Assembly (NCBI GenBank): GCA_973895155.1
Contig: OZ316898.1
Span: 10,873,187 to 10,937,186 of the forward strand
DNA length: 64,000 bases
DNA from: Marsupella aquatica
Lineage: Eukaryota; Plantae; Marchantiophyta
Direction: 5' to 3'
The position numbers and the translations under genes were made by a program. A model generated the notes under the pieces. That model worked only from the letters and a program-made list of their open reading frames with translations, made no database searches and was not told the DNA's origin. Shown one piece after another: positions 1-64,000 of this stretch (position 1 is its first letter; every line of letters begins with the position of its first letter).

Positions 1-214
1 CTGCTTTGTAATAGTCTCGCTGCTTTCTACTTTCTGCATCCAAAGCCTCTTGATTCTCTCACTTTTCATTTTTCGTTCATCGTTTTTCTTCCGGCTCCTA
101 GACTGAGGCTTCGTCGAACTCTGTTATGATCCAGATGATGTCGTGGATTGGGCTGTGATAATCGTGGCTGAGCTACTACATCCTCAAAGTGAATTGGACT
201 TTGGATCAGTAACG

Positions 215-2318
215 ATGGCTACTAGAGCTGGAGGCTTGGTTCTTCTTCTAGTGGCGATGATGATGATCACGGTGCCGAGAGCACAAGCATGGAGTGTTAG
301 CTGCTCGAATCCGGCTTCGTGGTGTTATGGGGTTCTCCAGACGTGCCCCCAAACCTGCGTGAATTGGTGCAAAGTGGACTGCACCACGTGCCTCGTCAAG
401 TGCGGTCAGTCATCTTTCCCTCCTTCCTCCCCAGCCTTGAATTGCGTGACGGACGGCGTTTCTTGATGACCCGTTTGTTGTTGACAAATTTATGAGATTT
501 TGTTGGAAGTGTCTGGAGCAATGAGGACCCTTCTGATAATCTGAGTGGGATAGAGATCTAAGTGAGGATATCGCATTTAGCTAGATCCACCATGTTTTGT
601 GCAAATGGACAGTCAAAATGGGAGTCTCGTCATCCGCTAATCTGGAGATCTTGCTGTCGGTTTCTTGTGCAATAGTAAGAGCAATAGATAAACGAAGCCC
701 GCTGATGCCTTCACAGATGATGGTGGGTCTGTACAGCATGTGATGAGCCAGGTGCCGTATGCCAGGACCCCAGGTTCATAGGAGGCGATGGAGTAATGTT
801 CTATTTTCACGGAGAGAAGGACAGAGATTTCTGCATCGTCTCAGACCCATCTCTACACATCAACGCTCATTTCATCGGCAAACGAGGCTTGGGCATGACC
901 CGAGACTTCACTTGGGTACAGTCCATTGGGATTCTGTTCGGTTCGCACCAAGTGTACGTTGGAGCCAAGACCACCGGCGTCTGGGACAATCACGCTGATG
1001 CTCTCTCTCTCGCCTACAATGGCGAACCGCTCGTCCTGCCTCCTCGCGAAAGTGCTACTTGGGAGCTGCCTTCTGCCGGACTCAAAATCATCCGCACTGA
1101 AGGCAAGAACGCCATATCTGTCGAGGTCTGTATTCGTCTCGATCTTATTATTTTCTCTGTTACTTTGGTATAGAGAGAGAAAGAGAGTGGTCGAGATTTT
1201 GAGTCAACTGATTGACTGCCAGGGTTGTGCTGGAGCAACGTCACTGTCTCCGGTTTCGCCAAATGTTTGTGTCCGACGTTTCGTTGTGTTCATCTGAGCT
1301 CAGTGTAAGGTGTTGGCAATGTTTACGTCCTTGAAATGCACACGAAAGTTACGAAAATTGAAAGTCCACGTTACGCAGACGAGCACCTCGAGCTCACAAG
1401 CATGCTGTACATCATACTCATTATTCAATTTTCGTTACAGCTGAAGCTTCTTGTTGTGCACAAAATGCCTTGTTCCCGATTTGTAGAAAACCGAACACTA
1501 CCCGTTTCCTTTTCATAAATTTGTACATCCTACTGCAAAAAGAGCCACAACCAACGGATTACTCGATGACGCGAATTCTTGATCTTCAGTGCTAACGACT
1601 CTTCAAAGAGAGAAGGAACTTGAGAAAGAGGGACTGATTCTAACATATTGTGGACCAAGTGATATTAGCTAGGCTCCCGGTTCACAGAAATTTCCGCCAC
1701 GATAAAAGCCGATGAAAAGTTAGGGATAAACATTACAGGAGTCTAAGTGAGGTCATTCGCAGAACATTTGAGGATTTCATGTAATTTGGCCGAATCAAAC
1801 ATGAAACTGGTAAATGACGGCAGATAGCCACAAATAAGCATATTAATCTTAGCTCTCTTGCATGATGACTTCTTACTCTGACCATTTCTAGTTTTGTGCT
1901 GAGACGGAACGAAACACGTTTTGGTTGATTTCAGGTCGCCCATAGTTTCAAGCTGGAGGCAATCGTGGTCCCAATCACAAAGCAAGAGTCGCGAGTTCAC
2001 AAATACGACATTCAATCCGATGACTGCTTCGCCCACCTGGAGCTGCACTTTCAGTTCTACAACCTGTCCACCGAGGTCACTGGAGTGCTGGGCCAGACCT
2101 ATGTCCACGGCTACACGAGTCCTGTCAAACGAGGAGTGCCGATGCCCATTATGGGCGGAGAGCACAGCTTCAGGAGCTCGTCTCTCATGCACTCAGATTG
2201 TGCAGTGTCCAAATTTGGGACTGTCCCAAGCTCGTCCCTTCAGATCATCCCACAGGCAATTTCTGTCACTTGTGATGGAAATTCTGAGTCGGGTCGTGGC
2301 TTTGTTTGCCGTAGATAG
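215..2318 (+). CDS. Root cap domain / LEA-related secreted Cys-rich protein (3 exons)
   Basis: Exons 215-404, 737-1125 and 1935-2318 join in frame with GT-AG introns. Signal peptide MATRAGGLVLLLVAMMMITVPRAQA, Cys-rich segment, then CQDPRFIGGDGVMFYFHG...HINAHFIG...RDFTWVQ and DDCFAHLELHFQFYNLS..VTGVLGQTY...MPIMGG, typical of the Root_cap family. Confidence 0.9.
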
Positions 2319-3182
2319 AGAAAGTAAGTACAGTAGCTTCAGTTGTCAAGAGATGAGCTTGGAATTTAGGGCTCTGGTTCCTGAACCCCTCTTGTTTCTT
2401 TTTTATAGAGTTGTTCATTGGTTGAGTCTCAGCATATATTCTGGCTGGCCTGGCTTGGGGCCTGGCTTGGGGGTTATGAGACTGCAAGCACCCCTGGGCC
2501 AGTTTAGCTCCGGAGCTATGGGAGCCAGCCCGAATGCCCAAGCTTTGCCCATAAATAAATGGGAGCCTTTGCTCATAAATAAATGGTGAGCATCATAGTG
2601 ACCGTTTCCAGTTCCATCCCCAACTGTAGGTGTGCCCATGGAGTCAGGGTCCAGAAACCTCTAGACCATGGGTTCCAATGTGAAGCTTTCTATTATGAAT
2701 TATTAGTTTGAAGGGGTGGAAATTGTCTCGTGAAAATACTCTATGGGTCCATGCTGGGATATTCGAATTTTGGGCTAAGGGGTGTAACCCCCTTAGGGCC
2801 ATTGGTTGTTGGTCACAAGACCCCCTCCATGCATGCTGTGTGAGTAGGTGAATGGTGTAAATGAGGGGGAGTATCAATTATCTTTGGGGGCCTTGGTTCT
2901 CCACTTTGTGATCTTGATTTAATCTTCTCTCCCTCCTGGTGGTGCAGTGTCCCCTGATTGGATCCATGGGTTATCCTGCTTATGGGCTACTCTACAGTAT
3001 TTGCAAACTCCAATACATGATGATGATCTGGATGGATGGATGTAGTCTTGTTCAATGTTGGAGTATTGTTTGTTGTCTGGCTGAAGAACCTGTATGTAAT
3101 TGTACCAGATTGTGCATTGGCATGGCCTCACTCTACTAGCCCTTCCATGTCTTGCAGCAATTGCACCCTGTACTTATATCAC

Positions 3183-4140
3183 CTAGCCCCAGCACCTCTT
3201 CCTTGAATAAAAATAAATCTATGCTATTTCCATTCATCATCCTTGCTTTTTGTCCACCCTCATGTCAGTTTTGTCTTTATGTAGATTCAATGTCACTTTT
3301 GTTATATTTCCCCATCCTTGTTTTTTGTCCACCCTCATTTTAAGTTTTGTCCTTATGTAGACTCATTATCAATCTTGTCTCTATTGAGATTTTCCATCTA
3401 AAAAGCTTCACTCTACACCATAGGCATTAAAAATAGTTTCCCTTTGCAAACTAGCCCAGACTACCTGTTCTTTGAACACAATAGAGGAGAGGACAATAAA
3501 AATTTCAACCAATATATGTAATATTCACATTCTTTGAAGTTTAATGAAATGATTAAAAAAAAAATCATGCTTGGGTCCCATCATGTTAATCATCATCATA
3601 CATATCATAACTTCCTTCTTTCTATGCACATATATTAGTGTGTCTAGAGACTTCACTCTACAAGCCTAAATCTCAACTTTAGTTTTCTTTCTCGCTTTAT
3701 ATATAAGATAGTGAATATATCTCAACTCTAGTTTCCCTGAGCGCACATATATATATACTAGCCCCCACTACCCGTCCTTTGAATGTGAATAGCAGAGAGG
3801 ACAATAAAAGAATTATCAAAATATATTTTCTATTCATATTCTTTAAAAATTATTGAAATGATAATTTTTTTATCATTTTAATAGTCATATATATTATATT
3901 ATTCTCTTGTATGTGCACATCAGTCTTTTTGTATGCACATCCATCTTTTATGTACATATATTGTGGTGGGGCCATAGTGCTTATATTTTTTGAATGTAAA
4001 TAATTAAAAATTATTATAAAAAATTGACATGTACATACACAATAATGTCATGAGTTTCTCCCATGCACATGATGACCATAGAGTTACTGGCTAGAGGCTT
4101 CACTCTAGACCTAGGCTCTTAAGAAACTCTGGACCTAGGC
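3183..4140. repeat. Three degenerate tandem units (~270-380 bp), possibly Helitron/Helentron-derived
   Basis: Units start CTAGCCC at 3183, 3451 and 3758; the last two continue ..CTACC.GT.CTTTGAA...GAGAGGACAATAAAA. Each unit carries a CTTCACTCTA motif (~3406, ~3651, ~4099). The Helitron assignment is inference. Confidence 0.4.
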
Positions 4141-4178
4141 TCTTAAGAATAGAGTTCAGTTGATGCTTTTATATTAAG

Positions 4179-4288
4179 AGTCAGAGTCTGAATGAGAATG
4201 AATATGTATAGTCTGGTAATGATTGTACATATAGTGGGACCAGGGTGACCGGCTGGTCTGGTCATCCGGTCAAAGGTAGAATCTAACA
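4179..4288 (-). repeat. 3' LTR of copia element
   Basis: Matches 17761-17870 with 5 differences, 3 of them in the outer 10 bp. Starts TGTTAGA on the minus strand right after the PPT. Confidence 0.9.
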
Positions 4289-4599
4289 CTCCCCTTTGGA
4301 TATATAGTGACAACTATATAGACAACATAGACTATACTTATTATATCATGTTCATAGGAAATACATGATATAAGTACAATCGAGGTAAACTGCCTCGTTA
4401 AAAAACCTTTATCAACTCTAGCTTAGTAAAAACTCTACCAGTGTAGCAGAGAAAAATATGAGTGCTAAAGGAAAAAGAGTGCAGTCTAACAATCCTCGTC
4501 GTAATAAATGTCAATGTTAAGTAAAGTTAGATGCTATAGTAAATCTAAGTTTAGCATCTGTCTCAACAACGGGTCGTCAGCATCATGTCGTCAGCATCA

Positions 4600-6232
4600 T
4601 CAAGTATCATGTGGAGCAGCAGCCTCCACGGTCATCATGCGTCGCACACTCCGTAGTCCAATCGCCTGGTAGTGTCGGTGATGAACTGATGGTGGTAGTG
4701 ATTTGGTGAAGAGATCCGCACAGTTGTCTGCACTTGAAATCTACAAAATGTTGATCTCTTTTCCATGTAACTCGTGGGTGTAGAAAATTTTTGGAGCTAT
4801 ATGCTTCACGCGGTCGCCTTTGATGAATCCTTTCCTGATCTGCTGTATACATGCTGCGTTATCCTCAAAAATGTTAGTAGGCTTTGTTAGTGGTGGTAGG
4901 CCGCATTTGGTGTTGATATGGTTTATAAAGGATCGTAACCAAACGGCTTCATGACTAGCCTCATGTAGAGCTAAGATTTCTGAGTGATTCGATGAGGTTG
5001 TTGTTAGGGTCTGTTTCACGCTTTTCCAAGAAAAAGTGATACCCCCAATAGTAAAAACATATTCAGTTTGGGATTTTGCGGTGTCAGTGTCGAAAAGATA
5101 TCCGGCATCCGCATATCCTATGAGTTCGTGGTTTGCACGGAATGGGTAAAATAACCCTGTATCAGTGGTGCCATGCAGATACCTAAATACGTGTTTAACT
5201 CCATTCCAGTGTCTGGTTGTGGGAGTTGCACTATGTCTAGCTAGTAAGTTAACTGCAAATGCAATGTCTGGTCTAGTCTGATTTGCTAGGTACATTAATG
5301 CTCCTATCGCAAAAAGATATGGGGTTTCTGGTCCTAATAGGGTTCATGCTCTTCGCGCTTGCGAAAAACATCAGTATTGTTTTCTAATGAATGTACAACC
5401 ATTGGTGACGTCAATGGGTGTGCTAGGTTCATATTGAACTGTTTTAGGATCTTTTCGGTTTGTGTGGTTTGATGGAGTGTCATGCCAATAGGTAAGATCT
5501 CCAGTTGTAATCCTAAGCAAAAGTTTGTATGTCCAAGGTCTTTCATCTCAAATGTTGATTTAAGACTAGTAATAGTATTTTCGGTAATTTGGGGTGTCCC
5601 AAATATGTTTAAGTCATCAACATAGATAGAAACGATGACATATTTGTCATCCACATGTTTAATAAATAAACATGGTGTAATGGCATCATGGGAAAAACCC
5701 ATGGCAATTATTTCATCAGTAAATCTTTGATACCATACTCTGCCACTTTGTTTCAGGCCATATAATGCCTTCAACACGCAGATAGCTAGTCCGCGGCGAG
5801 TATTACGTACGGTTGACACAGCGGTGTCGTTATTATGAGTTACATGTGTAGATGACACATGAGGTGTAACTTGAGATAATTGTGTTATAATCTTATGTAA
5901 ATATGGAATATGCGATTTAGCGCCTTGAGCTAAAGCTCGGCGTCGTTGCTCTAGCTCAGGAGGTGATCGCATGTATAGACAAGTGTCTAAAGTTCCATAT
6001 AGATATGCGGTGGAAACATCCAGTTGTCGTATTTGTAGTTTATGGAAAATGGCAAATCCGATAAGGTATCGAAATGTTGTGCTATCCATAACCGGTGAGT
6101 AAGTTTCATCGTAATGAATTCCCGGTTGTTGGGTAAATCCTTTCCCTACCAGACGTGCTTTGTAGCGTACAACTTGGCCTTTATCATTTCTTTTGCGGAC
6201 GAATGTCTACTTGTAGCCAATGAGATGTACGT
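4600..6232 (-). pseudogene. Copia RT-RNase H (disrupted)
   Basis: YKARLVGKGFTQ, LDVSTAYLYG, KALYGLKQSGR, IYVDDL, TRPDIAFAV, GYADAGY, IFEDNAAC and ADLFTK motifs. Stops at 6207-6209 and 4741-4743, frameshift near 5335. End coordinate approximate. Confidence 0.9.
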
Positions 6233-7312
6233 TGTCATGATTTTCTCTTAAGTTATAAAAAATTGTTTGTTTTAATATGCTATAGATTATATAAGTAATT
6301 TAGTAGTTAAATTATTAAATTTAGACTTTATTAAACTTCTTTAGCTATATTAACGGACTATAGTAGTTTCACCAATGCATATGAGTAGTTCCATCAACTA
6401 CAATAATATTCACCAATGCATAGTAGGTCCACCAACGCATAGTAGTTCCACCAACGCATGGTAGTTCCACCTACTAAAAGTAGTTTCACCAACTATGAAC
6501 AGTACTAGCACACTCTTAGGTATTAGATGTTTGACACTTGGCCTTCATCCAAGTGCTTGGGCTTGATCCATGCCCTCTTGGTGTGCACTATAAATAAAGT
6601 GGTGAGGTGCACTCTCCCCTCATTCCGCACTGTTTATCATTCAAGGTTGTGAAGCTCTTTTGTGCCTTGAACATAGTAGTGGGCGTCCTTTGGCCCAGAT
6701 AGCAAAGGAATGAGTGGTAGACTTATAGATGGGACCTTAGAGAATAAATTTTCTTTGGGAATATATGGGTGGGGCATTCTTTGGCCCGGATAGCAAAGGA
6801 ATAGGAGAGCCATCATGAATCCAGGAGAGAGAGTTATCCCTGATCTTCACCTTCGTAATTCGTTTTTGATTAGAGTTCATCTTTTAGACAAACCATCTAT
6901 GAGGCAACATCTAACCTATCATTTTGGAGCTCAGTTTGCAACTGCTGTTATGGTTTCTAACGAGCCAATAATATACCCAATGGTGTCGTACTGAAAGGAG
7001 TGGGAGTGCATCATCTTTATCCTTTCTTGAAGTCATGGATCTGAATAGGAGTCCGGATGATATCCCTGTTTTATTTTTTCTTGGAGATATTAGGATCATA
7101 TGTCGTAAGAAAACTAATTTTCGTGATGTGTTGTCCGCTAGTATGGTGAAGTAGGGTTTAACAGTATTTTAGTTTCACCTGAACCTTTCTTAATACCCAC
7201 TACCCTTGTTACTAGAATTATCATTTTGATTTTAGTGTAGAACTTATGAGCATGCAAGGTTAACTTCAAAAGAGCCAACATGCTCTTGCCAGAAAACACG
7301 GTCATCCGGACA
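6233..7312 (+). repeat. 5' LTR of gypsy element
   Basis: 1080 bp, TG...CA, about 97% identical to 11989-13070 by eye; TATAAATA near 6589. Confidence 0.95.
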
Positions 7313-7458
7313 TAAGTGACGACCATACTGGGAAACCACTGGATTTGGAAGTTAGCTTGTGCATGTTTGAGTTCTAATGGATGAAGAGAGATATGGTTTT
7401 GGAACTTTGAATTCTTAACTTGTTTATATTATTAAGTCAAGAGGGAAGAATTGCAATT

Positions 7459-10400
7459 ATGGGAATTGAGATGAATCCAACTGACATGGAGAGGTTTTCA
7501 TCATTGATTGCTGCTTACTTACATGGAATGAAGGAGAAGGAGATGGAGGAGAACAAGAAGAAGGAGTTGCTTGGTAGGACCACGAAGTACCTACACTCGG
7601 TTCTTACCAAGCAAGGAGAATTTGATGGGTGAAATGTAACCAAGTATCTCAAGGGGTACTGGACGGAGGCTACAATTCATAAGATTGATGCAGAAGTTGT
7701 AGTCAAGGAGTTTGTATCTTTAGTAGAACCTGAACTCAAGGGAATTGTTACTACCTTGATAGATGGAGCTATTGGGGAGAAAGCATGGAAGATCTTTGAG
7801 TTGAAGATGAAAAAAGAATTTTAGCTTGAAGATCCAGATCGGGTTACTCAAGCATCTTTCCTTGATTGGGTGGCCGATAGAAGCAAGAAGTTGGGACCTC
7901 AAGAACTGATAAGGGAGTTTACGAAGAAGTTCAATCAGCTTCCTGAGATTGGTTCTGAAGTTATCAAGGTACAGAAGGCTACTTTACTTATCCGAGCTGC
8001 TGATGAGAAACTTCAAGACGAGTTGGAGCTTGCTCTGGAATTGATGAACCCAAGTCGTGGAGCCAGTCCACCAACTTGGGAGGAGATTGAGATTGCTGTG
8101 CTTAGGGTCAGCCAAAAGCATAGAAGAAAGAAGCTAAGTCATGAAGGTGCTCTACATGCGGTTGCACCTGTGACTTCTATGAGGAGAATGGAGAAAATAG
8201 AGTCAACAACTGGTAGGGGTGAGAAAAACATGGACAAAATGGATGAGTTGTCTGAACTCATGAAAAATCTTACCATTCTTGCCACCCAAGCCTTCGAGCA
8301 AATGGGAGGAGGTGCATCAAGACCAGCGTCAAGAGGTGGTCCAGGAGCCGGGAGTTCCATTGGCGGAGCAAGGAGTTGGAATTGTATTTGGTGTGATAGT
8401 AAGGAGCACTCAAGGCGTGAATGTGGGGAGCTTTCTGTTGCTCTGAGAGAGAGAATAGTCAAGTTCATTGATCATGATGGCATAAGAAAGCTTGCTTATC
8501 ATGATTCAGGAGAGCTTATTCCAGTAAACACAAACAAGGGCGGTATGAAGGTGTTGGTGGAGAGAAGAATGACTGAACATCATACTTCAGCCATTGCAGC
8601 AGCTTTTGGAGATCAGGATGAGCATGAAGCAGATATTTACACCCTCTTTGGGAGTTCTTCGTCAACAGAGACAGACAAGAAGAGACTAGCAGAGTTTGTA
8701 AGGAGGAAGTCAGGCTGGAGTGATCCAGTGTTGATCTCTTCTTTCACTGCAGAAGTGGGATCTCTATGGGATTCTATGGTAGAGGAGAAACGAAAGTCGT
8801 CCGAACCTTTGGAAGAACGTGCCAAAGGAAAACAAAAGGTTGAGCCTGGACCCTCTATTTTGCAGCCATCATCAAGAGTCCCAATAAGAGGAGTGTTCGA
8901 TTTGAAGATAGAGGAAGTACAACAAAGGAGCCTACTTCGACTCCTTCATCCTCAAAGGAGATGGAAGTGGTAAAAAAAGAGAAGGTGGAAAAGAAAGGAC
9001 CTGGTTGGGTCCTTGGAAGAGATGTTGAGCAGCACATTGCGTATGATCAAGTTGCTGAGAAGTTTTGGAAAGCGGAGGTGAGCGGAGTCACCAATGAGGA
9101 GTTTTTTGCTTGCATGAACTCCAAGGCTCAAGATGCATTACTTGCAAAGGTGAAACGAAAACGATTTTACAAGGAAGGACCTCATGCCTTGGGAATGGAG
9201 GTTTTTTCTGATGTTGATGAAGATGGAGAAGGTTCAATTGTTTCTCAAGCCAGTGTGGAGTGTGAAGTGTATCAAGTGAATGCGGAGAAGATCCCTAGAC
9301 CACAGATGCTAGGGTCTTCAACAAAGGAAGTTCCTGAACCAAAGATGTCAGGAGTTGAGGTATTGGAGAGGTGGAAACCATTGGCGAAAGCAACAACAGG
9401 ATTTGCAGTGACCCAGGATATGACAAAAATTAGTCATAAAGAGGTGCTCAAGGCCTCACAAAGTGTGTGGGTCATGTGTGCTTCAGCTATGAAGAATCCT
9501 GATTCAGGAGACGACAAGGAGTCCATCTTGGAGCCGTTTTGGGCAAGAACTTGCTCAGTTGTGGAGGTAGAGCTTGTAGGAATGGAGGGCAAAGCTTGAG
9601 CATTGATTGACACAGGATCTGAGATGAATCTAATGTCAAGAAGCATCTATGATCTTGGGCAATGGATGATTGATTGTGATACTCAATGGTCTGTCAACTC
9701 AATCAATCGTTCAAAGAATATGCTTTGGGGAGGATGCCCTGGAGTATCAGTGAAGGTTGGCCATGTGATAGAACCAACTAACATCTTTGTGCATGATAGC
9801 TTGCCCTATGATCTCATTCTAGGGCAGCCTTACATTACTCAAGCTCGAATGGAGTACAAGGTCCTACCAGATGGCACTCATATGGCAAAGGTAAGGAGTC
9901 GGGATGAATTGCGGGTAGATGCAATCAATCAGATGAAAGATTGTAAAGCAACTTCGGAGGTGCGAAGGTTCTTTGGCGCTTGCTTGTTCTATAGGATCTG
10001 GATTCCTCACTTTGCACATATTGCTAATCCTTTGTACGGATTATTGAGGAAGAATGTGCACTTTGTTTGGACAGAGGCACATAAGGAGGCTATGCAAAGG
10101 TTAAAGGAGGCCTTACTTAGCCCCCTTGTTTTACGTCCCTTATGCTATGATGGAAGACCCATCATTGTCACTGTAGATTCAAGTTCTGATGCTGCTGGAT
10201 GGGCGGTGGGGCAGGATGATGAGGAGGGGAGAAGATTTGCAGAAAGGTTTGGAGCTAAGATCTTTTCAGCAAGGCAAAGGCATTACCCTCAAATCAAGCG
10301 AGAGTTGTGGGGAGCAAGGATAGCCTTGTGTCAAGAAAAAGTCTACTTAATTGGAGCACAAGTCATTCTTGAGACTGATTGTTTACCACTTTTAGGGATG

Positions 10401-11935
10401 ATTGCTAACTGTGATACTCCAGACATTGCTATGCTACGTTGGATAGCTTTTATTAGGATAATCAACCCCGAGCTTCGACACATTGCTGGAAAAGATAATC
10501 CAGTAGCAGATATGCTTTCAAGAGCCCGCTATGATCAGAATGAAGTGGAGGCAGTTCAAGTGATGAATGGAGAGTTTGAGGTCTTAACATTTCGAGAGGA
10601 GCTATATTCTGGAGAGTTGCTCTTGATTGGAAGGTACCTTAGTACTCTTCAAAGGCCTATTGAAATGATAGAAGAGAAGTTTCAACAATTACGGAAGAAG
10701 GCTTACAAGTTCATGCTCAAGGATGGTGTTTTATGGAGAAGGTCTTTGAAGAAAGGACATGTTCCTTGTAGAGTTCTTGATACAGATGAAGAGAAGAAGA
10801 AAGTCTTATGGGATTATCATGATGCTGTTGAAGCAGGACATCGAGGAGTTAGAGCTACCTATGAGCGGGTTCAAAGGTGGTACTGGTGGTCAGGCATGTA
10901 TGTGGATGTAAAATCCTATGTTGGATCTTGTGAGAGTTGTCAGTATTACTCTAAAGTTCGGTTTAGAGATGGACTTAATCCCACTAGTCCTTTTTCTTTA
11001 CATTTTTAGTGGGCAGTAGATGTGGTGCACATGCCATGGGAAATTAGGGGGGCAAAGTACCTTGTCCTTGCAAGAGAAGATCTTCTTATGTTGAAGGAAG
11101 GGCTTTAACCTCTAACACTACAGAAGCAGTATGCAGGTTCATACTTGAAGACGTTATAGCACGTCATGGTTATTTTGTGCAAATGAGAGCAGATAGAGGA
11201 GAGCTGAATTCTGAAGAGGCTGCAGAATTTTTTGACCGGTTCAACATCAAGCTCAAACTCACTACTGCCTACAACCCAGAAGGAAATGGAAAGATTGAGC
11301 GAGGGCACCCACCGATAGTGAATGCCTTGGTGAAATTTGGTCGAGGAAAACCATCGCTTTGGCCCAATCTTCTACCATTTGCTCTTTTGGCAGATCGAAT
11401 GACATGCACTACCACAACAGGAATTACGCCTGCCAAATTAGTCTCTGGACATTTGCCTTTGATGCCGATTGAGAAAAATGTTTAGAGTTGGAGGATGATT
11501 GAATGGCAAGATAGAATCTCCCAAGAAAAGTTGCTGGAGCGAAGGATTGAGCACTTTAGCCAGACCAAGGAGAAGATTGAGGAGGCGTTACTAAGGCTAA
11601 AGGAGGCTCGTGAGAAGAATAAGGAACGATTTGACAAGATCCATCGTTTGAGACCAATTCCCATCCAGAATGGAGATTGGGTCTTGATCTATGAGGGAGG
11701 GTTGGAACAGCAACATTCTACTCTGAAGAAGTTTGCACGTCGTTGGAGAGGACCATTTGTGGTGGAGGAGGTTTGTCCTAATGCAACATATGTGGTAAGA
11801 GAACTTGATGGAGCAATTCGTCGCAATTCCTATGCAGGGAAGCAAGTGAAATTGTTTAAACGACGAACTCGATTTGTGACAGAGGAAAAGTTTGAACCCG
11901 ACGACTATGAGGCTTTAGATGAAGAAGACATGTAG
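7459..11935 (+). pseudogene. Gypsy gag-pol (gag, protease, RNase H, integrase; RT core absent)
   Basis: Zinc knuckle CIWCDSKEHSRREC; protease LIDTGSEMN...DLILG; RNase H VTVDSS...KRELWG...ETDC...NPVADMLSR; integrase HHCC, DRG, YNPEGNGKIER and WRGPF. Stops at 7630, 9597, 11007 and 11483, plus frameshifts. Confidence 0.9.
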
Positions 11936-11988
11936 CGATTCTAGGTGTGGTGCATACCGGAGGATGCACATGTTTGGTAGGGGTGATG

Positions 11989-13070
11989 TGTCGTGATTTT
12001 CTTTTAAGTTATAAAAAATTGTTTGTTTTAATATGCTATAGATTATATAAGTAATTTAGTAGTTAAATTATTAAATTTAGACTTTATTAAACTTTTTTAG
12101 CTATATTAACGGACTATAGTAGTTCCACCAATGCATATGAGTAGTTCCACCAACTACAATAATATTCACCAACGCATAGTAGGTCCACCAACGCATAGTA
12201 GTTCCATCAACGCATGGTAGTTCCACCTACTAAAAGTAGTTTCACCAACTATGAACAGTACTAGCACACTCTTAGGTATTAGATGTTTGACACTTGGCCT
12301 TCATCCAAGTGCTTGGGCTTGATCCATGCCCTCTTGGTGTGCACTATAAATAAAGTGGTGAGGGGCACTCTCCCCTCATTCCGCACTGTTTATCATTCAA
12401 GGTTGTGAAGCTCTTTTGTGCCTTGAACATAGTAGTGGGCGTCCTTTGGCCCGGATAGCAAAAGAATGAGTGGTAGACTTATAGATGGGACCTTAGGGAA
12501 TAAAGTTTCTTTGGGAATATAGGGGTGGGGCGTTCTTTGGCCCGGATAGCAAAGGAATAGGAGAGCCATCATGAATCCAGAAGAGAGAGTTATCCCTGAA
12601 TCTTCACCTTCGTAATCCATTTTTGATTAGAGTCCATCTTTTAGACAAACTATCTATGAGATAACATCTAACCTATCATTTTGGAGCTCAGTTTGCAACT
12701 GCTGTTATGGTTTCTAACGAGCCAATAATATACCCAGTGGTGTCGTACCGAGAGGAGTGGGAGTGCATCATCTTTGTCCTTTATTGAAGTCATGGATCTG
12801 AATAGGAGTCCGGATGATATCCCTGTTTCATTTTTTCTTGGAGATATTAGGATCATATGTCGTAAGAAAACTAATTTTTGTGATGTGTTGGTCCGCAAGT
12901 ATGATGAAGTAGGGTTTAACAGTATTTTAGTTTCACCTGAACCTTTCTTAATACCCACTACCTTTGTTACTAGAATTATCATTTTGATTTTAGTGTAGAA
13001 CTTATGAGCATGCAAGGTTAACTTCAAAAGAGCCAACATGCTCTTGCCAGAAAACACGGTCACCCGGACA
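11989..13070 (+). repeat. 3' LTR of gypsy element
   Basis: 1082 bp, TG...CA, preceded by G-rich GGTAGGGGTGATG and followed by TSD ACGT. Confidence 0.95.
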
Positions 13071-13074
13071 ACGT

Positions 13075-16000
13075 CTTTGGGTGTTGGCTCAACTGGGCCA
13101 AAGGTGTGTCTGCTTAGTAGGGAATCTAATTCTCCGTTGATAGCTTTCTGCCATTCAGGCCAATCTGGTCTGTTTTGGCATTCTAAGATGGATATTGGTT
13201 CTGGTGTTTCGTCTGTGATATGTGTTGCCACCATTAATGCAAAAGCATTATCTATTGAAGTAGTATTTCTATCCCACATCGTACCAGTGTGTGCGTAGTG
13301 GATAGAAATCTCTTCATGAGTTGTGGATTCGGTATGATCGACATCAGGTGAAGGTGGTATAGATGAACCGCGCCTTCTTGGTTGTTTATCCTTTGATCCC
13401 AAAGGTCTACCACGTTTGGCACGAGGTTGGGATGTACTTGCTGGCTCACTTGATAATTCGATGTGAGCAGATGCTCTCGCAACTGGAATATGTGAGCGGC
13501 TAACTTGTGATGTATCGACGAAAGCGTCGGGAAGTTCTTCCACAATCTTGTGGAGTTGTAAAATTCTTTGAACTTCTTTCTCCCCTTGATTGGTTCGAAG
13601 GTCTTGCCAAAATGGCGAATGTCTTTCCCACTCCAAAGGTGGTTGTGGGTGTTCAGGGGTTACTAACGGTGGATAAACATGTTCATCAAAATGGCAATCT
13701 AGGAATCTAGATTTAAAGACGTCGCCAGTTGTTGGCTCCATATATCGGATTATGGAAGGAGAGTCGAATCCGATGTATATCCCCAACTGTCGTTGGGGTC
13801 CCATCTTGGTTCGTTTGGGTGGAGTAATGGGGGCCATTACTTGACATCCAAATGAACGAAGATGTGATAGGTCAGGTTTAATACCATTAGCAATTTGGTA
13901 TGGGCTATAGGTATTAAAAGCCGATGGGCGGTATTGAATTAATGCGTTAGCCTGTAATATGGCATGTCCCCATGCTGAGACGGGGTGTTTTGACTGCATT
14001 AGTAGTGGGCGTGCAATTAACTGGAGGCGTTTAATGACCGCTTCAGCTAATCCATTCTAAAAATGCACGTGAGGTACAGGATATTGTACGTCTATGCCAA
14101 GTGATGTGCAAAAATCGTCAAATGTTTTGGATGTGAATTCCCCTGCATTGTCCACCCTGAGTGTCTTAATGGGATGATATGGGAATTGTGCTTTCACGCG
14201 CAAGATTTGCGCCAAAATGCGAGGCATAACCATGTTCCTCGTTGAAAGCAGTGTCACATTTGACCATTTAGTTGATGCGTCGATTAATACCATAAAGTAG
14301 CGAAAAGGTCCGCTTGGAGGGTTAATTGGCCCACAAACATCTGCATGGATGATTTCCAAGAATTTGGGTATTTTAGTGGACAATTTTGATGTCGTGGGCC
14401 TTGTTATTAATTTGCCGCGTGAGCATGCAGTGCATGGGGTGCTCGCTGGAATGTGGTGTGTATTGATTGGAATGCCTCTTGAATTCTTAATGATTTTGGT
14501 TAGCATTGATTGGCCGGGGTGGCCGAGGCGTGCATGCCAGAGCGCATGCAATTCGCTTGTGTTGGCATTGTTATGCAGGCATTCAATATGAGTTACATAA
14601 AACCCGCAAGGATACAAGAAAAGGGTTTCTTTAATGATTTTCCCCGTAGGGGTATTTTCAACCAAGTAGATGACCTCTTGGTCTCTGGTATCGCATGTTT
14701 GGACATGTAGTTCATTTGCTCATATATCTCTAAAACTAAGGAGATTACGAGTTGCGTTCGGGGCGAAAATGGCAGATTCTATGTGTATTTCGGTGCCCTA
14801 CGGGAGTCTAATAGAAGCTGGGCCGAAGCCCTCTTCTATTTGGCTAGGACCATTGATAGTGGTCAGGGACCTACGTGAGGGTGTAATCATGTGGAAAAGG
14901 TGCTTATCCCGAAGGATAGTATGTGTGGTCGCACTGTAAATGATACATATGCTTGGACTATTTAAATCTGGTGTAGTGGAGCTACTTGCCACTAAGTGTG
15001 CCTCGGGTTGGGCGGGTAGGTCTGAGAAGTCTTGGAATGGATCACTAGACTCCATAAACGCCCCGTGGGTTTCACGGGGTGGTGCCCTTGAGGTTTGTCC
15101 ATCCTGGATGGACCGTTGGTATAGTTCCCTAAGGTGTTGCGGGATTCTACAGTTTCTCGCTAGGTGGTTTATCATGCCACATTGATGGCATTTCGGTCGT
15201 TCCCGTTGTTGTCGAGGTTGTGACCAATCGTTTCTATGGTTGTTGTTATATGTTCTACCACCGCCGCGTCCTCCGCGTCTGCCACGTCTGCCTCGTCCTC
15301 CTCGTCCTCCACGTCCTTCTTGTCCTTCTCGTCCACCACGTCCTCTAAAGGTCCGTTGGGAGTTATATTGTGGACGTTGGTTATAGAAACTCCCCTTATT
15401 GTGGGTGTTTCTTCGGTTGCCATTCTTAGTGCGCTTAATGCCTTGCCTTGATGTGGAGGGTTCATCGTTTTCTATGTTATGGGTTTCATTCTGTTGTCCT
15501 GAGGCAGTGTGCCCGCAGGTCATTTTCTTGAGTTTACTAAAAGAAGTTCTTGGTTTCTTTCGGTGACTAGGAGGTGGGCTATGAGCTCGGAGTATTGCCC
15601 GAACTTCATGTTTCGATACTGTGTTGATAGCCACACATTCGATGAATGAAATGTCGACAAGGTCTTCTCTAGCAGATCCTTGTCTGTGACCGGCTCGCCA
15701 CATAGTGCGAGGGTTGATGTTATTCTAAAGAGTTCGCTATTGTAGGCTAAAATTGAGGTAAAGTCCTGGACTCGCAGGTTTAGCTAGTCTTGCCTAGCTT
15801 TAGGTAGTTCGACCAGTTTTTGGTGGTCGAATCGGGTTTGGAGCGCTGTCCATAGTTCACGAGGGGTTGATAGGTGCATGTATTGTCTTTGTAGGAATCT
15901 ATGGATATGGCGTCTAAGGAATACTAGAGCCTTAGATTCGTTGGCTTTAGTTAACGGGTCTGGGTGTGGTTCGCCGGCAAAGATGGGTTGAGCGAGCCCT

Positions 16001-16116
16001 ATTGCAGGGAGTAGGGTTAGCGAGGTTAGGTTTTCTTTTAGGTTCATGGACCATTCTAGGTAGCTGCCGCCATCTATTTCTAGGGCGGGGAAGTTGAGTT
16101 TCTCAAGGTTGGTCAT
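13075..16116 (-). pseudogene. Copia gag-protease-integrase (disrupted)
   Basis: Gag from 16116; RGG-rich stretch; knuckle CHQCGMINHLARNC; protease IIYSATTHTIL (catalytic D replaced by Y); LWHARLGHP..CTAC; HADVCGP, RVDNAGEF, HLRSFGC. Stops at 15784 and 14057, plus frameshifts. Confidence 0.9.
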
Positions 16117-17746
16117 CTCTAAGGTCCTGGCGTGCAGCGTTGGTGTGCGTGTTTATATATAATATATATAGTCAAAAGACAATGCACATTTGCCGCATGT
16201 ATTGTTGGAGAAAGGGTTGAGGGGAGCAATCTAGGTCATTGGCGAGTAAAGCAGGAATGTTTGGGTTTTTGCAGAATTTAGGTTTTGCACTTAGTAAATT
16301 GGTTTTCTTTGTAAATGTATAACTGCAGGGTTTCCTTTGTATTTGCTATTTCTTTTGTTAAACTGTGCAGTTATCCGGTTGTGCACTTAGGTTTGCAGTT
16401 ATGGGTGATTATTTAGTCGTGCCCTGGTTAAGTGCACATGGTGCTTTGTTAAGTTAATTTCTCATTGTTACGGTGTGCAATAATGGAGGGTTTAGCGGTT
16501 AAGTGCGGTTATGGAGCGTGCACTTAGCGGGTTTGGCTCGGTTCGACGTTCTCTCGATGTTTTGAGCTTTGAGGTTGCGCTATCTCCCTCATTTGCCGCT
16601 TCGCTCGACCTTCTGATCTCGTTAGCAGTCGTGGCCTTCCGTCTATGGTTCTTATGGTTGCTCTCTATTGCTCATTTCGCCCTCTCGCTGTTTTCGGTGT
16701 CTCGCTACTATCGGCCCTTCTTTCAAGTGCCCTTTGAATTTTTGTTTCCCATGGAAGTTTAGAATTCGGACGCGCGTCGTGGTTTTGTGAAACACCTTAA
16801 ATGCGACGCATCAGGCTGACCGATCTTCTCAAACGTTTCTCTCTCTCTTTCATTCACTGCTGGTCTCGAGGGTGTGGCCTCTCGCTGCCTTATCGATCTT
16901 TTGTATCCCTGTTCGGCAATCTATCTCGTCATATAAATAACTCGCTCGCGCTCGATCTCTCGTCAAGAAGGCCTCAACTGAAATTGCATCAATTTCTGTT
17001 TCGGTCTCTCGCTGCTGGTGGTCCTTATCTTTCCATTTCAATTCTCCTCCCTCGTAAACTGTCGAATGATTTCTTAATGTTTTCTCTCCCCTCCTTCCTT
17101 CGATTTGTGCAGCGGAGGGGTTCTGCTGTCCTTATCGATGCTTCTCTGAAATGGTGCCGTAGTTTTTCTGCTTCAGCAATTGAACCTCCTCTAGGGCTGA
17201 GCTAGCGCGAGAGCAGAGAAGTTCGCCTTCTGTCAGCAGTCACGCGTTCCAGGGCTCTCTATCTTCTCCTCTTGACTTCTCGATCCTCTTTTGTCAATGA
17301 ATTCTATATATCTCCTCCTTCGATCGAGCTCACCTAATCTCTATTTCTTGCCTTAATTTGTTGATCCTGTGCTCTGGCCAAGATCGACTGTCTGCTGCAC
17401 CTTCATGTTCGGATTCGTTAGTGATTTCTGCTCTTTGCTTTTTTTTCTTTGCTCTTTTCAGATTTCTGCTTCGTGTCTGCTGCTTGCAAGTGTGTGTTCA
17501 ATTACGAAGGTCGATTGGTATCCCTTTTCAAATTGACGATCTTTACGAGTCTCCTCGCTTCCAGGTTCCTTTGATCTCCGTAACCCTTCGAGAGAAAAAT
17601 TCTTAGCCTACAGCTTTTGCTTATGTTATCGAGGTCTTGTAGTTACTGGATAGGTACAATCACCCGGTCCTCCATTCGATATTCAGAAAAAATTCAATCT
17701 TCCATGGTATTCTCTCTTTTCTTCTTTTGCTCCTCTTGGTAGGCTT

Positions 17747-17760
17747 TCGTGCTGATAACG
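17747..17760 (-). promoter_or_regulatory. Primer binding site complementary to the anticodon arm of cytosolic tRNA-Ile (half-tRNA priming)
   Basis: Minus strand CGTTATCAGCACGA directly follows the 5' LTR. The plus strand reads TCGTG-CT-GAT-AA-CG, matching the recalled plant tRNA-Ile(AAU) anticodon arm with G at position 34. Confidence 0.8.
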
Positions 17761-17870
17761 TGTGAGAGTATGAATGAGAATGAATATGTATAGTCTGGTA
17801 ATGATTGTACATATAGTGGGACCAGGGTGACCGGCTGGTCTGGTCATCCAGTCAAAGGTAGAGTCTAACA
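17761..17870 (-). repeat. 5' LTR of copia element
   Basis: TG...CA, 110 bp, matches 4179-4288, adjacent to the PBS. Confidence 0.92.
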
Positions 17871-18397
17871 ATATATATATCCGATCGTCGCAATTGCACC
17901 TTGTACTTATATCACAGTATGGCCTACCCAGTAGTCCTTGTTTATACGTTATTAGCCTCGATATTAAGAAAGATGGAAAAGATTTTAAAACATAAACGTG
18001 CCGGTTATGCTGAATAGACTGGACTCCCACATGTCGTCCTCTCCGAGTTCTCAACGAGAGTGGACACTTGGATGGTTATCAACCCTTGTGACGTGGAAGC
18101 CAAGACACGGCGGAGACCAGAATGTATCGACCAAATCGCCGATTGAGAACAGTAATGTGATGTCCACTTCTCCACACTTTGGACGAATGCGTGATCGATT
18201 CTGCAAAATTCCCTTGTGTTTGTCTGCTCTTCAATCCTGTTGTGGGTTTTGTTTCCCTTCTGTCATGCTTTACGTCCCCTGTTTCGCCAAATTTCTGTTG
18301 CGCGCCGGAACGAAGAGAAGTGGAGAGACCTCCGTCATACTTCATCATCTCCAATCCTTGCCGTTTCCCGTCCAGAAGAGCATCAGCGGCTGTGAAA

Positions 18398-20163
18398 ATG
18401 GTGTCGTCCGCTTCCCTTGCTTTCGCGATGTTGGTTTCCGTTGCCGTTGTAGCACAGGTAGGTCTTAGGAGCAGAGAATTAGTATTGAAGGTCCTCTGTG
18501 GTCGCTCAATGTGTCTTTCGCTCTGGTCAGGTTCCTAGAAGCCGCTGTTCATGCTATGGAGTCTACGGCATTACCTTTTGTGCTTCTTAATTCACATATT
18601 CCAAAGAATTGAATGGGTTTCTAGTCTAGTGCAGTCTAGTGCAGTCTAGTGTTGTCTCTCCTTTCGTTGAGATAATAGGTGTTTCCGAGAGAGAGGCTTT
18701 GAAATAGTCGGAGAAAGAACACTTCGAGATTGCCTATTGTAGTTTCTTACCTGTGCTTGTTTTTATGGTGCTTTGATGAGTTTCACCATTTTTGTCCCTG
18801 GGCTCATTCGCTAACACATAGCTTTTTTGCTTCGATATGCTATTTAACTACCCTGCAGGCGGCAGCACAAACAGGAGTTACCCCGCATCCAACAGGAGCT
18901 GTTTACATTGTCCATATGGAGAAATCGGACTCAAATTCCAAAGACCTTGAAGCTCGTCACCTGGAAACGCTCTCCTCTGTATTTGGTGGCAGGTACTTAA
19001 TGCCCTTTCTCCCATTGTAGGTGAATGACAGTTTCTTGGGTCCAGTCATGAATGCGTTGGATTTCAAAATTGGTATGCATGAAATTTCGAGAAGAGTGGG
19101 TAGTGGCATTGGTGTTTTACATGCATCCTTCGTTTGCTCGCTTGTCAGTTGCGTGACGTTGCATTTATGAAATTGTCTCTTTGGCCTTAAAGCCTTTGTT
19201 GTCATTCTTCATTCTTCATTCTTCGTGTTATTAGGTCTCATGTAGGGCAGTGCTAGTTCGGCATCCACTCTTGATTCCAGCACTGCTCTATGCTCTCTCT
19301 AAATTTACTAGTCTAGGCAAGTGCATATATTGAGCAGGTGTTCTGTTGATTGCCCTCGGAGCGGATGGGAATCTTATGCGTTGGAAGAAGAGATTTAGTT
19401 TTGATGTATACATATGTATGGCTGATGGCAAGAAAACCAAGAATTAACTGTGAGGTTCCCAGACTCGAGAACATGGGAAGATTCAATTGCAGTACTTTTT
19501 CCCAGTCCAGTCGAATGATGGAATCGTTTTATTCATGTTTGCAGCCACGAGATGGCGAAGAAGTCAATTTTGTACAGCTACACAAACGCAATGAACGGAT
19601 TCTCAGCAAAACTAACACCAGAGCAAGTTGCTGAGCTGTCAAGTGAGTCTTCGCTCACTAGACCTTACCACTTCGCTAAACAGTGTGGAAGGATTGTGTT
19701 TCAATGTCCTCACATGCAGGTTCCAGTGCTGGTCGCCTCTTCTTAGCCTCATGTCTGCCAGTGATTGTCTGTTGATTAATATTTATACTACTACAAGTTT
19801 TTGTTGTTCTCCATGGTTTAAGTTGTTTCCACGATTCCATGCATGCTGGGACGCTAATCTTTTTGGGCAGACTGTCCTTCTCGTTGGCTTCATGTCCTCT
19901 CTCTAGCATCTAGGTTTCGAAATGTAGAGGACTAGATTTTGCAATTGGAACTTTGAGTCATTCTGTTCTATGCTTGCATTTCTCTTTGTCTCTATTGAGG
20001 GCCATTATTTGCATCGATGGGTCTAGGCAGGTGAGAAACCTTTGACTGAGCATTTGCGTTGCATCTTTGTGCAGAAAAACCTGGCGTTCTTTCAGTTCAA
20101 CGACAAGGGGTGGCACACTTGCACCCGGCACAAACAACTGGGTTGCAAAACAAAGGGGTCTAA
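18398..20163 (+). CDS. Stand-alone subtilisin propeptide-like inhibitor (Inhibitor I9 domain), secreted, ~126 aa
   Basis: Exons 18398-18457, 18859-18992, 19545-19642 and 20075-20163 join in frame. Signal peptide, then VYIVHM...HLETLSSVFG..AKKSILYSYTNAMNGFSAKLTPEQVAELSKKPGVLSV and a stop with no S8 domain. Confidence 0.88.
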
Positions 20164-21366
20164 ATAGATCTTTGTTAGACTTGCAAGCAATCTTTTTCCA
20201 ATTACTAGACCACATCATCATATTGATCTAAAATTAGTGACTCTTTCGTTCGTGTCAGTCAAGTGCTTCATATGGGAGTGGACCTTCAATTCTAGTTATC
20301 TACAGAATGGTGTTGTTTAGAGCCTGAACTACTAGGGACACAAACGATGACGTTTCAATCCGATTGAGTGTAGGCAATTGGACTGGTGCTGCAAGCCTGG
20401 GTAGAAGCTCTTTCTAAAATATGAGCTAGTGGAGGCTGAGCAAAATTTGATAGGGGAAATAGACTCTGCATGCCTGGCGGAGCATAGAACAGAGCAGATC
20501 AATGATATGATCGATGGCTATTAATAAAGCTCAATAGAGCTACGGGAAACCCCACTCCGGTCAAAAATCCCTAAATACGAGTGGGATGCGTCTTGCGATA
20601 GATCGTTGTCTCTTCAGTGTATTTCAAAACTGAAACATTTATGTTCCCTGATCTGCTAAGTGATCAGCTTGTGTGTCGATTTAAAACCGTCAGTCTATGG
20701 TGGCCTTGAATGACAACGAATCTAAGGTGAACAGGGTTCGATGACTAAAATTTTGCACCGATGCTCTCAATTCAAAATCCCCGGGAACTTGGTGGTGGGC
20801 TGTAGAGAAATAGATGCATACCAGAGTTTTGCTCAGAAGGTGTGTGAATGCAGAAGCTATCAGAGCCTCTAGTAGGTCTAGGATATAAGAAAGAATTTCA
20901 CGGGCTGACACAGTTTCTTACTATGTAGCTACTGTAGCTTATACAAAAAAACAATTGTCACTCAAATGAAATTTTAGCGTAGACACTTGAATACTTACTG
21001 GCAGTTGTCCTTGACCTGTATTGCGGATTGATACCTTCCTGAAGGCAATCAGCGCAGGGCAAAACGATTAGAACAAGGTGTCAGGAGTCTTATCTTTCTA
21101 GCACCATTGGAGCTCCGTCAGTATGACATCAGCGATAGTTTGCCTTGAATAATGTCGCCGTGAGCCATTTTTAATTGTAAATGGATACTCATAAGCTCTA
21201 ATGAGATCTCTATCTCAAAATATTCTTCGCATGAAAATCAAGTTTTTTTACATTTAACTTGAATTTCTCTATGTCAACTTAAATGACACCTGCCCTTACC
21301 CGTAGTTCGCATAAAAAAGTACAAGTTCAGATATGGTGACAAGTGATGAGTGCAAAACCTTTTATT

Positions 21367-21489
21367 GGCAAGTGCTCTACCTTTTGGTGAGACACTATTC
21401 ACCAGAGGGAAAGAATGAGTAGCGAGGGCAAGTGCTCTACCTTTTATGGTGAGACACTATTCACAGAGGGAAAGAATGAGTAGTGAGGG
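21367..21489. repeat. Tandem duplication, ~60 bp x2
   Basis: GGCAAGTGCTCTACCTTTT...GAATGAGTAG at 21367 and 21427. Confidence 0.9.
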
Positions 21490-21870
21490 ATGGAATGAGG
21501 CTTTTATGTGGACAGGTGGTAGCGCACTAAGTCCAGCAAAACTAGGTGAGTCTAGGGTGGCTCTGAAAATCCCTGAATCAAGGAAAAGGATTCCACGCTG
21601 TCCTCTTGGGGTGCCAGGCCCCACCGTACGCCGCCAAGAAGAGAGACTACTAAATTCGCAAAGTCGACCACTGAAGGCAAAACTTAATATAAATGAAATT
21701 GGGACGCTATTTTCTACGCGTGTCAAGTCATGGCTAGTACTCTAGCTGCATTTCTCTCACTTGATCTCCTAGGAATTATCGCTACAGCTCTTGTAGTTCA
21801 AGCCTGTCAGTGGTCTTCCATTCTCGTGCTGAAGTCGAGCATCCGAGTTGAATCGGATGATCACGCCAGC

Positions 21871-22132
21871 CAGTGTATTTTTTGAGTGCGGATTTTCGCC
21901 AAATTCCACTTCCCCAAAAAATGTTGGCTAGATTTTTTGAATACCAAAAGCCACTCTTCCACCCAATCATGGACCCCATTAATCAGAATTTAATGGTCCT
22001 CCTTAAATCTAGAGATATATGACAGTCCCTAATTTAATTCAGTAAAATATATTGAGAATGTTCCTAGATTCTCCTCCCTAAGAGTAGCAAACATTTGTCA
22101 CACTGGCTAAAAATTAAAAAACCTTAAAAAGC
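21871..22132 (+). mobile_element. hAT-type MITE, older copy with damaged right end
   Basis: Starts CAGTGTATTTTTT; internal similarity to 23094-23373; flanks ACGCCAGC / ACGCCAAC (8 bp, 1 mismatch). Confidence 0.7.
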
Positions 22133-23093
22133 ACGCCAACCTCCTCCCCAAGGCTTCCTTTTGTATTTTGTGGCAGGTGACACTATAGCGGACTTATGGC
22201 AAGCTAAGAAGCTATTCTGGTCAGGTGACATTTATGGCGCGACTGAGAAGCCTCTTTTAGCCCAATTTTTGTATGGTCAGCATATTGATGGTTAGATCTA
22301 TGCATTGTGAACCTGGATGGTCAATTATGACACATAGTCACTAAAGTTTTTGAAATACCTCGGGAGTATCTTTCCCAAGCCACTCCACCTGGTAACAAAT
22401 GTGCCAAATTAACACAGAAACGAAACACTTCTCCTCCTGCCAGTTTCAACTGTGGAGTCTAATATTGGTTCAATGAAGTTTTCTTTAAAGGAAGAAAAAT
22501 GAAATACCTAAAACTAACCGGAGTTTATGTCAAAAAATCTCATCAATGTTGATGAGAGTTTTGAGTGAGTCCACACAATTGCACATCAAGACTGTGTGTT
22601 ATGTCACTCCAAACCATGATAAACCAAAACATTTTGATTAAGTCACCAAATGTTATTCTAAATACATATCTGGCTGTCCTATTTTGATATGCAATTGCTC
22701 GGACCCTTCTTGAGTGGCCAGACGTCATTGCTCAATTGGCTGAGCAAGGTTCTGCTCCACCTAATCCGTGGATAATGCTCTAGATACCTCCTACCCTAGA
22801 GGGCTCTAGATACTATCGTAGAGGTGCTTCGGAGTCCATTTTTTTCTCTAACTGTGGCGAACCGGGCGTTTTTGATTCTTCATCTTCTGATGAAGAAACA
22901 TGGTCATGTATTTCATCATGGGAGTTTGTAGCTTTATTAGTAGATGTTTTGGGTACCCTCGGGTTTTTGGGCTCTTTGGTACTTCTGGGGTTTGTCCTTT
23001 GTGTTCTCCTCTTTATTGGGCCTATGGGATCCTGTCCTCTGCTGTTTCAAGGGCCTCGTTTGAATGTCCTTTGTGTTCACTCAGGGTGATGGG

Positions 23094-23373
23094 CAGCGTT
23101 TTTTGTAGTGGCCAAAATTAGCCAAATTCCACCTCCCCCAAAAAGCTTTCGTCACTTTTGGCAAAAATTAGCTAGTATTTTTTCCTTCTGATTAGCCAGT
23201 GTCCCACCTAAGCACAGGCCTCTTTAGCCAGAATCTAATGGTCACCCTTAAATCTAGGGACATCTGAGGGTCAGGAAATTAATCAGATAAGGATTATTTT
23301 GAGCATCTTTTCTTTCACACCCTGAACATTCGCCACTCTGGCGAAAAGCAAAACCCTTAAAAAAAATATGCTG
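23094..23373 (+). mobile_element. hAT-type MITE (280 bp)
   Basis: TIRs CAGCGTTTTTT / AAAAAATATGCTG; perfect 8-bp TSD GTGATGGG at 23086-23093 and 23374-23381. Confidence 0.9.
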
Positions 23374-24702
23374 GTGATGGGTTCCTGGAATGTCGCTAAT
23401 GGCTCTCCATACCCTTTGCCAGCTGGTTGCTGCCTTGACTCTGCACAGCAATGTTAGATTTAAAACCAGGAGTGATGCCTTTTTGCCTCTAAAAGATCAA
23501 CTGAAATTCATTCAAAAAACCAGCATACAAAAAGGGTGGTCCACAAGAGGGGGTCGGCACCCATGGAGACCAGAGGTCCAAAAGCCTGATGCCTTCACTT
23601 TTGCCGAGCAGTCTTTGGCATAATTGTAGACCCCTTGTGTGGGGAGACTGAGATTCAGGGTTCACATCTTCTTATGATGGCATTGCATTTTATACCAAGG
23701 TTTGTAAAAATTGTAGGCAGTTGCCCAGAGAGACATGATTTTGTGGTAATTCACTTGGGTAAAGACTAATAGATGTTGGGTTCAAATTTTTGTAGCTGAC
23801 ATTTCCCCATTATTGTAGTTTATTTTTCTCTTCTGTGAGGTTTCACAAATTTCCCTTAAAAATTTAAATAAATAGTAAAATAAATAAAATTGCAGAGCAG
23901 CCGACGGACACGAATTGATAGCAGGCAGTCCAAAAACCATGAATGGTTACCAAGGGACTCGACTCCCTCTCCCGGGGATCCGTGGTTTGGCTCGTATGCA
24001 CTGTGATGATATAAATACGTAGACGCACTGGGAAATCGACCGGCGTTTGTTGGGTGGGATCGCTCCCCTGGGACAATGAGAAGAAAGCATCTGAAACCGA
24101 GACCGGCGTTTCCAGACAGGTTTTGGAGGCCATGTGGCAGCCCATGATTGTAGCACTGAGTACAACGTCACCTAGGCAGCCACCTGTTTCTAATGCAGCG
24201 GATGCAATACACGTTGCAAGTTTTCGACACTTCAATTTGTGCAGACGAATAGAGAATTGTTTCTCCATCCGCTACGAAAGTAAACCACTATATAGAGATG
24301 TAACGAAGGTGGATCCATCGATTCAATTACGTCGGCAGCTAGTTGCTTCGAAGTTCCAAGGGTCCTCGTCAGCTTACTCTCTTGCATATTTGTTGTGCCG
24401 TCGCATGTCTACGGACAGGAACTAGGGAGGTGGACAGGAATTAGGGAGGGACGACTTCCAGAAGGACTCTCAGTCAGGAAGAGCAGAGATAACTCCTAAA
24501 GTAATCACAGCAAGGACGAGGGAACTGAGAGCAGAGATTTCGCGTGAAGTAATAAAATCAAGGACTAGGGAAGTACTGCATTGTCGACTGATGCAAACTG
24601 TATGTGCAAGACTACCGAACTAGGATATCAGCTCAGCTAATCTGGCCCAGCCACTTCCCGGCAAGTGAAGCACGACGAGAACGGAGAGGGTCAGTCGGAG
24701 CC

Positions 24703-27279
24703 ATGGCGCAGGGTGGTTTTGATGGTTCTCAAATCAAGGAATTGGTGGAGAATGAGGGCAATTTCAGCAAATACATCGATAAGACGTTCAATTCGCTGGA
24801 CACTCATCACAAGGGCACCGTGTCGAAACAGGAGCTGGCCCCAATCATGCAGAATCTAGGCTCGGCTCTGGGCTTGCCACCTCTTGGTACAGACAAGCAG
24901 TCCGATCACATCTATGACGAGGTAGATACAGTGGGGCTTGTTCCTTGTCCACATCTTTTCTTCTGCTCTAGCTTGGAGACGTGCTCATTCTGTGATCAGG
25001 AACTCACTCTCTCACTCATCGTCAACCCCTGCTGTACCCAACGAATCCTTGGACCTTACTAAATTCCAGGCTTCCCTGCTGTAGTTGCGAATCGCACTGT
25101 ATTCGTATTTCTAGAAATTCGAGGTAATTGCTTGTATCTACATAATCAAGCCACCTTTCTAAGCCTGTGACTGTCCTGTTGTCCTTTCATACAATTGTCC
25201 TGTTGTCCTCTCATACTATTGGATAGCAATTATAGTTGAGATGTGCCATTCCTTCCGCGGTTAACTCTGTTCTTGTTAGGGTAGCATCTGTCGATCATGT
25301 TGTCGTACGTCGTTAAACTTTCCAAATGGCCGCCTTTCAACATTAGTCCAGCTTTCAAATTCCGTCCGAAGCACTGTGTCCGTTTAATTTTTATGAGATT
25401 TTCATGGCGATATGCACGGGAGGTTGAACTCATGCTAACTGCTGACTGTAGAGCAATATTTGAATTACTGGTTCCTGTTGGCAGTTGGTTCTGCGGAAAG
25501 TGGTTCTGACTACATCATGTGGCCTGTTGGCGTAGGTCTTCCCTGAATTCAACAGCGAAAATGGCGTTTCGAAACAAACTTTTTCAACTGTGTTGAGAGC
25601 GGTGTTCTTGGGACTTGCTGATGGTCTGGAAAGAGATCCGATCAGTGTCCTTGCACTCGATGGATCTCAACTACGGAAGTATGCTGAAACGGGAGTATTT
25701 GAAACTGATGTTGTCGCGACTTTCGCACGGCTTGACGTCAACCAAGAAAATAGCCTTCCAGCAACCCAATTAGTAGAGGCCTTGAAGGCGATATCAGTCG
25801 AGAAAGGGATGCCTCCCGCAGGAGATCCGAAGGTGAGATGCCTTCATGAGTGAACTTTCCGGACTATGGCTAAGTGATTGAGATTCGGGTCAGTTGTCAT
25901 CTGACTCCGCTGTCCTCTCCTTCGGTTTTGCCACCACAAGTCTGAAATGTTGGATCATTCTGTAATGCATTTATAGATGCCTGTCGGTGAATGGCTGGTG
26001 TATTGGCCTTTGGGACCGGTTGTACTGTACGCCCAAATTTTCAATAGTCAACAGTTCACTCAAGTAACTGGACCGAGGACGGTGTGCATATAGAGAAGCT
26101 AGTTGCTTAATAATTGGAGCATATGTCAGCTTCATTACTCTGGAATGACTCTTCGATGAACGAACTACCACCTGTTGGCGCAGTGAATTCCAGGTGGAGC
26201 ACTCCCCTAAGGTTAACTTAAATTGTTGGAATGTTCATCAGCAAATCATACTAAAGCATGCTGTTGACTTTCTTGTTTTGGCAGATGACAGACTTGTTGG
26301 GAAACGCATTGGCCTCAGCCAATGTGAACACTGAGGATCGTCTCGATCAGTTTCAGTTTGTGGAGGCTCTGAAAAAGGTGGTATTGACTATTGCGAACGG
26401 TATGGAGAAGACCCCTGTTGAAGTAGCACACAGCGAGAAGGTATTCGACGGACAGGGAATCGTTGCCTTTCTAAAGGATAAATCAACTTTTCAAACGGTA
26501 TTCTTCTTCACCCCTGAATCTCAAATTTGACTTCTGTCATGACCGTCTATATTGCTCTTTAACCCAAACTCACTCCCCTCTGGAAGCACCATTGGCAGTT
26601 TCAAAATACTTGCCTGATCAATGAATCTGTGCAACACTTAAAGTTCCTTGCACTGCTCGTAATATTCAGGCTCTTGATGAAACTTGGGAGAAATTGCCAA
26701 AGGACAAAAAGGGAAGATTGGGAAAGGATTACCTGCGTGTGGGAATCGATGAGCTGTGCCCAGCAGCAGGATTGCCACCTGTTGGTGCAGTGGAAGAGGT
26801 ATGCCTGTGGAGCCTTTCCGCCGAGGTTTATACTGATACCCAAATTGCTTCCTTGTGATCTTTGAAAGAACCGTTGCCGTTGGAGCATGTCAGCGCTGAA
26901 AGACTGGCAGCTAATTAGCATGGGAACTCTAATCTATACGGTCGCAGCACACGATGAGCTACGAAACTTGTAACACTGAAAATAAATCAGGAATATGGTA
27001 CAACGACAGTTTACAATTCAAGCTAATCTAGCATATTCTATCTCGCAATCTTTCCTGTACTAACAACATCATGATGTGGATGGTCAGATGGACGGTGTTA
27101 TGAAGACGGTGTTCAGCAAAATCGACTTGGATCACGGAACAACTGTCAGCAAGCAGGAATTTGACAAGACAATGTTGGAAGTTCTGGGAAGTATGATGCT
27201 GCAGCTGGAGGGTAAACCGATTGGCATAAACAACAGTAGCATTATCGAGGATTCACCCATTCCCACAATAGCTCCTTAG
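24703..27279 (+). CDS. Multi-EF-hand calcium-binding protein (SnRK2 calcium sensor-like family)
   Basis: Exons 24703-24921, 25536-25832, 26285-26497, 26670-26798 and 27088-27279, all phase 0. Repeated units FDGSQI..F..LD....G.(V/L)SK.EL...G(L/M)PP; C-terminal DLDHGTTVSKQEF...LQLEGKPI. Confidence 0.87.
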
Positions 27280-27864
27280 CCAACTTGAACAGATTTGCTC
27301 CGAAATTTTGATAGCCCATACAATTGCCCACACAATAATACGTAGTGTTTCTATTTATCAGGCACATGCTTAGTAGCTCCTGGTAAGTAGAACATTTTGA
27401 ATTGCACGATGAAATTAGAATTCAATGCCAACACTGTATCTGCTGGAAACTTCCATTTGTAAATTTGAATAGGACAGGGTACAACACAAAGGTATGAAAG
27501 CCACGAGTTTGTACTGGGGAACAATGAAAACTCAACGTTGAGAGCAGAGAACTGAATTTGTGAATGAAATTTTCAATCTACTCCCGCGACATTCTCAAAG
27601 TTAGTTTCAACGCAAATGCGTACACCTTCGAAGTGCAAAGTGTTGTTCAGATGACATTGAGAGCGAACAAAGTCCGAATTCTAAATTGAGGAACCTCGCT
27701 CAATCTAGAAAGCAAAATTAGAGTCAGGAAATGTCGAGACGACTAATACGGAAATTGTGCTGGAAAAGAATTTTGCACACCTGAAAAATTGTCAAGTACG
27801 TACAGGCGTGTAAGTGGACACTATCAGCAACCAGGGTCAGAATGACGTAAAATAACTTATGATC

Positions 27865-28270
27865 AAACATAACACGATAATTTGGAGAGCACCCAACACG
27901 AACCGATGGTGGAAGCTGAAAACCTTTTAAGTTGCTTTACGGACACTTCTTAGGTTCCATCAGCACATGAAACGAACTACGCGCTTAATTATTCTTTGTC
28001 ATTCACACATATGTCAACACGCTGACCTGGAGGTATATGTTAGAACTGTGCAGTCACAGAGTAACGGAAAAAGAAACTCATGTTTAAACATAACATGATA
28101 ATTTCGAGAGTATCCAACGAGAACCGACGGCGGAAGTTGTAAACCTTCTAAGCATGCTTTACGGACACATTTGTAGGTTCCGTCAGCCGCACATACCGAT
28201 TACGCACATAACCTCTCTAATTACCACATTAGTCAAAAACACGCAGTCCTGGACGTACGTGTTAGAACTG
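27865..28270. repeat. Diverged tandem duplication, ~220 bp x2
   Basis: AAACATAACA.GATAATTT.GAGAG...GCTTTACGGACAC...TAGGTTCC.TCAGC...TGTTAGAACTG at ~27865 and ~28085. Confidence 0.8.
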
Positions 28271-31229
28271 GACAAGAGTGTTGTGCAGCATGGACCAAAC
28301 TTCCTTGTCAACTTCACTAATGTAACCTAACGAATTCTGACCGAGTGCATACTTTCAACCGTGATGAATACTGAAGCTGATTTGAGTAGCTTTCTAAGTT
28401 CAACAGTTCGGGAACTACGCAACATGACTTCATTTCCAAGCTTCTCCAAGGAATTTCTACACTTCGTATAGCAGCGGTAGTGTTCTCAGAACTTAATTTC
28501 GCGTCATCGTAACTAGATCAATCGATGTGGGAGAGTTGTGACAGCTAGTAACCTTTGAAAGACTAACTCTCATTCCTCTACGTCTTCGTAGGATCCATCA
28601 CTGTCGAAGATGCATCCTAATGACTTTTTCAACAAATTGAAAGACTTCTCATCCTACATCGCACAAATACAATATGTTTCAAATGTGAGAAATTACATAT
28701 GCGAATTGATCAGGAGCAAAAACTCAAAAAATCTATTATTTCATAAACCTCTGAGAGTTTTGAAATTTGGCTGCGTGAGAATGTTCCTATTCAAAATCGT
28801 GTGCATCTGCCACTCCGGAACTGGGACGGCGTTAAGTTGTGACTACGTACTTGTTTCTTTTTCCTCACCAACTCATCCGCTGCAGCGATTTTCTCCACAC
28901 AAATTCTTTGCAAATCAACTGCGATGACTTTCTCCTTCTTCCCTGCAGATCACATTGTCGTGGAAACCATGATAAGCGCGAAATGTATTTTGAAGTTACT
29001 TTAAACACCACAAATAACCGAATAAACGGCGACACGTTCACGGTCCGAATACTAAAAACAACCTTGCAGACAATTGTCTGATACGGAAAAGTTTTTCCAA
29101 GTGTACAACATGGAATCTCACGTTGTTGATCGCATTTTGTCAATAATTTCTCCTTGGTATCCTCGAACTTGGAGAAAATATCTGTCAAAGCATAAGTCAT
29201 TAGAGCCAGCAACAACCTCTGTTGTAAGCAAATATATGACCAGTGTCATTGTCTTCACGTGACAACCGGCCTCAAACTTAGAGTCATCATGTGCGGTCGT
29301 TCCTAAAACATATCTAAATGTGAACGATCATATCAATGTGCGTTGCACCTGTGACCAAAATCCAGATGAAGGATGTGTTTGAAGACTATGTAATACCGTC
29401 ATATGTTTGCAAGTGCGAATCCTTCACATTACAAAATGTTTCATACGCCTTCTTGTACTTGTCTGCTTCATCTTTCATGGTTTTTTCATACTGTGCTTTC
29501 ATCAGTCGACACTTTAATTAGTGAGTATTCTTCTACGGAGAGTCGTTATTGCTGACAAGACGAGAAAAATTATCTCTGTATTTCTCTGGTCACCATGTAC
29601 ATCATAAAGTTAATAAAGATGTGCCCGGAGAATCTAATTGCAGCTGGATGGCGACAAATTCAATAGCGTGTCGGAACTTACTTCCTTGCAAGCTTTGGAC
29701 GCTGCACTAGCTAGGGCTTGCCTGCGTATATGAGCGCCTAGTTATCCACATGATTGTCATATTCAAGAAGCATGTTGCTAACACCAATTGAATGACATAG
29801 GTGCATGATCTTCCGTCCAGGTTAGCGACCCAGCAATCTTTGCATCGAGTAGAAACCGATATATGGTCCAGTTCCAGGTACCATGACGTCAAGACATCTT
29901 GACATTTTACAAAATAATTTTATAAGTTGATGAATATGAAGCGTCAGTAAACTCTTACAGATCTCAAGCTTTTGAAGATCAGGGTACGAATTAACCTACG
30001 GGTGTGCATAGATTTCTTACCTATCCTTTTCTACCTTGTGCTTGGTCTCTTCCACCAGTGATTTAATCTCACCTGCCATACTGCCGGTTAATATTAGACA
30101 GAGTGAAAGGCTTCCGATTGTTACCCAAGTTATGAAAATCGCACAACCGTTAGATTCCTGACAGAAGCTGCCATTCACGTAGCTCAGCCCGCGCAGTAGA
30201 CGTTCATTGCAGTGTTAGTAAGAATTCAAAATTTACAGCGAAGCAAATGTGTACGACAAAATTTCAATTGGAGAGGTAGATACTTCTTTACGATCTCTTC
30301 AATCTTCTTCTGTCCATCCGAAACGGCTTTTTGACGGACTTGCTGAAGAGCAGCGAGTATGCCTTGGATATCACTACACATGTTCGAAATGATTTAGCAA
30401 TTTACTTTGAGCTTGCTATAGTTTCCAACTTAATTTCTTCTAAGACTCAATCCAAGTATATTGTGCAGAGTTTGGTACATGAAACGGGGGACAAAACTAC
30501 TAGAACTTAAGGATCAGAACTGAACACTTCACCTTGCATGATGTGCAAGGTAAGTTATACTACAATTGCACGAACAACAACGATTCAACTACTGTAATTA
30601 AGTGGACGTCGATCGCATTGAGATCCTATGTCTGCGTCCACCTGACGAGTTGCGCCTTGCAGGTTTGCGCCGCAAGCGCATTTTCATACGTACTGTAATA
30701 TGTCAAAACATAGGGATGAATCGTCGTCGTCAAAATTTAGTCAGCCAAACCTTGACAAGTTAAGATCCTCATCTTGAGAGTCATCGATCTCCGCTGCTTG
30801 GTTAGCGGCCACACCGGAGGAGGGCAATGCAGGAGACTTCTCTGCTGGTTTCTCCTCTCTTGGCCTCTTCTTTATCTGCGTGTCCCTCGTCATTCCACAG
30901 AGAAAGAGGAAAGAGTCCCACAGCAAGAGTACAATACACTCCTTGTAAAAGATGCGAGCACCGAATCGACCAAAGCCACAAAGTAAGGAGCAAAAATTCT
31001 ACAAGCGTGATGCACAGAATGAATTCACGATTGAAAAGGAGGCGCTCGCTTCGATTTCTGACGACAATTTTACGCTACGCAGCCTGAGCGCACAGTTACG
31101 ATCCAATACGGGAGCGCGACGAGCAGAGTTACTCATAGAAGTACTGTGAGAGCAGTGCCGAGCGAGCAACGATGATGGGCTGGAGGGCGGGCTGGAGTTG
31201 AAAATACATCCGTTATTTGAAAAAGAGAC

Positions 31230-31943
31230 AAGCCCGACATAGCTCCCTCTACCAGTGTATTTTTTAAGGATTTCACTTTTTCGCCAAGGTGGCGAATGTA
31301 AAGTGTGTCAAGGAGAAGATGCTCAAAAGATTTTGTATTCAATTATTTTTCTGACTGTCAGATCTCCCTAGATTTAAGGCTGGCCGTTGGATTCTGGCTA
31401 ATGGGGCCTGGGATTAGGTGGAATACTGGCTAGTGAGACAGCAAAAAAGTAGCTAATTTTAGCCAAAAGTGGCGAAGGATTTTTGGGGAGGTGGAATCTA
31501 GAATTTTCGCCACTAAAAAAAACCCTGCCCTCTACCCAGATTCCTATGCTCTTCCCTACACTCACAAGCATCCTCTAATAAGTGTCAAAATTACCCGAGA
31601 AATTAGAACGTATCATTATCAGAAAAGCAGGGCCGTAGCTTCACTCTACAAATAATTAAGCCCGAAATAGCTCCCTCTACCCAGATTCCTATGCTCTTCC
31701 CTACACTCACAAGCATCCTCTAAGTGCCAAAATTACCAGAGAAATTAGAACCTATCATTACCAGATTAATAGGGCCATAGGTTCACTCTAGGAATAATTA
31801 AGCCCGAAATAGCTCCCTCTACCCAGATCCCTATGCTCTTCCCTACACTCACAAGCATCCTCTAGTGTCAAAATTACCCCAGAAATTAGAACCTATCATT
31901 ACCAGAAAAATAGGGCCATAGCTTCACTCTATGTAATAATTAA
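31230..31943. repeat. Tandem repeat, ~143 bp x3, first unit interrupted by a hAT MITE
   Basis: CCCTCTACCCAGA(T/C)CCTATGCTCTTCCCTACACTCACAAGC recurs at 31528, 31673 and 31815. The unit prefix AAGCCCGA(C/A)ATAGCT also lies at 31230, before the MITE. Confidence 0.92.
31253..31527 (-). mobile_element. hAT-type MITE (275 bp), inverted relative to 23094-23373
   Basis: TIRs CAGTGTATTTTTT / AAAAAAAACCCTG; perfect 8-bp TSD CCCTCTAC at 31245-31252 and 31528-31535. Confidence 0.92.
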
Positions 31944-31985
31944 GTTATGAAGGGTAGAAATGGAACTCAAATTATGTACAGATGA

Positions 31986-32233
31986 GGGGGTCTCAAAGGT
32001 TCAAAATTACTGATGATAGTTTTCAACCATAAAGGAATGGTCATAATTTTTTCACAAGGTTGTGTAGAAAGTTTTATGTCCACTGGCCTCTACGGTGACT
32101 ACTGGTAATGGCATATAACAAATCTTTATGGCAAAAAGCTCTCAATTATGAATTTTGTAGTCCGTAACTTTTTGTGTCCGTAACCTATGACTACAAACTA
32201 AAGGACCATCAAATTATGAGCTTTGAGACACCC
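31986..32233. mobile_element. PIF/Harbinger (Tourist)-like MITE
   Basis: Imperfect ~22-bp TIRs GGGGGTCTCAAAGGTTCAAAATT / AATTATGAGCTTTGAGACACCC. Internal sequence recurs inverted at ~39319-39415; related TIRs at 38461-38566. TSD not clean. Confidence 0.55.
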
Positions 32234-33944
32234 TATTAAGTCATGAACTAAGGGTAGACTTGGATTGCAGATTATGTAAATATTAAGTCATGAAGGGTAG
32301 ACTTGGATTGCAAATTTAGTACATATAAAGTCATGAAGCGCCAACCTGGATGGCAAATTATTGTATAGATTGATGGATTGACCCTTGTGAACTGGACATA
32401 CAATGCAAGGCTAGCTAGGGATTGGCTGGAGGGCCAGGTGGAGTTGACAACACAGTCATGAACGATAGACTTGGATTGCAATTATAGTATAGGTTGATGG
32501 ATTCACCCATGTGAACGAGTGATGCAATGTAAGGCTAGCTATCAATCCGCTGGAGGGCCTGATGGAGCTGAAAACACTAGCCCAGATACCTGTGTGTATT
32601 TACAGGAAGGGTTCCCTAAACCCATGCTTGTCCCTACTCAAAGAGATAGTTTATGTATCAAACAGTCCTGTTACCAGATAAATTTTGGCCTCTGGTTTCA
32701 CTGTACTGAGAAGGTCATGAACAATGGACTTTGATAGTGATTTGGGCCTTACCAAGTAGGTCATGAACAATGGACTTTGATACCAATTTGGACTGATGAA
32801 CAAGACATGCATGGCTTTGTTCCTGAGAGGTTAGCCCGCCTTGATGGATGTCTAGAACAGGGCTGTGTTTCTTTGGCCAATATTTGCCAGATTCTTACCC
32901 AACGAGTTATGGGTACTCCCGCTCAGAGTAAGTGCTTTTGGCCCGTCCCTGTCAGACAAACCCAAGCCTATCACCTCGACAAGAGGTCACGATAGCATTC
33001 TAATGATATACAATGACTGGCATGTCGTTTCTGTCCCTGGATGACGTGATGTTGTGATGACTCCATGTTGTGATGACACAAATTCAAAGTCCTTTGGGAA
33101 CGTTGGGTAGACAAAATGACAAAAATATTACACAGTGTTCGCACTTTGTGTTATGGCTCAGAGTTAAAGTCACCAGTTTTGGTCAGCAGCCACAGCACTT
33201 TGTTACAGAAACCTATTTTGGCCTCCAGCAACTTTTATGGCCGGTCCCATAACTCAGTCCTTACAGCCAAGTGGCAACTCATTTTGGCCATGCTTTGAGA
33301 TGCCCAACTAGATAACCATGCCAAAAAGGAAAAGGTGCCCATCGAGAAGACACACTGTCAAGGGCAGGAGACCCAATAGGATACCCAATAAAGGGGGGAG
33401 ACATGTTCCTCATTACTTTGAGACTCTCATTGCCAGATCAGCCGGTGCTCCTTAAAGCTCAGAAGAGCTATTGGTACAAATTAGATATGTTTGACACCTT
33501 TTGCCCTTGCATACCTCTCACTATGATTAAGGGACTCACCGCCTTACTCTCCTTGGTCCCGCACTAAGAAAAGCTCTGGCGTACAGGCATATTTATACTC
33601 ACTAATAGTGATTATATCTACAGAGGTATCCCCTTCGATACATACTCAAAATTCGCCTGATGTTTTCGGAGACACTGTGAAGACATTGTACAAAGTGACA
33701 AGTGTATTTGCCAATTTAAGGGCCAGAGAAAATACAAATGCCAGTTTTCGCAGCAGTTCGTGAGGGATGGGGTTAGTAGATATGACGAAAAGTGGGAAGG
33801 GTGTTTACGTGACACAAGACACTTGTCATAAATTTTTGAGAACTCATAGAATTATATTCCATGAGCGATAGTCTGTGTAGAATAGATGCCACTCATGGAT
33901 GTTCTTGCCTATTTTCATACTCAGGCTGTTTCACCAAGAATTTC

Positions 33945-34120
33945 ACAACTGAAATACAATCCCTGGTATCCAAAACAGTCATTTCATTCACAACTAAATA
34001 ATGAAACCTTGCATCCAAAAGAGTCATTTCATTCACAGCTAAATAATGAACCCTCGCATCCAAAAGAGTCATTTCATTCACAACTAAAAAACAATCCTTG
34101 TATCCAACAGTCATTTTCAA
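33945..34120. repeat. 45-bp minisatellite, ~3.5 copies
   Basis: ATCCAAAA(C/G)AGTCATTTCATTCACA(A/G)CTAAA at 33968, 34013 and 34058, with a partial copy at ~34102. Confidence 0.88.
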
Positions 34121-34790
34121 TCACACCTAATGTACAAATCCCTGCATCGAAATCGGAAATGCCTCTAGACTCAAAAGATATCAATCAGGAACAGTAAATG
34201 GTCCTCCTTGACATTTTGGATCAATTGCATAACACTTCACGTTGGCCTGTTGCATGTCATGGTCAAAATTTTGCAGAGCCCTTCCACATAATGCTAAGAA
34301 CTCTTCTGAATTCATGTCTCTACCTGATGCTGTCATCTATTCACGGATCTCAGAGTCGGTAATCTTCATGATCCTAGCCAGATATCTTCCGACTTAACAA
34401 TCCCTGCCTCCAGATAATGGAACTTTGGAAAATGGTAAACTCAATGGAAAAAGCTATGCGCATTCCTCATCACAATCCAGTGTTCTAGACAGCGATGAGT
34501 GGATAGCTGCTAGCTTGTAGATCCAATGTGACCGTAATTGTTGAGGCATGGACGCAAGCATGACTCTCCGAATCGATCTCAGAACCCAAATTTCTGCTCT
34601 GGGCAAGGTGCTTGTTAGGAGGTACAAGGTATGTGGAACTACTTGGTGGCAAAAGCATTAGGGTTGTCTAGCGACTTAGTGGAGAGACAACTAGCAAATG
34701 CTAATGTTTATGTCACTGTGGAACATGATTGATAACTAACGTCTCCAAATTATGGAAAGTGGCCTCAACAGTGGTCGTCTACTTTCGAAC

Positions 34791-37494
34791 TCAATCTTTG
34801 ATGCCTTTGTATCCTCCTGCCTCCAGCTGTTGGGCAAGGGAACTATCCCCAGTCTTGATAATACGACCAGCTTCCTGAAATCAATCCATTAGCATGTCAA
34901 TTTCATGCACTGATTGCCACCATCATCCTCAACGTACAAAGGAATTCCAAAAGCGAGGAGCGTACCATGATATGGACGTAATTGGGCTTGATGTAGTCCA
35001 GGAGTCTTTGATAGTGAGTAATCATTAAAACGGCATTATCCGACTTTAAAAGACCATTGACTGCTGATGCTACATCCCTTAGTGCATCCACATCCAAGCC
35101 TGAATCAATCTCATCAAGAATTGCCATATCGGCCTCCAAAACCTGAAGGTCCCCAACAAGTAAACTCGTCAAGTTTTTGACTTCCGGTTGCCAAAACTGC
35201 GATGGAGGGAGAGAGGGGAGAGGGGAGGGTGACAGAAGCAGCGATTTATGCCAATAACAATGATCCTAATATATGAGCAATAGTGAAGTTCCGCTTCATC
35301 CACACCATCGAACATAGTATCACAGCTAACCAATTCCTGAACGAACTTGAGCACCCTAATAAGCAATCAGAATTTCGCAGGTCCAACGAGGAGAAGAGAT
35401 GCACTAAAAGACGTTGATCATGTTGCATTTTGTAGTCTCGCCCTGTAATCTGGATAAGTCCTCAAAACAAGTCTGCTAATTCCGAGAACTATTTAGGACC
35501 TTTCCTACAGCTTTCTTCAGCAACAAAATTAACTTGGCCAATAGTAGAGCAGAGAGGTACTGCAAGGAAAGGAGGACTTTGGTGTGAAGTAAAAGCACCT
35601 ACCGCTAACTGTAAGATCTCGTTCCGTTTCTTTTCACCCCCACTGAAGCCTTCATTGACGTTCCGATCCAGAAATGTTGGGTCCATATTCAAAGCCGCCA
35701 GCTTAGGTGACAAATATCCATAAAACTGCACCACATTCAAGTCAACGACGTCTAAATCACCTGCTTTGATTACTTAGTTCACCGTGGCATTCCGGTGGAG
35801 AAGATTCTACAATACTGGTGGTAACCTTGAAAATCTGAGCGATAGACCGGATTCCAGAAGGTGAAGTATTCATCCAAAGGAATGAACCAAGTCGACCAAT
35901 GTTTTGCTAGTGAGCTGCTGCTATACCTCAAGAGGACCAAATTCAGGAAGGCCAAGGGCAGAACGGCGTGCATTGCATGCCATCCGTAAGAAATCCATAT
36001 TGCTCACTCCTGGGATCTCCACTGGAGATTGAAAACTCAGGAAAAGTCCAGAATGACTCCTCTCTTCGGGCGCTTTCTCAAACAAATTCTCCCCCTTAAA
36101 AGTTGCGGTCCCGCCTGTGACTTCGTAGTCTGGGTGGCCTACAAGAACCTGTATAAATATATATGTGTCAGTAAATTGAACCTGTTTTCATTTGGGATCA
36201 TAAGATGCAGAACTCAATTCATGTACAGTAAGAGAAGGTGGGTGGGCTTGCCTTCGACAACGTGCTTTTCCCCGATCCATTTTTCCCCATAATTGCATGT
36301 ATCTGCAGATCAATCCACCACAGTTTTATCCCATTTGAGGTTACGATGCAAAGTGAATGTAATTGGAAGAAAAGGCCGGTAATTTGAAAAATCATGAATT
36401 CAATCTCAATTCTCATCTCAGATCGGTTCACTTTGAGACAAACAAAGACAAAGTTTACTGTACTCTAGCTCCACGGCGGTGGCAAATTGTATATGGGAAA
36501 CTCTGACCAAAACAACTATTGGGAAGTGAATAGGCAAAGGCACAAGAAACGAGAACAGAGGCACTCCCTTCTCTAAGAGGGAACAACAGACAACCCCTTA
36601 ACCAGAAAGGACAGCGACTGGATGGATGAATTTTTCGGTAGGAGTCCATATGATATTGGAAAGCTTGAACAAAGTGTCTCTGCTCTGCTTGCCCTTGGTG
36701 AACCTCGTTCATGTCCCAATATCAGTGTTCTATTGGCTGCACCACACCCAAAAACGCCTTCGAGATTCCTTTGCATTCGAAGCCTTCCGCTACTCCAGAG
36801 GGTATATGAGAAAACTACTAAGGTGCTAACTAATGGAGAAATGAGGAATTATGAGTTGAATGATAGCTAGTGAAAGAGAGTATTTAAGCCAAGTCTCCAA
36901 ACCGTCGGCACAGCGTCAGCACTGATAAGATTCACTGCCGCAGTCTTCTGGTCATCTTTTTAAACCCCGAAATCAGAATGGATGGGAGACAGAGGAGAGC
37001 ATCAACTACGAACAGTAATTCGAAGACCCCGGAGTCCTCCTATCAAACCAAAAGCAAAATCATCTGCCAATGCAGAAGAAAACAAAACGAGAAATTAAGC
37101 CGTGAATTCAAACTCTCGTAAACACCTCTCCTTGCCGGATGACGAGATCCACGCCTCGCAAAATCTCCTTCCCGGAATCCGCCACGACAGCCGTCAACCC
37201 CTTCACTTCAAGCAGCACTTCTGCAGCCTTGTCTCCATCGAGGGCCGCCGGAGCCTCGACTTCTAGCGTCACCAACGCCGACAGCACCACAGCAGCACCA
37301 CCCCGTCTCCCTTTCCTTGGTGCAGCACCAACACCGGATGTGCACGACAGAGAAGCCTTCAACTTCTTCTGCTGAAAGCCAAAGGGACACACGGCAACCA
37401 TAGCTCCTCGGCCATGGTCCAGACTCGCACTCCACGCTCTATCAGCAGCAGCTACCGATGAAGTGCCCAAGCACGTTGCCAAACTCGTTGCCAT
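34791..37494 (-). CDS. SUFC: Plastid Fe-S cluster assembly ATPase SufC (ABCI6/NAP7), 6 exons
   Basis: Exons 37494-37126, 36302-36252, 36148-35927, 35725-35603, 35142-34966 and 34874-34791, all phase 0. Walker A GKNGSGKST, FQSPVEIPGV, RNVNEGFSGGEKKRNEILQ, ILDEIDSGLDVDAL, ITHYQRLL. Intron 2 is GC-AG. Confidence 0.95.
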
Positions 37495-37707
37495 ATCTCC
37501 GAACTCACTACACCAGCAAACTGGCAAATTCAGACACACAAAGGGACCGAGAGGCGGAGAGAGAAGGGCTCCCTGCGGGAGTCTAATTAATTGATAACGA
37601 GATTGTCGAGCATTCCGGGGATTGGGAAAGATGGCACACTGGAAGATGAGATTTGCTTCAATCTCTCTTGTCGATAACGAAACCGTAGGAGTTGAGATGG
37701 GATCCCT
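37407..37707 (-). repeat. Left arm of inverted duplication (SufC 5' leader + transit-peptide start)
   Basis: Reverse complement aligns to 39921-39941 and 40052-40305. Confidence 0.92.
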
Positions 37708-37766
37708 GCTGCAGGTTACCTCACTGTCGCCTTGCACTAGTTTGCAGTGAATTTTCTCTAAGTGCA

Positions 37767-38310
37767 CACTACCACGAAGGTGTGCACTTAATGACGTTTT
37801 GCACTACTTCATAAGTGCAAACACTTTGAATTGGCACTTAAATCACCTCTGGCTATAAAAGGAGAAGTGTCCAAGACTTCTCCCTTCTTCTCCCTTTTCA
37901 CATTCCTCTTCTTTGCTGTGAGACTTTGCTCCACAATTTGAGGAAAAGATACTAAAAATGGTAACTTGGTGGATGCGTATTTTGTCATGTTGTTATGGCT
38001 AGAGTCGCATTAAGGATTGCAATGGGCCCTCTGTCAGTTGACACTCTCATTACTTCCTAAATTGTACATCCCTGCCCTAAAAGTGATCCCCTACCTCATA
38101 AGTGCAAGCTTTAGTCTAGACAAATGATTTGCACTTACTGATAATTGTAAGTGGAAAGAATTGTGCACTTACCATAATATACAGGGTTATTTTTGTGTTT
38201 ATCGCGCTCTTTTGCACTTTTTACCACAAGGTGCAAAATGGTTCAAAAAGGGCCAATTGGACACTTTGCAATTATCCAGGTTTGCACTTGTGGAGCACTT
38301 ATAGAGACGT
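37767..38310. mobile_element. CACTA-like transposon remnant
   Basis: Starts CACTACCAC; many AAGTGCA/TGCACTT motifs in both orientations; segment 37853-37960 recurs at ~44535-44636. No matching right TIR found. Confidence 0.45.
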
Positions 38311-39920
38311 AAGTGTGTTGTCATCAGGGAAGGTAATTCAAGTAAAGTCAAGACTTGACTGGTGGGGTGTGGACTGGGTAGTCTCATAGTCGATTAGTCT
38401 CGCTAATCTTTAGTGTATTATTCTCTTTGTAAGTTTGCTCACTTTTATGTTCAAAAGTCAGGGCGTGTCAAAGTTCTCTGTAAAACAAATCGTTATGGAC
38501 TGAAACCTTTCAGATGTAAGATTCTTATGGGGCTTGTATTTAGATAGCCCATAACTCTACACGCCCTGGCCATAAAACAGTTTTATTGCGGCCATATCTC
38601 ATTTATGCATTGTTTTGACACGCTCTAATCTGCTGTTTTCTCCTAAGTACTGAGCTTCCAAATCTAAATCTTTTGGCCGGGCTTGAAGAGCAATAATTCA
38701 ATGGCTAGCATAGTACAGGAGTCATGACACTTCAAGCACCCCCTGGCTAGCCTCGGAGGTCTCACTATACTGGAGCCCATCATCACTTGCAATGGTTTGA
38801 GGCCTCAAACACCCTAAATTTAAGAAAAGTAGACCTTTTTAACCCCAAGTCATTTCAAATGTTCAAATCTGGTTTTAAAATAGTATCTTCCTTCATAAGT
38901 TTCTCAATTTTATTCAAAAAATCCTAATGTTCTTTAGCAATAAATGTAAGTATTCATTTAGAACTAATAAATCTACCTGATACTGGTCACACATAATGTG
39001 TCATTTTTGTGAAAATGAGACCCCCAAAAAATCAACCAGTGAAAGTTTATGAACTGTTTTGAGACTAAATGTTATGAACTGTTTGGAGACTAATTCTGGT
39101 GAAAATAGAGCACCGCGGGCCTTAAATGGGTTGTCTTCCCATTAGAGCATTATGGCCCACAATACCCTGTGAACATGAACTTACTATTTTTATAATTTAT
39201 TTATTTATTTATATCCAACAATGCTTACAAACTTTGGCCAAAGCACTCTTTTTACAGTATGAGAGCATCTCAAAGCTAGCAATTTTATGAACCTCAACTC
39301 CCTAGTTACCGGGATTAAGGACACAAAAGTTATGGATTACCAAATTCATAGTCCATAACTTTTTCCCATAAGGATTGGTTCTATGTCATTACCATTAGTC
39401 ACTCACTGTAGAGGTGAAAGGAAAACACAAAAACACAAAAACACATTTGTTGTCACCCTAACCTTTGAGACAACAAATGGTCAACACATGTTAGACCATT
39501 CCTTTGTAATTTCTATCCTTTGACTCCCTAATATATCACACAACGTATATCCCACAACGCCTGTAACTAGTACGTTACCCTATGCAAAGGACACTAACAA
39601 GCGAACAAGGGTTGATCTTGGCTCAACCGCGGCACCTGGGTGTCCCAAACTGGCCCATACACTTTGCGTATTGCTCCTAATTCCCACCAAAAACAGCAAA
39701 TGGATAGAACGATGAAGCTACGTCACAAAGAGGAGACTGCAGCAGCAGAGTGGCAGTCGGTTGCCCCCGCGTTCCGCTTCTGCTTCCACATGTGAACGGC
39801 AATGGAGATTGAATTGGAGAAAAGGACATCCAGCTTCACAGCTTGAGATCATACGACATAGCTCTGTTTTATTGTCTGTCACTCGCAATGCTGCTTGTGC
39901 TTTACTCCCGGGAGTGTACA

Positions 39921-40305
39921 AGGGATCCCATCTCAACTCCTGTCTTCTCGACTGGACTTCTTCACTTGACCCGACCTTCCGTTCCGTTCCGTTCCCTGCC
40001 CCTCTGCTCTGGCTCTGCTCTTTCCTGCTCTGTCTCCGATAGGAGAATCATGAGAGATTGAAGCAAATCTCATGTTCCAGTGGGCCATCTTTCCTAATCC
40101 CCGGAAGGCTCGACAATCTCGAGCTCCCGCAGGAAGCGCATCTCCCTCTACTCACTGCCTGAATTTGCACTCGGTCCCTTTGTGTGCCTGAATTTGCCAT
40201 TTTGCTGGTCTAGTGAGCTCGGAGATATGGCAACGAGCTTGGCCACTTCATCAGTAGCTGCGGCTGATAGAGCTGGATGGGGGGCGAGTCTGGACCATGG
40301 CCGAG
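39921..40305 (+). repeat. Right arm of inverted duplication (SCY1 5' leader + transit-peptide start)
   Basis: Shares AGGGATCCCATCTCAACTCCT, GAGAGATTGAAGCAAATCTCAT...CTCGGTCCCTTTGTGTG.CTGAATTTGCCA.TTTGCTGGT.TAGTGAG.TCGGAGATATGGCAACGAG with the SufC 5' end. Confidence 0.92.
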
Positions 40306-43140
40306 TATTCACCGAGCAGAAGCAGCACGTTGCAGTGCCAAGGAAGGGTGGGTATGGCGATGGAGCAGTGTCCTTGAGGAGGTCCTCTCTGTTCCCTCTT
40401 CTGCGGGAGAACCTAAAGTGGAGTAGTGTCGGGGCCCCGTCATTATCCAGACGAGCAATCGCGTCACCTCGGGGCGCTCTTGCAGGCGACTTGCGCAGAG
40501 AGCGACGGTGGATGTCCGAGGCTTCGTCAACCATGTTCTCCGGCCGGGGCGTTTGGCCAAGGTAGAGCATTCACTCGCAGAAAATTTTGAAGGCGTGTAA
40601 TGCCTTTAAGAGCGGTCATTTTGGTGTGATTTTCAATTTACCATAGCTGCTCCCTTTTATTAAGAAGAGCGGCACTTTGCAGTGGAGAGACTCCGATTTT
40701 CTTTTGTGTGTTCAGTTGTAAGAGCTCAATATTTTGCTTCTTTGCAGCCAGGCGGAGCAGTCAAGTGATTGGCAATTCGATCCATTGGATTTAGGAGAAA
40801 ATGTGACCTCGAGGTTTGAACGTGATTTCGAATCCTTGGTTGCCACGGTACTAGCGGCATTAGGGGGTGGACCAGGAAGGTCTGGAAAATCCACCTCTAC
40901 TAGAGGCACTGCAGGTATGCTTGTGGATTTTCCTTTCGAGTATTGTGATCCGTTATAATTATGAACCTACAGCGACATTGCATTGCAGCTAGTAGTAATA
41001 ATACTTCAATTCCTATTTCTCATATCTCACCGCATGTGACCTTCCGTAATGACACTCTGTGGACTCACGTTAACTCCACGGTGTTTCACTGACAGCTGCA
41101 ATCGAAGACAGCTCCGTTGATTTTGGTGAATTCTTCAAAGGCAATCTCCCAGAAAAGTTCCTCAAAGTGCTTGGACTACTGGTTTTGTCTCGGGTTGGGA
41201 CCTACATTCCGTTACCTGGAGTTAACAGGGAAGCCTTTTCTAGCAGTTTGGATACCAACAGCATTTTAGGAACTTTGGATACCTTCTCAGGTGGAGGTAT
41301 TGGACGGCTGGGAATTAGCTCTCTGGGAATAGTTCCCTACATCAATGCACAGATCGTTTTCCAGCTTCTGGGTACTGTTTTTCCTAAACTGCAAGAATTG
41401 CAAAAAAAGGAGGGGCAAGCTGGGCGGAATAAAGTCAAACAATGGACACGTTATGCATCAGTCGGATTTGCAGTTGTACAGGTAATTTTCCCCGAATGAA
41501 TGTCTGTCGAAAAGGATGGAACATTTCCTGTTCATAGCTTACGCAAGTGTTGAACCTTAGATTTGCGTTCTACAATATATCCAACCTACTCCTTACCTTC
41601 TGTTGATGACCGCTCGAAGACAAACTGTCTAGTGAACACATCCTGTGCTAGAAAGGCCAGGGTTTCCAGTCTTTCGTGTAATCCCAGAACGGTGATGATA
41701 TTCTTGGTATGTATTTTGCAGGCAATTGGCCAGATTACATATATTCGCCCGTATGTGAACGATTTCAGCGTGGAGTGGGTCATATCGTCTGTTGCCCTAC
41801 TTGTATTTGGATCAGCGGTCACAATATTTATCGGTGAAAAACTGACAGATTTCAAGCTGGGGAACGGCACGTCACTTCTGATTTTCACGAATATCGTGTC
41901 ATACTTGCCAGCATCTGTGGGACGAACAGTCGTGCAGGCACTGAATGACAGCAACTATGTGGGGCTCGTTGGCCTCGTCGTTTCTTTCTTCTTATTGGTC
42001 CTTGGTATCGTCTATGTCCAGGTGCGTTCTCCCGACTAACTTCCATATACTTTGTTGTGGTACGCTCTGCTGTTAATCGCATCAGCTTCTAATATGTCGG
42101 GGATTGCAGGAAGCAGAAAGGAAGATCCCAATCAACTATGCCTCCAGATATAGTTCCAGTCGCGGAGGAGGAGGACTTCGCAAAGCAGCATATCTGCCGT
42201 TTAAGGTGCGTGAGTATAGGGATCAATTTTGCATTTGACTAGTCTCATCCGGGATTCAATTTGCGTTGATTTACTGAGAAAGTTTTGGCAATGAAATCAA
42301 CAGGTTAATAGTACTGGAGTCATGCCCATCATATTTTCAACCTCGTTGCTACAAATTCCGTTGTCGTTAGCACGCTTCACTGGCATTGAGGCCTTGAAGA
42401 GCGCAGCCGTGTTATTGTATCCTGGAGGTACGTTGGCACACAACTACCCTTGCTCGCATCTTCTCTTTGTCGTTGCACTTTCCAGAGGCTCACACATTGG
42501 TTACAATTGATCATCTGTGTTTTGGCAGGTCCTCTGTATGTGCCCACAAACGTTCTCTTAATTGGATTCTTCAACTATTTCTATACTTTCCTCCAGCTGG
42601 ATCCTGCTGATCTGAGCGATCAGCTGAAACGTCAAGGAGCCTCCATTCCCGCAGTTCGACCTGGAAAAGCAACCGGGACATACATCACGAATGTGAGCAC
42701 CCAATGCATACTCTTTTTTTTACTTGCTCAGTGGATATACTTGAAAATACAAATCGACAACTGTTTCTATGTTGCGGTCTCAAGTCGATTTCTCTACCGG
42801 ATAATCTGGAATATGCCGGTAGGTAATCCAGAATGTGAGCGATTTATGTGGTGAATCAATCATTCCGAAATTTTTCCTCATGTGTCTTTTGGCACTTCAG
42901 GTACTTGGACGAATATCTGTTCTAGGATCCGCTTTCCTCGGCGTGATGGCAGCTGCGCCATCCTTGGTGGAAGGAGTTACTCATCTGACAGCATTCCGTG
43001 GTTTTGCTGGAACGTCGATCCTGATCTTAGTGGGGTGTGCAACGGACACAGCAAGGAAGGTGCAGGCAGAGCTGATTTCTCAAAAGTACAAGACCATTGA
43101 GTTTTATAATCTTGATGATAACTCGGATGTATTCAGATGA
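40227..43140 (+). CDS. SCY1: Chloroplast preprotein translocase SecY (SCY1), 8 exons
   Basis: Exons 40227-40561, 40748-40914, 41096-41481, 41722-42021, 42110-42205, 42304-42427, 42529-42692 and 42901-43140 join in frame. Motifs AAIEDSSVDFGEFFKG, SLGIVPYINAQIVFQLL, LGNGTSLLIF, YLPFKVNSTGVMPIIF, IPAVRPGKAT, FAGTSILILVG, AELISQKY. Confidence 0.96.
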
Positions 43141-45115
43141 TACTTCAACTCACACACATGTAGACAGAAATAGCTGTTTGTACACTAGAATTTGGCAATG
43201 TAAAGATGATCTTGCCTTCTATTTGAGAGTCGGGCTCGAGAACAGACATCATATCATAGTGTGTTCCATTATCGAATCAAAAGCATACATGATATGCACA
43301 AGCAGAGACTCTTAAATAGCATATTCGAGTCGAAACCTCTGGGAAGTATTCTGTTGTCAATTCCTGCCATTGCTGGGAAGTCCGTGTTCGGCTGAAATCT
43401 GAAGTGAACACGAAGTTCTTACTCAAATGAGGGTTAGATTCGATGCGGAAGGCTCCAGTCTGCAAGAATTTGAGTAAAAGTAGACCCTAAACCCACTTCC
43501 CATATAATTTCTCGACTGTTTCTCTAGTATTGAAGACTGTCGGATCCAATTTGTGTGTTCAGTTTTTCTATTTTTCTATTGGACTTTAGTGAAGGGGAAT
43601 TTTAGCTCATTTTACAGAAAATGAAGACGAACACGACAGTAGATTTAGCACAATTAATGAAGCACCAAAAGTAGAACTGAGAAAGGAGACCAAAGGAAGA
43701 GAGAGCCTATCTGTTCCACACTACGATATGATGTCAGTTCTTGTCGTTCAATTGTCCAATGAACCTCGTACGTAAGTAGACTGGAATCTCTCGTCAAGTT
43801 TAGGTCATTTGGAGGCCTTCTGAAAGTCCCGAGGCTCACCTTCAGAATGTCACACTTCAGGAGAAGTGAGAAGACCAGATGACATGGTGGGTACGTTAAA
43901 ACTAAGTCCTCCCAAAAACTTCCTATCAACACTTCGCGGGTAGTGTATAGAACCAAATCACATTTACAGGCATGAAAAAAACCAGAATGCAGAGATTGGT
44001 TAGTCAGCCACAAGCGTGCCGAAAGGATCAAATCTCAGGCACTTCCGTTCTGAAGGATGATGTTCCCAGAATTGGGACATAGGAGGCAAGGAGAAAAATC
44101 AAGAAGACATGTCTGCAACGGGACCCTGAAGAGATCTAAAAAGCCCCTCCAACGGTGGAATGAAAAAAAGAAAAACAAATGAAACAATGAACGAACGATT
44201 TCATGTGGGGACATAGGACCAAACGAGAACTGGAAGCAACTCACTACACTATCAACAAGGGAATGATATGGAAAGGTGGATTCAATGGAAAACAGAGGGC
44301 ATGCTCGCTTCTCATGTTACCAACTCGCATTATTGCAAGCATAAGGGCATACTTGCCAACAGCACCTCCAAAGAATATGCAACCCCTGTAGACTACAGAA
44401 CCTTCTCTCAGCAGTGTCATGCTCTTTCAGAAGTGCGTTCTTGCCCCAAAGAAGTTTCTTGTTTTCTCTGTTGTCCACTGTTTACTCTCAGACGATATTC
44501 CAGCAAGATGTGCCTTTTAAACCACCACTGTCCATATAAAAGGAGAAGTGTCCAAGACTTTTCTATTTTTCACATTTCTCTCCTCTAGGGTGAGACTTTG
44601 CTCCACAATTTCAGGAAAATGATTCTAAAAATGGTGAAGCCTAGTGGATCCAGGTTTTGTTATGGACAGTGGGGCCGTAGATTTCCAGAAATGAGATTCT
44701 GATGTGACCAGGCTTCTCCGTACTTTGGCTCGGAGCTTCAAGGTGAGGTCGAAAAAGTGAGTACCCGTCAGCAAAACAACTTGGGACTTCAATTGCCTGT
44801 CAACTTCTCCGGGACTTCGAATCGATTACGTGGGACCCAGTCATAACTAAAGCACAACGAGACGACACTTCACATCGCGCTGGTTCAGGGTTCACAGTCC
44901 TGAACCACGAGGACAAAAATATCAAGAAAGATCTGCGCCGAAACGAGACGAGTTTGGGGTGAAGACGAAGGATTCAACACGAAAGCTGAAGGATTGTTTC
45001 ATTTGCGAGGATTTGTAGATATGTTTGATCTCGTCAGAAAGGAAAACAAACGTGGCAACGAGGAAAGCACGGGAAGAGCGGGAGAGCTAGCGACGGTAGC
45101 GGTCAGTCATCAGCC

Positions 45116-46898
45116 ATGGGGTTGCCTCTGAGAGGGGAGGGTGAGGAGAGAGGACGGAGCACCAACATCAACTTGCCGGAAAGCCATCAGCCTCAAAGCG
45201 TTTTCGAGTATGGCAACCTCAGGCCGGACATACCCAACTCAGCCCCTCTCGCCTCTGGTGGAGCAGTTGCTGTCAAGGCCTGGCTACTCGGAAGCAGGCT
45301 CTACTCTTTTAATGTGGGTTCTTCTCCCGCTCTCCGATCTTCACCCCATGCCCGTTCTGTTTCTGTTGGAGGCTTCATGCTCTCTCGTACAATCTGGTTC
45401 TGGTTCTTGCAATCGTGAGGTTCTTAGTAGTATGGTTGACACGTTGAAAAGCCACTCTGTCGTGGTCTCCTTCGACTCAGTTGTTTGATTCCCTTACACT
45501 CTTTAAGGCCGGAACCATCGCTGTATCAACAGACGCAAAGCTGAAGGATTTTAAGTGAGGATGGAAAGTAGCTAAGATTGCAAGCTGCCAATTAGAGCTG
45601 GGGTCCTCCGATTTATCTTTTCACTTTGGTCGGGAGTGCTGCACTCCCGCTGTGTTCGATGTTGTATGTTGTATGTTTGAATACTTTTCCTGCTCCTGGA
45701 GTGTGCTCCACCTTCGACTTTACTTCGTTTTCTTCAATCCCGTCCGAGGCTTTGCAATTTTTTCTGGGTTCCTCCTTCCTTACCAGGTATTTTGGCACCA
45801 TTTAATGCTAAAGATGTAGTGATTTCGAGTTGAAACCATATTGAGTTGTGTCAACTCTGTTATGATACAATCCGTCTTAATTTCCAATCTTATCGAGCAC
45901 CATCTAAAATGTTGATTTCAATCATGCTATAAATCTCGGCTTTACTTGTAGATACTCGGTAGTCTCATGCGGAATGCAAAGATTTTGTACTAACAGCAGT
46001 ACTTTGATCCATGAACCTGAAACTCGTCAGTATGGTTGGCTTCGATCTCCCATCCTAGCATCCTCTCGGCTACAAATAGTTGATCTCGTACAGGAGTAAG
46101 GATGTTGCGATAGCCTGTCTCATACTAGTTTCGGAAATGAGCTTGTGCAGCAGCGAGGCGGAATAGATCATGCAGCTGTGAGATTGGAAGAATCAGGCTA
46201 TGCAGTTCTCGGGTATGTCATGAAGGCAACCCGTACTACTGGCATTGCTGGCTTACTGGAGGAGTCTGAAAGAAGGGAGTACAACCCAGACCTATATGAA
46301 CGGGACGTCGTTGAGGTACGTTGACTGTATTCCAAAAAAAATGTATTTACTTGACTAGCGCCTTGATAGTGATGACTGAAACCGTATGAGCATCGATTCT
46401 CTCTGCAAGATATCTGGTTAGAAAGTGTCTTATCAGTGATCTCCGGTTCGTATGTTCGGTGTTGCGGTCTTCTCTGTGGAGCAGTTTGGTAGTTGATTTC
46501 CTTCTGTGCACCCTGTCTCCTTGCTCTCACCTATTTCAGATGTCCCATAAACAATAGAAATGTTTATGAGGCCTGGGAACCGGGAGAGGCAAGGTATAGA
46601 AAGTAAAAGTAGGCAAGTGAGATGCAGGACAGCTCTCAGTAGTCACAGGATCAACGAACTCCCACCATTCAGAAGAAATCTGTGGCACCGGGCACTCTAG
46701 TTGTAGAAATCACAAGTGACAAAAAGCCCTCTCTTCTCTCCCCGAGGTGCGGTCATGATAATGTCCTGCTTGAATGTCCTGCAGGTGGTCACAGAAATGG
46801 GAGAACAAGTTCGCTGCTATGTCTATCATCGCCCCGATGTAAATCAAGCAAATCCGGTTGCTACTGGAGACTGGCGCAGTCGAAGCAATCGGCAATAA
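45116..46898 (+). CDS. Gamma-glutamylcyclotransferase / AIG2-like small protein (~158 aa)
   Basis: Exons 45116-45313, 46151-46315 and 46785-46898, phase 0. SVFEYGNLRPD resembles the VFVYGTL motif; then AVLGYV, LYERDVVEV, VRCYVY and C-terminal VATGDW. Confidence 0.75.
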
Positions 46899-47795
46899 AG
46901 GGCTGCCTAGTTCAGTGACAATTCTAAGGAATTGAACCATAAGAGCATGTTCTGTGCTGCTAGCGGATGATCCTTTCCCCGTACTAAGGAAAACATGAGG
47001 TTTACAATAGGAGTAGTGTCTATGAAGAGATATTCGAAGAGTGTGATTTGAAGCAGTGCTGAAAGGGCACGGTATGGGTGTATCTGGCAGTTCAAAGAGG
47101 AGCATGATGTGAAGGACACTTCTGGGTCAATCCGCTCAACACCGTTGACAACACGAACGCCATGTAACGGGCTTGGGTTTTTTCTGGAGTGCGATTCGGA
47201 TTTTCTCAGTTGTATGGCACATGGCTGTCGCCAGCTCTGGAGAGGAACTGAGACAACAGCATTCTCTCGAGATGCTTCGTGTGGCCGGGACGAATCTCGT
47301 GTGGATGTGAAGGCACTAGTGCATGTAATATGCCTGTGTATATATCCAAAACCTTTTACGAAGAGCTTTGCTTGAGCTGTTAAATGGAAGTAATGAAAGC
47401 GTGAGCGACCTTGGTGTTGTTCACTTTGAGCGTATGTTCTTCCAGCTTTCTAAGTAAAGCAATGGTCAAACATAAACTGTCATCAACATTGTCACTTTTT
47501 GGTACATGTAGTCACAGAGAACTGCCTGTGAAATAATTTCGAATCGATGTCACTTTTTGGTACATGCAGTCACAGAAGTGTCTGTGAAAGTTATTACCGA
47601 TAAATCCAGAGTAATCCACATTAGCATGATAACCAATAACTTGAATGGAAATAGAGATCCAGTCAGAAAACAATCCTGCAAAAAATAGAATTCAATGTTA
47701 TTTCACATTCATATTTGCCCCATCCCTCTTTTTGCACCCTCGTTTTTTGTTTTGTCCTTATTCAGAGTAAGTGTCTAGAGGCTTCATCGCAGCCT

Positions 47796-47999
47796 TTGCA
47801 TGGCGCTTTAATAGTAAGATTCATTTTGATGTATAGGAGCCCTTTATTAGTAAGATTCACTATGATGCATAGAAATCTGGGCTCAGATTCACTATGATTG
47901 CATGGCGCTTTAATAGTAAGATTCATTTTGATGTATAGGAGCCCTTTATTAGTAAGATTCACTATGATGCATAGAAATCTGGGCTCAGATTCACTATGA
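47796..47999. repeat. Exact tandem duplication, 102 bp x2
   Basis: TTGCATGGCGCTTTAATAGTAAGATTC...CACTATGA at 47796 and 47898. Confidence 0.95.
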
Positions 48000-50367
48000 A
48001 TGGTATAAATCTGGGAATTTCTATGAATCATAGAAATTACCTCATCCAAATGTGATTTTGCAATCTTGTTCATAATGACCAGAAAAATAAGGACTTTTAG
48101 CTTGAGTTTGAGAGGCTAATGTGGTCCCATAATGCTTTGTTAGCAAATATTTAAAACACTTAAGATCTATGAGATATTTCACTAATTTTAGAACATTAAT
48201 TAATAAACCCAAGGCACAGTTGTTTTTCGTTAGTTGATTTGGGCATTGGATGACACTATATTCGATCACTAAAGTGCCTTGAGCACTCAATTTGAGTTGA
48301 GAAGACTACTTTCTGAAAATCAATTGAGAAATCTGTTTTTCTCAACAAGGAACCCTAAGTTTTCTATTAGCTGAGTCTTGTTTGTAGAATATTAGTCACC
48401 CAGTTTGTCAATGTACTTTCAAATAATTGGAAATTTTGGAGATTTAAGTGAAGTCTGACTTTTGGCAAGTTTTGAATTAGACATTAATTGTCTCATGACC
48501 TTGACGCAACTATTCACCAAATGGAGAAGGGTAGAGCTTAAGCTTTAAGAAGAGAGAAGTTTGATTAGGAAGGGAAGCTTGTAATTATGTTGTGTTGGAC
48601 AAGTATGATAGATTTTACAGTTTGCATTGTTTGGATTAAGTTTTTTCACAAAATCATTGTGGACCCATTCATCAATGGCCTGAGTAGTTTGACATTTTTT
48701 CAACTGCCACTAGAATACTTTGCTTCGCAATGGAGTAATTATCACAAGTTGTCAAAATCAGGCATTTTTGCTACATGCAACCAAATTCTCAAGCTAAGAG
48801 AGTCAATAGTCAATCCGTGGCAAGTCCATTTGAAACCAGATCAATGTCTGATAAAAAAACAAACAGTACTCGTCAGTTTTGTGAATTTACAGTTTTCATT
48901 CATGTTTGTGTCAATTTTGGTGTAAATTTTGGGACGCCATGCCATAAAAAGAAATGTAAAACTTTGGAAATGCAAAGACCAAGACGGATAAAATTGTCAC
49001 TATGTAACAGTTTTAGTTAGTATCTAATTTTAAAAATTAAATTCAAATATCTAAAAAGTATTTTTCATGTAATAAACAATGACTAATAACTAACTTTCTT
49101 GTTAAAGTGTAACTGATAAATGGAATAAGACTTTCAGCCTTTTGCAATTTAGGCAAACTGCCACTTATGGTCGTAACTTGAACTCAATCAGGGAATCTTG
49201 GGGCCAGGCTGTTGAGAGAGTTATGCATAGTAGTCCATGTAAGTACAAAGGAAGACTCACAAGTACTAATAAGATGAGTCTAAATAACTGGTAACTGGCA
49301 TCCCTGCCATGCAAAAGAAGTGCAATCACTGCCTTGATTAGGAATGGTGCATGCTCCCTGCTGTAAAAGTGGCGTTCCAATAATTATACATAAAAAATCT
49401 GACAATATATGGTGTAAAATGAATAATACTTGATGACTTAAGCAAGACAATTAGGTTTATCATGGTCTCTAGTGACAGAATATACTGTATATTGTCACAT
49501 TTTGATGTGCAATTATTGGGTTGTTTAAAACTGGGTTGAAGCAGCTTAGTTGAGGAGATGCGAGTACAGGTATCTTAACCTCCTTTTACTGTAGGTTTTT
49601 GGAGTTTGCATTTGCGCCCCTCCCCCCGTCGCCCTCCCCCCTCCTCCCCCTCCCAACTTCTCTTTTGTACTCTATTGAGTCAAATTGATCCTTGTTCTCA
49701 TTGGAACAATAGAAACTAGAAACATTAGAAAAAACTAGACACCGGTTTGTTATGTAGACGGATGGACGGCCCCTCGTTGCGGCTTCTTCACTGGCCTGCC
49801 TTAGGGAGTGTGCTGCTCCCCCTACAACAGTTGACGGCCTTGTTTACCTGTTTAGTAATTCCTGTCAAGAGAAGAGGTGACCAGTGTGGAACCATTCCTG
49901 CAGGGGCCTATTATAGTCATAATCTGCTGTCCTATAAAGTTTAGCCAGTAACCTCTTTCCCGGCAGGAGTTACTTAAGCTAGTGCAGGTCTGGGCTGGGG
50001 TTATAGACTGGAACCTGCTCGCCCCGGAATATTCAAAGAAACTTTTGGGCGCCCAGACCTGCATTACCCTATAGCTTGCACCGGCCTCTAGCACTTCGAC
50101 CTCCTGTCCCCCTTGGTGTTGTTCCCCTTTTGTCGGCCCGTCCCCCTTGGGTGTTGTCCCCCTTCTGTGCCACCCTGTAGTATGTGCTCTTTGAATGGCT
50201 CTCAATTTGATGTGTCAAGGCAAAAAACATTCTACGCCGTTCTCTCGAACAGGAACGCCAGAAATGTCTCCCGGATTCTAAGAAGGAACATTGTCTGAAC
50301 CTTTCCCTGTCCCTCCCATCCTCTCGGACGAGAAAAAGAAACACAGCTTGATGCGCTCGACGACGTC

Positions 50368-51578
50368 ATGGCGATGGCGAGCAGGTCTCGAGCGACCGCG
50401 AACATATTTCGTCGCATAGCGACTGCCTGCGCTTCTCACACTGCGCCTTCTACATCTCTTCATCGATCCAGCCACCTTCACCTGCTTTCGCCAGCATCGC
50501 TTTCTCCTCCAGTGAACCGCCCGTTTTTCACTTTCCCTGCGAAGTCCTGGCGGGGCTTAACCACGCCCTGCACTTCACCATGCGGCATGAGCAGTGTCGT
50601 CCGGAATTCTGCAGCGCTGGAAGAAGTAGCGTCTCTCCCGTCGATCTGCGTCCGGACTTATTCGAAAAGACCTAAGAAATGGCAAGGCGGTAGGTATGAA
50701 TGCCATGCAATGCTCCCGTCTGTTCTTGTCCTCCGCTCCATTTTAGGTTTTTGCTTCCTGAGTTGTTTAGGTTGATTTCTGTCCACTCTGGTTTGTTCCA
50801 AAGAAATTCGGAGCGTGGAAACGTCTATTTTGCTTCAGGGAAGTGTGTGAGATGTGGCAAATAGCACATTAGCTTTTGTTGAGAAGGTAATTTTGTGGCT
50901 GCACAACGGCATTGGAATTTCTAGGTCGAAGTTTCTCTAGGGTTACAAGTTACCTATTTTGTCAGATTTGCATCGCGGATATCATTCTCTAAATACCTCT
51001 CATCAAGAGTTTTGTATCTGGTGTGTGATTGTTCTACAGATCAGATCGGAGGTTGATCTGATTGTCTGTTCTGGAGGGTATTTTAGGACCTATTGTAGTC
51101 AACTTTGACATTATTTGAAGCTGTGGATGCAGTTCCTCATGCATTTATCCAAGCTGAGCCTGGAGCTCCATGCCCCCCGTATTCCCCCAACGCCGGCAGC
51201 GTGAAGAAACGGAAACATAATAAACGCATGGCTCAGCGACACGCGTTTGCCAAGGTGAGTGCTGCGGCATCCAAATCTGTGTAGAGGTTTGCCCTCAACT
51301 GAAGTGCTTGTGGACTGCGTTCCGAGTTTCAATGACTCATCGGTGTGTTTCTAGGGTTTATGATGCCATGGGGACTCTTGCTTGGGTGATGTTTGCCCAT
51401 GTTGCTGAATCTGTGTTGTTGGGGATAGGCACAAGCACACCAATGCAAAGAAGAGACCAAAGCCGCGTTGATTAAGAGAGATGCTGCGAGAAGAAAACGA
51501 TGGAGAGAAGCTACTGCCAGGGCTCGGGCCTGGGCAAAGCACCTTCAGGAGAAACAGATTACAGCCGTCGCTGCCTGA
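50368..51578 (+). CDS. Uncharacterised basic protein with mitochondrial-type presequence (3 exons)
   Basis: Exons 50368-50689, 51121-51254 and 51429-51578 join in frame. R/S/A-rich N-terminus ending ..VRTYSK; PNAGSVKKRKHNKRMAQR; helical RARAWAKHLQEKQ. Confidence 0.72.
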
Positions 51579-52773
51579 GGTGATAATTTATGCAACCTGA
51601 TCATCTAAATGACACAAGGAATGTTTTCACCCGGATGTATCGCACCAACACAGACAAGCTTTTAGCTGGAGACATGAAAAATCTCGCGGATTCCTATACT
51701 AACATTATCTTGCCTCAATTATTCCCAATGTATGAGCTTAGGGTCTCGACGGTTGTTCCAGGCGGATTTGATTAGGTATACATGGTAGAAACACTAAGTT
51801 TTGACATCAGTGAGAGAGTACCTGAAGTAAATGTGAGAAAAAGGTTCTACATGAATGAATTGACAGTCCCTGGGCTACTCTTGATCCTATACTTTGTCTC
51901 ATGTCTCGTTTCTCCTTTTTCATTCTTTGTGGGGACATTACCCTTCTGTAGCAGTTCGTCCTCTAGTGGGATCCTCATTGCCTGGTGCAGAAATGCAGTG
52001 TATAGCCTACATAGCATGAGAAATGCGCCATAGGGCTAAATATTGATATCTCCTTCGTCGGCATAGTGGTAAACCATTGTGATTGTCACTAACCTGACCA
52101 TATAACTGTTGACTCTGGCTGGAAATTTATCTTACTGATGAACCTACCTAAATCGAATTCTAGAAGAGACGAAAGTACAGTACAAGTTGGTGGACGAAAA
52201 CGTGGTTTTACTATGCATGCTGCCCGATCAAGTTCTCAGTTCCCAGTCCGACCACATTCCATGACTTCAATAGCTAGTTCAGGCATTTGCCTGTTAGTAA
52301 CCAAAATATCAGAATGAAAAAGCACTTCAGGCATTTGCTGACGACTAGAGAAAAACAAAAAAGCAGAACAGGTTTTAAGATTTCTGCTTCCCATCACGGT
52401 TGATGTTGCGTGGAAGTTGAACGAGAATTAACTTCAGAAAAATGTCGAAACCCTTGTGGGTGCATTAATAATCTATGTCGACCCAGAAAATTGAACTCCT
52501 TGCTCTTAGCTGTTCCTCACATGACAGACAATTTTAACAGTACTTCTCATCTGGTGTATACCATAAGCTCAGACTGGACTATGTGTATTATAGGCTTGTA
52601 AGCCCTAAACCCTAAACTTCTGCTGGAACCCATAGACTTCACCGTTTTCATGCATTCTCTACATCTTCAACACAATGTGAGTCTCTTAATGCAAGGTCTA
52701 TTGAAACAGTGCTCAAAACTGAGTCCCGTTCGTTTTCAACAAATGTGTGAACATGTTGGGGGATTCGTATTCC

Positions 52774-53013
52774 TCTGAACCCATGAGAGCCTCCCTTGTC
52801 GACTCCCAAAGAGCAAAGGGTGATTGTCATGTCCCATTCTAGTAGGGAGATGTACTCGGCATCCATGAGAGGTGCAGTTGACAAACACCAGAGTCTGAAC
52901 CCATGAGAGCCTCCCTTGTCGACTCCCAAAGAGCAAAGGGTGATTGTCATGTCCCATTCTAGTAGGGAGATGTACTCGGCATCCATGAGAGGTGCACTTG
53001 ACAAACACCAGAG
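52774..53013. repeat. Tandem duplication, 120 bp x2 (1 mismatch)
   Basis: TCTGAACCCATGAGAGCC...ACAAACACCAGAG at 52774 and 52894. Confidence 0.95.
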
Positions 53014-53476
53014 AACAGATACTCGCCATTTTGTTGAGCATAGACGACATTCGCAACGGCAAGCTCATGAACCATCCAACGCACAATAATCGACATAGAG
53101 AGATATGTGGTTCACCTCCATATGAGGTTACGTCCACGAGAACACACAAAAATTTTATTGCACTCTAGGTCGACCGGCCATACCAAACATCCACAGCACA
53201 AGTTCTCCCTATTTTTCGACTAGCTCCGTAACAATGAGTCTAAGTTCCCACAGGGTCTGACATCAGCCCTGGCTATATACACAATAGCACTACCGCTAAC
53301 AATAGCTAAGTCCTCACCCGAGTTAACCTAATTATAGTTAGCTCATGAATCACAAGACTAGAGCAATATCTAACACATTTCACATTTCTGTAGAGAGGGG
53401 GTTGGGAATAATCCACCCTCACAAATTCTAGTCATGAAGTCACCTCCAAAGTGTAAAAACTCAATTTCATCAAGGA

Positions 53477-53654
53477 TTGTCTTTATATGTCATCTATCAA
53501 AACCCTATAATATGCAATATTGTTCTTTCTTTTTCATGTGTACAAATCTACATTATGACAGGAAGTTGTCTTATATGTCATCTATCTTTACCCTATAATA
53601 TGCCATATTGTTCTTTCTTTTTCATGTGTACAAATTGACATTATGACAGGAAGT
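53477..53654. repeat. Tandem duplication, ~89 bp x2
   Basis: TTGTCTT(T)ATATGTCATCTATC...ACATTATGACAGGAAGT at 53477 and 53566. Confidence 0.9.
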
Positions 53655-56473
53655 CTCTCTCACTGTTTCATGGTGGTGATATTGTTTTAAGCCATGAGAT
53701 GAACCTAAAGGTGCCACTTTGCATGACTTTCATGCCCAACCTGTCTCTCTCCTTGCAACTTGCACTCCACAATGTCCTACAATCTGGGCCATCTCATTTA
53801 TCCTTGATAACAATTTCACTCAACATCACTTATTATAGACTATAGTACTACTCTGCAATGCAGCAATGCAGGCCGGTGTAATATCCATAAGGTAATGCTG
53901 AGGCATGCAACAAGTGTTTAGGATTTGCAATGATTGTTTTGTGCTACATTGTGACGGTTCAACTCGATGAAGAGGTGCAACAATTATAAGTGGCCATCTC
54001 ACATGGTACAAAGTAAATTACCCGGTTCAAGGGAAGGGTGTTGAGATCTGATGGTTGACAAGTTGGCCAGGTGATAGGACTTAGTTACCATCTTCAGTAC
54101 AGCTGCCAATCAGATAATTAATAGTTTGCTGAATTTTCTTGAGGGCACTATGCCAATTTGCATGTGGGCATCCTTCACAGTTAGCATAAAGTATTGAGAA
54201 TTTTGTGGAGAAACCTCCCAATCAGGCAGGGTATATGGCTTAAAAAGTGGAGATTGAAGTGCACAGGCCAGAAACTTACCAGCCTTTGAGCTCCCATACT
54301 TTGAAATCACAATAAAACAGAAAAAAAAGGATACCTAATGCAAAGAATCAACACAAAAGTAGGGGCACTAAAATTAAAGAAAAACATATTGCACTGAAAG
54401 GGCCAACAAAGTGGTGTCTTGGCAAACAATTGAAGTCCAAAGAGTACAAATGCAAAAATGCAAAAAAGCAAGTGCAACCATGAGGGGAAAAAGGATAAAA
54501 GAAAGGGGAATTTTTGCTAACACAGCCCTAGAGGGATGGACTACTGTCCACAGCTAAAGAAAATATACCTAGAGCTAGTGTCCTAACTAAATTTTCCAAT
54601 GGGACAGGAATGTCTTCTAGGGGGCAAGCCTTTGCAGAGGCACACTAGCACCTACTCTAAGGGATAGACAACAATAAATTGTTCAAGCTTGAGTGCGCTG
54701 TAATGTCCTGAGATGTGCTGACAAAAGTGTGTGGTCACAATGGATAGCAAAGGTCTAGAGAAACCCATCTGTCCATGAATATAACGAGCAGCTTGTCAAA
54801 GATGCCCATCAAACTGATGATGAAAACAGATAATAACTAGGTGAGCTATGGTAATGTACATTGTGACAATTTTTGGCTCATTTTGGATCTACTTTCTCAC
54901 TCAATTGCTTTGGATTGCTCTTGTCAAGGCGCATCAAACTAATATGAAACACAACTTGGGTGGTTACATATCGACATAGTTCTGCTCACGTTACTTTTCC
55001 GCATTTTTCTTTATTTTTCTAGTGAATTTAGGTTGCGGCTTTGATGGTTATATCCTACTTGATCCTTCATTGAATTCAGATTTCTCAAGTGATTTGGAAA
55101 GTTGTTCTCCAGGCAAGTAAGATGAATTCTAGGAAAGGCCTAGCCAATCCCATATTGACAGAATTCCGGGTTCTGTGAAATATCAAAGTAGGTATGACCC
55201 TCAAAGCTGATCGAAAGAAATTATTGTCGAATTGCAAGAAAAAACACAAAACTTAATCAAGGCCTAGTTGTGTAAATATGACATTGTTTGGGCCGCTCTT
55301 GGAATAAATATTACTCATCCGGAGAAGAGTTTTCCAAATAACTTGAGAAGTCTTGATTCTGTGAAATATAGGCTTGAGAAAATCTGGATTCTGTGAAATA
55401 TGGGTTGAAATATGACTGTCAAAATCATAATTGAAATTTGCAAGAAAAGTAAATAATATGTTTGTTTTTTTAAGTAAATAAATATGTTTGTGCCGCGTTT
55501 TATATAGTTTTGATTAGTCTCAACAAGAACAATCCAACACAATTGAGAAATATAGATTCATTTGGTAACTGAGTGAGAGATTACCTCCAAAATGAACCAA
55601 AAACTGTCACATTGTAGAAGGGCATCACTATAGCTCCCAAAATGGAGAGCTTGTGTAGGTAACTAGTAACATGGCAATAGCTCTTCTTTCCTAGCTCGAT
55701 ACTGACTAGTCTGAAGTCACCCACATGAACAGCTCCTCTTCAGAAGCTCGATCCTGCAATTTAGGAAGGTAGTCTGAAGTCACCCACATGCAAGTTGGGT
55801 CTTAATTACCATCCAACATTCCAGATGCAACTCCAGTGCCCAATTGGTTGATTTTGTTGTGTTTTTCACATCATCAGGTCAGACCGACTTTAGAGAAGTT
55901 ACCATTTCCCAATTCAGATACAATCTGCAGACTCAATCAGATTATACGTTTGACGAATTTTAATCACGCGGACAGACGCCGCATTTAGAGTCCGTCAGTC
56001 TACGAAGTAATCTCTGAGTTCTTTAGTCAACCTTAGTTGTTGCTGCTGATTTGGATAAGGTGGAAGTTGACAGATGGCCGCATTTTGAATGCGTCAGCAA
56101 GCTGAGATATTTGTGAGATTTTTAAATCAAGCTTGGCTGTGACCGCTGATTTTGGATAGATAGAAGTTTAATTGAATTTGGTTGAGATTGATCTGTTCAA
56201 CAATTGTGTCGCTCTGGCCAAACCAAGGGTTTGTATTAGATGTTGTAGAAGGTTTTTCCCAATTCAAGTATATAATCAAACAGAATGATGGTCAACATTA
56301 GGATCATCAAGCCCAAGGTGGGAAACTAAGAACTTTCCTGCCATTTCAATGAGACGAGAGTATGATCTGGAATATATCCCCTAACCAGAGGCCTGAGCTC
56401 ATAACGGCGTCTTGCTAGCAAAAGGATCTTTGGCCAATTTGCGATGACAAGCTTGCCCCGCTGACCAGAGGTG

Positions 56474-56597
56474 AGGTGTTCAGGCAGTGGGATGATCCAG
56501 CTTGGCTTCGAAAGTGCTCCGACAGACTGATAAAGGTGTTCAGGCAGTGGGATGATCCAGCTTGGCTTCGAAAGTGCTCCGACAGACTGATAAAGGT
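56474..56597. repeat. Exact tandem duplication, 60 bp x2
   Basis: AGGTGTTCAGGCAGTGGGATGATCC...GACTGATAA at 56474 and 56534. Confidence 0.95.
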
Positions 56598-57367
56598 CGG
56601 CCTCATAAAACACTCCTACAGACTAATTGCCATGCCGTCGAGGAGACGGGTTGGCTTAGGCAAAGCGTCGGTTCTCTACTGCGATCAAATTTTTCAGATT
56701 GTCGGTCGTAAGAAGGAACATTCGATGCGATGAGTCCTCTGCTGCTCCCGAGTGGTGATCCACAAGAAACTGAATCGATGCGAACAATCGGTAGCTTCCT
56801 TATCTTTGAGTGAGCGCTAATAGCAAAAAAGTTAACAGTGTCCTGTAGTGGTTCGAACTCCGAAATTACTACTACGTTCCAGATTGCGAGACCAACGTCA
56901 CATTCACTTTGAACTGAATCGACAAAGTTCAATTTAACCGGAGAATACTTCGTTCGTGACATCCGCAGACATTCCACATCCGAATATCCACTGTTGGTTG
57001 ACGCCACAGCTACGATCCAAGGCGCACGTATGGCCCTTGACGGGATTGCAGACTGAAAACCTCTGATGAAGGTTACCAGAGCCACGAAGCGTTCTATAAA
57101 CTAATTTCTGCGTAACTTGTCCGTGGACTCTACAGACTAGCTGACGATCTCTCGGAAGTTAGAAGATGCAAAGCTCTTGCGAGATTCCAGACTAACACCC
57201 CCAGGCGGGAGCTATCGGAGCCACGAGGCATGTCCTATCTAAGTTCTACAATTTGTACCTCCTGTGATACACAATTAGTATGCAACAGGGGTCCTCCATA
57301 CTTGCTTCAGCTACGTCTCTAAACACAGAGCAACTCTAACTCTAAGTATGTGTCTCTGGTCATTTCT

Positions 57368-58817
57368 CTACATCTCGGTCTGACCACCCCCTTTCTTCGT
57401 ATGTCCCGCTGTCTTCAACAACTGCAACCACCAGCGAAGTCGTACGAATGTCAGATACAATTACCAATTGGTCACACCAAATATTCCATTATCAGGCTAC
57501 GTCAGACGATGAAGACCACAAATTCACAAAACCCATGTGAGCGACCGAGAGCTTTCGTCACAATAACCAACAATCTAAGACACAAAAGGGACTCGAGATT
57601 TCCGAGCTTACCTGCCGGAGCATGGAGTTCTCGTGAGAAAGAGTATTAACTTTCTCTTCCAACTCTTCGATTCGACGAGTTTGCTCCTTCGCCTTCACTT
57701 CAAGGTCACCGAGGTAAGCTTTCTTTCTCTCCCTGGCCTGCTGAGCTGAAACTCGATTCCTCAACAACCTGGTACAGCGGATAAAGACTGGCAATTAGAC
57801 CCTCATTCCGAGAAAGATACTCAACGCGGACCCAGACATCCTCTCGTTGCCCTACACTGCAGGAAGACAATTTCCAGTAGTAGGGTCTCAGGAGTGTCAT
57901 TTCCTCTCACCTTTTCAGTCGTTTGTGCTCTTTGTCAGCCGACGCTCCTCCCCTCTTTCTCTTCATCGGAGGTTGGCCCTGACTTTGTGCTGCTGTGCTA
58001 CTTGAAGGTCCCTTCGAAACTGTCATCTCTGGTACCCTCCGCACGTCTGAATCACTTTCATTTCCTGTAAGGAGCAACCATAAAATTTAGATGTAGATAT
58101 CCCAATCTCCTGAGACATTCCTTCCACCTTGTTGCACCATGTAGACTAGGGAACCAGAAGTGAAGAAACATCATGTGGACACATCATGTGGACATTCACG
58201 AAACAACGTCGAGCTACTGGAAGCGAGCGATATTTCTGGCAGCCCAGCACCTACCATCCTTCTTGGGCTGCAACACGGCGGTCGTGGTAGGGGATGCAGA
58301 AGCATTATCCTGACTAGAGCTCTTTTGAGATGAAGTTGTTCCATTAGAGGAAGGCATCGATGAACTGCGGGCTCTGGGAGCTTCGATTTCACCACCGACC
58401 TGGATCTTCCCGTCTATGACGGGCTTCCAGCCCCTAGTGAAAGAGCTTTCTTTCAGAGATGGGGTCGCAATGGTGGAGGGTTTGTTATTAGGCCAAACAG
58501 GTACTTTGGCCCTTATTGCTCCTGCACCTGCAACCAGATGTTCGAAATCACGAGTTCAACACACGACTAAGCCGAGCCAAGTGCCATTTGCCACACTGAA
58601 CACTAGACACCTCGAACGACTACCTTAAACGAGGAAGGGCACCAGAAGCTCTACCTATGACAGGTTTATTGGAAGAATCGGTTGGCTTGCCGTCGTTCAC
58701 AACCGGAACTTCTCCTTCGCTTCCATCGCTGTCCGACAGCGACGCATCAGAATCGTACTCTAGATCACTCCCATCCGCCCACCGGATCCCCTCAACCTGG
58801 TCGTCCACTTCGTTCAT
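57368..58817 (-). CDS. HY5: HY5/HYH-type bZIP transcription factor
   Basis: Exons 58817-58655 (less certain), 58527-58255, 58064-57911, 57768-57612 and 57421-57368. COP1-binding VP motif [12 protein letters not shown]; [40 protein letters not shown]. Confidence 0.9.
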
Positions 58818-59884
58818 TTAAAATTGCTGCTTCCCTTCGCCCAATTGTCTCACCAACCTGGTAATACTAGATCAATCAGTCAATACTTCCCACTCACAGT
58901 GGCATCACCACATCCCGCTTCGTCCGAAAACAGAACAGCAGCCAACACATTTTGTTTCAACAATCTCGTCAATCTTCTCTGGGGAACTACTCCCTACCAG
59001 TACCTGACACATTCCCAGTAACCCTCCTCCTCCAGTAAGTGTCTATCCAAGCTAGTGAGCACTACGGTCGCAGAAGCACCAACAAAAACCTTCAGTTTCC
59101 TCCAAACGCTCCGGGCAATACAGTCAGAGATCCTTCCAATCCCCTCGAAGTGCTCCGGTCACAGAGAAAGAGAGCGAGAGAGATAGAGAGAAAGAGAGAG
59201 AGCTGCGAGTGAGCCCTAATTCTCGGACTGTGACAACTCTGTGAGGAGTCCCTACTCTATCGACTCTATCGAACTCAAAACCGGGCAGCAAAGCCAAGTA
59301 GACAGGTCCTCGGCACACAGAGAGCTGTGCCGACATGTGTAGGCAACAAACAAGCCTGTGCCGTGTGCAAAGTCTCCGAGTTTGCTCACTGCGTTCCAGA
59401 GCACGCCAGGGAGAGGAGCAGGTAAAGGACAAGGAAGCAAGCGAAGGCAAACCACTGCGAATCAAAGCAAGCAATTACCAAAACGGGAGGCCCCGCGAAA
59501 CTAACTGTACCAACTCCGAGAACCAACTTTCTCCAAAACAAGTCGAGCCCAAGGAGCACACACAGACAGAAAAACTAACAGACAGACAGACCGAGATATA
59601 GTGTAATTGAGCTGAACGATGAAGACAGGCAACCGTAACAACGACGAGTCGCAAGCCACACAGCCTCGCCACACCGGCCCACCACCAACACCGCAGCACA
59701 GCACAGCACAGCACAGCACCGATTTTGCGTGATCGCCGAAAGAAACTCACGACATTCCACTACTGCTGCAGCATCACTGTGCTGCCAGCAGACAGGAGAA
59801 GGGAGGAGGAGGGATGGCGATAATTCTGCGACAGTGACGCGGCCAGTTTTTCACCTGGGGGGAAGCCTGGGAGGAATTCCAAAG

Positions 59885-60276
59885 CACGTGAGCCCACCAC
59901 GAAGCCACATTCCTTCGCGCAATCAACCGATCATTCGATCCGATCGGCCATGGATCCGCGAGCTGGACTTCTCCATCGCTGCTTTATACAGTAGTACCGA
60001 CCATTTATTTACTGCGCCTCGTTCCCCTCTTCCCGGCGGCCTGGCCTTCGTCTCCCGAGTCCCTACACTACTACTACTACCCCTCCCTAAGAGGCCGGAA
60101 ACGCCTTTTCGGGACCTTTTTGTAGAGAAAGCGCGCCGGGGCTCCCGCATTAATTTTCTATTTTCCGAGGTGTTCCCCGTCCGTTTGCGCGACGGGTTTG
60201 TGTCCATCCTCAATTTCCGGGAAGGATGGCCAATCGCCCATCTACACGTGGCGTCCATAGGGGTATCCACGACGTC
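59885..60276 (-). promoter_or_regulatory. ACGT-box cluster upstream of HY5
   Basis: G-box CACGTG at 59885 and 60245 (ACACGTGGC), C-box GACGTC at 60271, CCAAT near 60230, minus-strand TATAAAG at 59982-59988. Confidence 0.45.
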
Positions 60277-61373
60277 GCCTGACATTTTAGCGGCAACTCG
60301 AGGATCTTTATCTTATTTTATATTATTATAAGCTGATTTTAGACGCCCAGGATCGAGCCACCGCCACCCAAATTTGGAAGGGAATGGTTGAAGATCGGGC
60401 AGCATGGCGCTAGATTTTGGGCAAATCAATAATGTGTTGTCAGTTTGTCCCGATACCAAAGTTCCCATGGATCAGGCTGTTTGACCAAATGCTGGGATAG
60501 CCCACTTCGAAACACATTTAAATAACATCTTTCCCTTTCTTATGTCAAAGTGTTGGGTCCATCACAATCCTTAGGCTGAAATGTGGTGGTCACCCGAGCA
60601 TCAATTTCTTTGTTCTCATTAGTCTATCCTCTGCAAGAATCATTAAATTAAGGGAAAAATACCAAAAGAGGCTTGGAAAAGTTGACACCCAAATGGACCA
60701 TGAGTTTGACCAACAGACTTGAATGGCTACTTCATTAAGAAACACTGTTCAAGGGCCCACATTGGAGTGGCAGATCCAGGTCTTCTATCAAACGTGGTGA
60801 TCCTTCTAGGGTTCTTTAGATTAGGCTCTTTCCTCTCTTTTCCTCCCCTTCATTGGGTTGTTTTGCCTTTTGGGATCTTGTCTCTAGGTTGGACATTTTT
60901 TGCCCTTGGGCACTGATATATATTATAGGCTTGAAGGAGCAGCTTTGGCATGGCATTTTCAGGTGAGGGAATATCCACATGCAAGTCTGCCCCATCTTCC
61001 CGCCTGCTTGCCCACCTGCCTGCTGGTGAGTACTCCCACTCATGTCAACTTAGTATTTCAACTCACTATTCTTTGCTTTTCTTTTTCTTGAAAGGATCAC
61101 TTTACTTATATGACAAGTAAAACCCAATGAAACCCGGGAGTAAAAGGCCAAACCCCAAACCAAGTAAGAGGCCACAGACCACTCAGAGACCAAACACAAC
61201 TAGTCAGGAGGGCACATGAAAAAAAAGGTAACTACAAGTGCAAGGTAGCAACAAGTTACACACCCAAAGGGAAATCACTAAAACAACTACAGCAAAAGAG
61301 AGGGCGAGACTCAATCCAGAGAGCATAGGAAGAGATCCAACAAGATAACTATCTGAGCGACTGTCCACTACTG

Positions 61374-61680
61374 TGTAGAGGTTAACTCAGTCTTGGGTTG
61401 AACTATGATTAGTATATTAACTGGGGTTAGAGTAACCCTAGTTGAAGAGATTGGTCCTTATCTCTTCAACTTCTATGTGGTGAGAGAACACACAAGAGAA
61501 TTCTCAAGAGAGAACACAGTGATATAGCAAGAGATGAGAGCTATGGTGATGCTTGAGTAGACACATAACCGTTAATAAAGTTTGGTCTTCCTGTGGACGT
61601 AGCCAACCTTGAGGCGAACCACGTAACTATTGAGCACGTGTATGTTTGGAGTGTTTTTCCTGATCTGATTTCTCCCCACA
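61374..61680 (+). mobile_element. Solo LTR (307 bp), copia-type
   Basis: TG...CA ends; perfect 5-bp TSD TACTG at 61369-61373 and 61681-61685; contains GTGGACGTAGCC...GCGAACCACGTAA, a motif recalled from plant copia LTRs. Confidence 0.85.
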
Positions 61681-63290
61681 TACTGAAGATCCAATAAGAG
61701 GATTAACCATCTGCAAGGATTCCAAAAAAGAAACTAAGACTAGAATTGGAGGATCACAACAGAACTCGCGGGATATATCCGGCAATATGCACATGCGGAT
61801 ACAGTTCATTGTCAGTTCACACAGGTGGTTGAAGGGCAGCTCAGTGGTTTTAACAAGTAGATTAATTCAAATCCTCTACAACAATAACCTTTACTTCTTG
61901 GGCGTTGCCCCCTATACAAAGTAGAAATCAAAATCTCGGTTTGTTAAAAGCACATTAGGTCTCATTGTGCCATTGTGGGAACCACAGAGAAAACTTTAAT
62001 TGACCATCAGCAAATTGTAACAATGGGGGCTTCCACATCATATCAAGCACCTCAGGTTGTACACAATGTGCCCAAATATGGACCGGAGTCCCCAACTTGA
62101 TGCCCTAACACACCCAACTAGAGGCAGAATGGAAATACTACAGTACACTGAGGAGGGAATCACTGAGGAGCACACTCAGGAACAAAAGGATCAGTCCTTT
62201 TTTTTAGTCCATAGCTTTGGTTCTAGGCCTCTTTGTTATCATTTAATTTTTGTTAAAATATTGAGGGTACTTGTGTATATGCATAATATTATATATATTT
62301 TTTGCCAATCAAAGGTTTTTGCATTCAATCACTGATACCTAAAATAGACAAGTGGTTCATCGGGGATTCGTAAAAATAACAGGGAATTAGATCACATTCC
62401 CCACTATATTGTGTCCCCTTATTTGAGCACATCAAATTTAAGCCATTAAGCCAGGTACAGTGCAGCTGCCTACAATGTACCTGGCTATGAACAATGTACT
62501 TGGCTAATTGAAAACTAAGCAAAGTGATATAAAAGAACAATCAGATTTATCATGGCTTGTAAAACCTTTCCAATTTGTGGGCACCTGCCACGTGGCATAG
62601 TACACCCTATGCTGTTGTTTTTCTATGTGCAAATCACTTGAAGTGATGCTTGAATGGACATGAGAAACCCTGATGGACACAAATGAAACATTTCAGTTTA
62701 CTCATAGACCATGATTTGATGGGTAATATGAGGATTTGATGGACTCCTCTGGTACTCTGCCCATGCAGTGGTCTATGTTCTTATTCTACCCAAGGAGTTG
62801 GATTCCCGTGTATACCATTGTTACCATGTATATAACTTCTTACGCTTCCATATGATGATATCTTGTTACCATCTATATAACTTCTGACTTACGCTTCCAT
62901 ATGATGATATCTTAAGGTTCCGAGAGTATCATGACACTATTGAACTAGCAGGCTGCTCCCCAGACTTGCACTACTTGAAGTTCAATTGTCAGGCTAGCAG
63001 GAGTTGTGTTCAAAATTGACATTGTATTCAAAATTGGTGTGCATACCAGAGGTGGGTGGACTCCTCTGGTATTCTGCCTATGCAAATTGGTTGTGTTCAA
63101 AATTGACATTGTATTCAAATTATATCGGCATGTTGAGTTGAGGCTGCTCAAGTCTAAATTAGTCTCCCTTACTGTAGATGAACTCACATCAAAAGCTTCT
63201 ATAATTGAATATGCAATGGAATTTGTTCACAGACTTGCTGGGTGAAGAACTAGAAGGTCATAGAACTACCAAACAGTCTCCATTGTATAT

Positions 63291-63650
63291 ACAATGTTCA
63301 CCGTAATTAGTGTGACTAACACTAATTCGAGAGCGCCCATTGTCAGGGTCTATTTGTGAATTAGTGTTAGTCACACTAATTTTGTGCTAACACTATTTTG
63401 TGCAAATGAATTAGTGTTACTATGGTCTTAAGAGTAGCAAAATAGAGAGAAAAAACTATTTTGAAAAATCCACAACAATTAGTGTTACTTTGGACTAAAT
63501 ACTATCCATGTTTTACAAGTAATTTAAACTAAAGTGAAAAACACTGTTTTTAAAACTAACAAAAATTAGTGTTACTTGGACTCAAAATCAATTTTACCAA
63601 ACTTAGTTAGTAACACTAATTTTATACTAACACTAATTCTTGCATAACAT
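63291..63650. repeat. Array of AATTAGTGTTA/TAACACTAATT motifs with a perfect 24-bp inverted repeat; probable DNA-transposon end
   Basis: 63305-63328 is the exact reverse complement of 63358-63381; further motif copies run to ~63640. Confidence 0.6.
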
Positions 63651-64000
63651 TAATTACAAAAAGAGTGTACATAACTTAGAACCTTGATATTCACTTTTGA
63701 TTTGCTGAGGTGAAACAAATAACAAATGCCTCATGTGTTACTATCCTAGATCGCATGAGCTACTTGTTAGATGCCAACTACTTGCACATTCAGCCACACT
63801 TAAACCTACAAAAATTCTTGAAGTTCACTTTAGGCCAGCTCAGTAACTATTTGCCAAGAGGAAGTAATCTTAGTACAAGAGTTGGCAAGTGTTGTAAAGA
63901 GATTTTTGTCAAGTCGAACACAATGTCAAAAGCAAACACAGCACCCGGGCATTGTGTTAAAATGGCATTATGTGCGAAGAAAAACATCTTTTTCGTCCAG

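What the first reader, a model, noticed from the sequence alone, without database searches (positions are those of the whole stretch)
37407..40305. Two unrelated plastid-protein genes (SufC and SecY), head to head, share one duplicated 5' leader and transit-peptide start
Seen: SufC (minus) starts MATSLATCLGTSSVAAADRA-WSASLDHGR and SCY1 (plus) starts MATSLA----TSSVAAADRAGWGASLDHGR. About 175 nt upstream of the two ATGs also align, and an identical 21-mer lies further up (37687-37707 / 39921-39941). Weaker echoes continue downstream (QQK..AAPRKG vs EQK..AVPRKG). Coding indels are 12 and 3 nt, and at least four substitutions are synonymous (AGT/AGC, TCG/TCA, GCT/GCG, GCG/GCT), as expected if both copies are translated under selection. 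Known: both proteins are nucleus-encoded and plastid-targeted in land plants, and the mature proteins are unrelated. Inference: one gene replaced its promoter, UTR and targeting signal with an inverted copy of its neighbour's. This could couple expression and import of plastid Fe-S assembly and the thylakoid Sec translocon.
Basis: partly seen in the sequence, partly recalled or inferred. Interest (0 to 1): 0.85.

Follow-up and report, generated by a model that had tools for sequence, protein, structure and literature searches.

The report
Neighbouring plastid genes share copied start
Two unrelated chloroplast-protein genes lying head to head (an Fe-S assembly ATPase, SufC, and the thylakoid translocon SecY/SCY1) carry diverged inverted copies of one ~300-base piece holding the end of the 5' leader, the start codon and the first 26-30 codons, so the front of an import signal was copied between two long-established genes; no expression data could be obtained.

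Summary
An inverted repeat (37407-37707 and 39921-40305) covers the last 213 or 306 nt of leader, the ATG and the first 30 or 26 codons of a minus-strand SufC gene and a plus-strand SecY/SCY1 gene. Aligned columns are 94% identical, with about ten indels (blastn E about 1e-61). There are only two copies in the 64-kb window. Both genes look intact and both copies are in frame with their gene. The two coding indels are 12 and 3 nt, and substitutions are mostly synonymous (dN/dS about 0.1, nominal p 0.003-0.04, only six changes).

The best reading is a local inverted duplication of a 5' module, about 6% diverged, so neither very recent nor an assembly artefact.

Not supported:
- Promoter sharing. 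No TSS data were available and the block is short.
- The "echoes" downstream, which are not significant at DNA level.
- A shared whole transit peptide. The rest of each presequence is gene-specific.

Donor and recipient stay unresolved, because no close relative exists in any collection searched. This is a new variant of the known "copy an existing targeting signal" route. The scan's first readers also flagged three other shared transit-peptide modules on other DNA of this genome; these are unchecked.

The parts
37407..37707 (-). Left arm of the inverted duplication: 213 nt of SufC leader (37495-37707), the ATG at 37494 and the first 29-30 codons
   Evidence: 94% identity to the right arm over aligned columns
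39921..40305 (+). Right arm: 306 nt of SecY leader (39921-40226), the ATG at 40227 and the first 26 codons
39953..40045 (+). CT-rich 93-nt stretch with short tandem motifs, present only in the right arm (an insertion there or a deletion in the left arm)
   Evidence: gap list; sequence read
37699..37706 (.). 8-nt perfect palindrome (contains a BamHI site) at the inner end of the left arm; its twin is at 39922-39929 at the inner end of the right arm
   Evidence: post hoc observation
37126..37494 (-). SufC exon 1 (123 codons, GT donor at 37125-37124). An in-frame second ATG (codon 32, 37401-37399) lies two codons past the end of the shared block
   Evidence: end of exon aligns with SufC exon-1 ORFs of other bryophyte-like contigs
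34794..36302 (-). SufC exons 2-6 (about 36302-36252, 36151-35924, 35731-35600, 35145-34963, 34877-34794), collinear with TIGR01978 positions 27-242
40227..40561 (+). SecY/SCY1 exon 1 (111 codons + 2 nt, GT donor at 40562). The 85 codons after the block are open and join in frame to exon 2
   Evidence: the exon-2 peptide matches the moss SecY N-terminal region around the FDPL motif
40748..43140 (+). SecY/SCY1 exons 2 onward (exon 2 40748-40915, exon 3 41096-41481, further exons to the stop at 43138-43140)
   Evidence: PF00344 positions 2-305 covered in order
37708..39920 (.). 2,213-nt spacer between the arms. It is unrelated between the sides, partly repeat-derived and AT-rich in the middle; 39600-39920 is about 50% GC and non-repetitive

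Best explanation
A short segment (about 300-385 bp) from the 5' end of one of two adjacent, divergently oriented plastid-protein genes was copied in inverted orientation onto the 5' end of the other. The segment holds the proximal 5' UTR, the start codon in its context, and the first 26-30 codons, which encode the uncharged Ser/Thr/Ala-rich N-terminal part of a chloroplast transit peptide. SufC and SCY1 therefore now start translation at the same AUG context (identical from -9 to +6). Their precursors share the first 26 residues at 81% identity and then continue into unrelated, basic, gene-specific presequence and mature protein. Both proteins use the general plastid import route, so the swap was tolerated. 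The copies have since diverged by about 6% plus indels. Shown: the duplication, its limits, its in-frame position in two intact genes, and the substitution and indel pattern. Inferred: that both AUGs are used, that the shared peptide takes part in import, and how the copy arose. The direction of transfer is unresolved.
For: There is an inverted repeat with sharp ends at 37407/40305 and 37707/39921, with only two copies in the window. SufC is intact: its exons are collinear with TIGR01978 and with solved SufC chains and have canonical splice sites apart from one GC donor. SecY is intact: PF00344 is covered in order. Its exon 1 reads open from the block's ATG for 111 codons and joins in frame, through a GT-AG intron, to an exon-2 peptide that matches a moss SecY. 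There is no other in-frame ATG that would give SecY a presequence. Coding indels are 12 and 3 nt, whereas leader indels are 93, 13, 9, 6, 4... nt. Of six substitutions in 24 clean codons, 4.5 are synonymous (pS 0.25, pN 0.03, p 0.003-0.04). The 6% divergence with many indels rules out a collapsed or mirrored assembly error.
Against: SufC has a second in-frame ATG in good context two codons after the block, so its protein could start there. The selection signal rests on six substitutions, and could come from the donor copy alone. Genome-wide copy number of the block is unknown. No orthologue is close enough to show the ancestral N-terminus of either gene.
Confidence: 0.65

Rival explanations
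1. The duplication is real, but one copy is only untranslated leader or dead sequence. For example, SufC translation may start at codon 32 (ATG 37401-37399), or its TSS may lie inside or downstream of the block. Only one protein would then carry the peptide.
For: There is an in-frame ATG with purine at -3 and G at +4 two codons after the junction in SufC. This is what an insertion just upstream of an original start codon would leave behind. The dN/dS signal is small and could reflect constraint on one copy only. uATGs differ between the leaders.
Against: Both coding indels keep the frame. Scanning ribosomes would meet the block's AUG first if it is on the mRNA, and its context is identical to that of the SecY copy. 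SufC presequences of other bryophyte-like sequences have about 30-40 residues before the point that aligns with SufC codon 37 here. For SecY no alternative start exists.
Confidence: 0.2
2. The two genes have shared a longer 5' module (60 or more codons) for a long time. The sharply bounded 94% block would then be a later gene-conversion tract between inverted arms, not the limit of the original duplication.
For: The stretches after the block show nominal protein-level similarity around a shared P-R-K-G motif (6-29 of 2000 shuffles reach the score). Close inverted repeats are known substrates for conversion (general knowledge).
Against: DNA after the block is no more similar than codon-shuffled controls. 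The protein test was post hoc, on two low-complexity basic presequences. The ten indels inside the block argue against recent homogenisation.
Confidence: 0.08
3. The block is a dispersed element or comes from a third locus (a captured gene fragment in a transposon, or another plastid gene's 5' module). It would have landed independently in front of both genes.
For: The spacer next to the left arm is repeat-derived and holds a cluster of short motifs like the subterminal repeats of DNA transposons. First readers flagged three other shared transit-peptide modules in this genome (unchecked).
Against: The 64-kb window holds no third copy at DNA or peptide level. No terminal inverted repeats or target-site duplications flank either arm. 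There is no Rfam match and no match in metagenome contigs. Two independent in-frame landings in mirror symmetry 2.2 kb apart are unlikely.
Confidence: 0.05
4. The repeat is an assembly artefact: a mirrored or chimeric join.
For: None specific. Inverted repeats can be created by chimeric long reads.
Against: The arms differ by 16 substitutions and about ten indels, and are separated by 2.2 kb of unique sequence. Each arm continues in frame into a different intact gene.
Confidence: 0.02

Closest known systems
Acquisition of a targeting presequence by duplication of an existing one. Presequences of rice rps11-1, Arabidopsis sdh3 and carrot rps10 were copied from atp2, hsp70 and hsp22 (Kadowaki et al. 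1996 and others, as summarised in PMC2631504).
   Same: An N-terminal targeting sequence of one nuclear gene is found, recognisably at DNA level, at the front of an unrelated organelle-protein gene.
   Different: Those recipients were genes newly transferred from an organelle that had no signal. Here both genes are ancient nuclear genes that already needed a transit peptide. Only the first 26-30 codons plus the proximal UTR are shared, and donor and recipient are immediate head-to-head neighbours.
Plastid rpl32 transferred to the nucleus and fused to the Cu-Zn superoxide dismutase gene in Populus and Bruguiera to gain its transit peptide (PMC4329224).
   Same: A pre-existing chloroplast transit peptide is reused by an unrelated plastid protein.
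   Different: That case is insertion into, and fusion with, a host gene. Here there are two separate genes, each with its own copy, in inverted orientation.
One presequence shared by two proteins through alternative splicing (rps14/sdhB in maize and rice; PMC2631504).
   Same: Two unrelated organelle proteins begin with the same targeting peptide.
   Different: That case has one promoter and one exon used twice. Here the module is physically duplicated and the genes are on opposite strands.
Exon shuffling and upstream alternative starts as sources of new transit peptides (survey in PMC7456531).
   Same: The 5' end of a plastid-protein gene changes through DNA rearrangement rather than point mutation.
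   Different: The shared piece is not a discrete exon: it ends in the middle of exon 1 of both genes. The recipient was presumably plastid-targeted before the event, so this is replacement or extension, not gain of targeting.
Short templated inverted duplications from fold-back or template-switch repair at short palindromes (general knowledge; not looked up here).
   Same: The arms are inverted, short and local, and their inner ends coincide with an 8-nt perfect palindrome.
   Different: A 2.2-kb spacer separates the arms. No junction microhomology could be demonstrated, so the mechanism is inferred only.

Membership tests
SufC, Fe-S cluster assembly ATPase (NCBIfam TIGR01978) | Collinear match of the whole ATPase to the SufC equivalog model, best among ABC ATPases | tested here: met
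   Exons 2-6 match TIGR01978 positions 27-45, 45-110, 117-160, 160-219 and 220-242, always as top hit. Exon 3 matches solved SufC chains at E 1e-18.
SecY/SCY1 translocon subunit (Pfam PF00344) | SecY domain covered in order, plus an N-terminal extension as in plastid SCY1 | tested here: met
   PF00344 positions 2-56, 47-148, 204-267 and 260-305 lie on successive exons. Exon 3 is 72-80% identical to plant SCY1-type fragments. About 120 residues precede the FDPL motif that also precedes the core in a moss SecY.
Targeting-signal acquisition by duplication of an existing signal | Two unrelated genes share a homologous N-terminal presequence at DNA level | tested here: met
Targeting-signal acquisition by duplication of an existing signal | The recipient is a gene recently moved from the organelle that lacked a signal | tested here: not met
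   Both genes have spliced counterparts, with their own N-terminal extensions, on other plant contigs. That both are old nuclear genes in land plants is established knowledge.
Targeting-signal acquisition by duplication of an existing signal | The shared peptide functions in import in both proteins | not testable with these tools
   Composition is compatible (23-27% Ser+Thr, 23-27% Ala, net charge 0), but no import or localisation data exist.
Transposable element or dispersed repeat | More than two copies; terminal repeats and target-site duplication | tested here: not met
   There are two copies only in 64 kb, and no TIR or TSD around either arm. The genome-wide count was not testable.
Bidirectional-promoter gene pair | Divergent genes with starts less than about 1 kb apart sharing one promoter region | tested here: not met
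   The ATGs are 2,733 nt apart and the spacer is largely repeat-derived. TSSs are unknown.
Known structured RNA in the leader | Match to an Rfam family, or a fold better than shuffles | tested here: not met
   No Rfam match at E up to 1. The small hairpin in the identical 22-mer has z-scores of -0.6 and -1.4.

The most novel reading that the evidence does not exclude
This genome may have a recurrent process that moves 5' modules (proximal UTR plus the start of a transit peptide) between plastid-protein genes. Besides this SufC/SCY1 pair, first readers flagged three other candidate cases within about 2.5 Mb: PPO and a hydrolase, a PPR-CBS gene and RPL18, and a transit-peptide exon fused to a MetRS-type domain. 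If these hold, the N-terminal part of transit peptides would behave as an exchangeable cassette in this lineage. The shared leader could also put Fe-S assembly and the thylakoid Sec translocon under common translational or import control.
Probability: 0.12. Interest if true: 0.8.

Novelty: new variant of a known kind. Interest (0 to 1): 0.45.

Why it matters
Transit peptides are thought to evolve mostly by drift, indels and new start sites. Documented copying of an existing signal concerns genes freshly transferred from organelles. Here two essential, ancient, normally single-copy plastid genes share a recently copied leader and presequence start. This implies that the N-terminal part of a transit peptide can be replaced or extended in an established gene without loss of function. 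The pair is a natural experiment on the modularity of transit peptides: the same first 26 residues sit on two different downstream presequences. It also gives a dated example of a short local inverted duplication remodelling a gene's 5' end. The claim remains sequence-only until TSS and protein N-terminus data exist.

Tried and rejected
- Orthologue N-termini to find the donor: SufC exon 1 found only distant exon-1 ORFs (76-80% in the conserved end, unrelated presequences). SecY exon 1 found nothing with the word-based search and nothing with phmmer against 1.84 billion representatives. SecY exon 3 found no relative above 80%.
- Synteny: none of the fetched contigs holds both genes. There is no SecY in the 10 kb upstream of a moss SufC, and no SufC in the 8.5 kb upstream of a seed-plant-like SecY. 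All of these species are distant.
- Metagenome scan with the identical 22-mer: 0 hits.
- The search of earlier findings by sequence: blank, which is uninformative.
- Downstream 'echoes': rejected at DNA level.
- Leader hairpin and Rfam families: nothing.
- hAT-type 8-bp target-site duplication of the palindrome around the spacer: considered, but the spacer ends show no terminal inverted repeat, so it is not claimed.
Exons were searched one by one by reference. Because of this, full-length annotated proteins of this or closely related species could not be reached through the length-limited protein search.
Full report
**What is in the sequence**

Reading 37200-40500 and scanning for inverted repeats shows six collinear inverted blocks between 37407-37707 and 39921-40305. 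They are 77 nt at 92%, 73 nt at 93%, 46 nt at 91%, 28 nt at 93%, 25 nt at 84% and 21 nt at 100%.

A global alignment of the two arms has 251 identical of 267 aligned columns (94%). There are 12 mismatches in 192 leader columns and 4 in 75 coding columns, plus about ten indel events. The largest indel is a 93-nt CT-rich stretch present only in the right arm (39953-40045).

blastn of either arm against the window finds only the partner (E 4e-63 to 5e-61). A peptide-level tblastn finds no third copy. Similarity stops sharply at both ends.

**The genes**

The minus-strand gene is SufC:
- Exon 1 runs from the ATG at 37494 to a GT donor after 37126.
- Exons 2-6 match NCBIfam TIGR01978 positions 27-242 in order, always as the best family.
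- Exon 3 matches solved SufC chains at E 1e-18.
- The exon layout is the same as in a moss-like scaffold, L001.

The plus-strand gene is SecY of the plastid SCY1 type:
- Exon 1 runs from the ATG at 40227 to 40561 (GT at 40562).
- It joins in frame to exon 2 (40748-40915) and exon 3 (41096-41481).
- PF00344 positions 2-305 are covered in order on successive exons.
- Exon 3 is up to 80% identical to plant SCY1-type fragments.
- The exon-2 peptide matches the region before the core of a moss SecY, around a shared FDPL motif.

Both genes look intact.

**What exactly is shared**

The shared block holds these parts:

| Part | SufC copy | SecY copy |
|---|---|---|
| Leader inside the block | 213 nt | 306 nt |
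| ATG context, -9 to +6 | identical in both | identical in both |
| Codons inside the block | 30 | 26 |

The peptides are 21/26 identical. Both are Ser/Thr/Ala-rich with net charge 0, as expected for the N-terminal part of a chloroplast transit peptide (general knowledge).

After the block the two exon-1 sequences are unrelated at DNA level. In 297 of 500 and 385 of 1000 shuffles the score is matched. A protein-level resemblance around a P-R-K-G motif is nominally significant (6-29 of 2000 shuffles). However, the region was picked post hoc and both sequences are basic, low-complexity presequences.

So the shared piece is less than half of either presequence. It is not a discrete exon.

**Are both copies translated?**

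For SecY the case is good:
- The block's ATG is the first in-frame ATG; a stop lies 15 codons upstream.
- The next in-frame Met is near codon 97, which would leave no presequence.
- The 85 codons after the block are open and splice in frame.

For SufC the block's ATG is also the first in-frame ATG, but a second ATG in good context lies two codons past the junction (codon 32).

Evidence for constraint:
- The two coding indels are 12 and 3 nt. Leader indels are 93, 13, 9, 6, 4 nt and smaller.
- In the 24 codons free of alignment ambiguity, 4.5 of 6 substitutions are synonymous (pS 0.25, pN 0.03; p 0.003-0.04 depending on the test).

This is suggestive but rests on six changes, and constraint on one copy alone could produce much of it.

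**Origin and direction**

Divergence of about 6% plus many indels excludes an assembly mirror and means the event is not very recent. As a rough inference it is millions of years old at usual plant neutral rates.

The inner ends of both arms coincide with an 8-nt perfect palindrome (37699-37706 and 39922-39929). This fits a template switch or fold-back at a short palindrome, but it was noticed post hoc and no junction microhomology could be shown.

The 2.2-kb spacer is partly repeat-derived:
- 37838-37989 resembles 44517-44664.
- A short motif is clustered at 37760-38290.
- The last 320 nt before the right arm are about 50% GC and unique.

Direction is unresolved, because the hints conflict:
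- The ATG left two codons after the junction in SufC is what an insertion just upstream of an original start would leave. This favours SufC as recipient.
- SufC presequences of other bryophyte-like sequences have 30-40 residues ahead of the point aligned with SufC codon 37 here. This favours the block being native to SufC.

No orthologue is close enough to decide. The SecY exon-1 peptide has no detectable relative at all. SufC relatives share only the conserved exon end. In the distant species whose contigs could be fetched, the two genes are not neighbours as far as the contigs reach.

**How it most likely works**

Both mRNAs would carry the same proximal leader and initiation context. Both precursors would carry the same first 26 or so residues, followed by gene-specific basic presequence, and would enter through the general TOC/TIC route. 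SufC then joins the stromal SUF system and SCY1 the thylakoid Sec translocon (established knowledge of the families).

Nothing here shows that the block includes a promoter, so co-regulation is not supported. It is also not excluded.

**Comparison with what is known**

Copying an existing targeting signal is documented for genes newly transferred from organelles. Presequences of rice rps11-1, Arabidopsis sdh3 and carrot rps10 were copied from atp2, hsp70 and hsp22, and rps14/sdhB share one presequence by alternative splicing (PMC2631504). rpl32 fused to the Cu-Zn SOD gene in Populus and Bruguiera (PMC4329224). Exon shuffling and upstream starts are listed as sources of transit peptides (PMC7456531).

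This case differs in four ways:
- Both genes are old nuclear genes that already needed a signal.
- The copy is a sub-exon 5' module that includes the UTR.
- The partners are immediate head-to-head neighbours.
- The copy is inverted.

Two full-text searches for a described equivalent found none. I file it as a new variant of a known kind.

**Context from the scan**

Other agents call this genome a liverwort; I did not test that. First readers flagged three more candidate shared transit-peptide modules on other DNA of the same genome: s1-772963, s1-772935 and s1-769225. They are unchecked and lie outside my window, so they only motivate the "novel case".

**Verdict**

- Observation: confirmed.
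- Best explanation (local inverted duplication of a translated 5' module): confidence 0.65.
- Interest: 0.45.

Noticed in passing
window 4700-15700: Nested LTR retrotransposons. A Ty3/gypsy-type element with 1,082-nt LTRs 97% identical (6233-7312 and 11989-13070), carrying RNase H and integrase ORFs (9603-11006), sits inside a copia-type element on the minus strand (RVT_2 at 5337-6089; integrase/gag at 12671-14665).
   Followed up: partly
window 37838-37989 and 44517-44664: A roughly 150-nt dispersed repeat (77-80% identical) that looks like a promoter: a TATA box, then a CT-rich stretch, then an ATG about 90 nt downstream. One copy lies in the spacer next to the left arm on the plus strand, the other downstream of SecY. 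It could drive a plus-strand transcript across the spacer toward SecY.
   Followed up: partly
window 37760-38290: Eight copies, in both orientations, of the 7-mer AAGTGCA within about 530 nt; the whole window holds 24. The pattern resembles subterminal repeats of a DNA transposon or a cluster of binding sites. A second small cluster lies at 16-18 kb.
   Followed up: partly
window 36251-36246 (minus strand): SufC intron 2 appears to use a GC donor (AAG|GCAAGC), not GT. A moss-like SufC fragment reads on into its intron with the same first codon (GCA), so the GC-AG intron may be conserved.
   Followed up: no
window 37495-37767 (minus strand): The SufC reading frame stays open for 91 codons upstream of the ATG, with no in-frame ATG. 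In the right arm the same stretch of sequence is instead a 39-codon uORF in another frame, started by an ATG that the left arm lacks. This is probably chance.
   Followed up: partly
window 31260-31530 vs 23091-23364; 31528-31944: There is a further inverted repeat pair (80% identical) and local tandem duplications (about 90% identical) upstream of the SufC gene. They are unrelated to the block.
   Followed up: no
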